From: Botryllus schlosseri
Lineage: Eukaryota
Direction of reading: 5' to 3'
Assembly (NCBI GenBank): GCA_051294905.1
Contig: CM119372.1
Span: forward strand, 24,616,001-24,680,000
Length of the DNA stretch: 64,000 nucleotides
The notes under the pieces were generated by a model that searched no databases, had not been told where the DNA came from, and saw nothing but the letters and a program-made list of their open reading frames with translations. Shown in pieces: positions 1 to 64,000 of the stretch (the stretch's first letter is position 1; each line of letters begins with the position of its first letter). The translations under genes and the position numbers were made by a program.

Positions 1-333
1 TATTTTTAGATGATACACGTACTCTTTTTGTTGACACAGCCTTGGCTGGTGTATTTTGATAAAAGTCGACTCCAAGGCACACAAATGAAAGTGTGAGCGA
101 CGCTTTCCCAGTATGCGAAATCTGTCGTCTCGATAATTTTTCGCGCAGGCGGGATTATCCAACAAGTGTTTGCCAATTGCAGAATTTATGGCCTTTGATT
201 GTTCCGCATCAATCTTGAGATAATGTAATTCAATCATCCATTACGAGAGAGAGAGATGATATTCTTTTTCGCTTGCACCATCGAGATGCTTTCACGACGC
301 AGTAGCGATACGGCCCCATGAGCTCATCTAGTC

Positions 334-1966
334 TAGGGTTGCCATACGTCCGGAATTTCCCGGACATGTCCGGAATTTCACCATTAAAACTGCGTCCGGG
401 AGGAATTTCTAAAATATGCCTAAATGTCCGGAATTTTGAAGGCTTGACGTAAGCTCATAATTTTTTCGTAAATCAACCTAAACAATATTAATTTTGGGCC
501 AATTTATGCTACATGAAATTTTTCTTCGCGCTGCGTGCGATTTAGGAACACAAATTTTGAGTTTGATATGGGGACTACCACCCCTCGCAAAAACTACAAT
601 CCGAAATAAATAAAAATACCATTCATTTCAAAAAATAAGTCTAATTGTAATCGCAATTACAAAGCATCGGGATATTCATAGAATCTGTTTAGGACGTTTG
701 AATGCTCATTCAAAGATGGTGGCTCTAAACCTGGCGGTAGTATGCCTTTATAAAATTATATAGTAATATATGCAAGAACCAATATTATTGACATAATTCG
801 TTTAAATCAGGGGTGTCAAACGTACGGCCCGCCAGACGATTTCATCCGGCCCGCGAAGCAATTCTGAGTAGACTCAAAAATGATCATATTTTCCAGCACA
901 TTTGTAACAAATGTTGAGGAAATACTTCCACGTTCAACTTTGTTCATAGGCCCCATTATAACCACTCGACTACGGCGATGTAGTTTCACTCTAGTGGCCA
1001 CTAGTAAGAAGCCGGTGAAATTGACATCCAATTTCAAGACGGCAATAAGTCCACACTAAGTTCAGAACCAAAAAGTAGTTATTCCCAGAACTGACAACGC
1101 CAATGCGACACCGTTAGACGTATAGTTTGCATGGAAAATATATTAGTTGAACAAGTATATAATTGAAATATCTATGGTCGCACTGCTGTGTCATTTTCGA
1201 CCCAATCGATCCTAAACATGAGAGTAACCGGACTCGCGGTTTAATAATTGTATACCAAATTCCAACGTCCGCGTTTCCAATGAAATATCTTGTAGCCTAT
1301 TCCCTACAACGCATATGCTGGGCTAACGCCAGATTACAACTAACTGTAAGGGAGCTTAGAATATGCCAACTTATATCGTCGTTAACACCACTGTTTCAGA
1401 GGTTCTTTTGCTCAACTGTATTCAACCGGACAATCTTCGTATTCTTGATAAATCCATTGTTCGCGAATAAAAGTGTTACGACTTGGTATTTTAATAACCC
1501 TATGATTCGTGTATTATCTATATATGCTTTTACGTTATTCAAGTGAAAAGCAAGAGCACGAGGTATCATTTTGGAATCAGTTGATTGGTCCGGCTCGCGA
1601 GCGATTTGAAGGCTTGAATCTGACCCGCGACGTAATTTGAGTTTGACACCCCTGGTTTAAATCATTTAACGACCAGATGCATATAGTAAGTCCCCAGAAG
1701 TTGCATCGATTACCCTACGGTGGGCCCAAGATCAGTGTTTATTGGGACGGGAGGGGGCTGAAATAATGTGGCTTCGGCCCTCGTTAAAACTTACATCACA
1801 CAACCAGATACTCCTAAACCTGATCGTGACCACCTCTAGTCGATAGACAAGGCTTTGCTGGTGTGACGTCATATTGATCGACAATGTGCTCATACATCTT
1901 TCTAAAATCCGCTAGCGGGCGCTGAAGAGCGTCCGGAATTTGTGTCACAAAAATATGGTAACCCTA
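334..1966. mobile_element. Non-autonomous hAT-type DNA transposon
   Basis: TIRs TAGGGTTGCCATA / TATGGTAACCCTA; perfect 8-bp TSD ATCTAGTC (326-333, 1967-1974); subterminal GTCCGG repeats. A reverse copy of the left end lies at ~49850-50053. Confidence 0.9.
808..1654. mobile_element. hAT-Charlie-like MITE nested in the 334-1966 element
   Basis: TIR CAGGGGTGTCAAAC / GTTTGACACCCCTG; perfect 8-bp TSD GTTTAAAT (800-807, 1655-1662). Confidence 0.92.
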
Positions 1967-2869
1967 ATCTAGTCTGGCAAGGAGGCTATGCAAGTATGCA
2001 AGTGTAGCGACCCCGTTACGGTGTATACCGGTAGCAATAACGGGGATCGCGGCTGTGTTACTGGGCTCGGGACCTCGTCTCTTTGCAACTGCCGCCTGCT
2101 CAAAAGTCACTTACAATCACGGCATAACCGACAACACCACAAGTCTATGCGGTTATAAGATCATATTGATACGACACAAGAAACTCATAATAACGATGCT
2201 CACGGACACATATAACGGAACCCAGACGATCTATAACTCCTATACGATACACACTGCACATGAAACTGTAACAAAACTCCACACAAGCCTCACGCACACA
2301 TAGCCATCAGCCTAAACCTAGCCCAGCAGCAGCCTTGTCATCTACAAGCTAGTACGAACTACCAACGGGGCAACATCACTCCCTAGGTGCTCGCGCAGCA
2401 CCGTCAGTGACTAGGCCGTGCCCCAGCCAACCATCCGCGCAGAGATTCCGACCGGTACGTCCAACTCAAGCCCGCCAATACAAGACCAACTACCTGCTAC
2501 TTCACACCCTAACTGTCTCATACTACAACTACTTCACGCTGCTGCCCCCAACTACTAATACTTCACGCGAACAAACACAGAGACATACTCACTCGCATCC
2601 ATCTTCAGCCACGCTCTCATCCAACTCTCTCCTCAACCAACAACCTTCTCTCAACTCAGTCAACACGCGGTCTCCAGCCATACCACGCGCAACAATATTC
2701 TAAACGGCAAATATAGAACATTCTGGAAACCTCGGGTTTCCACACAAGTACCAACATTATTGACCGAAGTGCATTCACTAAATTTCAAATACTTTTCCGC
2801 CACGAGCGAGTCGAAGAGAAATGCACATTGATTTTTACTAGGATGGCGATTTCGGTGCCTCCACATTTT

Positions 2870-3258
2870 TAGAAAATTGAAAATATCCTCCGAGGACGCC
2901 TAAATGTCCTCCTTTTCGGCAATTCGTCCTTCTTTACAGCTTTTACAGCAAGGGTAATGGACAGTGTCAACTGAAAATCAGCATAAATGACGCGAAATAG
3001 CTAATGATGACGTTCGAGCGGGTCATTCGTGAGTCGAATCAGAGCGATAACCCTTTTTTCGTCTTTTTTGTCAACACCACAGACGCATCGAAAAAAGTGC
3101 GTAATTCTGGAGTCGAGTCAAAGTGATTGCCTTTTTTGGTTACCAAAACAAGATTTCCAGTAAATATTTCAAAAGCAGCTGTTTCAATCTCGATAAACTA
3201 ACTTTTATGCTATGTTACAAGTGTCCTCCTTTCCCGATTCCAAAATATGGTAACCCTA
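2870..3258 (-). mobile_element. Fragment of a second TAGGG-terminated hAT family
   Basis: Ends CCAAAATATGGTAACCCTA. Homologous segments in the opposite orientation at ~25818-26215 and ~26779-27045, and a same-orientation end at ~50395. Confidence 0.65.
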
Positions 3259-3572
3259 ATATATCATACGAAGCAAAAATCTCGAGCACCAAACGGCCAC
3301 GTAGAGAGTGATAGGATGTTACAATTAAAGTAATTTCGATCAGAAATGCTATTATTACTGTTAAATTATTTTGTTTCTCAAAATAAAACGCTCACAGTGT
3401 AGAACAGTCCAAGGTTCGTTTGCCAACACGAAATTCGAGTATATCGAGGTTCGCACGACGAATATAAACGTGAACGGAACTTTCATATAGATCGTACTCG
3501 GGTAAATTGCTAGGTAATTTCGTAATACAGGTTGCGTAACAGTGTTTGCATAAGACATATAGCTGTAATTGC

Positions 3573-3724
3573 GGGTGACGTAGCGCAGTGGTGAGCATCG
3601 GCGCCCATCCAAGCAGGTGGCCTGGGTTCGAATCCCGCCGCCGTCGGCGGCTATTCTGCGCTTCTCGGCCCTGGTGTCGCTGTTCTTACGGCGACAAAAC
3701 AAGCTAACAAAAATAGCTCACTCA
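3573..3724 (+). mobile_element. tRNA-derived SINE
   Basis: Pol III A box TAGCGCAGTGG and B box GGTTCGAATCC; anticodon arm does not pair; non-tRNA body with a simple-repeat tail. Confidence 0.7.
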
Positions 3725-4549
3725 CAAAGAATCTGTTCTTACATCGCATCGTGTGCCTTGTAATTCGCATTGTACGTTATGTGTGTATTGGGCAGATGAA
3801 AATATAATCGGACTTTTGATTGAATGATTGAATTGTAATTCTTACTTTCAAGCTGGATTTCAAGCCAAATCAGGATTTGATTTGGTTCTAAAGTTACAAA
3901 TTGATTTAAGATCGACTTTCGAGTCAACACAAGGAAGATGTGGACGTATAGCGCCAAGGACCAGATATATTCTTCAGACGTACTGGTGGTGATAGAGTAT
4001 GTAGTGTGTGCTCAATGTTAAGTTTGTTGTTATAGAGGTATTCATGAATCATGGTGTGGAGACTGCATTGGTCATTTTACAACCGCAGGCCGATATCATA
4101 TATTTTATTTTCCTACCTGCCGACTTATATCGGGGATCACTTCTAAGCTTTTGCAAGATACAGTTCACCACGGATGAGGTGGCGAGGATTTTACTATTGT
4201 TACCTCAGCGATTAGCCAATGTAGGCTCCATTCAATGAAAGATTTTGTGATATTGTTACAGGACGAGGGTCCATTGACGGCGAAAGATCATCTGAAACAG
4301 CTAAACCGCAAGTTCCAGAGCTCGCGGTTGGCGCCGAACGGCGGGAATTTGGTATTTCTGGTAAATCGGTGCAATGGTGAGTAAGTGTCCAGTGAGTGCT
4401 ATTGTCTGTTGCATATTCATACAAACAATAACACTTCTGGAGGTGGAGAATATCATTAAATATCTACTCTTCTAATATGCCTTAGCCCAAAGGTAAAAAT
4501 CTTTGTAAGATACTTTCCAACCAAGACCCATCTTCCAAGTGATTTCCAA

Positions 4550-4978
4550 GTGATGAAAATGGTTTGTTACCAAGGGAAAAAGTGAAAATGGTTTGTTGCT
4601 CTATGAAAAAATAGATTTCCAAAAGAAAATGGTTCGTTACTCTAGGAAAGGATAGAACCCAAAGTGAAATGTATTGTTACTCTGAGTAAACGATAAATCC
4701 TCAAAGGAAAATGTTATTTTTACTCAGGTAAACGCTGAATCTCCAGGTGAAAATGTATTGTTACCCAGGGAAAAGATAGATTTCCAAACGAAAATGGCTT
4801 TGTTACTCTAGGAAACGATAGACCGCCAAGTGAAAATGTCTTGTTACTCTGGGTAAACGATAGATCTCCAAAGGACAATGGTGTTTTTACTCAGGTGACG
4901 GCAGACCTCCAAGTGAAAATGGTAATTTTACGCAGGTAATTGGCAGTCTTCCAAACGAAAATGATATTTTTACTTGGG
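4550..4978. repeat. Degenerate ~42-bp minisatellite, about 10 units
   Basis: Recurrent unit close to GTGAAAATGGTTTGTTACTCTAGGAAACGATAGATCTCCAA, head to tail. Confidence 0.85.
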
Positions 4979-6239
4979 TAGGTATCATGTGTTCAACGTT
5001 GGTAGTGTGATCGGTCTTGTTAAACGCAGTTGTCGAGTTGTACAATACACCTTTCGTGAGTATACAATTACGAATGGGGGGGGGGGGAATGAAAATTTTA
5101 TTACCACTGTAAGAAGGTTGTTGTATGTTAATTTGATTCGTCGGGCCAGTAACCCTATCATTCGCATATGACAAACAAAATCATTACCGTGAATACACGT
5201 AAATGGCTCGCTCGGTCTCGACCAATGTAAAATAAATGGTTTGTTTTGAAACCGTAACCAATACCACGTGTAAGTCGATGCGATTTCAACCTCCGTGCAT
5301 TCAGCCATGTCGAGTCCATTTTAATACGGGTCCGCAGGTGCAAAACACACACTAACATCGTAAACAGAAAACGATGATTTTGATACAGAATAATAAACAT
5401 ATTTCCCAGCTACATGTTCAACTAAATCGGAATTACGATGTTGTAGAAAGTAAATAATTTTATTGAGTTGTGTGTGTTTGACGAAAGTGAGTGATTACAA
5501 ATATGTGTTGGAGAAAGAAAATTTATTTTTCTGTGTGTCACAGTTTGGGATAAAATTAAAATCGATTGTTAGTTTTAATTGGATTGTGATTGTGTCGTTC
5601 AAATGTATGGCTCAACACGGAGACTTGACGCTGAAAAACAATTCGATTCACAAAACATACCCATAAAAAAATTTGTCACTGGTGTGTAAAGGGATAGGAA
5701 TATTTTTAATATAGTTCCATCTACTGCTTGTTTTTTTTTGTGAGATCAATCATGTCATGACTCAGCACTTTTCATTAGCAAAGTAGATTGATTTGCGTGT
5801 AAGATGTCAGGACCGTGACTAGAAAACATCTTTACTCTGTTGTTGGAGTAGCTGATTTATTGCTATGACATTGACAGAACCCTCGGGTAGTGACTATGCT
5901 TTTCTTTAACAAATGTTTACGTGGTTCGTTGTAATAGATTTGTGTTAACAAAACTCGGATAGATACCGCAATTGTGTTGGATTTACGCATGTTATTCACT
6001 TACTGTACACATACAAACTTTTGTGTAAACAACTCTGATGTTTCTGCAAGTACTAGTTCTGTGTTGAACTATTTGAATAGTAAGATTCACGAACATCCAT
6101 TCATACAATGAAGCTCTTGAGATATCGAAATAGTTTGAAGCGGCACCAATCATTGCACAGGTCCGTAGCATGGAAATATAACATAACATAACATTGTTGG
6201 GTTATTATTTTTATCTGAACAAGTCACACACAATGTACA

Positions 6240-6570
6240 ATGCGATAAGACACAATGCGATGTCATGAGCAGATAGGAGGATGTCGAACGACACGTATCA
6301 GTAGCGATCCTTTACTCTAACATCCACCTCGGCCTAGAGTGCCCGATGTTACAGTTCTTTTCGATGTTGATCTTCTTTGAAGCCGGGTCCTATTCTACTA
6401 GTTCTTTCCATTCCTTGTGAGTTCTTTCTGTAGTCGGGTCTTTTACTGGGCTTTTTTGTCGCCGTAAGAATGGCAACGGCGGGGGAAGAGGAGCCCAGAT
6501 AAACCTCCGACGGGAATCGAACCCGGTTCGTCTGCGTGCTGGGCGAAATATCGAGCGAAAATTGCGTGTG
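6240..6570 (-). mobile_element. Probable tRNA-derived SINE
   Basis: Minus-strand B box GGTTCGATTCCCG near 6512-6524; ACAAT-type simple tail near 6230-6260. Boundaries approximate. Confidence 0.45.
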
Positions 6571-8907
6571 ACATGAATATCTTTCATATGTCTTTGGTCA
6601 GAAATGAGTTGTGTGGGATAATCATACACATTTACACAACCTACAAAAGGTAAACTTGTCGCGTTTGATTGCCTACTTTTTATCGATGTCTTTGTGATGA
6701 GTTTACATTCAAATATAGTAACTAGTAAGCGGAGCAACTCAGGTAATGAATTTTACTCATTTGAAAATCGATAACGGGAAAAATACCGATCAATGAAGCA
6801 ACAGTATCAAGATGAGTGGTATATTATTTTTCGTGATATACAACCAATCCTCTAAGCATACCTTTTCAAAAATTCGTCATGTCATAGAGAATTCGGTTGT
6901 TACGAATTCGAACAAATGTACTTCTTTTATCACGATAAAGGGAATTAGGATCAAGGCAGTATTTCCGAAGTGGATGTGTATCGTTTGGTATGTTCAGCAA
7001 TCACTAAATGACAAAAATATCAAACTGTGCATACAACTCGGTTAGTTAAACGATACAGTTACATGTCGGATGTAATCTTGATTTACAGATGACAGCTTGA
7101 TGATGTAAAGCTCAACCACTCCAGCCTGTTTATTGCAAAGTATTTGACACAAATAAAATATTGAATGATGACCCACACTTTGGTTTCATTACCAGGTGAA
7201 TGAAATTTTTTTTCTTCTGCTGGCCAGATATGATTTACATCTACAAACAATCTACATCAATTAAGTGACACTGCTTAATATACGTCGACTGAGTAAAAAT
7301 TCTTAGGGCTTGATTCAGTGAGTTGTTAGGGATTCAATCACATACAAGTAAGGAACTTTAGCGACTGAGTATTGTGATGACATTTACTTTAGCGAATAAC
7401 AACGGAAAAATGACCGATTTATTTGGTCGAGTGTGTTTTACAAATCATTCTAGTACGCCTAACTATAGGACACATGTAGCAAATATCGTACAAATTGTTT
7501 CTTTGCGATGGTAACGACTTTCAGCGGCTTGATTTCATGTCGGGAATTATTTTTTGATGGTTAAAATGACATTTTCAATAAATCGAATGAACAATAATAC
7601 AAAACACGTTTAGCACATTACGGTGTCACAAGTACTTCTGCGACATTACGAGTATTGTGCACTAGACAACTCCAGTTGAATAGGATGCGTTATCAAACAT
7701 ATTCCAATTTGCTTTTGGACTGATCAAAGTCTTAGAATGTAACCTCGCGATATGTTACATTTAGCACGTTCTACAGAGAGTGCGGGTGGAATTTAGTATT
7801 AATCGTGTGCTTGGGGTAATGCTTTGATATCAAAGTGATATTTTCACACTGTGTAATGTGCGTATGTTTCAATTCTCTGTTGCGAATTTCGACAATAACG
7901 ACATTGATGTTAGATCCTCACCCCTGGTTATTGTAAATGAATCCTAAACATCGCAACAGTCGGTCTGGAAATCGAACGCATGCGTACTTTTAGATAGGCG
8001 ACACTAACAAGTTTATTACATTCGTGAAATACTCAGAAACGTCGATTCGTGATTGTGCTAGCTTGATTCATCCTCTATACCCGTGGACACAAAGATATCT
8101 TAACTTTGGTTACAACTCATTCGAAACGAATTGTCGCGTGCAATCTAAAAGAGCACTTGTCGAAGACGAATGGTTTGATTTTAATCAACTAAAAAGTTCT
8201 TTTGTTTTGATGTTGGGTTTAATACAATTTGTATGACTATAACGAATCCGATTCCAAAAGTGAAATGTTACTTTAAAGAAAAAGTTTGACGACTTGTAGT
8301 CTGATATTGATAGATGTGTAGAGTAATATGACTAGTTTATAAAATCTCGGTAATGTTTTTGTCACGTCTGTGCTATCATCAATCAAATATGTGATTTGTT
8401 TCAAGTCTTACGATTCGATATTAACTTTCACAGTCGGTATAAAAACGAAAGTTCATTGAAATAGAATACTCAGGAGTTCAACAATATTCTCTATCGATGC
8501 ATTCAAATAATCCGTCAGCTACAAGTGAATTTAAAACTTGATGCTGTTTTGTGGTTAACTCAAGTCAGTGACCGTGTTTGGGTTGATTTCAGGAATGATC
8601 ATGACGAGTTGGCCGGGTAAATTAGTTAATGTGGTTGTAACCATGACCGTAAAGAGTTGCTGACATTCCAATATCTTTTACGCTGTCATATATGGATTCA
8701 ATTGTGATAATTTAATTCTCAGTTATTGTTCAGACATTCAAATCTCGTATACTCAAAATATAATAGGTTTATGTCAAATCGCGTATATGCACCGATTAGT
8801 AAATACTTTGTCTTACAGAATAGTATAACGACCTTTACAGTTGAATAAAAAGACCGGTCATATGAATACAACCAAGACGAATTAATTCAAGTTTGCGAGT
8901 TGTAGTG

Positions 8908-9328
8908 TTATAATCAAGTAAGTGAAAACTATATTTTTAACACCGGTTAATGTTATGAATAATTCTTTTGAGTATGGTAAGATGTTAAAATTTCTCTTTG
9001 ACAAACGGAAAGCCAGATCGTGAATAGAGTTGTAATGTTTCATTACTTGTTTCAAATCAATTTGCGTATAATATCGAAATGGTACTTGAAAAGATGGTAG
9101 TCATGTTTGTCAATCTATTTCAATTCAGACTATGTTAAAGTCGAGACATTTCATTTTGGATTGTCGTGATGTAATCAAGTAAGTGAAAACTAGATTTTTA
9201 GCACTTGTTAATGTTGTGAATAATTCTTTTGCGTATGGTAAGATGTCAAAATGTCTCTTTGACAAACCGAAAGCCGGATCGCGAATAGAGTTGTAATGTT
9301 CCATTACTTGTTTCAATTCAATGTGCGT
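8908..9328. repeat. Local direct duplication of ~160 bp
   Basis: TAATCAAGTAAGTGAAAACTA...CATTACTTGTTTCAA occurs at ~8910-9068 and ~9172-9328 with scattered substitutions. Confidence 0.85.
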
Positions 9329-9835
9329 GTAGCGGTCGCTGCAACGACTTGTTGCAAGACACGCTGGTATAGTGCTTGATTGGAGTCGACGCTACAGCTA
9401 CAGTTCCCGTTGTGCGCACTAGTCACTGACTAATGACCGCTCTGAGTATACTCTTGCAATCCTGATCACACACGCATATCCAAGGAGCTTTCTTTAATAG
9501 CACAGAACAGCCAAATAGTAGTAAGTAGTGGTCAGAAACTTGTAGATTTACCAGGTTCAAATCATACTGCAATATATTAACGAATATAGAAAGAACAAAG
9601 TTAGATGTACCTAATTGCCTGTATACGACTCTGTGACTTAAGAGTGAGCACGCCCGCTACGGCGCTACAATGGCGATCTGGCGATCTCTCAAAGCACGTG
9701 CTTCGCAGACTACTTTATCGATACGAGAATCCTATTTCAATTCACACTACGCCGAAGTCGAAATATTTTGTTTCGGATTATCTCAATTTACCTATAAAAA
9801 GATTTCGCGAATGGATTCCGACACCGTGCTATAAC

Positions 9836-10300
9836 TGGATAGCTATGTCTGATGCATTATCCTGTCAGCGACGTAGGGTTTTACAATTATTTCACACCTT
9901 TTTGAATAAGCGTCAACTTCGCAAAGGATTAGGGTTGGATCAGAAATAAGCGAGAATTTGTCGGTATTGGAATCACCGTCTGCAACAGTTCTGTTATTCG
10001 TTACTTATTAAATCTTACCAATGAAATCCAGTTCTGTGACATACTGATTACCAAAATATTACATTGCGAGCGATCGGTATGTATGTAACAGAAAGTCACG
10101 AGTGATCGCTATGTCTGAGGTGTTATCTTGTCAGCGATCGCGGGATTTTCAACCTATTTCACACCTGTTTGAAGTGTTAGTTTGTGTACGCGGTTATTGT
10201 TGGTATTCGAATCGCCGTCTACGCCGGCTCTGTGATCGATTAATTACTAAAATATTACCACGCGAGTGATTCCTAGATTTAGCAAACTATTTCACACCTT
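9836..10300. repeat. Diverged local direct duplication
   Basis: GATAGCTATGTCTGA...TATTTCACACCT...GGTATT.GAATC.CCGTCT at ~9838-10020 and ~10103-10260; partial third copy near 10287. Confidence 0.7.
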
Positions 10301-10314
10301 TTTTTCTGAAAGTA

Positions 10315-10782
10315 CGACATGTCGCCGTGCCTATTTCAACGACATTAGCATACGACCGCGCCCATAAGAATAACGATATATCGAAGTCGCACTCACCGTA
10401 AACATTAGGATCAACTCGAATCGGTCATATATAATAATTTGGGATATACACATTAACTAAGGACCAATCACGTGACTATTTACCATATCTCATACATATT
10501 CAATAACACCATGTCGACGATGACCACAGTTCAAATGTTAGCATGCCGCCGAAACATTACTTCTTCGCCACGCCCCTATAACTGAAACGTTAGCATGTCG
10601 CCGCACGTATACCTAAAACATTAGCATGCCACCCCGGTTTTCACGTTAGCTTGCCGCCGTAGCCTATACCCGAAAACGTTAGCATGCGACCGATCCCTAT
10701 CTCCGTAACGCTATCATGCATGGGGGTCAAAAGGGTCACCATGGCACCACGAGTTTCGCGTTAGCATGCGGTCGCGCCCATA
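10315..10782. repeat. Imperfect tandem array built on (CG)TTAGCATG(C/T)CGCC...CCCTAT
   Basis: TTAGCATGC-like core recurs about 7 times at irregular 25-80 bp spacing. Confidence 0.65.
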
Positions 10783-12271
10783 AGCCACAATGGCACACCA
10801 CCAGCGATCATAATAACTACGGACGTAAGGTGGTGGCTTTTGCGTGTATTATTCTCTTAATCTTCCCTCTAATAGCCGCAAAGAAGCTCCAAGTATTTCA
10901 CAACGAGAGGCCAGTGCCGTTACCTCTGAAAAATCCAGTTAGTGATGGCATGTTGGACTTGGAAACGGCATTGGAGTACTTCGGCTATAATGACCCGAAT
11001 GATTGCAACTGGGACGATATCTGCTCACTGGATCGGGTCACAACCACCTCCACCACAACCTCCGCTATCTACGAAACAACTGTCCAAGGGTAATAATGTG
11101 TTCATAAATCCAGTAATACGTGACCCATGCAGTCATCTGATAACTTGTATTTTTTCGATTTTGCAGGATAGGCTCATCACGTACAGAATCTGGACCAAAC
11201 AAGACACTTAAAGAGACAATATTGGATATTCTGTCCATTTTTAGGGATGCCTTTATGCACTATACGACTAACATTAACATGTATGATTTAAAGCAATGAT
11301 TTTCAATCTTTTTGAGAGCCATCCGCAATTTAATTTTGCAAATTTCATCCAAATAAACCAACCGGAATCCTCATCAAAAAAGAAAATGAAGAGAGAGAAC
11401 ACTCGTGTATTAAATGTCGAACAAATGGGCTACAGGGTTATCAATTACGCTGTTCATGCTGAATATTTCTGGCAATTTCAGGCCAGTTAGACCCATCTTC
11501 AAAGTCCCCCTCATTGGGCCACCAAGTGCCTGATCGTAAAGGAAACTCCGCTTCCTCGTTTTGACGTCAACTAATGCATTGGGCTTTAGCCCCTTTCGGC
11601 TGAAAAAGTTGTGGGGTTTTGTACAAGACGTTTTAGTGCGGTGAGGTCGTTAGACTCGGATTCGAACCACACTTAACTATAGGTAATCTCACTAGGGGCT
11701 GGCGTGATACCGTAATTATTGTGAAAGTTACGATCTGCGTTGTTCGAAAAGTTGTTAAAACTTATTTGAATTATTCCACGTCAGAAAAAGTAAATTATAT
11801 CTACAACTTTCATCCGCACCTCAGCCGCACCACGTTTGTAAACCAATCTGCCTTTTTTCACCCGCTCAAGTGCGTACCATCCCACTGATCGTAACGTATA
11901 GGTATGGTGCGTATCCCTGAAAGGTTCTGGTTCGTTTGAACGCGAACCTTTTTAGAGGTTCTATGTGAACGTGAACGTGAACGTGAACACGAACCTATGG
12001 TGTCACTTGACGTCATATTGCAAATGGCAACCGTACCTCTCAGTGAAGTAATATATTATTGTAACGATGCCTAGCGACGACTCAGGCCACATTATGCCTC
12101 AATGCAGGATGAAATTTCAAGCATCACCATATGCTCAACATGAACAATCAAATTCTATATACTAATTCCATGAAATCGATATCTTCCGTCGCTGTGACAG
12201 CAATTTCGAGTAAGGGAATGTAGGCTTACACAATATTGGTCTAGGCTACAGCGTTCAAGGTGTTCTTAGGC

Positions 12272-14424
12272 CAGGGGTCGGCAAACCCCGGCACGCGTGC
12301 CATTTGTGGCACGCCAAATGATTTCACGTAAACGACATATTGAGACCATATTTTTGCAAAAAGTGAAACAGAAGTTTTCAAAATGGGCGATCCAGAATTA
12401 TTTCATCAATCAACAGAAAATATTGTCTTTTAGGGCAGATTTTACTTGAATTTGTTTTTTCACGCTCCGCTCAATTTCTTGGTAGGCTACTTGAGGTCTT
12501 GATTATAATGTGAAAACCCCCGATAAATAAATATATATATAAAAAATGTTTTTAAAATCTATGCATAATGTACAGAAATGAGTCAACTGTACTAGCAGTT
12601 ATGAGAGAACGTCAATCGAATATCGTGTGAAACCGTTTGGATTCTTTAGTCTAGGAGTGTTATACACCGTGCAGCCTACGGGAGCGCAACTTATGAACCG
12701 GCATTACGGCGCTGGGCATTTTCACGTCATAGAAGACACGGCCCAGACACAAAGCTGCGGACAACATGCGACCATTCGACTCCCATACGGTGTATGAGTT
12801 GTCACAATGATTGGCAGCAATAAAACCTTGAAACAAATAAACCGCCGCATGCTGGCCAAAACGTTAGACATTGATATGTCGACTGTCAAGTGTCAAGGCG
12901 CCGAAGTGACCAGCGCCGAATAGTCCAGCGGAAGTCTATCGGAATGAGATATTCTTTTAGTTTCGTCTGGTGTGCAAACGATTCTTTTATATCTAGAGCA
13001 ACGACAATCTTTAGCGCTTTACCGCGACCTTTGCAGACAAATCTAGTGTCAAGCCGACCTTACTGTGACGCCAAACCGACTTGAATAATACAGGGGTGGG
13101 CACACTTTTTATCATCATCAGACCAGCATGTCATCGTAACAACACTGATTGGCCTGTCACTTATTGGATACAGTGGACTTGGAAACGACCAAATCAACTA
13201 CATAAGAAATATCATTTCCCCATTCCGGGACTGGAAATAAATTATGTCAATATCATGTAAGCCAGGGGCGGATATAGGAAAATTAAGTGCTTGGCAGGCC
13301 GGATTGCTGAATCGATACATTATTCGCCAATTTATCCACATATACAAGGAATGAATCGTATTTAATGAATGTATTTTAATGTCACCAATGTCACTTCAAA
13401 GCCATTTCTCGCCGATAACGACGAAGACAATGTGGATTTGAGAACAGCATTGTCATAAATGCTTCGCCGTGTCTGCTTCTCTCTGATCAATTACTGGGCA
13501 AAATCGAGTACCCGAGTGCTTCGATTCTGAATCACGGAATATGCTTCGAGTCGAGTCGAGTAATCGAGTACCAACAATTATGACTTCAAAACAGAATGTA
13601 ATGCGTCAAAGTTCAAATATGTACCGTTTATGCCACCGCAAAGAACATAATGCCTGTTATCCATCTCGTAAATGATACTTTGGTATTTTTCGGACCATAT
13701 CGATTTCATTTCACTTGGTGACAATGTCGTGAGATTATCATGACTTCGGAAATGTGCTACGTTCAGTAACCTTCGTAGGGTATGTACTATATGCTTCGTA
13801 TGCGACGATACCCCCAATCAAGGTTTCAAGGCTTCAACAGTGAAAATTAAAAAAAACTATAATTCTCGTAGATAAATTAACTTTCAGCGTTCAGAAGCGC
13901 AAAATTTCAGTACTTAAAAAAACCGTCTTTTACTACTCGACTCGAATCATCAAAATTGATACTCGATACTCGACACTTCATTAGTGATGAGTAGGCCTAC
14001 ATCGTAAATGCCGATAATGCAAGTCTTCTCGCTTCGACGAACTTACGCATAAGCTCACACACGGACACAAGAACATACAGTCACTAAAATTTGACGTTTA
14101 AGCAAGTAGTGGGGAATCTCGGCAGACTTGAGCCGTGGGCCACATTATCATGTAGGACGGGAAACTGTCCGCGGGCCGTATGTTGCCCGTCCCTGATGTA
14201 AGCGATAGGTCGGGTGCGACAGCGACCATAATTTATTCCTTTCGTCGCCACTCAAGAATCACTGGAGTGACGGATGCCGTTGTCAGCTACAGAAAAACGG
14301 TTTGTGGTATTCCTTACTTGAAACGTGAAATATTAATAAATTGAATGCTTGGCACACAAGTTAGTAAAGAATTGGCATTTTGTGACATTTTGGCTCGCTG
14401 CACACAAAAGGTTGCCGGCCCCTG
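12272..14424. mobile_element. Older hAT-Charlie-like element containing nested MITE fragments
   Basis: TIR CAGGGGTCGGCAAAC / GTTGCCGGCCCCTG; imperfect TSD TCTTAGGC vs CTTTAGGC; internal TIR-like ends at 13091 (CAGGGGTGGGC) and 14195 (GCCCGTCCCTG). Confidence 0.6.
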
Positions 14425-15334
14425 CTTTAGGCGCAGTCATACTATTGCTACATTGATATTGATCGGAGTGAAAACCCGTTTATGTAAGCTACCAGCGACA
14501 GATATTACCTCACAACAAATTATGCAGTAGCCAGCACCCCCAATCGGACGAAGTTGGTTTTTATGATAAAATAAATCTATCAAATCACGAGTGATCCCGT
14601 ATGCAGGGCCGTAACAGCAGTTCGCCAGCCCCCCCTAAACTTTGGTCTTGGGCCACCCACATGTTGATGGATCACACTTTTGGGGGGCTTCGCCCCCCAC
14701 ATCCCCTCAGGCTGCCGCTAATTACCGCTACTATGTAGTCCTATTGTACTATGCTATCTTCAATCCCGATCGTTCCCTTCGGTATGGAGTCTAATGGAGT
14801 CTAATTCAATGACCGACTTCCGAAACAACGCGCAAAATATCGTAATTGTGTAACTGTCGTCCATTATGTTGGTTTTTCAAAATCCTATCTAAAATCATGA
14901 ATGACTTTGAACGCATTCGGCAAAATTATTGTCAGAAAATATAGCACGAAAGGAAAAATTAGCAGGCATGTTGATTTTGACATATGACAAAAAGGACAAA
15001 AATAGTGTTCTTTAGAGGAAACGACTGAGTACACAAGTACACAAGTATGAAACACTTTGTACAGGATTCATGGTTTTTCTTATTGGTCCCCTAATTCCAC
15101 ACCTGAATAGGCCTATTAAAATCTTTTGACGAAGGGTGTTATATTCTGCCGCTGAAAAGATGGAACATAGCTTCCGCATATTTAGCAAAGTACGCCTGGA
15201 TCATTGATACAGGATATTCGTTTAGATCAGTGCTTCCCAATCTTTTTCAATTCGCGACCCACTTTTCATACAAATGTCATTGTACATGAGATGTGACAAA
15301 ACGAATGAAAGCGTGATTCAGCCCACAATGCGTC

Positions 15335-15590
15335 GTTGTTGTTGTTTGTGGTATTCATGGTGTTTTTCGACTGCGATGGTCATTTACACCAGTATTCTTT
15401 ATTAGGATTCCGTAGCTGCCGACATGTGGTATAGCCCACATCTTGTCTTTTTTAGGACACCGCTGACGCAGAAAAGATGGAGAGTAGGAACCTGTGTATA
15501 GATATCACTCCAACACTTGTAATGGGATTATGGAGTCGACCTCGGTCGGACTCGAACCCGCGCAAACTATTGGTGTGCAGCTGTGGATCA
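15335..15590 (-). mobile_element. tRNA-derived SINE, same family as 27178-27428
   Basis: Reverse complement contains GCGGGTTCGAGTCCGACCGAGGTCGAC and the 3' end GTCGAAAAACACCATGAATACCACAAACAAC, both shared with the 27178 copy. Confidence 0.7.
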
Positions 15591-15609
15591 CAACGCGTAT
15601 GTATGTATG

Positions 15610-15869
15610 TGTTGTGAGCACGAAACAATATTCGTAAGCAGTTTATTACTTCGGCTTAAATGAACTAATACCTTGACTACGATACTCGCAATACCAACAG
15701 TTAAGACAACAGCAACATAAATGTAGAACGATTCTCAGTACGCGAAACAGGTAGACAGTCTGCAATCATTACAGTCCACGCCAGTACATTACGACGAATG
15801 ATCTTTAACACAGAAAGGTAATCACAACAAAACTGAAGTCGGTACCAATTAGACACCAAACATACAACA
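15610..15869 (-). repeat. 3' LTR
   Basis: Direct repeat of 19528-19787; adjacent to the PPT. Confidence 0.95.
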
Positions 15870-15885
15870 TTCACCCCTCCTTATT

Positions 15886-18800
15886 TTAATGAGGCACTGG
15901 TTGTCCGTATCTATTCGGTGGGACGCCTCGTGTTGTTCTAGAGGAGCGACGAGGTACAACTTGCATTTCGTTTGAACGGAAAGGAGAATTGTCCGCTACG
16001 TTTGGCGGTTCTTCATCCTTCTGGGTAACGAGCTTGCAACCCTCGATGGCATCGGGGAGCTCCGGAACAACCGGAATTTCTTCCGGAACTTGCGGACGAG
16101 GACACGGGGCAATATCGGTTATTGCAACGTTTCTTTCTCTTCCATCGACGTGGCGAACGTTCGCATACAACGGGTTGGCATTCAACAATTCCACTTCCTC
16201 CACCAAATCGTCGTTTTTATTCGAACGGACGTGACGTTTCAGGAACACAGGACCAGGTTGGGATAACCAAGTCGGCAGGGTCTTTCCGCTGGGTAGCCTG
16301 CGATTGAAACCAAAAAACAGTTCATGCGGAGTAGAATTTGTACTAGTACAAAGCAGGGAGCGAGTCGCTCGTAATACATGAGGTAAAGCTAGCTCCCAGG
16401 ATTCGACGGGTAACTCGTGTGATCGAAGGTATAATCGGATCGCTTTCCACAAAATCCCATTATAGCGTTCGACTTGAGCATTTCCGGTCGGATGATAAAC
16501 GGTAGAATGACTGCTTGCAACGCCCTTACAGAGCAGGTAATCTTTGATTTCGCGAGACATGAACGAACTACCACGATCTGAATGAATGTAACTAGGCGTA
16601 CCACAAAGAGCAAATAGCTCATCTAGACATTTGATAACAGTGGATGACCACATATTTGGACAAGCGAAGCAAAATGGAAAGCGTGAAAATTCGTCAACCA
16701 CTACTAGTATATATCTGTTACCAGTGTTCGATGGCAGGGGGCCTTTGAAATCCATGTTTAAACGCTCGAACGGTTTTGTGGACTTGATCAGGACTCCCTG
16801 TTCTCGGCGATAAAACCGAGGCTTGATTTCGGCACACACTTGACATGTCGAGCATACTCTTTTCACATCGGAAGTTGAGTAGGGCAAGTTCTGCGAACGA
16901 ACAACATGAAGAAGCCGGGTGACTCCCGGGTGACACAGCTCTCGATGCAGTTCTTCGAGATTACACGTCGAAATGGACGAACAATGGGCTCGGGTCAGGG
17001 CGTCGGGTGCACAATTCAATTCTCCTGGCCGATATCGAATATCGTACGTGAACTGCGCCAACTCTAGGCGCCAACACTGAATCTTATTGTTCTTGATTTT
17101 CGACCGCTTTCGCATATCGAACATGAACGAAACAGCTTCCTGATCCGTGATCAAGGTAAATCTTCGTCCTGCCAAAAAGTGCTGCCATTTCCTCACTGCT
17201 TCGATAATAGCAGTCGCCTCTTTCTCGACGGCAGGGTAGTGCTTTTCGCTATTGTTGAGCGTGCGGGACATGAAAGCAATAGGTCGGCCACCCTGATTCA
17301 ACGTCGCCGACACTGCGACATCGGAGGCATCACACTCCACCACAAAGGGCTCGTCGTCATCGATCGCTTGTAAAGCGGCGTCCTCCACGCCCTTTTTCAA
17401 TGCATTGAAATCATTCAAGCACTTCGCGTTGATTGGAAAATCGACACAGTTGATCAAACTTGCAATTTTGTCTGAGAACGCCGGTATCCACTTTGCGTAA
17501 TAGGCAAATAATCCCAACGCCCTCTTCAGAGCTTTCTTGTTTGTAGGTGGAGGCAATTCACGCAATGGTTTCAATCGCTCCGGATCAGGTTTTATGACAC
17601 CACGACCAACACGGTATCCTAATATATCCACCTCTGCGACCGATGAAATGGTCTTATTGTGGTTGAGAGTCATGTTTCTTGCACTCAACGCATTCAACAA
17701 GCGCTCAACACTTTTATCGTGTTCCGACTGTGACTGGCCTCCGACAGTGACATTATCAAGGTATGGAAACGTATCTGTCAGTTTGTCCGAATCGACAATC
17801 GCGTCCATAGTTCGTTGAAATGCGGGTACACCGTTTGTGACCCCGAACGGCAACCGATTGAACTCCCACAATCGACCGACGGCTTCAAAAGCGGTAGGCG
17901 CTTTATCGGACTCTTGTAGCTCCAATTGGTGATACGCGCTCTTCAAATCAAAAGTTGAAAATACTTTGTATTTTGCCAGTTTTTGTACGATGTCCTCTAT
18001 GCGAGGCAAAGGGTAGGCATCGAGTACCGTAAAGCGGTTCACAGTTTGCGAATAATCTATGCACATTCGCTTTTTACCGGATTCTTGATTGGTTACGACC
18101 AATGGCTGAGCGCGCCATGGTGAACTACTTGGTCTTATAATTCCGTCTTTCGACAGCTTGTCAACTTCAGATTCGATGAAGGCTGTATCTGCAGCGCTAT
18201 AACGCCTTGATGGCACGCACACTGGCTTGAAATCTGACGTAACGGACTTGAAGAGTTGTGGACATTTCGTGTTAGATGCTAGAACAGCACAGGTTCTACG
18301 GTCCTGAGATGATATAACGAGTTCCGGGTCTTTGCCATTATACGTGAACACCACGCGTTTATGTCGTTTCTGAAAGTCTTGACCAAGTATTATATCGCAA
18401 CAGAGATCTTTCATGACGCCTAGCGTGACATTTCTGTAAACCTTCCCGTTCAACACCAACTCTACGATGCATTGACCAGAGATTGATTCTTTCAGAGACT
18501 TTGCCGCCATCGTTACGCAATCTGTATAGGGCAACACCTTCAATTTCATCGCTTCAACTGTCCTTGGATTGATGTAGCTTAAGCCACTTCCAGGATCCAC
18601 CAACGTTGACATTCGCTCGTCTTTTAGGAATGTATCTATGATTGCGTAACGCAAACATCTTGGTGCTTCTTGTATAGCGCAGGACGAGGACGAACTATGT
18701 TTCGTGGATGGTGTTTTTCGAGTGGATGCATCCGCTACACTTTTGCAAACTTTCGAGTAGTGCCCCGTCATCCCACATTTGTAACAGGTGGATGAGCGTG

Positions 18801-19497
18801 CTGGACAATTTTTACGGGCATGTTGAATTTTGTCACCACAAAAATAACATTTCCACTTGCCACGATGCACAGCTGCTGCAGCGTTTTCACGTTCTTTGTC
18901 GGATGCTGCTTCAGATTGAACGGTTGCTATTGGAATCTCGGCACCGCCAGAAGACATGTACGAGGACGAATTCCTTTGTGCAATGTCCAAGGTCCGGGCC
19001 TTCCTAAAGGCACTGTCAATTGTCAATTCGGTTTCCTCCAACAACCGCTGCCGTATGGCATGCGAAAGAATGCCGTTGATGAAGGAGTCTCGAATAAATC
19101 CGTCTCGGTGTTCAGTTTTGGAGACTGCAAGAAAGTTACAATCCTTGCTCAACCTGCGTAGTTCTTGCAAATATTCATCCAAGCTTTGTCCGTGCTTTTG
19201 TTTCGTTGTCGCCAGCACATGACGTGCAAACACCTCGTTAGGTGCTTTGACAAAAAGGTTTTCTAACGTTGCAATTGCGGTTTCATATGTCTCAGCTTCA
19301 TCGATATACTCGAAAAGGACATACGATAAGAAGTTTGTAAGAATCTTGAGTTTTTCTATTCTGGCACTTCCTGTCTCGAAGGCCGCAAGATAATTCTCGA
19401 AAGTTCTTCGCCAATGCTTCCACTCTTTCTCTGACGTCGGGCTATTGGGTTCAATTTCCAATACCTTCGGTTTCAACGGCTTCAGTGCTTCAGACAT
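15886..19497 (-). CDS. Gypsy Gag-Pol polyprotein (Gag zinc knuckles, protease, RT, RNase H, integrase), 1203 aa
   Basis: CYFC..H..C and CYKCGMTGHYSKVC knuckles; LVDPGS protease; RMCIDY, LPFG and YLDN in RT; CDASD and TD in RNase H; HHCC plus D(FKG), (S)D(RG), E(RYNG) in integrase; Gypsy domain order. Confidence 0.96.
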   Translation of the reverse strand: MSEALKPLKPKVLEIEPNSPTSEKEWKHWRRTFENYLAAFETGSARIEKLKILTNFLSYVLFEYIDEAETYETAIATLENLFVKAPNEVFARHVLATTKQKHGQSLDEYLQELRRLSKDCNFLAVSKTEHRDGFIRDSFINGILSHAIRQRLLEETELTIDSAFRKARTLDIAQRNSSSYMSSGGAEIPIATVQSEAASDKERENAAAAVHRGKWKCYFCGDKIQHARKNCPARSSTCYKCGMTGHYSKVCKSVADASTRKTPSTKHSSSSSCAIQEAPRCLRYAIIDTFLKDERMSTLVDPGSGLSYINPRTVEAMKLKVLPYTDCVTMAAKSLKESISGQCIVELVLNGKVYRNVTLGVMKDLCCDIILGQDFQKRHKRVVFTYNGKDPELVISSQDRRTCAVLASNTKCPQLFKSVTSDFKPVCVPSRRYSAADTAFIESEVDKLSKDGIIRPSSSPWRAQPLVVTNQESGKKRMCIDYSQTVNRFTVLDAYPLPRIEDIVQKLAKYKVFSTFDLKSAYHQLELQESDKAPTAFEAVGRLWEFNRLPFGVTNGVPAFQRTMDAIVDSDKLTDTFPYLDNVTVGGQSQSEHDKSVERLLNALSARNMTLNHNKTISSVAEVDILGYRVGRGVIKPDPERLKPLRELPPPTNKKALKRALGLFAYYAKWIPAFSDKIASLINCVDFPINAKCLNDFNALKKGVEDAALQAIDDDEPFVVECDASDVAVSATLNQGGRPIAFMSRTLNNSEKHYPAVEKEATAIIEAVRKWQHFLAGRRFTLITDQEAVSFMFDMRKRSKIKNNKIQCWRLELAQFTYDIRYRPGELNCAPDALTRAHCSSISTCNLEELHRELCHPGVTRLLHVVRSQNLPYSTSDVKRVCSTCQVCAEIKPRFYRREQGVLIKSTKPFERLNMDFKGPLPSNTGNRYILVVVDEFSRFPFCFACPNMWSSTVIKCLDELFALCGTPSYIHSDRGSSFMSREIKDYLLCKGVASSHSTVYHPTGNAQVERYNGILWKAIRLYLRSHELPVESWELALPHVLRATRSLLCTSTNSTPHELFFGFNRRLPSGKTLPTWLSQPGPVFLKRHVRSNKNDDLVEEVELLNANPLYANVRHVDGRERNVAITDIAPCPRPQVPEEIPVVPELPDAIEGCKLVTQKDEEPPNVADNSPFRSNEMQVVPRRSSRTTRGVPPNRYGQPVPH

Positions 19498-19527
19498 TGT
19501 ATCGTCAAGAACTTTAGTTCATTTAAT

Positions 19528-19787
19528 TGTTGTGAGCACGAAACAATATTCGTAAGCAGTTTATTACTTCGGCTTAAATGAACTAATACCTTGACTACGA
19601 TACTCGCAATACCAACAGTTAAGACAACAGCAACATAAATGAAGAACGGTTCTCAGTACGCGAAACAGGTAGACAGTCTGCAATCATTACAGTCCACGCC
19701 AGTACATTACGACGAATGATCTTTAACACAGAAAGGTAATCACAACAAAACTGAAGTCGGTACCAATTAGACACCAAACATACAACA
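19528..19787 (-). repeat. 5' LTR
   Basis: Direct repeat of 15610-15869; 30 bp upstream of the gag ATG; contains AATAAA on the minus strand. Confidence 0.95.
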
Positions 19788-19859
19788 GTATGTATAATTG
19801 GAAATGGTGCATATAACTGCAAATGTTTTTTGCACCATGCCATTTCAAAATCAAAAGAT

Positions 19860-22830
19860 CTATACTATAGCATATCTATGGTGTCATATTTCTCTACCAG
19901 ATAATATGACAAATTCAATTACTGGTATACTGGTATAAGGGCTAGAGAGCAATAGTTCAATTTCCATTGGTACGTTATGATACCGCGCATTGTCCTGCAA
20001 ATGTTGTCGATGTCGATCGTACTTTCTACATTCAAGTAGAAAGTGCGCTACCGTCTCGGGTACTTGGCAATCTTCGCATAATCCATTTGGGTGACAATGC
20101 AATTTGAGCAAGTGATAATTGAGTTTGCAATGTCCGGTCCTTAATCGGAATAGGACAGAGGAAGCTCTTCTTGTTGTTTCTTCGCTGGGATACGTTTGGT
20201 ACGATTCCGCATTGGGTGAGAAAATTCTTCTGTATTGCGATTCATGATCCACTTGCCTGAATCCTTCTTAGAACAGGCTTTGGCATACTTCCGACTCAAC
20301 ACTTTTATATTCCTTGGTGGACAGTTCAACTTGATCCTCACCGCCTCTATGCAGCGCGGCCGATTTAGCCAGCGCATCTGCGATTTCGTTGCACCCCACT
20401 GAACAGTGACCTGGAATCCACAGCATAGTGATGTTGAAGCCTCGGCGTTTCAAATCAGTACACTGGAGTATTATGTCTGCAACAGTAATGTTATTTAATA
20501 CGCGTGATCGGATAGCTTGTAGTGAACTCGGACTATCGGATAAGATAACTATATATCAGGGTTGTAACCAAGTCACAAGGCTTCGAGTCACAAGTCAATC
20601 TCACTTTTATAGTTTGGACTCGAGTCAAGTCGAGTCATTTTCAATTCTCACCGAGTCAAGTCCGAGTCCAAGTCATCGTGCAGAGGTTCGAGTGCGAGTC
20701 ATAGTATTATGACTCGAGTCCGAGTCCAAGTCATTCTGTTGACTGCTCAGTTTACAGTGAAAATCTTGCTAAACCCACTTTTATAACTATGTTTGGCGAT
20801 ATCAAATGGTTTGCAATATAATATACTAATTTTCCTCACTTTAAGCAATTTCTGGTCGCATTTCCAAGTATATCTACTAGTACCAATAGACGAAGTGCTA
20901 ATAGGGTGGTTAAGTTACTATTTTTCGAAATTACAATGAAATGTCGGTCTCAGCCGTCTGAGTCTCGAGTCATATGACTTGGTGAGAAAATGACTCGAGT
21001 CAAGTCGAGTCATCAGAAAATCGTGACTCGAGTCATTACAACCCTGCTGTATATCATAGTTACTAGTGTCGTATCTTTGAATCCATTTGAGGCTTTCCTG
21101 TACAGCTATGAGCTTCGTTGAAAATACTGATAAATGGTGGTTTAGTGATACATTTTTTGACACACCCTCGCCCCACACGTAGAAGGCAGCTCCACACCCA
21201 ATCTCAGTTTTTGAACCATCAGTATATATTTTGATAGATTCTCTATAATAATCGTAAATGTATTGCTCACTTACCAATTTGATAACTGCTTGGGTCGGTT
21301 TTTCGGAGCATCAACGATATAGCCTACTTATACGTCTACGCGACAGTCTAGACTCTAGAATGTCTTTCCATGGTGGGATGGGGAAAGTGTCAGACTTGTA
21401 TATAGATATATACCTCACGGCAGGTATGTTCGATACTATATTAAATGTTCTGAAGGAATGCGATGGGAAAAGCTCATGCCATAATTGTTGTACGAGAGAT
21501 CGACAGGGGTGATCATTGCCGGATAATATATTTCCTCGGAACTTCAAACAGGCCTGTAAATGACGTAAGTGAACTGGCAGCTCGTTACACGCGTGTTGCA
21601 AAGAGTATATCGGCGTACTACGCATATCTCCACAACAAAGTCGGAGGGCGGCATTTTGAACAGCTTGCACTGATCTGATCACATATTTAGGGGCGAACAT
21701 GTACGCCTCGAATCCATATTCAGTTACCGATCTTATTAATGCTCTATATATAGGGTCAGGAGACAGTCTTTGGACGCACCCCAAGATGTGCCACTAAGAA
21801 GGCGCAGTAGATTAGGACTCTTGGTGCAGATTCCAGTGACAATTCTCGAATGTGCTCGGTAGCTTAATCTAGCATCAAACGTAACCCCAAGATATTTATA
21901 CTCATTTTTTGTGTGAACCATAGCATCATTAAAAACCAATTTCACTTCAGGTAGTTTACGTCGTCTAGAAAATAGTACGGCCGCAGACTTGTCCATGTTA
22001 ACTCTAAATCCCCATTTCTGACACCAGCGTGACAATTCGTGTAGCGATTGTTGCATTGTATCTATAAGACTATTGGCGTCCAGACCTGACTCCCACATAC
22101 ATACGTCATCGGCGAAAAGATTCATATTTGATGTCACGGCATCTGGCAGGTCATTCATCATTAAAAATAAGACTGGACTAAGAATGGAACCTTGAGGTGT
22201 GCCATTTTCTAGCTGCTGGATATCTGACACGGAACTACCCAGGCGGACTTGAAATGACCTTCCATTTATGAATGTGTTAATCCAGTGTAGCATATTACCA
22301 TTTATTCCTAATGAGTGACGTTTATAGATTAGGCCATCGCGCCATACCATATCATACGCCTTCTCGAAATCGATGAACATAGCCAACGTCGATCTTCTGT
22401 TAGCCAAGGACTTATATATTTCATCGTACAGTAGCAGGATGCAATCACTCGTGGAATGTTTCATCCTGAACCCACTTTGCGCTTGATGGATGAGGCCATT
22501 GGTCTCAAGGAACCACCGTAATCTATTCGCAATTATCTTGTCCATTACCTTACAAAAATGGCTCGTGAGCGATATAGGGCGATCGGTTCACCTTTTTTCT
22601 GTATTGGTACCACTATCGAGTGTTTCCATTCGTCAGGGCACCTTCCGTTTACCCACGTATTATTTATCACTGCGAGGACGGTCTCTCTACTTTTGACATT
22701 CATGTTAGTGAACATCTGATAGCATATCCTGTCTGCGCCGGGTGATGTCGATTTACGTTTCTCTATTACCGTCAGCAACTCGGTCATGTCGAGCTCTGTA
22801 TTGAAAGCATGCCCCAATCGTTGCGTGGTT
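19860..22830 (-). mobile_element. 5'-truncated, frameshifted non-LTR retrotransposon with RT, RNase H and CCHC finger (I/Nimb/Loa group)
   Basis: ORF pieces QSGFR, DFEKAYD, GTPQGSILSP, FADD, KYLG; RNase H YTDGSK, ILSDS, LWIPGH..GCNEIADALAK; terminal CEDC..ETVAHFLLEC. Confidence 0.92.
20557..21046. mobile_element. hAT-type MITE with GACTCGAGTC repeats, interrupting the LINE RNase H
   Basis: TIR CAGGGTTGTAA / TTACAACCCTG; TSD CTATATAT / CTGTATAT. Confidence 0.9.
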
Positions 22831-23003
22831 GTTGTAGTATCGGCTGTATATGATCTATTGCGAAGGAGGTTCTGGTAGATCTAAATTAGTCGTACAGGTT
22901 TCCGGCCAAATCGCAAATCCAACCAAAACCCAATCCTCAATCTCAACAATACCCGGCCCTAACCCGTATTTTAGTCACATGTTGAAGTGTAATTACTACT
23001 GAA

Positions 23004-23593
23004 CAGGGTTGTAACCAAGTCACAAGGCTCCGAGTCACAAGTCAATCTCACTTTTATATTTTTGACTCGAGTCAAGTCGAGTCATTTTCAATTCCCACCG
23101 AGTCAAGTCCGAGTCCAAGTCAGCGAACAGAGGATCAAGTCCGAGAGATGGTATTATGAGTATGACTCGAGTCCGAGTCCAAGTCATTGTGTTGACTGTT
23201 CAGTTTCCAGTTAAAGTCTTCCTAAACCCACTTTTTTAACTCTGTTTGGTGATATTGAATGGTTCGCATTTATAATATATCAATTTTTCTCACTTTTAGC
23301 AGTTTCTGGTCGCATTTTCAAGCACCAGTACCAACAAACGAAATCCCAATAGCGTGTTGGCTTCAAAATTACAATGAAATGTAGGTCTTCGCCGTCTGAA
23401 TCTCGAGTCAATGACTTGCTTCGAGTCATGCGCAATGACTCGAGTCCAAGTCGAGTCAATACACAGATTGACTCGAGTCGAGTCGAGTCATTTCCGTATT
23501 TTGAGAAAATGACTCGAGTCGAGTCGAGTCATCTGAAAATTGTGACTAGAGTCTGACTCGAGTCGATTCATGACTCGAGTCATTACAACCCTG
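23004..23593. mobile_element. Second copy of the GACTCGAGTC MITE
   Basis: Same TIRs; perfect 8-bp TSD CTACTGAA (22996-23003, 23594-23601). Confidence 0.93.
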
Positions 23594-26500
23594 CTACTGA
23601 ATAAATACTAGTCCATCCTCCAGATTAATTAGCGGACCACGACTTGACCTATCGATCTCGCCTTCCATGATAAGCCACCCCATTTTTGTCACTTTCTTTT
23701 TTCGATACTATATTTTTCTACTTTTCATTCAGTGTGTATACCTTCTTTTTATATCGCCTAGGCCAAGGTGGGTGTCTGGTTCCTACTCCAAGTCGTTTCG
23801 ACACCTTCCTATCTTTTCATTGCATCGCATTTTTTGTGCTGTATTGAACTGGTAAAATTGCTTTTAAAACGAACTGAATCACACTTCCACATGCCCACTT
23901 GTAGCATGCTGAAGTGTCGCATGCTATTATATCCACAGAGCGTTTGACGTAGGTATAGCGAGGAGGTCGCTATATTTGTAAGCTGTTAAGATTGATTACT
24001 ACGAAATGCCATTGATTCTGCCAGATAGACTCTAGTGTATCAGATATAAGTATACCCCTAAATAGGCCCAAACTACCGTATTTATCCCAGAATCTCACCT
24101 ACTATAGGAAGTAAATCGAAGGTTTTTGGACTTTTGTATTGCTCATAATTGAGCCACGTTATTTGAATATATATATATGATTGGGGCTTATGTATATGTA
24201 CATAAAATTGTTTTTGTGCCGGGCATAATTTTTTTAATTGATGAGTTATAGACATCATGCAAAAGGATGCATCATGACATCGTAAAACTGTCGGGTTATA
24301 ATATTGCATCTAGTGAGCCTTTGACGTGTCACAATTTTATGTAGAATATTTTAAAATATACTGAACATTGATCTGATATCAGAGCATTTGAGTATTGTAG
24401 CCTAATCCTGGTTTTGATATAGTCGTGATAAGTATAGCCTATTGTTACTGTCATTGCCAAAGTTAAATTAAATCAGCGTTAGATTATGCCTTCGATTGGA
24501 ACATATCCATGACAACTTAAATGTGATCATTATTGAGCCATAGTAATAGCATTATTTCTTAACCTTTTTAGCGATCGTACCCCTTGTGCTTCCAATAAAA
24601 TTTCTCGTAGCCTCAGTCCATTTTCAACACAATATCCGATGATACCTATATATTAAAATCACAAAGCCCATTCACATAAAATCGCGCGTAGCGTGAAGAC
24701 TATTTTACAGTTTAATTAATTGGCCAAGAAAATATTCCACAGCATGTAGGCCTAATTCCACAATGCATCTCGTACACCCTCATGTGGTGCTTATCGTACC
24801 CCGATGGGGTCTAAGGACCCTGTTCAAGAGCCCCTGGAATAGAAATGTGTCATCGGCGAACAATTCATTGGTGTTACAGCTTTAGAAGGTACTACTACCT
24901 TTCTCGCCACCGATAATAATATGGATAAAGAGAACAAACGACACCCAGCATGTAACCAACTATACGTCACGGGGGTCACAGAATGCCAATGGATATGCCA
25001 TACTGACCTGATTAGATAGCTATATACCCTAAGCCACGCAAGCTACGACCTTTTGATATATTAATATTCCCCATAACAGTTTCACAGATTGTTGCGTCCG
25101 TTGGATTACCAAGACACCGTTCCGAGTCGCAATTAAGTCCATCTCTGATTTTAACGTTTGTCCCGACTCAACTCGTGTCATTTTTATTTAATCCCCTAGT
25201 CAATCGAGTAATTTTACGAGAAGGTCGCAACAAACCAAATCACAATTTTCAGTCACGAATCGTCAACGGGTCATTTTTATCATCATGACCTAAAAATGTG
25301 ACGTAGGCTAATAGCTATTTTCTTCTACCTCATGGTAACTTTTGAATGTAATGTGATAGTGATGTTTGTTGAGATTTCAGTGATTCTTTATAGTAGTTTT
25401 AGCGTGAAATTCAAGTTCTTATATCTAAAAAAGATATATGGCACTTGAATATATATTGTTGAATACTTGAAATTCCAAAATGCCGTCGCTGGCCGCGTGT
25501 TTCAGACCTATGGCTGTAAGCGGTGTCTTATTTAAAAAAAGCCTAGAAGTGGGCCGTGCTACAAGTCGGCATCCGCGGGAGAAAATTGAAAAAAATTGGT
25601 CTACCGTAAATGAGCCAGTAGTCAACAAATACCGTGAATACCACAAACAAACAGAAAAAACAAACAAACATGCTGACCACTATTATATGTATCGAATTAC
25701 ATGCTTCGTTTCGGTTAAGGCTGGTTGGGATGAAAGTTGAGATATAGCTTTGACGAAATTCTGAATCAGTGCCGTTCCACCTGCGGTTTAAGATCCGTCT
25801 CTATACTTGATGAAATGTGGGTTACCATATTTTGAGATCCAGGAAAAAAGGACACTTCTTACAAATTCCAAAACTTATAACATTGGACGGGAAAACGGTT
25901 ATAATTTGACAATTTTCACGGGAAATACTTTTGCGTTGTCTGTAAAAAGCTCATTTTCCAACCCGACTCCTGGGAAACCCGCTCTAGCGTATTCCTTCAG
26001 GTTCTGGTTGATCTTTTTTAGCCATCATTCCCGTCACTGCCGTCGTAATAGAGATTTCGCGTCATTTATGGTGTTTTTTAGTTGAGCCTGTACAGTACAA
26101 TGTACAACGGCCTGGATGTCAAGGCAACAAAAGAGGAGGAATTGCCAAGAAGGAGGACATTTGGGCGTCCTCAGAGTACATTTTCGATCTCTGGATAAAG
26201 GATGATAAATCCTCCTAAAGCAGTGGTTCTTAAACTGGAAACTGGGTGTATGTCATATGCATGAGATTTACAGTTTCAATAGCATAGGGTTTCTGAATTC
26301 GGCCGCATCATGTGATGAAAATTACATAGCTTTGCTATAGAGCAGGTATTCTATACCCCAGAGGACCCCAGTTATGGGTGACTATGTGGTCTGAAATCGC
26401 GAACAAGAACCACGCAACCGCTGCATAAATTGTTATATATATTGACCGAGACTTTCGCAGTAATATGTTATAATCACCCCATATATCTTTCTCGCGAAGC

Positions 26501-27177
26501 GTAACGAAAATTCCGAACTCTCAGAAAAATCATACCCTGAATTGTTTCGCGTTTTTCTTTCCATGTCTATCTCTTGTTGGAAGAACATAATACTTCTACT
26601 TGATCAACTCTAAATAGCGTAAAGTAAGTAATAAGTCACAAATTATGTCAAAGTAGCAGCAGATGCAGCGGTAAATTAGAATTACTTGAGTAATTACTAC
26701 AAGTAGACGAAAACTACTTCAGTATCCTACTTTGAAAATATAGAAGTACTTTGTTACAGACCTCCTCCGGCTATACGCTAGGGTTGCCATATTTTGTGAT
26801 CCGGAAAAGAGGAGACTTTTTACAAATCAGAAAACTTATAAAATCGGACGAGAAAACGGGTATTTTGAAAAATTTTACTGGAAATACTGTAATGTTGACT
26901 AAAATAATAAAAAAAAGCCATCACTGCCGTCGAAATCCAGATTCCACGTAATTTATGGCGTTTTTAGTTGTGCCTGTACCAGTGTACCATCGCCTGACTG
27001 TTAAAACTGTCAAAGAGGACGAATTGCCAAAAAGGAGGACATTTTGGAATTACTGTTTCGTTTTGTAGCTCAATGTCGTCGCTCTATGGCTGAGTATGAT
27101 TGGATTCAGTAGTATCTCCCTTCATTTTGACCATTTGTATCATTTCTTAGATTTGTGCCGTTGGCAATTAGGTGCGA

Positions 27178-27428
27178 GATAGCGCAGTGGTATAAACCGG
27201 GTTGCGGGTTCGAGTCCGACCGAGGTCGACTTTAGACTTCCGATACCTAAGTTTTGGAGGTTTACCTATAGGCTCCTCCTCGCCACCTCGTCCGGGTCAT
27301 CGGTGTCTTACAAAATGCCTAGAGGTGGGCCGTGCTATAAGTCGGCAGTTACGGAAAATAATGAAGAATATCGGCCTGGTGTTAATGACCACAGTAGTCG
27401 AAAAACACCATGAACACCGCAAAACAAA
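27178..27428 (+). mobile_element. tRNA-derived SINE with 13-bp TSD
   Basis: A box TAGCGCAGTGG, B box GGTTCGAGTCC, AAAC tail; flanked by CAATTAGGTGCGA (27165-27177, 27429-27441). A 3' partial copy lies at ~25500-25650. Confidence 0.85.
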
Positions 27429-27698
27429 CAATTAGGTGCGACCTCTACTGACTGCCGTCGTATTTCACACGGTAAATCCCCAAAATGTTATGTCGTATCG
27501 CAATGAGAACGACGTTATAATTGTCTGTGTGATAGGTGAAGCGGTACACGGTGTTGTTGACAATTGTGAAGCGTTTACGACGTAGATAACGATAACCATT
27601 GTGTTGCTTGAACACGGCAAATATGATCGCCGACAGTACAGCTTGCATTTGATCTCGTGGCCGTTTACCAGTCGTAGCGTGAATTGTTCGCTAGTGTA

Positions 27699-30521
27699 AT
27701 GGATTCAATCGACAAAGAAGAAATGGCTTTGTCCAATGAATTAAGAAGTTATTGCTCACACTATGGCGTGGAAGGGCGGGAATTCCTGAATACAACAGCG
27801 ACACTGCTATTAAAACTTGGAAAAATCTATGCAAGTAAGGCATCAGCGACGGATGGTATACTGCGAAAACTGTCTTATATCAGGTGCGCTGTGCTTCTGT
27901 ACGCAGCGCAGGCTAGATTTCACATCACTGAGAACGAGGTTATGCTAGCTGAAGTCTGCCTGGCCATTGATTATTTTGAAAGGATGCTTGAGCGAAGTTG
28001 TACTCTTACACCTAATTCCAATTTATACAAATTGTCCATCGGAATTAAGAAAAGAGTTAGAGGTATTCGCTCTCGAATTAAAACGGAATTATACAGGGTT
28101 GTGTTTAGACATAATCCAGTACGCGACAAGGATGAGTTTTTGGAGAAAATAAGCAATATTCTTTCGATGGATCAACTCATCATTGACGATGATAGTACCA
28201 GATATTTGTCTCGCGACGCTGCGCCCGATGAAGGGAGAGTTATTTCGGAAATGCGAACATTCATGGATGATGTAACGAATCAATACAAATCAGTGATGTG
28301 TGAAATTGCTCAAACTTGCCTCAACTTATTGCCCGAGCCACCTTGCAAGTTTTGCATCGTCGGTCTAGGATCGTTCGCTCGAGGTGAGGTGACAATGTTT
28401 TCAGACTTTGAACACGTTATACTATTGGATGCAAATCCTGACACGATGGAAAACCGCAATGTCATTGCAGAATACTTCCGCTGGTATTCTGTGGTATTTC
28501 AAATTGTAGTCATCGGTATGGGCGAAACCATCATACCCAGCGTCACAATCAAATGTTTGAACGATGCTTACTCTGACGATCCAACTGCCAATTGGTTTTA
28601 CGACAAATACACCCCCAGAGGAATTTCCTTCGATGGAATGCTTCCGCATTCTTGCAATATACCCCTCGGAAGGGTGCAAACCACTGAAAAGCGCAAGCAT
28701 GTGGTTGAGTTGATTCAAACCCCCGAAAAGATGGCTTCGTTCTTATCTGTTGACGAATGCGAAAAGAACGGCTATTACCTGGGCGAGGTTCTTCGACAAA
28801 CCCGTTTCGTTTTCGGGGATATGTCCACCTACGAATCATTTCGAACTGAAAGACAGCAGATACTGAGTTCGGAAGGTGCGTTTGGGCAAGAGAAGTACGA
28901 GAAATTCGTCGAGAATAATTCGAATCCTAACGTCCGGGAAAGTCAACATTTGACGGACATTACTGCATTCGACGCTAAAAATATATTCTATCGCCCTGTG
29001 GTAACCTTACTGACCTTTCTTGGGCAAGTTCACAGCATGGCATACGATTCTCTTTTCGATTTAATAGATCAAATGCTGGAATCTGGAGTATTAGATAAAC
29101 TGCTCCATCACGATTTGAGCTACGCGTTGGCGGTCGCTTGCGAAATGAGATGGAAATTATACCTGGTCGCTGAGGAACAGCGGCACAGTGCTGAGCTAAA
29201 AGACATCACTGGTATCGTTGGTGAAAATGCAATTCACGCTTGTAAAAATGTCCTACCTCGTTTACGTGAACTTCTGTCTGGCAAAGAGAAGGAAAGAATC
29301 GAAATGAAAGAAGCTAAGGAAATGTTGATTAGTATCTCAAGTCGTGGCAACTTCGAGGAATCAGTAAAATTCGGCGAAAGGATCATTCGACAACTCAGCG
29401 GAGAGGAAGTGGACATGACATTCTTCACGATCAGAGTGCTTTGTGACAGTTATAAAGTCGGGTGCATCTCGCATTCAAAAAGAAGCGAATATTGGACTAA
29501 ATGCGAAGATCTTTACCGCGGTCACATCTGCGGAAAGTCATTGTCATACTGTGACGCAATCGAAGTGTTTCCGAGAATGAGCGTCATGTACTATACGCAG
29601 GGTAGATTCGATGAAAGCATGGAGGAATCAAGAAAGTTTTTCGAAGCCAACCGCATGATGTTGGAAATTGACGGCAAAATTCACCGTGAGTTTGCGCCCA
29701 ATTTCCAACAGTACCACGAGCTTGTATTTCAGAGAATGAACGTTGTTGAAGCCGAGAAACATTTGCAAGACGTAATGTGGGACGATCCATCCATAGCAGT
29801 CTCTGTTGATTGTGATTTCACGAAGCGTTACTACAAAGCTCTTATACTAGCCTTGCACAAGCCAAGCAATGGTGGCTCCGAAACGCAAGCGAAAGAAGAA
29901 TTTCGAACACTTGCGATAGACGCAAAAGAAAAGGCCAATAAACTCCAACAACCCAGACGATTTCTATTTACGATACTTTTTCGGCAAATTTCGTATATTT
30001 GGTTTGATGACGCCATTCAAAGTGTTGAATTCATCGAGCAAAACCCCATGCCTGCTTACTCGCAATATGAACTAGCATTGGTATTGGGATCCTGCATTGA
30101 TGTCATCAAATTCTTTTGTCTCTGCCGACTAGGTAGGTATAAAAAGGCCCTCGCTTGGGCTGAATCAGATGTGGAAATAGCACATTCAGACCTTGATAAA
30201 AGCATGCTATACCGTCTCACCCGCGGTCTCTTAACTCAGTTGTGGCGCAAGATGCAAGCCCAAAATATTGAATACGGGAAAAACGAAGCTTCTCTGATTC
30301 TACTATTCGTTACCAAATTCGTCAATACCGGCCAGGTGTCTGATTTGCTCTCTTCTCCGAACATAAAGACTCGTTCTGGCGCTTTGCTGTCGACGATGAA
30401 CGCGCAGGAAAACTTCTACGGAAGGAATTATGGAATGGAAGCGCTGCAAACCCTTCGCAACATTCAATGCGTAGTAAAACTGATGTTCGTAGGATTTCCT
30501 ATTTTTCTTTCTTCCCAGTAA
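27699..30521 (+). CDS. Intronless Pol-beta-superfamily (DUF294/GlnD-like) nucleotidyltransferase with helical substrate-binding region and TPR-like C-terminus, ~940 aa
   Basis: Uninterrupted 2.8-kb ORF, first ATG at 27699; motif CIVGLGSFARGEVTMFSDFEHVILL fits hGS-x(9-13)-DhE; downstream TPRGISFDG; amphipathic helical repeats in the C-terminal half. The family call is by motif recognition, not by search. Confidence 0.8.
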   Translation: MDSIDKEEMALSNELRSYCSHYGVEGREFLNTTATLLLKLGKIYASKASATDGILRKLSYIRCAVLLYAAQARFHITENEVMLAEVCLAIDYFERMLERSCTLTPNSNLYKLSIGIKKRVRGIRSRIKTELYRVVFRHNPVRDKDEFLEKISNILSMDQLIIDDDSTRYLSRDAAPDEGRVISEMRTFMDDVTNQYKSVMCEIAQTCLNLLPEPPCKFCIVGLGSFARGEVTMFSDFEHVILLDANPDTMENRNVIAEYFRWYSVVFQIVVIGMGETIIPSVTIKCLNDAYSDDPTANWFYDKYTPRGISFDGMLPHSCNIPLGRVQTTEKRKHVVELIQTPEKMASFLSVDECEKNGYYLGEVLRQTRFVFGDMSTYESFRTERQQILSSEGAFGQEKYEKFVENNSNPNVRESQHLTDITAFDAKNIFYRPVVTLLTFLGQVHSMAYDSLFDLIDQMLESGVLDKLLHHDLSYALAVACEMRWKLYLVAEEQRHSAELKDITGIVGENAIHACKNVLPRLRELLSGKEKERIEMKEAKEMLISISSRGNFEESVKFGERIIRQLSGEEVDMTFFTIRVLCDSYKVGCISHSKRSEYWTKCEDLYRGHICGKSLSYCDAIEVFPRMSVMYYTQGRFDESMEESRKFFEANRMMLEIDGKIHREFAPNFQQYHELVFQRMNVVEAEKHLQDVMWDDPSIAVSVDCDFTKRYYKALILALHKPSNGGSETQAKEEFRTLAIDAKEKANKLQQPRRFLFTILFRQISYIWFDDAIQSVEFIEQNPMPAYSQYELALVLGSCIDVIKFFCLCRLGRYKKALAWAESDVEIAHSDLDKSMLYRLTRGLLTQLWRKMQAQNIEYGKNEASLILLFVTKFVNTGQVSDLLSSPNIKTRSGALLSTMNAQENFYGRNYGMEALQTLRNIQCVVKLMFVGFPIFLSSQ

Positions 30522-31382
30522 CAGCATTGACAGGGATGTTCTTGTATTCCTCGGCTAGTTTTTTACTTTCGCCATGCGCGCGAACAGTGCATCTGGTTAT
30601 TTTAAAAGTATATCGTGGTCTCTAATTGAAGTTGGGTGTCTTAAAACGGTTTGGCACTCATGGCAGCAGCCATTATAAACAGTAAGTCACCATATTCGAA
30701 GTGCTGTAGCTAGATATTAACGAAATGTACCATTCCGCATCGTGTATCTGTGTCGTTTCTAGGTCACCGTCATCGCTTCTTAACCCTTTGCGTAAAGAAC
30801 GTGCAACAATGAAGTAATGCGATTTTAATATTATTCAAATTTGAATGCGATTCATTCATTTATTAGCTTCCGTTCGTTCCAACCATCACAACAATGCGAT
30901 ACAATAATGTTTTCGCCGAAGTCGAAGCGAAGCGCCTTATTGTTGAAGTATATACATCTACAGCAGTGGTTCCCAACCTTTTTCCACCTACGTACTATTT
31001 CTAGGTTTTATGCAGTGCTTGCGTACCACCCACATCAGTTACGCGCGACGAAGGCGGTCAAAAATGTTTCCACTGAACATATACTGCCCATTTTAAGGCG
31101 CAGTATGGGTGAGGTTGCATTTTTTCTTAAAAACGGTGTTTCAAAACATTTTGTTTGAAACATGTTTTAAGCAGTGCTTTTAAAAAGGCCTTCTTAAAAA
31201 AACTGTTTTTCAAGTTGTAAAATTATGCCATAATTGTGTGAATACTTTCCAAAAAATCTGTTGTATGAGCCTGTGGACAATTACCACCAGATTCAGCCGA
31301 CGTATATCGATATGGGATGGTTGTAAGTTGTAACCCTCAAAATAGTCGGTTCAACATTAATAGTACAGTTATTTCGTCAAAG

Positions 31383-32064
31383 GAGCGGCGCTTCTTCGAT
31401 ATACCCCTCAAATCAAAATTTATAAACGGAAGAATAAATTCTTTTTTCGTGTTGGGTACGAAATATTAGGGTTGGAAGTGGGTTAGGGTATCCCAATATT
31501 AGGTTTGTGAGTGAGAGATATTAGGGTCAGGAGACGACAGACTATAGGGCTCTGTGAATGACGTATATTAGGGTGGGCGTGAGGGATATTAGGGTTAGGG
31601 GTGATAAAATCCCCGAACTAACGTCCGCAACCCCAAACCCTATTATATTTTATCATCCAACCCTAACATCCGTCAACGTCCAACCTAATATATCCCACTC
31701 ACAACCAATGTTCCCTCAGAAAAAAAGGTCATCACTTCGGATTTTTTGTGCGCAATTTAGATTTTCTATGCGCAGAGATGTTGTCAGCACTGCATATTTG
31801 CGCATGTGCGCAGCTTAGGGGGAACATTGCTCACAACCCTAATATCCCCCCCCCCCACAACCCAAATATCTCCCCATCACAACCCTAATATCTCCCACCC
31901 ACAACTCTAATATTGGGGTACTCTAACCAAATCCTTAACCCACTTCCAACCCTAATATCCAGCTCCCACAACTCCAATCCAACCCAACACGAAATAGAAT
32001 TTAATTTCCCGTTTATAAATTTTGTTATGTTTGATCTCGGGGGTATATCGAAGAAGCGCCTCTC
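31383..32064. mobile_element. Foldback-like palindromic element with internal TATTAGGGT repeats
   Basis: GAGCGGCGCTTCTTCGATATACCCC is mirrored by GGGGTATATCGAAGAAGCGCCTCTC; left arm has ATATTAGGG repeats, right arm CCCTAATAT repeats; no TSD seen. Confidence 0.75.
31706..31829. mobile_element. Small hAT-type MITE (CAATGTTCCCTC family)
   Basis: TIR CAATGTTCCC / GGGAACATTG; perfect TSD CTCACAAC; GCGCA motifs; relatives at 61210-61384 and 63519-63683. Confidence 0.9.
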
Positions 32065-34342
32065 TATATTTACCCTATATTTTCAATTGTCAATGTCAAT
32101 CCACTATGACGTAACAATTGAATATCCGTGACGTCAGGGCTTGAAAAGAACAAAAAAAATAAAAAACATGCTTTAAATGAGGGCCTTGTTTTAAACAATT
32201 TTGTTTTAAATTGATTCCTGTTTCAAATGCAACAGTAAGTATAGGATTTCTGTAGCGTATCCATTTAGAATTCTTGTGGTCAAATATATCTAGATCTCTT
32301 CCACGTAGGCCTTTATTGGTGGGATTGCCCCTACCCACGACGACGACGGCTTCAAAAACCTCAAAATCAACCCACTTAAACTAAAAACTCCCATGAGTCG
32401 AAAGTAAAACAATCTACTCGCGTACCACCTGGATGACCTTCGCGTACCACTTAGTTGTACGCGTACCACAGGTTGGGAGCCACTGATCTACAGCTACCTT
32501 TATCCACGGATGGTAATTTACAGCAGATGGTTCTCAACCCCGGTCCACGTCAAAACGACATCAAGTTAAAGTGGAAAATTAAGGTATGAAAAGTAGGCCT
32601 ATTCAAGAAAGCTGTTGAAAAACAGATTTGGTTGAGGGGTTACATGCTTTTGGCGGGCGGTTAATTGGAGTCGGGCAGTTTCGAATTTTCGGGAGGCTAC
32701 TTCACGACTAATGCAAAATGAGTAAGACCTATAATAGGCTATAAATAGTTGCTGATATAGGTGGTTACTGAAAAGAACGCAGGCAGGGTTTTACAATCGA
32801 GCGTATCATTGCTTTTAATGGAATTCTCAAGCGAAATGCTGACCTACCCATTTCCAACGATGAAGATGCCAAATAGGCCTACGTCTAGATTTTACTGGAC
32901 TCAGACATGTCTCGGAATGACATAAAATCGCCAAGACCACAAACAATCGAAGGTATGTGGCCTATTCAGCCGTCTTGGTCACTCCGTGCCGATTTGGATT
33001 CTGCTGGTACTCTTTTATTGTTCCAATCAAAGTTGCAATAATGAATTCTTTGTTGGGTTGTTATTGCTGCCTGCATGAATACAGTTGAGCCACTGCAAAA
33101 ACTATCACAGCGTATTCTCTTTATCATTTCGAAGGCCCCAACCGGACCTGGGTGTGCAACTGATTAATCGCTACACAAAAGATTTGATATTCTAGACATA
33201 GAAGATACGAGGAAGGTAGAAATTGTCAAGTTTATGTGTTAGTTCCATTGCGGTCACTGTCCCACAAATTTCAACGACTACTTCATGTAGGGGTCAAAAG
33301 CGCACAACTAGGCTACAACACACGCGCGTCTTCGACGAACAGCTACAAGAATTCAAGAAAACGCACTGATCTACATCGCGTATGCCGGACCTCAAGTGTG
33401 GAACAGCATCTCGCCAGCTATACGACATTCCTCGAGCATGTGTCTATACACTCTAGTCGAAAACTAGAAATACAAGCAATTTCTACAGAATTTATAGGCC
33501 TACTAGTCAGCCGTCACGATTACCCGACTCGGTTTGACATATCAAACTCGCCTATCCATATGCGCCACTCATTTTCCTCTAGCTAGTCGTTTTATGTTAT
33601 CCATTATTTCCATCCATCCCGTGTGCACTGTGCAGTGTGCACGCCTAGGCCTAAGTCGGTGTCTGATTTCAAATACTACTCCAGCAGGTCGTTTCGACAC
33701 CTTATTTCTTTCATTGTAGCGCAGTCTTGTGGTGTTCTGTAATGATAAAATTATTAATAAATTGATACTGAATGGTTTGAATTAGATTTGGTGATATTCA
33801 ACTAGGAGTACAACAATTTTTCCTCGCGTCTTTTTTGAAATAGTTGCCGAGAGATGCGAGTCAGAGATAAGATAACATCACCAGCGTAACCAGGAAGATG
33901 ACGCATGGCGATTTTGCCCCCACCGCTTGATCTCAAGAATGTTTACGTCATGTTTCGTCACCATTGATATATAGGCAGGCCGTGTTATTTTTGGCATATG
34001 CCAAAACTGCCAGAAAAAACTTATATTTGGCATTTTCGATTTTTATTTTTGGCAGTTTTGGCATCGTCCTCTAAATAGATAGTTTCAGCCTCGAATTAGT
34101 CACAAAAACGCTTTATTTGGGCTAGTTTGTCAAAAGACACTACAAAATGTACAGCATCCACGTATAATAAGTGCCAACAAACGATAAGAAGAAGAAAAAA
34201 CCGAACGATTTCATAGGTTACATTTTGTTTATTACGTTCTTATGGTATGTTAAATTCCACAATGGAAAGCACATAGCGGTAAGAAGGCGTAACACTCGAA
34301 TTTCATAAGCTCACTAATTTCGAATTTCAATTTCGCTTCGCT

Positions 34343-37300
34343 TCATCGGAAGGTGCACCCCATTATGTTGTTCTTTACGTTCGAGATGATGTTTTCTAGT
34401 TGGGGGTCTTGCAGGATCGGTTTCCTCATCGTTATCCTCCGCTTGAACGTATTCAGCAGCCACTGGCGATCTATCTTGCGCGTCTCTTGTAGCTTCTTGT
34501 TTCTTCCAGTCCATATCGCCTGTTTGAACATAGAGATTAGGATCATTAGAGTTCGCTCATGGCCTTCCCTGATTGGTCGTTTGGGTGACATATGAAGTAT
34601 GGTCTGCATGTTCGCTCTTTGTTCGGTATTTGCCGTGACTTGTTCCCACGCTCCTAAAATGAGGTTTAGAACTGGTGTAATTGTATCACACTGGGTAAAA
34701 ATATGGACATGAGATTCAGTTCGGATTTCGCAGAGTGCACACTTATCAGTTGGTTCGACCAGGCGTGCGTTCAACTTATCCATGGTTGGAAGTATTTGAT
34801 GCGCCGCATCCCAGTTGAGGTCTCTTTGTTTCCGCGTTAGGTATTTTGCACGTACGTTCTACCAGCTCGGGCCTTCCATGTCCATGATTTCCCTTTTTGT
34901 GTTGCCTTACGATTGTCGCCCGGTATACGTCCTTCGACATTCCTTTTTCGTAGTCTGCGTCTAGGATTTCCAGTTCCCTCATTGTTTCGTTCACTTCCAC
35001 CCAGTGTGGTTGCGGCTGAAATGCATGAGGTCTGTCATTAGATAGTTTGTTCTTTCTGTACCTGTTAAGGATGATTGCCAGCTGGTGCTCCATACGTCCG
35101 TCCCATTCTGTCTCCGTGTTTTGCCCGAGTTTTTTAAATACCGGATTGCAGGCTTGATGAAGATGAGGTCCGTAATTCTTGGTATATCGGTCAAGCCAAG
35201 TCCTCCGATTTCCTCCTTTTGAATAATCTTGTTGTAATCCGCCCTCTTCTCTATGCAGAACAGGAATGACATAATGAGTTCTCTTAGTTTGGCCTTCAGA
35301 TCCTTCGGCATTCTCGAGGTGGTGGCGTGATATGCGAACAAAGGAAGAATATTGGTCCTTATTAGTTCTATTTTTTCATACCTTTGAAATTTCATCTTTT
35401 TCATTTCTCGGATGCGTCGATCTGTTTTGCCAATTGCCGCTTCCCATTGCTGTTCTGCTGCTTGCAATTTGTTGCCTATTGTTTTTCCTAATATGCTAAC
35501 CTCATCGGCCCATTGGATCGCCGTTGCTGTATTGTATTGGCCTTCTGCTCCAAATTTTATTCCTTTTGTTTTTTCCCAATTAATTTGTAGTCCGCTTGCC
35601 TTCCCGAATTGGGTGACGATGCGCACGGCCTTTTCGCAATCTTGTACTTTCGCCAGCGTTATTGTCACATCATCGGCGTACGCCGGGGTGGTGATTCTGT
35701 TCTTGAGTCCGGTCAGTTTGTACCGGGCTAGGTTCTGGTTGAGGCTCTGTAACAAAGATTCGGTGGCAATGGTGAACAAATACATGGAAATAGGGTCGCC
35801 TTGTTTAATTCCCGTCTGAATTTCTATTTCGTTACCAATTCTCCCCCCAACTGAGACTCGCGATGTGCTCTTTTCGTATACTTGCCGGTAGAATTCACGA
35901 AAGGTTGGCCCGAAGCCTGCCGATTTTAGTGCTTCCTGTAGGTAGTTGTGATCTACAGTGTCGTAAGCCTTTTTGAAATCGATAGATATTATTGCGCCTT
36001 GTTCTTTGGATCTCATTTCTGATGCTGCTTCCCTGATCAAGAGGTTCAGCTGCTCGATGGTGTTGGGCGGGTTTACGAATTGGTGCCGATGCGTGATGTT
36101 CGGCAGCGCCGCCTTTACTCTGTTGGAAAGAGTTTTGCTTAGTATTTTATAGTCACAGTTCAAAAGTGTTATTGGTCTGTAATTTTCTATATTTTTTGCA
36201 TCACCCTTCTTGTAGATGACCTTAAGAATTCCTCTTGCGAGGCCGCTCGATACTTCCTGCGTAGTGTAAATTTCATTGAACACTTCGGTCAAATCTTCGG
36301 CTATCGTGTCCCTGTTCTCAATGTAAAATTCCGCGCTGATCCCATCCTCCCCCGGGGTTCGATTCCTGTTTTGTTGTGCGATGGCTAAGCGGACCTCGTC
36401 TTCGGTGATTGGAGCGTCTATTTTCTCCTGCTGCTGCATCGTCAGCTGTTTTTCCTGGTACCTGAGAAAACTACTTGCAGTTTGTTGGTTTGTTTGTTTC
36501 TCACCGTATAGTTCCGTGTAGTATTTTTCGATGATTGTTCTTATTTGTTCATCATCCGAGGTTATTGTTCCATTTTCGTCTTTTAGTTCTTCGATGTTCA
36601 CCGCCTCCTTCCTCTTCCTTATTGTCTGACAGAGGAAGTATGGATTGTTGTCCAGGATCGTTTCTCGCTTGGCTTTTGCTTCTGCCTGAAGCTTGGATAG
36701 CTCTTCCGCTTTCCTCTTCCATATTTTCTTCTTTATTTACCTGTATTCTACTTCAGAGATGTTATTTCGTAGAACATTTTGTCTTACCTCTTCGAGCTCG
36801 TTCTCCTCCTTCAATCTGATGTCCCGCTTTTCTTTTAGGGTTTCCCCAGCGTGTTTCACCGCGAGGTGCTTTAGTTTCCTCTTGACGGCTTCCCACCATT
36901 CGATTTTGGTTTCGTATATGGCTGGATGCAGCGTCTTCCATCTTCGCCATTTTACTTGGAAGTCATTTTGGAACGCCTTCTTTTCGTATATTTGTGTGTT
37001 ATTCTTCCACGAATTAGGCCTCGGGCTCTTTCCTTTTACACGTAAGGTCGCAATCACAGCATCGTGGTCTGTAAGGGTACAGGTTATATGTTTGCAATTT
37101 AGAGGTATTATACCTTTCGAGGTGTAGATCCTGTCCAATCTGGACTTTCCTTTGGGGTAGAAATATGTGTAGTCTTTTTTTCCCCCATTTGTTTCGCGAA
37201 ATGTATCGGTCACTCCTATGGTCCTCATTACTGAGCGATTGTATGTGGCGTCTTCTCCAAGTCTTGTTATGTTGGGCGGTTCGCGGTCGAGTTCGCAGCT

Positions 37301-37750
37301 GTCAACCCCGTTAAAGTCTCCCGCTACCACGTGTCGTTCTTTCCGGCTTATTCTTGTTGCCAGTTGACGCAAGAGTGCTCTTCTTTTCGTTCTGTTATTG
37401 TGACCGTATACGTTAGTGATAGTGAGATTGATTTTACCTGACTTGATTCGAATTTGTAGTATTCTTCCTTCCGTATCCATCGTCTGGTCTAGTGTTCTGT
37501 ATGATTTCCTTCTGTGCGTTAGTAGAACTGCTGTTCCTGCCGTTTTCCCGTTTCCGGAATTCCAAAAAGACTTTCCCTTCCATTCTGCAGCCCAAGTTCT
37601 TTCAGTGTCCAGTGTGGAGTGCGTTTCTTGCAGACAAATTATGTCGGCGCCTGTGTCCTTAATGTATTTAAATATTAGTTCTCTTTTACTGGCTAGATTC
37701 ATTCCGTTGACATTGATTGTTAGAATCTTAAAAATATTCGGACCTGCCAT
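34343..37750 (-). pseudogene. LINE ORF2 (endonuclease-RT-zinc finger) broken by about three frameshifts
   Basis: TINVNG, LQETH, AGDFN, SRLDRIY, TDH (APE); YRPITLLNCDYK, DFKKAYD, KQGDPIS, YADD (RT); CALC..ESHVHIFTQC; split across ORFs 36737-37750, 34991-36601, 34776-35093 and 34343-34783. Confidence 0.92.
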
Positions 37751-37764
37751 AATGAACGTTAGGC

Positions 37765-39381
37765 CTACTTGTTAATAGTTGCGGACTTTTGCCTCTTCGA
37801 TTTCCTGCACCTTGCGCACGATTTGTAAAACTTGGCATCCTCATTTCGGATTAGGTTGCCACAGCAGCTGGATATTTGGCATTCGCTTTTGCAGGTCCCG
37901 CAGATTATTGTTGTATTGTTAGTTAATTGTTCGCCCGTCACGATGAATTGATCATTCGTGTTGCAGCACGCCTGTATAATACAGTTTTCAGTTTGACATT
38001 GCATACAGGTACATACCGATCTTTGGTTCGTGAATGTAATCGGCCTGCCGCAGCTGATGCACGAGTCCGCTCCCTTTATTTCACCAGAGTAGCTATTGAA
38101 CCTTCTGGTTGGCTGGATATGCTCCTCAGAGTCAGTGCTTTCCCTTTGCCTCTTGTCCCTCGAGGTCATATCCTGAGGCGCTTCATCTTCTGGTCTATTT
38201 AAAAGGGCATTCGTTTGATCAAACCAATCGCTTTGATATACCTCTGCATTTTCGCTACTGCTTTTGTTGTTTGGGCTCTCGAATATGGTAAATATGTTCT
38301 TGTCGGTGTCGACGGTGTTTTGGACGTCCTTTATGCATCGAATCGTTTGGCTCTCGTCTATTTCTTCGTCGTCCTTTGCCGGTTTGTCGTCGGACTCTTT
38401 CGCCGCACCCTGCTGTTCGTTCGTTTCACCCGATGGGCGTTCTTCTTGCTCTTCGCGTTCACTCGACATACGTCTCTCGTTTCCTTTTATGGGCCCGACT
38501 TCCTCCGATCTCCTCCGCTGGGTTTGTTGTTTTCTTGCGCTCTCCTCGATTGTTGATTGGCTGTCGATTGCAGTCGTTTCCATCGACGTCATGCGTTTCG
38601 CCTCGACATCTCCACCTATTGATGTCGCAATAGTGGGTGTCGGCGCATTTCCTGCATTCTCTGTTAGCGGATTTCGATATTGCTGGGTCCCTCTGTTGAT
38701 ACTTGGGGTGATTTGTGGGTCTTCGCGCCTCTCGTGCTCTCTCCTCCTAGGTCTGGGAGGTCTTGTTGATTTCGTCGGGCATAATCTAGCAATATGTCCT
38801 GGCTGCTCACATATAGCACATGTAGCTGTTTGTCCGTTGTATTTCACTGCGATTTTCGCCCCATCTATCCAAATATATGATTTTATTGAGTTTTCTTCAA
38901 TACACTTTTTTCCTACTAACACGCTTCGGATCCCGTTTTTAAATCCCATGTCATCTTTTTGCTGGAAGATGCTCTTTATGGGTCCATGATTGTTTTCAAA
39001 ATATTCCTCTATCCGGTCGTCTCCCATGCGAATGGGCACCCAGCTGAGGTAAATCGCGATGTTTTCAGAGATGTACATCCAGTGTGTCGGGAGGTCGATT
39101 CCATCTCTCTTCATTTGTACCATTCTTCTGTCCACGTTTACCGCCAGTCTTCTCTCTCTGAATGTGAGGTCAATCTGACCATTCGGGAACTTTATGATTC
39201 CTTCTATGTGCTCCTTGTCGATTCCGACTGCATCGAAAAGTTCTATTAATTCTGGTCTTTCTGGCACTTGACTCAGTTTGATACCAATGTCGCATGTCCT
39301 GTCTATTAGCTGTGTAGCACCAGCTGCATTTGCGTATGACGTTGAGGCCGCACCTCTATTTTCATCTTCCACCATCGCCAT
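37765..39381 (-). CDS. LINE ORF1 protein (RRM-like region, CCHC knuckle, disordered linker, Cys-rich tail), 538 aa
   Basis: SYANAA start, NGIR, YNGQTATCAICEQPGHIARLCP typical of Tx1 ORF1; ends 14 bp before the ORF2 ATG. Confidence 0.88.
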   Translation of the reverse strand: MAMVEDENRGAASTSYANAAGATQLIDRTCDIGIKLSQVPERPELIELFDAVGIDKEHIEGIIKFPNGQIDLTFRERRLAVNVDRRMVQMKRDGIDLPTHWMYISENIAIYLSWVPIRMGDDRIEEYFENNHGPIKSIFQQKDDMGFKNGIRSVLVGKKCIEENSIKSYIWIDGAKIAVKYNGQTATCAICEQPGHIARLCPTKSTRPPRPRRREHERREDPQITPSINRGTQQYRNPLTENAGNAPTPTIATSIGGDVEAKRMTSMETTAIDSQSTIEESARKQQTQRRRSEEVGPIKGNERRMSSEREEQEERPSGETNEQQGAAKESDDKPAKDDEEIDESQTIRCIKDVQNTVDTDKNIFTIFESPNNKSSSENAEVYQSDWFDQTNALLNRPEDEAPQDMTSRDKRQRESTDSEEHIQPTRRFNSYSGEIKGADSCISCGRPITFTNQRSVCTCMQCQTENCIIQACCNTNDQFIVTGEQLTNNTTIICGTCKSECQISSCCGNLIRNEDAKFYKSCARCRKSKRQKSATINK

Positions 39382-41507
39382 CTTATTATTCGGCGCTTTC
39401 CGTTTCTAGACCTCTACCTCCACACCCCTGCATATTCGTGTCAATACAACCGAACACCGATAATAGATTGTTGAAGCGGTGGTTCCGCACGGATTCTACT
39501 TGAAAAAATTTCATAGGTTAATAATATCAAACGAAACCACAAAATGTGCGGTATCCATCGGTGTCGGTGCCAATAAGCAAAAAAAGAAAAAGAAAGAAAA
39601 GCCTAACAAACACGCTCAACAGCTGATTGTTACAGCTGTTGAAGAGACTTGAATCGTTTGCACTGTAACAGTGCTTCCAAACTCAGGTCAGCTAAGTTTC
39701 TCCTAAATTCATTTCTCGCCTAGCGAATCTGGGAAATATCGGCTACAACACTAGCCGTTAAGGGAAAGAATGTTGCCAGTCATCCACAAAAGGTTTTCAG
39801 AGCTTCAAAATCTTTGGAGGGCCGAACCGGCTTCCATGCATCATGAAAAGAGATCACTTCGCCAGTGCCATCGATCTCATCGCAGAAAGAATTTTCTTCC
39901 CGATCCTTTTCCAGGAGTTTCCTGTGTTGTCTCTCAACACATTCTCTTTAGTAGCCCGACTATCATTTCTCCCTCAGTCTACCGATATATTTTCGGAGGA
40001 CTTTTGTCACTTCGGGCTTTAATATTACCAACTCGAATGGAAGAGTCCTGGGAAGGGTAGCTTGTTTAAGAACATTAGACGCAACAAGACCGTCTGGCAA
40101 AACGAGACTATGCAGCTCAGAAATAGCCAGACAGTTTGTTGCGTCACAATGTTCCACTCGATCACAATGCAAAAATCGTGGTTGATTTTGGGGATTCCAG
40201 CTCCATGAGCAGAATATAATAAATATTTTAATAATCAGTACTGCGGCAGCTTTTCATTGATACCCGTTTTATCAAATTTAGTGCTCGACAAGCCGGTCAA
40301 AAATGGTCGTAAAATTGCCTTTGGGCAGATGGAAAGTATGACGTAAACCAAATGAAGTCAGCCGTTCAATCACGCTGTGCCCACAAAATTTAGGACACCA
40401 TGCTTTCACCCCTAATGGTTGGGCTGGACCCAGATTAAGAAACCTGCCTTTCACAAACGCTCTTCTCGCTTGTAACGCGGTCCTGTTAACACAACACCAT
40501 GAACGAAATACACCATTTGGCAGGCCGTGTTATTTTGGCATATGCCAAATATTGCTTATTTTTGGCATTTTCAATTTTTTATTTTTGGCAGTTTTGGCAT
40601 CTGGCTCCGGAAATGTCAAAAATAACACGGCCTGTATATAGGCCTACCTATGATAAATCACGGCTTATCGGAAGAGGTCCTGCGATCCAGATCTGCAGGA
40701 AAATAGCTAATGCCATACAGTGTAAAAGGAATATTTACATTTCTAGTTACGATACGTCCGCTACAGGTTACTACCCAGTAAACACCCAACCATAAAAGAA
40801 CCGTGCGGGATGGTGCCGACCAGGTTCCGATTTTATTGTTGCAAGGATATGTCTAAAATATGTAAAAACGATAATCTTGGAATACATTTAAACAGGAATT
40901 ATTTCGTTGCGGTGATATTCGCTCACATTTAATAAGTTCGTTGGATCCATTAGATATCGTTACTATGTTTGGTTTCACCAGAGTGTACTCAAAGGTGGTG
41001 TGGACACTGAAGGTGAATCCCCTAGTCACGCTCTGATTGGGTAGTCAACCTTGTTGTTGACGATCGATTTACAGCACTGATTCAATGCAAAAGTCGGTGT
41101 TGTTAGATGTCGAGTATGAAGATGTTTTATACCGAAATGGGTGTCAAGATTTGGTGTGGTATATCCTAATGATGCAATCTAATACTATGTCGAGTTTCAA
41201 AGTCGTTACTCAACGACCAGGGCAGTAATTTCGTTATCAAAGTCGAGTAACATGTTAGTGTCTGTCGATCCGTCTGCAGGACTGATTCAATGCAATTAGC
41301 GATGATTTGCCGTGTTTACGACTTCAGAAATAGTATTTTCGTCGGAGAGTTCGATAATTGATTTGTACAGATGTAGAATGATTCCATTGGAATGTTACCA
41401 AAGCCAAGAAGTCTGGCAGCAGTCGCCACATTTTAGTCAAAAAATCACTATTATTTATTGTCAACCATTGCAGATTGCTAGACTGACCACTAATCAAGTG
41501 TTGTAAT

Positions 41508-42544
41508 ATGGTCTACTGCTGCGTTCCTGGATGTAACTGGTCTTCTGTCAAATCGAGAAAGACAGGTGCGGGCCGTACTTTCTTTAGGATTTTGCGGCCA
41601 GATTTAGCAAAAAATTCAATATATACTTTGGACTCACATTCTTAAACTTTATGAAAATGAAAAATACAGCCTTATGCTCAGACGAACAAGACTCACAGAG
41701 GCCCATATTAAATTGAATCCATATTCCAAAGTACGTGTCCCATTTTAGTATATTATTATCACCAACAGCATTGACCAATCAATTGAAATCTAGATGAAAG
41801 TAAACTTGGCAAGAGACATTCTGAGCTGGGAGGTGGGTAAAAATTTATCAACAATGGATGGAGCCAAGGGTACCGCTGACTTCATCCTCCTTATGAACAG
41901 GTGCAATAGGTCTTTCTCGGCAAGAAGTTTAGGCCAAGCAGTAACTTATATTTTCTTACAGATGGTTTGAAGTTATCAATTGCGGGATCAGGAATCCTGT
42001 ACGGTGTATGGAGGATGACAGGATCAAATTTATCAAGGAATTTGTGCAAGATCTTCTGTTGTGGAAGGTAGTATTCAAATGTTTCCAATATGAGAATTAC
42101 ATATCCTATATATTTCAAAGGCTGAAGTGGATGAATTGGGCGAACAAAAGCGTATTCTTCCACGATCAACCTTGGAGGGATTAATCTTCACTTCACGTAA
42201 TTTCGTTTTTCTTTGTGAACGATTACTCCGTGAGTTAGATTACGTTTGCTTGCGGACCTTCTCACAAGATGTTCTGGAAGCTTTCTTTGGAAATCTTGTA
42301 AGAACTTATTTCTGAGATTACCGTATATAGTTTTTCGTGAATACCATTTTATGTTCAGAGGAACTTGGGCAGGCGCTCGCAAAATCCAGATTTGAAGGCT
42401 GTGGCTTACGGAGTGCAGCAAATCACTCAGCGCAAAATTATAAAAAAGATAAAAGGGGGAAATACTACTTTCGGCACCAAAAACGCTTGGCAAGAGGTCT
42501 GCAATGAGCCAATAGTGAAACGTCGTAAATCCGAAGGTCTGTAA
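41508..42544 (+). pseudogene. Spliced THAP/P-element transposase, internally deleted
   Basis: THAP start MVYCCVPGC at 41508, then GT-AG-separated exons WTHILKLY..RLTEAHIKLNPYSK | MKVNLARDILS..TADFILLMNR | WFEVIN..LLLWK | ..TFSQDVLEAFFGNL | RNLGRRSQNP..KGGNT..stop at 42544. The rest of THAP and the N-terminal catalytic aspartates are missing. Confidence 0.85.
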
Positions 42545-43652
42545 GACCCGGTACCGTATGCAGAAAGGTACTCGGCATGTATTCAGCAACTTATTTTCAG
42601 AGTAAGTTGGATATTGTCATCGGACCAGGAAAGGAGGCAGACTTGATCGAGCAGAAAATTTTCAAATTAGATTAGAATTATAACTAGGCCTACATATTTT
42701 TTCCCAAATTAGATTTGAATTATTGAGTTCGCAAGAACTTGGAAATTGAATGAAATTCCAAATACGAGAGAAATACAGCAAAGCAAAATTCAAGTTCAGA
42801 TCATGTCAAAGAGTATTCGTATGCATGCGAATGTTTATTGTATCTACACCAAGTTTGTCTTGTTTCGCTCAGTTCTCCTGTATGGTTGATGTTGCAACAA
42901 ATTATATTAGAATTAAGAAACTTTTTACTAATTAGATCAGAATTAGAATTGAAGCATAGAAAACTCTCACAAATTGGATTAGAATTAGATTACTGGCATT
43001 TCTCGTTCTAATTTAGTCAGCCAAGTCTGAAAGGTGGAGAGGTTATTTATAGTGGTTTGACGATGGAAAGGCGAAGGAACTGTAAGGATAGTCACTATTT
43101 GATCGAGTCATCTCAAGTCATTGCGCATTGACTTGACCATTCCATATGACTTATATCTGTGCTAGAGACTGCTCAGTGCTCACCATATCTGTAATGGAGA
43201 GGATACATTTCTCTCAATAGAAGTGTTCCATAATGGAGTAACAAATCATGTCGCTCCATTTTATTTTCAGAATAAATATAATTATTCTACCTGTGCTTGT
43301 CTTCTGTCTCACTTGTCTCGCGAACACAGGGGTGAATTGTAATGCAAAAATCAGAACATATTATGGTATCCTCCTTGGACTCAATTTATTGCCATCAGAT
43401 TGCAGAATAACGAGGAAAGACACGGTCAAGGACGAGTAGTGAAGGTTGAGTAATGACGACGATGCAAAGCTTCTATGCATGAGAAAGAATCCATAATATG
43501 AATGTTCTAATCAATAATAATCAGATTATATTTTCAATTGAACAAGACACACAAATGATGCGATGTAATGAACAGGCAGGACAATGCCGAAACGACCAGT
43601 GAATATGTAATTAAAAGTGCTAATGACAAGCAAAAATTATTAAATCCGTCTG

Positions 43653-44276
43653 CTAGCAGCCTTTACTTTGCAATTTTAAATTACCTCTCAACCCTTTGGT
43701 CAACAAGCACTTGCCTCGTATTCTTTCGAATAACTTCTTGGCAAATCCTCTTCCGAGAAGCTTAGTTACTGTTTTCACAATATGTGTGAGGATTGCCTCT
43801 AATAAATCGTAATCTATGTCTTGGTTACAGCGATATATATTCGCAATTTTGAAGAAATATTGGTCTTTCAAGATAATCTCATCAAACACACTGATGTCAA
43901 CATTACCGGGGGACCTGCTAAATTCTGAAGCCAATTTCAAATATTTCAATTATTTGTAGAAGCACATAGGATGGGTCTGGTACATCCGATGAGAAAAAGT
44001 CTGAAGCGCGAAGACAAAACTTGCTGTACTGCGTGACCAAATGTTCTTTATTTTTTGTTTTTTTTTGTATTCCTTCATCCAAGTTGCAACATTGATTGCA
44101 CCAAAAGACGAGAATTCAGCATCTGTGACATCTTCCAGTATACGAACAGTCTCATCTGTTATAATGGCACTTGATTCAGCCTGAAAAACGGCCGGTGATG
44201 CTTCAATGTCATCATCTATGGCTAGCAGTTCCTGAATAATTTCAGGTGAAAGCCATTCAATCTCGTTACAAGTCAT
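43653..44276 (-). pseudogene. Second, convergent ORF of the P-element (~207 codons, one internal stop); unknown product
   Basis: ORFs 43950-44276 and 43653-43949 are contiguous and in frame across a single TAA; acidic N-terminus, basic helical C-terminus (GRGFAKK..KGLRGNLK). Confidence 0.6.
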
Positions 44277-45838
44277 TATATTACTAGATGTACTGTACAG
44301 CCAGCGTTCAGTCTAACAATCTGCAAGAGTCGACAGTCTAGCAATGATTTAATTTTGTTATTATTCTGGCAATCTGCGATAATAGTTGGCACTCACAGAT
44401 AGTGAAGTCGCCACATTTTCGTCATAAAATCACTGACGAAATTACTAGCCTAATCCTTGAGTCACGATCTTGAAACTAGGTAGAGTGCTAGATGACATCA
44501 TTAAGATGTACCGTACGAAATCTTGTCCCTATCTCGGTATGGAACATCGCCGAAATCAATACGTACAGATACCAGCTATTGCATTGAATCAGTCCTGCAG
44601 ACGGATTGACACTAACATACTCGACTTTGATAACAAAATTACTGCCCTAGTCATTGAGTAACGACTTTGAAACTCGACATAGTATTAGATGGCATCATTA
44701 GGATATATCACACCAAATCTTGACACCCATTTCGGTATAAAACATCTTCAAACTCGACATCTAACAACATCGATTTTTGCATTGAATCAGTGCTGTAAAT
44801 CGATCGTCAACAACGAGGTTGACTACCCAATCAGAGCGTGACTAGGGGATTCACCTTCAGTGTCCACACCACCTTTGAGTACACTCTGGTTTCACTGCAT
44901 ACGGCTGTAAACACTCAAAACTGGAATTGGTCTATCAAACCGTTTATTTTTTCATTTACGGCCTTCATTATAAGTATATTCGTAGTCTTGTATGTCCACT
45001 GGGCACGCGCTGATGAGAAAACGCTGTAGTATCTGCGTAATATTTACATTGGTAAAATACATAGAAAAGACATTGAATTGAGTCTACACAAAATCCCCCT
45101 TTCTACTAACCCACCAAGTTCTCATATCTACCAAATCAACTTAGCTTTTCTACATCTTTGGTCTGTAAATTGTTTGCTGGGTAAGTATGACCAGTCAAAC
45201 TGCGCATTTGCACCATGATGTAGACGCTGCAGATGACTGAACCACCGACTAGGCTATGTCATACTCAGAATTTGGATTCGTCGACCTATTGTTTATCACA
45301 TTCTCTCACTGCACCTCTGAGCAGTCCAGTTGACAAACTAATGTGCCGCGACACACCAGTTAAGAACCACTGGTTCAGTGCTTTTCAACATGTGGGATGG
45401 TACGCACTAGTGCGGATAAAATAAATCAGTGAGGATGACAAACGTGGTGCGGATGAATATCCGTACGGCTGCGGATGTAAATCACAAACAATTGATACTG
45501 TTTGGGTCGGCACGGCTCCAGAGCGATCGGTTAAATATATGTAGTATTTGTTGAATTTCTTGCCCAAAAACAAGCCTGTTTCTTCGCGCGATTTCCTATG
45601 CATAATTTTTTTATTGCAAGGTCACTGTATTGGGTACACTGGTACAGCAGCCAATAAAGAGACACATAGAAATATAGCTTGATCATGACACTGTGACAAC
45701 CTTTGTTTTAGCCTACTTAAAATTGTTTGAATTCCTGATAGGATTTGTTCGATTGGTTTCTCTGGAAAACACCGTGGAATCCTGTTGCGATGCTTTACTC
45801 TAGTCTCGGGTGTGCAACGAGCGTGTGCGGGCCTACAT

Positions 45839-47943
45839 CAGGGCTGTCGAGTCGGTAAATTTTACCACCGACTCCGGCTCCGACTCCGACTCCACACATT
45901 TTCAATATACCGACTCCGACTCCTGCGTCTTTAAACGTACCGACTGCGACTCCTGGGCCTTTAAACGTACTGACTCCGACTCCCTACTCCGACTCCAGCA
46001 TTATTAACAATTTACTTCGAAAATGATATGACACATTGTCGGTTGAATGACTATCATACAACCATTAACCATATGCAAACATATGATTAACGGTGGCATG
46101 TTAAATTATTTCATTGTGGCACAGCTCGAATTATCCACTATGCAATTAACATGAAAGAAAGATTTGCTAAATATCCTTCCTTTTTCAAGTTTTTATAACA
46201 TGAGCTCTCTAATATCCTGAAATGTATGAATCATTCAAATATGACAGATATCCAATCCTGTATAATAAAAATGTTGATGAAAAATCCAAGTGTAGCTCTT
46301 GTATATGAGTCAGCAACTAATAAAGAGATTGAACTTACTAATTTTGTCATTGTGCACTATCCTGATTACAAGAACACAAATACTTTACTACTAATAAACA
46401 TTGATCATAAATGGAATTTAGTTAAGTAGTCAGAGACCATAGCCTATGTCTAGTCTACATGTACTTAATCAAATACTCAAGGATTGGGTTTGCAGTTTTT
46501 TGTAATCATTTGTTCGGCCCAAACAGCTAAGCTACACACTACAAATATTTTTAATTTTGTCAAGTGGGAAACATCGTTTGGTCATAGTTACGTCATTTTT
46601 ACAATTTTACAAAACCAGCCGATGCATTTGCTCTGTCACAGTATCATGGTATAATTCCCAAAATTCCATCAATTTTGACTGCATCGCGAAAACGCATATT
46701 GCGATTTTCTTCCCCTGTGCAACTGAGTTGTAATTTGCAAGTGATGTGTGATTTTATCTATATCAGGGATGGGCAACTTTTTCGTCCAAAGGGACACACA
46801 TGAGATTTACGAACCATTGCGCGGGTAACTGGAATGTTGATAACCTTTTTTTAGTCGTGCAATAGGAACGAACCGAATTAGGTAACATTGCAAACAAGAC
46901 TTATATTAATACGCTCTAAAATTGATAACAATATGCCATGCAACTGTGCAGTGCGTAATCAGGCCCTAGTCGCGCGAAGCGCGAAATTTTTTTGCATCAT
47001 AATGACTGAATTATATCAATAAATATGTTGCTAACATACATTGGGGGTCGCATCTGTATACCACTGGGCTCATATGGCAAGGACAGGATTATTCGACGTT
47101 TAGACATAGCAAAATCGACGGTATCAATTAACATGCCTCTATCATTTTGTGCAAATGTTTTGTCGACGATCTGGCTGCGAGTGCACAAGCGAAGCCGCAT
47201 ATTGGACGACACGTTATCTCCTAATCGCGAATATAGTTAGACTCCATTCTGTGAATAATATGTATTTATAATTTTCAGAAGGGGGCTATAATACTGAATG
47301 CAAGAAATCTAGTGACAATGAATCATGCGAAGTACCGAGAAAAATGTCAAGTCAAACAAACAAAACAAACCAACTATGCTATGCATGCACGCTATGAAAT
47401 ATTCTACTTTATGGTCATTACGAAGATCTGGGATAAATGTTGATGGCCCCGGGATACGTCAATGCGTCAGAACTGTTGTTTTAGTCATCATTTAATTTCG
47501 CGGTCAAGCTAATCAAATTTTGGTTGGCCTTGCAATTGTACCTGATGTCATAAATAATTTCGAGAATCACCTCGCAGGCCACACCTAACCTTCTTGTGTG
47601 CAAAATTTGGCCTGCGTGCCATGGGCTGGCCGCATTTGATCTGTATGGTTATTAATAACAGTGATTGGTGGTACATAAAAATTCTATTGAAAATTATTTG
47701 AAAGCAAATGTTTTCATGATAGAGAAGTTGGAGTCGGGGTCGGAGTCGAAGTCAGGGTCATTTTCACAAACAACGACTCTAACTCCAGTCAGTATTTTCC
47801 CCACGACTACGACTACGACTCCAGCTATTATAGTTTTCACGACTCCGAATCCGACTCCAGCTATTATAGTTTTCACGACTCCGACTCCATCAAGCGAAAA
47901 TTACCCAGACTCTGAGTCCACCGACTCCGACTCCACAGCCCAG
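45839..47943. mobile_element. MITE with (GACTCC)n subterminal repeats and nested fragments
   Basis: Ends CAGGGCTGT / ACAGCCCAG; GACTCC arrays at 45870-45980 and 47730-47935; internal CAGGGATGGGCAAC end at 46764; ~46880-47470 resembles ~48620-49160 in reverse; no clear TSD. Confidence 0.6.
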
Positions 47944-50531
47944 TACAAGACACATTCATTTCGAGCCCATCCCCTTCTGCGCCTGGACATATGAAGACGT
48001 GACGTTTTGGCCAACATACCGCTCAACGGGGTGCGGTGGCAGAAAGATCGGTGGCGACAAAACCTTGGTCCAATAAGCTCGGTCGTGAATTCAATTCAAT
48101 TCAATTTAATGCTAAAATTTTTATCATTTCAATACACCACAAGACTGCGATACCATGAAAGATAGGAAGTTGTCGAACAATCCCGTCCCCGCAATGTGAG
48201 TAGTAGAATAAGTGCGACGCGCAGAGGAAAATATTTCACTCTAATTGATATCACGTGTGTCAGACATGTTTCGTAAAGATGTGTTGCGTAGGCTACAATT
48301 GTTGTCTGCGACTCTATGTCATTAATGCCCGTAAGATCGAAGCGTACAATTATGATATTAAAACTACATTCTTGTTGATGTAGGAGGCTTCCATTAAAAT
48401 TCAGATTTTAGTCGCGGCCTAAAAAGTTTACGAGCCACAACTTTAAGGTTATTGAACTGCTATGAACTTTCAGGTTAGCGAAGGGGCCGAACATGGTATC
48501 GTGACTTTCTTTGCTCTTCTCATTTAGTCGCGAGACAGAAAATGGAAAAATTGAAGAAAGAAAACAGAACGCAAATTGGAGCAGCGCACTTTGGGTTGTT
48601 GCTGACTTAAATATCAGTTGCGACGCATTGGCGTAGCCAGGGCCAGCTAAATTTTCCATGGATCTTCGTATATGGCCATAAAGTAGAATATTCCGTCATC
48701 GATTTATTTTACTTGATATTTTTTTAGCGATTAGCGCGATTTATTGTCACCAAATATCTTGCTTTTAGTATCCCCACCTGAAAATTTACTGAATAAAGTC
48801 TGACAATTGTCGCAATTATGAGAGAACGTGTCGTCCAACATGCGAATTTGTGTCTGCACTTGCAAAAAGATGGTCGGCGATGAAACCTTAGCACAAAATG
48901 ATAGACACATCTACGCGGAAATCTTCAATATTTGTATGTCTAAGCACCGAATAATCCTGTCCCAGCCAAATGAGTGCAGCGGCATATACAGAGGCTACCC
49001 GCATATAAGCAAGTGACATTAGTATTCGTAGAATCCATTCATTAACTTTGACAAATTTTCGCTCTTTGTGCGGTTAGGTCATGAGTGCACAATTCACACT
49101 GGTTTTTCTTGACATAGGCTTCTTGTTATCAATTTTGATGCGTAGTAATATAAGTCTTGTTTTCATCGTTACGTAGCCTAATGCCGCTCGCTCATATCGG
49201 ACGATTAAAGAGAGGTCATCAAAAGGGTCATTTATAGTCATTAAAGTCATATTTTGTTATATGCACCAGTAAGTCGATTTTAACGCAAAAATCGCATCCC
49301 TATGAGGTATTTTAGGAAAGTTATAAAGTCATATAAAGTCATATTTTCCTGGTTAGGTCACATATCGGCTTTTTAAGTTATATGGGAGAGACCGGCTACC
49401 TGCCGGTCCGCACCAGTCGGTTGCACATCCTGTGGTTTTCAATCTTTGATGGTCGCGACTGCATTTCTAATTTGAAAATGTTCTGTGTCCCAGCTCACAA
49501 TTTGACAAGCTGACTACTGAAAAGCGGTCAGCACCTTTGCCCAGATACTTACTCACGGCTTATTTTGGAAGCTGATTACGTTCAACATCTTCGCGAACAC
49601 CAGAATAGAGGCAAACGAGCCCCAGGTTCAGAGCCACTATCTTTGACTATAAAAGCATCTAAATGGCCTTCCGACTCTAGGAATATACCGTTCCCCTATT
49701 ATTGCGATTACAATTAGACTTAATTCGGTAAATGATGGTTATTCTTATTAATTTTTGATTGCTTTTTTTGCGAGGGCGGTGATCCGTGATACACATATTA
49801 AAATCAATGAACGTGACACCATAGTGTCCTATAGTGACACTAAAACGCGCGCAGCGCGAATAAAAACTCCAAGTGGAATAAATCTACCCAAAAAATAATA
49901 TCGTTTATGTTGATTTACGAAAAAAAAATTGATTGTATTTCAAGTCTTCAAAATTCCAGACATCTGGGCATATTTTAAAATTTCCTCCCGGACGCAATTT
50001 GAACGGTGAAATTCCGGACATGTCCGGGAAATTCCGTACTTATGGCAACCCTACCTTAGCACCCTTCGGCGAACTGGAGCATTCTTAAAAGTGATTACTG
50101 CCAACAAGCATTTTTCATATGCAGGAAATACTGCACATTTTGGATAGGGTAGCTTAATGCTTAGTGGTTCTTATAAAGCCCTATGGCAACAAGAGTACCT
50201 GTACAAAACCGAACACTTGTTCGGCCGAAAAGGATTTTAGTGCAGGCACCCATTCAGGACTCGATTTGGTAAAAATTACTTTTTTTTTGTCAACAACCGT
50301 GAGATTTTTAGAATCAGCTGTTTTCTAGTCCAGTAATCTAACTTTTGTGGTTTGTTTAAGTGTTCTCCTTTCCAGATCCCAAAATATGGTAACCTTACAC
50401 TTGATGGCCTATACCGGTTATGTATTGTTACGTATCTTCATTTACGGTAGGTTTGTACCAAAGAATGGTTTGTATACCGATGAAATTTTGTTTGCAAAAA
50501 AAAACTGCACAAGTGCACATTGCATAAGGGT

Positions 50532-50978
50532 TAGAGATGTACGGATCATGGTTTTTCGGGATCCGGATCCAATCCTGTTCGATAAAATGGAATCCTGATC
50601 CAATCCGGATCCTGTTTCCGACTCAAATGTTAAAATCCGGATACAAAAATATCCTGCACAAGGTTGTACAATTTGAGTATCCATTTGCCCCTGTCGTCGA
50701 TATTTTTTTGAATTACACCTCGGTAATGAATTGAAGTTTGCTGTTAGGGATTTTTCGAAATAGTGGTGTAATTCTGAAGCCAACTGAGTCAAAGTTCATA
50801 CAAAATATCGAAGTAAACACACAGAAAGTCACTTTCATGCACTGGAAATTTAGAATCCTGTCCTGATCCGGATCCGGCAGTCGGGTAAAAATGTGAATCC
50901 TGATCCAATCCTGTTTGAAAAAAACTTGCCGGATTCCTGTCCGGTTAGATTCCAAAATCCTGATCCTGTAGATCTTTA
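50532..50978. mobile_element. hAT-type MITE with GGATCC/AATCC repeats
   Basis: Ends TAGAGATGTAC / GTAGATCTTTA; perfect TSD ATAAGGGT (50524-50531, 50979-50986). Confidence 0.85.
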
Positions 50979-52766
50979 ATAAGGGTAAGGTAGATGAACT
51001 ATGAAGCATGACGAGTGACGTCCTTCAAAATATTTTTATTCTTAACGTTCGGCGGGAATGGCGATGTCAGAAGTGTCAGATGTATGTAAATATGTAAATA
51101 GTAATAACAGCGGACAAGGTATGTAGGGAAAATGGTTAAATTCGCCCGCGCAACAGACGTACTTCGACTATGGAGATGAGAAGAAACCGCAAGGTTATTA
51201 TCGAGTCACCAGGACCAGTAATAGCAGTGTTTGCCAAACTATTTATGTACGGTGATTGGCTGATTGCTATGTGACATTGTGATTGTGACAATGTGACCTA
51301 TGTCAGAGTCACATTTATTTACGGCGATTGGATGCACAATTGCACATTAGCCGACCGCAAATGACGTTACCTCATATTCATAAATCTGATTTAGCACTAT
51401 GTGGACAGTGAGAGCTCGTAATGGGATTTTCTCTAACAGTTTACCTCTACCATAATTCAGTGCTTTTCAACCTTTTTGATCACCATCTGCACTTCTTTGA
51501 CAAAAATTTCATCCGCACAAACCAACCAACAATTGTTATATGAAGAGAAAATGAAGATGCGTAACAATATCTTGTTGAACAAGACTTGATCACATGTGCG
51601 ACATCGACAAATATATAGGCTGCCGGTTTAGGCCATCAAGTGTATCATTAAAAAGAAAACTATTTTCCTTCGTTTTGATTTCAACTTTTTATAATGCACT
51701 TACTGCACACTAAGACACTTTTCGAACAAATAAGTGTTAGGTTTTGTACTTGGATAACCAGGTCTGCTGTCTGTATATAAGAACCCTCCAGCACCCCTAT
51801 CCAAAATACAGCGCATCTTCTACAAGTGAAAAATGTTTGCTGGCAACAATCGTTTTAGGACTATGACTCAGGGTCTCGGAGACTCCCAGATCGTCAAAGG
51901 GTTTAAACTCGCATGGTTGTTTTAATGCTTCTGACTTGTGGCTTGGAACATCCAGAACTATCGAGGAGAGTAGGCACATTGAAGATACCGGTATCTTATG
52001 ATATGCGGCTCCAACTTGTATTCTGTATTCTAAAGTGTCAACTGTAATTCTTACAAACCTTACCTCAACCTTAATCCTGTTTCGACCACTCATTTCGTTC
52101 TCTTATCATCATGTGCAGGGGCGTAGCCAGCCGAAAAAAAAAAACGGGGGATATTTTTTGAAAAGATGATATTCGTTATGCTAACCACTTCATTGCGGTT
52201 TAATACACACAAATGCCGATACTACAAGGGTAAGATAATCTCGTTTGTGTTTACTTCTTTATACACATGAACATTTACCAGTTATCTTAGAATATAGCTC
52301 TATTATGCGCAGACGCATGCTGCAGTACGGTAACAAACGGAAGGCGCTTTTGCCTTGCGCGCCACTATTTGCCGACAGCGAGTTTCATGCGCGCGGATCT
52401 TGATACAAAGCGCGCTCAAATCATGACTCAACGCAGCAGGTTATCGATGATCACCTCGCAAATCACAATGTATCAGATCAGATAGAAGTAGCAAACAAAT
52501 TTCGATGACAGCGAGGTATCTTGACCTTAATTACCAAAGCAAGGATGTATTCACGAAAGTGCGCGCGGATCATATTACAGCACAGTGGAAGATCTCTCCA
52601 TTTTGCGCTCAAAGACGAACACTCGAACAGTGAAGACACGCAAATGAATTATAGTCTGTTGTCGTTTGATACAAACAATCTGGATTAATTTTGTTTCAAA
52701 TTAATATGATTTGTCTGCCAAGATGGTGTAGTATTTTTGGTGTGTGGAGATGGTAAAGACTAATTA

Positions 52767-53946
52767 CCGTCCTTGGACCGACTTTTTTCCTCATTTATAT
52801 TAACGACATTGTTAATGCATCTTTATTCCGCACAACGCTATTTGCTGATGATACTCACCTCTTCATAACCTCCAACACTGTCGATGATTTGCATGCATCT
52901 GTGAATAGGGAACTCCCAAAAGTGTGGAGATGGCTCCAAGCAAACAAACTAAGTTTGAATGCAGATAAGACCGAGATGCTCGTTTTAAATAATGCCAGTC
53001 ATAATTTCACTGTGAACATCAATCATAAACAAATCTCAATATGTGACTCAGCAAAATATCTCGGCGTCACCATTGATTCCAAATTGTCTTGGAAGCAGCA
53101 TATTGAATGCACAATATCAAAACTAGCTCGGTGTGTGGGAATAATGACCCGTCTCCAATCTTTGGTTTCCAGATCAGTACTACGAACCATCTACTTCTCT
53201 CTTTTCCACTCTCATCTGCAATATGGAATCGTAGTATGGGGAAATGCATGCACATCATTTTTGTGCAGAATTCGAACCCTGCAAAACCGTGCGATACGGC
53301 TGATCTCATCTGTATACCTTTACGTACCAATTTATCGCCTTACTACCATGAAGCATCGAATTTTGCGAGTTGATGAACTATATCGCTTCGAAGTATCAAA
53401 AGTTGTTCACAAATATTTTTCCAATAGTCTGCCTCCTGTGTTTGAAGACTTTTTCATACCTGCTAAACATGTCCATTCCCATTACACGAGATCCTCGTCT
53501 AAAGGAAACATCTACTTACCCCCACCCAACAGCAACCTAACTAAGAGATCTATCGACTACTCGGGACCTATCATCTGGAATGCATTACCACCACATATCC
53601 GTGAATTGCCTTATAATAGATTCAAAAAAGCCCTACTTGATCACCTCTTGTCGTTACACTAACACTGTTGCCCTACCTCGCCCAGACATTGCTTCATTGA
53701 TCATTTGCTACCATTGTTTAATTTTTTTTTCTATTTTCCTTTCTTAACTAAACATTTTTTACAGCCAGACTGTTCAGAGTCAAGTGTACCTGTTTGATGC
53801 TGGTGTGATCAGACTAGATGACCTTCACGGTCTTATCGATCATTCCTATCTAATACCGAATACTGTGCACGCATATTTTCTGTACCACCATCACTGCCGT
53901 TTGTTATGTATTTTGGTTCAATGAAAATAAAGACTCTCTCTCTCTC
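52767..53946 (+). mobile_element. 5'-truncated L2/CR1-group LINE (RT C-terminal half and 3' UTR)
   Basis: Open frame VLGPTFFLIYINDI..LFADDT..ANKLSLNADKT..KYLGV..QNRAIR..WNALP to the stop at 53662; ends AATAAA plus a (CT)n tail. Confidence 0.9.
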
Positions 53947-54027
53947 ACTCACTGATATTCATTCTTCTTATTTTATTACAGTGTATAGTGCGTACTCATC
54001 TAGAGGTGAAATATCCCATTCAACGAT

Positions 54028-55479
54028 ATGACTCAGTCTATAATGGTTCAAGTAGGTCAGTGTGGAAATCAAATTGGATGTCGCTTCTGGGACTTGTGTT
54101 TACGCGAGCATTCCCTCCATAGTCAAAAAGGGATTTACGATGACTCAATTTCGAGTTTCTTCAGGAATACCGATTCAAGATACCAATCCGAAGTTGACAT
54201 ACCTGTCGGTAAAGGAAACACAAAAATAAGCAACTTGAAGGCGCGGGCTATCTTGGTTGATATGGAGGAGGGAGTCATAAACGAGATGTTGCAAACCAGA
54301 CTTGGCGCGATTTTTGATCATAAACAACTTATTACTGATGTGTCAGGATCCGGTAATAACTGGGCTGTCGGAAATAAGGAATATGGTTCGCGATATCGGG
54401 AAAAAATTATTGAACAAGTACGGAAAGCTGCCGAAGCCTGTGACTGTCTGCAATGTTTTTTCATCCTCCATTCTATGGGCGGTGGCACTGGTTCTGGTCT
54501 TGGCACCGCCATCCTCGCACTGCTCAAGGATGAATATCCTGAAGTTTATCGATTTGTCACGGCCGTGTATCCATCCCAAGATGATGACGTCGTAACATCT
54601 CCGTATAATTCTGTTCTCGCTATGGGTCAACTTACAGAGTTTGCTGACTGTGTGCTACCCATCGATAATCAATCTTTATCAAATATCTATGATAAAGTAA
54701 TGAATGCTCAGTCCAAGCACAAGCTGGTAGGTAAAACCGTGATAAAACAGGACTCCGCTATTACATCCGGTGCCGGAAGTGTTGGGGAAAAGAAAGAGAA
54801 ACCATTCGACGCCATGAATAATATCGTTGCTAACACTATTCTAAATATGACCAGCTCATCTCGTTTTGATGGATCCCTGAATATAGATTTGAATGAAATT
54901 GCAATGAACCTGGTGCCATATCCGCGCAAGCACTATTTGGTCTCTAGCATGTCGCCATTGTACATTTCTAGAGATGTCGGTCTTCCTGCTAGACGCTTGG
55001 ATCAAGCGTTCGGGGACCTGTTTCTGAAAGATTATCAGTTGGTGACTGCGGATCCTATGAGGAGTTTGTATCTTGCCTGTGCCGTGATGGTGCGTGGCTC
55101 TGGGGTTTGCGTGTCAGATTTGAGGAGAAATATTGATCGTTTGAAGCCAAACTTGAATTTCGTACCTTGGAATCAAGAAGGCTGGAAAACTGGATTGTGC
55201 AATGTTCCTCCAGTCGGACAGCCCTACTCATTATTGTGCCTTTCTAACAACACCTGCGTGCAGCATTCGTTCACAAATTTGCGTGACCGTTTTGTAAAGC
55301 TTTATCGTAGGAAAGCTCACATTTATCATTACGAGCGAGTGGATGGCTTTGACTCGAGCTTGTTTGACGAGAGTGTCGAATCCCTGGACTCGTTGATTGC
55401 GGAATATCGAGATATGGAAAGGACGTTGTTAGTTCAACCGGATGAGAGTGCAAGCATTCCTCGGCCCAAATTGTTATAG
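54028..55479 (+). CDS. TUBE1: Tubulin epsilon chain, intronless CDS, 483 aa
   Basis: MTQSIMVQVGQCGNQIGCRFW, KARAILVDMEEGV, SGSGNNWAVG, GGGTGSG, DDDVVTSPYN and WNQEGWKTGLC are characteristic of epsilon-tubulin; splice acceptor TTTTATTACAG ends at 53981. Confidence 0.97.
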   Translation: MTQSIMVQVGQCGNQIGCRFWDLCLREHSLHSQKGIYDDSISSFFRNTDSRYQSEVDIPVGKGNTKISNLKARAILVDMEEGVINEMLQTRLGAIFDHKQLITDVSGSGNNWAVGNKEYGSRYREKIIEQVRKAAEACDCLQCFFILHSMGGGTGSGLGTAILALLKDEYPEVYRFVTAVYPSQDDDVVTSPYNSVLAMGQLTEFADCVLPIDNQSLSNIYDKVMNAQSKHKLVGKTVIKQDSAITSGAGSVGEKKEKPFDAMNNIVANTILNMTSSSRFDGSLNIDLNEIAMNLVPYPRKHYLVSSMSPLYISRDVGLPARRLDQAFGDLFLKDYQLVTADPMRSLYLACAVMVRGSGVCVSDLRRNIDRLKPNLNFVPWNQEGWKTGLCNVPPVGQPYSLLCLSNNTCVQHSFTNLRDRFVKLYRRKAHIYHYERVDGFDSSLFDESVESLDSLIAEYRDMERTLLVQPDESASIPRPKLL

Positions 55480-56297
55480 CGATTGAATTATTTTTAATGC
55501 TACATAATTTGGTACGGCACTCATTTTGAACACACTCCAACATATCCTTTTTTCTGAATAATCACATTCTCTGTGTATATGGTGTAATCTTCTCAAATTG
55601 AATTATTAGTTTCAGTTCTCTCAACCAAGGTTGCACAATACCGAGTACTAGTATAGGTAGGCCACAAAATTTATGTTATTGCAGCATTTCTAGCATCTGT
55701 CTTCTTTAGCTGATATGCATTGTGCTGTTGAATTGTGTGACAAATGCAATGACTAAAGTTGAGTTGTACTTCATCATTGAGCTAAATAAGATCATATAAT
55801 TGTTGAATCAATGATGTTGGACATAGGCCTCTGACTGTCTATGGACAACGGGTCTCAAACACGCCGTTTCGAAAGCAAGTAGGCTACGGCAGCAGTTTTA
55901 TTAAAATATTTGAAAGTGAGATTTTTTTATGTCAGGATTGAGTTGCTACAATGATTAATCAGATTTTCACGATAGGTGTGGAATGTCAGTCTCCAAGGTC
56001 CTGACAAATAAGGTCTACTCGCCGAGTTCGAAAGACACTGAATGCTCCTATTATTGTTGCTGCGGCCTGCAACATCATTAAAAACTTGTAAACTGGTCTG
56101 CGAGCACATTTGAGACCTCTCGTCCCCTGGTATAGACACATGTCACATTTAGTGATATTTATGTTTGAATTATTTTACAAGGCGTGGGATTTATTGTATC
56201 TTCAATTCAATAATTCTGATGCAAATTCTATTTTTTGTAGCTTCTAATAAAGTATCAAGCTAAAGCTTTGCTAGAGAACCTGGGAAGCTCCACCAAT

Positions 56298-59200
56298 ATG
56301 GTACGTAATGTTTGGTTAGAGCCGAAGTGCATAATCTTTCATCTATATCAATTTTAGAGCAAGTCTACTGTTCGCGTTTATGTAAGATTGAGACCTGTCT
56401 TCATTCAAGAAGGACAAGAGCCTGAAAAGACATGCTTACGGGCTGTAGATCACAATAAGTTGGAGGTGGGTGAACCCCTGTGGGTCTCATATCTTGTTAC
56501 ATCATTGTGGAGGTGGGCCATATTGTACTATAACCAATAAGCTTCTATAGTCTTGTAATGCTTCTTTACATGTTGCACATTTAATTCCAGCTGCTCAACT
56601 ATCGGAATGTAGACGAAACATTGCAGTATCGCTTTAAACAAGTATTTGCGGAAGACTCCAGTCAGGATGAAGTGTTTTGTACTTGCGTCCAACCCGTTCT
56701 CGGCCGATTCGTCGAACAAAGACATAATGTCACTGTGTTCGCATACGGTCCGACAGGGTCTGGTGAGACTAACTTCAAACTGAATTATGTGTTAGGCTAA
56801 GTGGCATTCGCATTACATTTCACTTACACTAAATGGTATGATATTACTCATTTTTTTCCTCTGCAGGTAAAACTTTCACCATGCTCGGCACCAACGTGGA
56901 ACCAGGAATTATCCCGAGAACAATGCGATCATTGTTCAGTAAAGTTCGGCAAAGTTCATGTAACAAAGCGGAGTCATTCTCCTTATCAATGTCTTATCTT
57001 GAAATTTATCAAGAAAAGGTAACTATCAATGCTACGTATAGTTGCACTAGCGTTTCGCATTGTCCCTAGATGAATAACAAATCTTGTTACCGTAATACCA
57101 ACTGACCTTACTTGCCCAGAAGGGTTGCGGTGAGCCGAGCAAATCTCAAAATAAGTATCTTGAACAATTTTTTTGAGAGCGACCAAACTCTACCGTTGTT
57201 ATTCCAGTGTTGATTAATTAACAATCAGCCTAGGCAACCCAAGATTATTTCAATGTCGGATGCAAGATGATCCAAATCCTGGGTTGATGTCTGGTTTTCC
57301 ATGATGGTCTTAGTGAATTACGAATCGAAGGAATAGTGACACCTATCATTATTGAACATAAATCAGAAAGGCCCCCCTAGGTGTAGAATGTAGATGTAAA
57401 ATAATCTAATAAACGCTCTTAACTTGTGATGAAGCCTTGTGGATTCAATAACTCTATCTTAATAACAGGATCGAGAAACCTCGACTAGTATACAGAGGTG
57501 GTCAAAGTAGCCAGTGTTGCTACTTGAGTAGCTAACAGAAAACAGACGTATCAACATAAATTTTGACACGATTAAAAGTACATCGATTTCCAATATGTAG
57601 AAGTAGAAAATGAACGGCCCGAGAGGTATTTAGGTTAGTTAGTAGTTTCAAAAAGTAGATTGGGTCAGGAGGTCACATACTGCCGAAATACATTGTTACT
57701 ACCATCCCTGCTGCTAGGTAAGACTGGGTACTGTATTTCTTATATTTATAAGCATATTACTAATGAGTTCTTGTTACTCAAACCCAGGTGCATGATTTAC
57801 TTGGTCAACGCAATAAAGATCTGCCCATCAGGGAAGACGCTTCCGGGCGGATATTTGTATCGGGTCTCACCGAAGAGACGATCACAAATTTTGAAATGTT
57901 CGAGAGACTTTTCGTGCCCGCCAGCAAAAATCGAACCGTTGGGGCCACAAAGCTCAATGCTCGGTCGAGCCGTTCTCACACCATACTTCAAGTTCAAGTT
58001 AGTCACTGAAAACCAATTTGCTATTTATAAAACTGAGATGAGCGATTTTGTTTTTCAGCTTCGATATAGCAAATCATCCAACTCGAATTGCACGCAAACA
58101 GCGAAATTGTTCTTGATCGATTTAGCAGGTGTGATAATACGATCCGTAAAATAGCATGATCAATGATAAGTGTGCCCAACTTCTTTTTTTCCCTGTTCAC
58201 TGATACCTGCACTGTTTACATTTTACCTGCTTTACCTGTGCCCTGAGATGTGTTTGGCACACCTTGGCTCTTCATGCTGTGCAATCCCCCTCTTCCCTGG
58301 GAAACAGGAATCTGTCGGCATATGAGCAATTAGCATGCAGCGCAACAGGCAGCATTTGAGCATGTGGGTTAAGGTTAGTTTCAGGGTTAGCGTTAGCTTT
58401 GGGGTTCTAAAATCGCAATGATAAAGTGATGCATGTTCAAGTGTTTTTATGTCCCGTGCTAAACTACTCACATGTCAATCAACCGTGCCGACTATTTTAC
58501 GGCTTCCTTGGTCTTGGTCTTTTTTTCCTACCCCAATATACGTTTTCGCCGCAACATTTATATTGTCATAATCTAGCTGGACATAACGATCCAAGTTGTG
58601 AGACTCCATCTTGTCGAGTATCATTTTACCATTGAGAAATATTTTATCAGAGAGAATCATCGTTTCGAAATTTTCTTCTCCCCCTGCAGGCTTAGAAACC
58701 CCAATCATAGGGGTGTGTTTAATTTGTCAATGTCCCCAACGCCGCTAATGCCGACATTGCCACTCGGGGGCCGAAGCTAGGGTTGTAATGACTCGAGTCA
58801 GGATGTTGCAATGCCGACAATGTCCTCAGTAATTTGTCAATGTCGCTTATATTTTCTTTCTCTGTATATATTCAATTGTCGGCTTGGTTCCTTTGTTATT
58901 TTTGACGGAGACTCAGTTGAGATTCTTGTTAAGTATTGTTATAAATCCTACATTGTGCCAATGTGCCTGCTTTTTGCCTGCGTACCCACCCACATACGTG
59001 TATTTTCCTCTCGAATCTGCCACTGGAATGTATAAAGACTTCGACGTTTATTCAATTCAACGTAGGCCTAATAATATAAATATTATGATCAGTTATAAAC
59101 AATTTGCATTTGTGGTCAATCTTCAGGCCTTCCAGTCACGAATCACGTCGTATGTAGCGAGATAGCCGAAGTAGTTGAATAGCCGAGTAATGGATTTTAT

Positions 59201-62200
59201 GGCTTTAGAATTAGAGTCGTCGGGTCGAAATCGAAAACAATTTCTGATGTCTGTTTTGCGAAAATCGGCCTCCTCGATCTTGCAAGTGGTTTGTACCAGA
59301 TAGGGCCGTATGTTATCCCATGCAGTCTTGAGTCATACGTCTTGGTCCACGCCATGCGAGTCGAGTCACCAAAAAATCCTGACTCGACTCGTTACAACCC
59401 TAGTTTTGACCCCCGAGCGGCATTGACAAAATAGATACACGTCGACATTGGTGACATTGACAAATTAAATCACACCCCAATCATAGCGGGCAAAACATGT
59501 AGCACAAAGCTTGGCAATGTGCATGTTCAGTGTTCACTGAATCCACATTTTTGTGAAGTAGTGAACAACTTGTAGTGTTGTCAGAGAGCACTATATCATA
59601 ATCAGTGTTTACAAATTTTAGATCCTTTTTCATTACATATAATCAGCATTTTTGCTTCGTAGTCGCATAAAGCCATTAATGCTCGACTCGAACAACCGAG
59701 GTTCCGGTACGTGATTTCGCACATCCCTTGCCCCACTCTTTTCGGCAATACACACAGTGCGGGTGCCATGAAATGTTTCTCTGTGTTTGGGTCGGGGATT
59801 AGAGGGATTTTGTTGACAGCGATTGGCAAGATGTAATCTGGATCTAAATCCACATATTATGATTGATTCACACATTTTAATATCTATTGGAATACTCGGT
59901 AACAGTAATACTATTGGTAATACTCGGTCGACATATTTGTAGGATCAGAGGACAATCGAAGAACGGGCAACACCGGCATTCGTCTCAAGGAATCCGGTTC
60001 GATCAACACGTCGCTTCACGTTCTTGGAAAAGTCGTCGATGCGTTGAATGCGGGATGTGCCGGCAGGATCCCGTATCGCGACAGCAAACTGACCCGGCTT
60101 TTGCAGGTTTGTTGTTGAAATTTGTTAACTCGAACCGCTCGGAAGATTCTATTGTATAGTATATTCATTTCAATATGAATATACTATTCAATTGTATATT
60201 GAAGTTCTGTTCCTCCAAGAAGCTCTTCAGATTCTATTGTACGCAATTATTTCAATAACCCAGTAACTGCAACAATAAATTTCAATTTGAAACGCTGATC
60301 ATTTCAGTTTATTGTTGTAGGCCGATTCACCGCTGTAGCTGGAAAACAATTTACTTTTAATTCTCAGGATTCTTTGGGAGGGAGCGCCCACACTTGTATG
60401 ATGGTGAACGTTTCTCCTGAACTTTCGTCAATCTACGATACCCATTCCACAATGAATTTTGCTACAAAGAGTAAAAGTATAATCAACAAGTGAGTGCTCA
60501 TTGTTTGTGACGGAAGTCTCTCATCTGTCCGTGTGCAGATGTCCGGCTTCACTTGGTATAATTCACTGATTGATAGATGTACTGGTAGTAGAAGTAGAAG
60601 CTTAAAATCTCATATTTGGGAGCTGTGTCCTTGCAGTAGCGTAGCCAAGCATTTTGGTGAGGCTGGTGGCTGCAACGATGCTTAACTGACGACTGCAGGC
60701 CACTGTAAACATACTTGTTATGTACCGCTGTAGAGTTATACACCGATTCTAGTGATATCTCCTGTCTCCAGGCCGTTCACCCTGGAAGAGAAATCGGACA
60801 CGAAGGAAAACATTCTGGCAGAACTGAAAGTAGTATCTCCTGAAACTCCTACCACTTCAAATACCACCCGTCAAGAATATGCACCGTTTCTAAGTCCATT
60901 GATTAGAAAACACATGGCGAAAATGGAGTCCAGCGTGAGTTTTGTTGTTGATCGATATTTATGCACAAGTGCAATTCGCTAAATTGGGTAATTTTGAAAT
61001 GCGCTCCGTTATGATTGTTGTGTAGCACTGGGGAGCCGGGCGAATTTTTAATCAGCGCTCCTTACCTACAGACGACATGAATCCTATCAAATTCAAGTTA
61101 TGACTCTGCGAAAAACACCTCTCTTGTTCACCATTGAAGTCGCGACTCCGGCACCTGCTCGCAAATCTTCCCTCAAGTCACAATTGTGTCTCAAACTATG
61201 ACTCGCTATTAATGCTCCCTCTAAGCTGCGCAATTGTGCAGTGCTGACAAGGTCTCTGCGCACTGAAAATCTATGCTGTGCACAAAAATTCCGATTTTTT
61301 TAGTCGTTATGCACTGTTGTCAAAGGGACCGCGCAGTGAGTTGGTGAGTTCGCGCAGGCTCGTGAAAAATTAGAGGGAACATTGCTCGCTATGCTGGCAA
61401 CAATCCGCTATTTCTATATAATTCAACCTGGATTAGGTCAGATATCGGTGGCGTATTATATTCTGTTTTCAATAGGACTGCCATTCTCTATAATTCTCAC
61501 TGAAGTGACGATTCGTCTCGGAATTTGTGCTTGCCAGATGTGAGTTGATTTGCTACTTTCAAAGCCATATCCTGTTCCTTATTTGAGATTTAAATTCAAA
61601 TTGAAATTGTCTCAAATCCAAGTCTGAATTCGTTAATCGATAACATTTGTTAGAGTCACTCGAAAATTGAAAATGATATCAGAAATTTCATGTTCAAGAC
61701 TAATTCCAGCTTCAAAACACTCTCAATCCGTATCCGGTCCAAATCCAGCTGCAACCATCAAATGCACGCTTATCGCTGGCCCTAGCGCTTCTGCCATGTC
61801 AACTACGCTGCATCTGAGAATCGGGTCGTGTGTTCTTATTTGCGATTGTTTACGTTTTTTGTGGTTGTTTCAGCTTCAAGGCAGGCTGGACCGGATCGAA
61901 AATCTCATGAAAGCGACTCAGACAAGCGGGGAATCGTCTGTGAAGCCGAAGTTGGAGCTGGAGGAGAAATTTCGTCAGCACGACTCTCATTTGGACGGTA
62001 TACGGAAATCTGCCAAGAAAATTAAGGTTTGTCGGACATCGCCATGGCCAGGCGAAATTGAGTATGTTAACAACAGCTGCTGCCAGCGACATTTCGAAAT
62101 CGAAACTTCGGTAAGCCCATACCGAAACCTTGAATATTAGTAGTCATCTTGTGTACTCGAATAGAGGTAGAAGTAATGTTACATTTCTACTCGAGTACAA

Positions 62201-63943
62201 GTTGAAGTAACAAAGTAGCCAGTAAGTATTTTTAACTCTTTGTGATCGGCCGACCCCTGACCAAAATTTCACTGCATCCTTGAAAAAGCCATAAAATGCC
62301 ATCCATGAGACTCGAATCGACGCCCAATATATTGCCGTAAACCTGAAGTTGCCACCTATTGGACCGAGATACTCTATCGGCTCAGACGCGAGAGGGAGTG
62401 GCGTTACCGAGGAAGTGTTCTCGATTTTTTGAAAATAAAAAATAATTTTGTTCTTCAATTTCTCCTGACGTCGTATATAGGCCTTCTTGACCACCTGATT
62501 GCCTACTGCATGAAACTCGCTCCAACGAGATATTACACGCTATTATAACGCTGATATTGCGAAGGTAGTGAGGATAAGCATGGCTCACGCGGCCGCCGCC
62601 GATGAGCTAAAGGCAACTCGCGCCCAGTTCTACATAACATAGTAGGTACGCTCCCTTAGCGGCGTTGCCTATCTTATTAAAATACACACTATTGAAGTGT
62701 TATCAACCTCAGTAGCTTATTATGTGTAACTTCCAACTGCATAACGCAATCGTAAGTGAACACAAATGGCTTTATTTGACACTGCCCAGTGCCCCTTCGC
62801 GTTCGAGAATTCATTCATTTTATGTGACACAGTATTGCTTTATTTCACAACAATTTGAACTGTATTCTACACGGCTAATGTTCCATATATAGGCCAATCA
62901 ACAGTATTCATAGAAGCCAACAGTAAATTCGTACAATTTGAAATTGCCTGAAGCAATTGTACGTGTGTTTGAAACCCAACCAGTCAGGTGCTCTTACGCA
63001 GCCATGATTTTCACTTAATAAGGTATTGCTCTCTTTCACATCAATTTGAAACATCTTCTACATGCTAATCTTCGACTTTGATAGAATGGTATAAACAACA
63101 AATCATAGAAGGTAACTGTAATTGGTTATATGACCTCTCGAACGGAAGGTACAATGGTTTATATTTCAGGCGTTGTTTCACACGAACATCGTTACAAATT
63201 CAATTTTGCGGGAAATGTTTTTGTGTGTTCAATCTGCATTTCAAGCAGGATGTACATTGATATAATAGGTTATACATACATGGTCTGATGTATGCGTTGC
63301 GTATTCGTAAGAGCTATCCATATAAAACGATTGTAACAGTTTATGACCAATACAGGTCTAGCTATCTTAGATTAAATAACGACTCCTCTGTGTTAATGAG
63401 TCGCGGTCTAGTATACTAGATGCCGGTTTCAAAGGGTTAAACCTAGTTTTACCTAAAAAAATTGAAAACTGTCAAGTAGAAGTGAAAATAGTCCAAAACA
63501 TCTTGAGTAAGTAGTGAGCACTGTTCTCTCTAACCTGCGCAAATGCGCAGTGGTGACACGGTCTCTGCGCACAGAAAATTCGAAGTAATGACCTTTTTTT
63601 AGCCGTTACGCACTATCGTCGAAGGTTCTGCGCAATGAGTTGGTGAGTGTGCGCAGACTCGTCCAAAATTAGAGGGAACATTGGTAGTGAGTACTGCAAA
63701 AAGAACTCTGTTGCTGATCACCTCTGTATTCTGCTTATCATTGCATTTGACGTCAACACCTCAGTTTAACATTATTTTTATGACCATTACTGTTTACTGA
63801 TTCCCGTCTGCAGTCTCTCCACGTGCAGCAGAAGGAGCTGAAAGAGCTTCGAGCTGCGAAGCGAACGTCAGTTGTCGACGACGACTTCTCCCCCTTCGTT
63901 CTGAAGAGAAGGAAAGTCAGCACGGCGTCATCTCGAAACAACG
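56298..63943 (+). CDS. KIF22: Kinesin-10 family motor (KIF22/Kid-like), 5' part. Exons 56298-56300, 56358-56465, 56591-56762, 56867-57018, 57788-57997, 58059-58128, 59943-60106, 60368-60489, 60772-60934, 61874-62026, 63814-63943; continues beyond the window
   Basis: Phase-consistent GT-AG exons give [90 protein letters not shown] and GPTG point to KIF22. Confidence 0.9.
58711..59477. mobile_element. Long-TIR MITE with 9-bp TSD (MULE-like) in a kinesin intron
   Basis: GGGTGTGTTTAATTTGTCAATGTC / GACATTGACAAATTAAATCACACCC; TSD CAATCATAG (58702-58710, 59478-59486). Confidence 0.75.
61210..61384. mobile_element. CAATGTTCCCTC-family MITE
   Basis: Ends TAATGCTCCCTCT / AGAGGGAACATTG; perfect TSD CTCGCTAT. 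Confidence 0.88.
63519..63683. mobile_element. CAATGTTCCCTC-family MITE
   Basis: Ends CACTGTTCTCTCT / AGAGGGAACATTG; perfect TSD GTAGTGAG. Confidence 0.88.
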
Positions 63944-64000
63944 GTACGCTTTAGGAATTTACTCTGCCGCAATTTGCGCGAATCTTTATTGGCATTATTC

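Follow-up and report, generated by a model that had tools for sequence, protein, structure and literature searches.

A Ty3/gypsy lineage of Botryllus schlosseri whose primer binding site pairs with its own LTR: a case for self-priming

We analyzed a window of 64,000 nucleotides from the genome of Botryllus schlosseri (contig CM119372.1, positions 24,616,001 to 24,680,000; coordinates given without a contig name refer to this window). A young Ty3/gypsy element of 4178 bp, located on the minus strand at 19787-15610, was found to carry, in place of a tRNA-type primer binding site (PBS), a segment that is perfectly complementary to a segment of its own LTR (the arm). By analogy with Tf1 of fission yeast, the 5' end of the element's own RNA is likely to serve as the primer for the minus strand. 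What was observed directly is that the pairing exists, keeps a fixed register starting one base beyond the LTR end, persists while its letters change and is absent from the host lineages with tRNA-type sites, and that rare copies carry inverted tails. The stem is real and lineage-wide, and self-priming is the most likely mode of priming in the lineage.

The element and the stem at its PBS

The assignment to Ty3/gypsy (Metaviridae) is based on the TG...CA ends of the LTRs, the target site duplication (TSD), the polypurine tract, and the order of the domains, with gag followed by protease, reverse transcriptase (RT), RNase H and integrase (Table 1). Among solved structures, that of Ty3 is the closest to the RT of the element. 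The initial annotation had described a single A after the 5' LTR, followed by a 13-mer complementary to the LTR, instead of TGG. All of its pairing coordinates proved to be exact on the minus strand: no TGG follows the 5' LTR, and beyond one unpaired A the 13-mer TTAAATGAACTAA (19526-19514) pairs with TTAGTTCATTTAA (19586-19574). The helix is extended, as had been noted, by CTTGAC (19509-19504) with GTCAAG (19595-19590) and by GATAC (19503-19499) with GTATC (19603-19599), and ends within 1 nt of the gag ATG at 19497.

Folding of this region with RNAfold recovered the same helices at -30.9 kcal/mol (z from -2.2 to -2.5). In two runs, 6 of 200 and 4 of 200 shuffled sequences folded as well as the focal region, and the folding energy of the whole region is thus only modestly unusual. 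The anchored match was compared to a different control, in which we recorded the longest LTR run anchored at PBS positions +1 to +4. It was at most 10 nt in all 5000 dinucleotide shuffles of the LTR, compared to the observed 13 nt; because none of the shuffles exceeded 10 nt, the match between the PBS and the LTR of the focal element is not due to chance.

A DNA search of the host genome (495 Mb, 219 contigs) produced 43 matches, with 40 of 90 candidates scored, and 12 of these copies retain the LTR, the leader and gag. The 13-bp core is perfect in eight of the 12, and the other four are changed on the PBS side. It had also been suggested that the stem may regulate translation of gag. Across families only a 12-bp core is conserved, and the leader up to the ATG ranges from 16 to 53 nt in families with long open reading frames.

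Table 1. Coordinates of the focal element (window positions) and of copies with inverted tails (host contigs)
Feature	Position	Strand	Remarks
5' LTR	19528..19787	(-)	260 bp, TG...CA; 2 differences from the 3' LTR
3' LTR	15610..15869	(-)	260 bp, TG...CA
TSD CATAC, 5 bp	19788..19792	(-)	partner copy at 15605-15609
LTR arm complementary to the PBS	19574..19586	(-)	would form the 3' part of the self-primer, with the cut predicted between 19574 and 19573
Distal part of the arm	19587..19610	(-)	helices 19590-19595 and 19599-19603; may form the 5' part of a primer of 30-37 nt
Inner stem-loop (predicted), stacking on the helix of the primer	19536..19573	(-)	contains AATAAA at 19565-19560
Lone unpaired A at the LTR end/PBS junction	19527	(-)	unpaired in 18/18 families of this register
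PBS without TGG	19514..19526	(-)	13-nt perfect complement of the LTR arm
Remaining leader (leader total 30 nt)	19498..19513	(-)	imperfect pairing with 19590-19603
gag-pol, one ORF, 1203 aa	15886..19497	(-)	two zinc knuckles, protease, RT, RNase H, integrase
RT active-site motif YLDN, residues 579-582	17752..17763	(-)	in place of YxDD
Polypurine tract	15870..15887	(-)	precedes the 3' LTR
Tail L232	C8:21342191		37 nt
Tail L233	C1:22351146		28-30 nt
Tail L234	C11:5858756		134 nt
Tail L235	C3:16043667		25-28 nt
Tail L236	C3:195442		28 nt
Tail L237	C12:17709109		35-43 nt

Conservation of the stem and position of the lineage

Relatives of the element were collected within and outside the host. In the host genome, 60 of the 150 places matching the N-terminus of Gag were taken, and both LTR ends and the TSD were resolved in 39 of them; outside the host, the same was achieved for 13 of 80 loci on metagenome and genome contigs. 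Loci with unresolved ends were left out before counting, and the resulting dataset consists of 53 elements including the focal copy, representing 19 families, 11 of which are found in the host. None of the 53 resolved copies has TGG in the first 6 nt after the LTR. A perfect run of at least 12 nt between the PBS and one of the copy's own LTRs is present in 44 of the 53, with letters that differ among families; the remaining nine fall short of 12 nt due to single mismatches, a 3-nt insertion or mis-called ends. When each family was represented by its best copy, a choice that inflates the per-family runs, the perfect run was 12-20 nt in all 19 families.

The run starts at PBS position +2 in 18 of the 19 families, and the base at +1 never pairs in these 18; GCC or ACC follows the arm in 15 of them. 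Of the 12 core pairs, three are invariant, and at each of the other nine at least two Watson-Crick types are found. The LTR of a family pairs with the PBS of this family better than the best foreign LTR in 18 of the 19 families (the mean of cross-family runs is 6.1 nt, n = 342 pairs), and single compensatory swaps are seen between close relatives (pairs L078/L080 and L162/L169). Retention of the stem in relatives, on which the initial annotation had made its proposal depend, is thus observed in 19 families, with compensatory changes. It should be noted that in the most divergent host family (L083, L117) two bases, GT, stay unpaired behind the LTR, the core sequence differs, and the arm is followed by neither GCC nor ACC; a perfect run of 13 nt is still kept in this family.

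As an in-genome control, we took 20 copies of other Gypsy lineages of the host, of which 14 were resolved. The perfect run is no longer than 5 nt in any of these 14, and TGG is present in all of them (within the first 6 nt in 12, and at the 5th and 10th base in the others). Several of the other host lineages, which we take to belong to the Mag (A, B and C clades) and CsRN1 types of invertebrate Gypsy, resemble the stem-bearing lineage in short LTRs, a single ORF and twin zinc knuckles; however, they have TGG sites. In an unrooted tree of RT-RNase H, a branch with 100/100 support separates the 10 stem-bearing rows from the 13 other rows, and the branch leading to the stem-bearing group is long (1.23 changes per column). 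The identity between the TGG-bearing host lineages and the stem-bearing group in this region is 27-34%. Membership of the element in the Mag lineage, which we considered first, is not supported: in this unrooted tree the stem-bearing rows are not nested among the comparison rows (host TGG-type lineages that are presumably Mag), and a tRNA-type PBS is absent.

The absence of a chromodomain, noted initially for the focal ORF, was confirmed, and none of the 32 aligned relatives has one either (E<=0.01). Some chromoviruses also have no chromodomain (PMC6317226); its absence lowers the chance of membership in the chromoviruses or the Tf1/sushi group and does not rule this membership out. The lineage appears to work like Tf1, as judged from its sequences, and membership in one clade with Tf1 is not established by a tree whose rows include no chromovirus reference. 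Named homologues, with identities of 46-52%, come from shrimp, copepod, isopod, damselfly and sea anemone. No match to a named clade was found among Cigr-1 and MolGy1-16 in passages of PMC6238403, or in passages of PMC12440569 and PMC2836005. No relative was found among viral contigs, and an Atlas search returned only unnamed Gag clusters. Elements of this animal lineage were also seen within contigs filed as bacterial metagenome-assembled genomes (L225-L230, L222-L224), which probably reflects host contamination of those assemblies.

The last residue of the RT motif is N in 89 of 121 homologous proteins and D in 30, and each state occurs in families whose frames are open. The same substitution, D to N, blocks transposition of Ty1 although the polymerase activity is kept (PMC2148107); natural YxDN enzymes bear on the question of why this change cripples Ty1.

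The primer and the inverted tails

The following pathway is proposed by analogy with Tf1. Transcription would start at or above the arm, with 19603-19610 as the best guess; the 5' end of the RNA would fold such that 19586-19574 pairs with the PBS; and a cut at 19574/19573, before the G at 19573, possibly made by RNase H as in Tf1, would free a 3'-OH. Synthesis would begin by copying the unpaired A at 19527 and proceed into U5. The primer may often remain on the minus strand, where plus-strand strong-stop DNA would copy it, and such copying would re-template the PBS from the arm in each cycle. If the primer stays attached, a compensatory change would be a one-step event, since the PBS is rewritten from the arm. 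A failed second jump after primer copying would leave tails. This helix could in addition mask the 5' poly(A) signal.

A candidate for such a tail was found among the matches of the focal-family search: an LTR followed by A and then by a perfect inverted copy of the arm, which extends beyond the natural pairing. We then screened seven families using 22-24 nt of the arm with one mismatch allowed (390 matches) and examined opposite-strand pairs at the expected spacing. There are six aberrant copies with the LTR, an A and an inverted arm, distributed among five of the seven families; none was found in the families of L107 and L086. All six tails begin exactly at the predicted 3' end of the primer, after the same single A. 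Five of them are 25-43 nt long, and one is 134 nt. In the focal family, both tails start at arm base 19574; one, of 28-30 nt, ends near 19603, and the other, of 37 nt, ends at 19610. A 4-bp TSD considered for the L233 tail was rejected, as none of nine homologous flanks continued into the other flank, and a seventh candidate (L238) turned out to be two copies in head-to-head orientation.

These tails are consistent with plus-strand copying of an attached self-primer. In L236 and L237, the tail follows the 5' LTR of an element with an intact TSD, and the sequence then jumps to internal positions 1530 and about 446, respectively; this shape is consistent with that expected of plus-strand strong-stop DNA that copied the attached primer and then made a faulty second jump. 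Alternatively, the tails could arise when plus-strand DNA folds back on the LTR arm that it carries, or from template switching at an imperfect palindrome during host replication, in which case they would say nothing on primer length; we regard such an origin as quite possible, if short of probable. The L234 tail is explained only by DNA fold-back: it continues as far as the LTR's first base, the 60 nt compared with its own LTR show no difference, and because it extends past any plausible transcription start, fold-back must also make tails of this kind. The L235 tail rejoins the natural leader in register and could be ordinary palindrome correction. However, five of the six tails stop at 25-43 nt, and L236 and L237 are shaped like failed second strand transfers, both points resting on small numbers. 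Fold-back explains at least one tail, and the tails are therefore better evidence for an LTR-templated end at the PBS than for a particular primer length.

No recorded RNA dataset is listed as carrying the element, which is not evidence in either direction. In raw RNA runs, two rounds of matching yielded 81 and 36 reads. Almost all of them lie within the LTR and differ from the focal copy at many places, and none of these reads crosses from the LTR into the leader. Five molecules in one single-cell run end at 19610, the same base at which the 37-nt tail ends; these ends did not recur in five other runs with LTR reads. A contig boundary at 19603/19574 in run X1, which resembled a start and a cut, was really a 30-nt overlap of two assembly pieces, and a TATA-like motif some 30 nt above 19610, chosen by eye only afterwards, was not used as evidence.

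Self-priming in cis has to be weighed against three other accounts of the helix. Its closest rival is a primer that is derived from the LTR and acts in trans, i.e., the 3' copy of R, a second packaged RNA, or short LTR transcripts that anneal to the PBS. The arm is present in both LTRs, the RNA reads found are almost all confined to LTRs, and the arm ends in an A-run beside a poly(A)-type hexamer in many families; the covariation, the register and the tails fit such a primer equally well. Nevertheless, a defined 3' end just before the conserved GCC or ACC would still be required, and structure prediction places an inner stem starting from that base: the first loop bases are paired in 13 of the 19 families, compared to 360 of 1140 shuffles (32%), which suits a fold in cis like that of Tf1. 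A second stem beside the primer helix, similar to the U5-IR, is reportedly a feature of Tf1-type elements. Priming in trans is clearly unlikely. The helix could also be a regulatory RNA only, which masks the poly(A) signal in the 5' LTR or dampens the translation of gag, the primer being something else. A hexamer (AATAAA or ATTAAA) lies within the paired arm in 14 of the 19 families, which is a second reason to conserve the pairing and counts against self-priming as the sole reason, and the focal stem reaches almost to the ATG. However, the arm has no hexamer in five of the 19 families, including that of the focal element; occlusion needs no register fixed one base past the LTR end; and this account leaves the element without a primer site and does not predict tails. 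Regulation alone is very unlikely; the helix may additionally serve to hide the 5' poly(A) signal, a role that accounts for neither the register nor the tails.

The third account, priming by a half of a host tRNA or by another small host RNA, is extremely improbable. We counted 28 genomic sites at which the 13-mer is followed by A, C or T (50 for the control pattern), of which 14 are copies of the element and 14 are unrelated to it; matches followed by G lay outside this screen, which leaves some room for a host primer. ARAGORN found no tRNA around the other matches in all 19 loci scanned, and Rfam gave no hits in all 20 loci. The longest anchored tRNA complement to any of the 11 host-family PBSs is only 5-6 nt, in an incomplete set of 62 tRNAs with 12 anticodon labels. 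Priming by half-tRNAs does exist in copia lineages (PMC6317226); against it here, the letters of the PBS vary by family and track each family's own LTR, and all six tails run on as LTR sequence, not as host RNA. The comparison of the PBS with host tRNAs, proposed with the initial annotation, and the added Rfam screen gave no host primer within this tRNA set and among these 13-mer matches. The earlier proposal of tRNA-independent priming similar to that of Tf1 is supported by the conserved stem with its compensatory changes and by the lack of a host RNA match, the self-priming step itself being carried over from Tf1. It should be noted that tRNA-Lys(TTT) genes of the host form a tandem array with a spacing of 160-200 nt (C3:34486000-34509600, L131-L143).

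Known self-primed elements and other features of the window

To our knowledge, Tf1 is the only element for which self-priming has been proven, and the mechanism is usually associated with chromoviruses. The literature states that RNase H releases the first 11 bases of Tf1 RNA, which pair with the PBS (PMC7175516), that about 50% of Tf1 cDNA retains a copy of the PBS at its 3' end (PMC11042837), that self-priming was shown for Tf1 and proposed for Tj1 and the Tf1/sushi group (PMC4600332), that it was predicted for the plant lineages Tcn1 (Ty3/gypsy) and TAR (copia) (PMC6317226), that hairpin priming is tied to some chromoviruses (PMC3601003), and that PBS-less TRIMs of bivalves were reported with no mechanism proposed (PMC6934838).

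Similar to Tf1/Tf2 of Schizosaccharomyces pombe, Tj1 of S. japonicus and the Tf1/sushi chromoviruses, the present lineage has no tRNA site and a PBS complementary to its own 5' LTR (PMC7175516, PMC4600332). The Tf1 cDNA can keep a primer copy at its 3' end (PMC11042837), for which the six tails are a candidate counterpart. The geometry is different: the Tf1 primer consists of the first 11 bases, whereas here the perfect core spans 12-20 nt, additional helices are present, the primer may be 28-40 nt long, and one unpaired base separates the LTR from the PBS in the present lineage. In contrast to the Tf1/sushi group, it has no chromodomain (32 of 32 proteins) and mostly a YxDN motif in the RT, and it is known here from sequence alone. 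As with Tcn1 and TAR/Houba/Osr-1, self-priming is predicted from lineage-wide complementarity between the PBS and the LTR, also outside chromoviruses (PMC6317226); however, those are plant lineages, and TAR is a copia lineage, whereas the present one is an animal Gypsy.

We found no description of self-priming in this lineage, or of a Gypsy clade with YxDN, in the literature searched, which did not include Repbase Reports, most subscription journals and supplements. Repbase Reports are said to contain notes on self-primed invertebrate Gypsy families. The mechanism itself is known from Tf1, and what is new are the tails, which could offer a genome-only way to read primer ends. If an abundant and recently mobile animal lineage does use the same logic with another geometry, the escape from tRNA priming arose or persisted more widely. 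Self-primed elements would escape control by tRNA 3' fragments, and the absence of a tRNA site explains why PBS-based annotation misses these elements. The strongest version of the proposal, namely that self-priming was invented independently in a widespread invertebrate Gypsy lineage, with a primer of ~28-40 nt that is never removed and rewrites the PBS in each cycle, with primer fossils in the genome, and with an RT that naturally lacks the second aspartate of YxDD, is doubtful as a whole and is put forward only tentatively.

Several other features were seen in the window. An uninterrupted 489-codon tubulin frame (54010-55479, plus strand; Pfam Tubulin and Tubulin_C), with an N-terminus that we take to resemble epsilon-tubulin, directly follows a LINE RT fragment (52757-53662) and is either a single-exon gene or a retrocopy. 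Another uninterrupted frame, of 947 codons (27678-30521, plus strand), has a stretch of the putative nucleotidyltransferase DUF294 as its sole Pfam match. A non-LTR retrotransposon with ORF1, endonuclease and RT frames occupies 34343-39405 on the minus strand, and its sense strand is strongly A-rich. Finally, 273-nt inverted repeats that are 97% complementary, separated by 3368 nt in which no frame reaches 150 aa, delimit a probable non-autonomous DNA transposon at 40977-44890.
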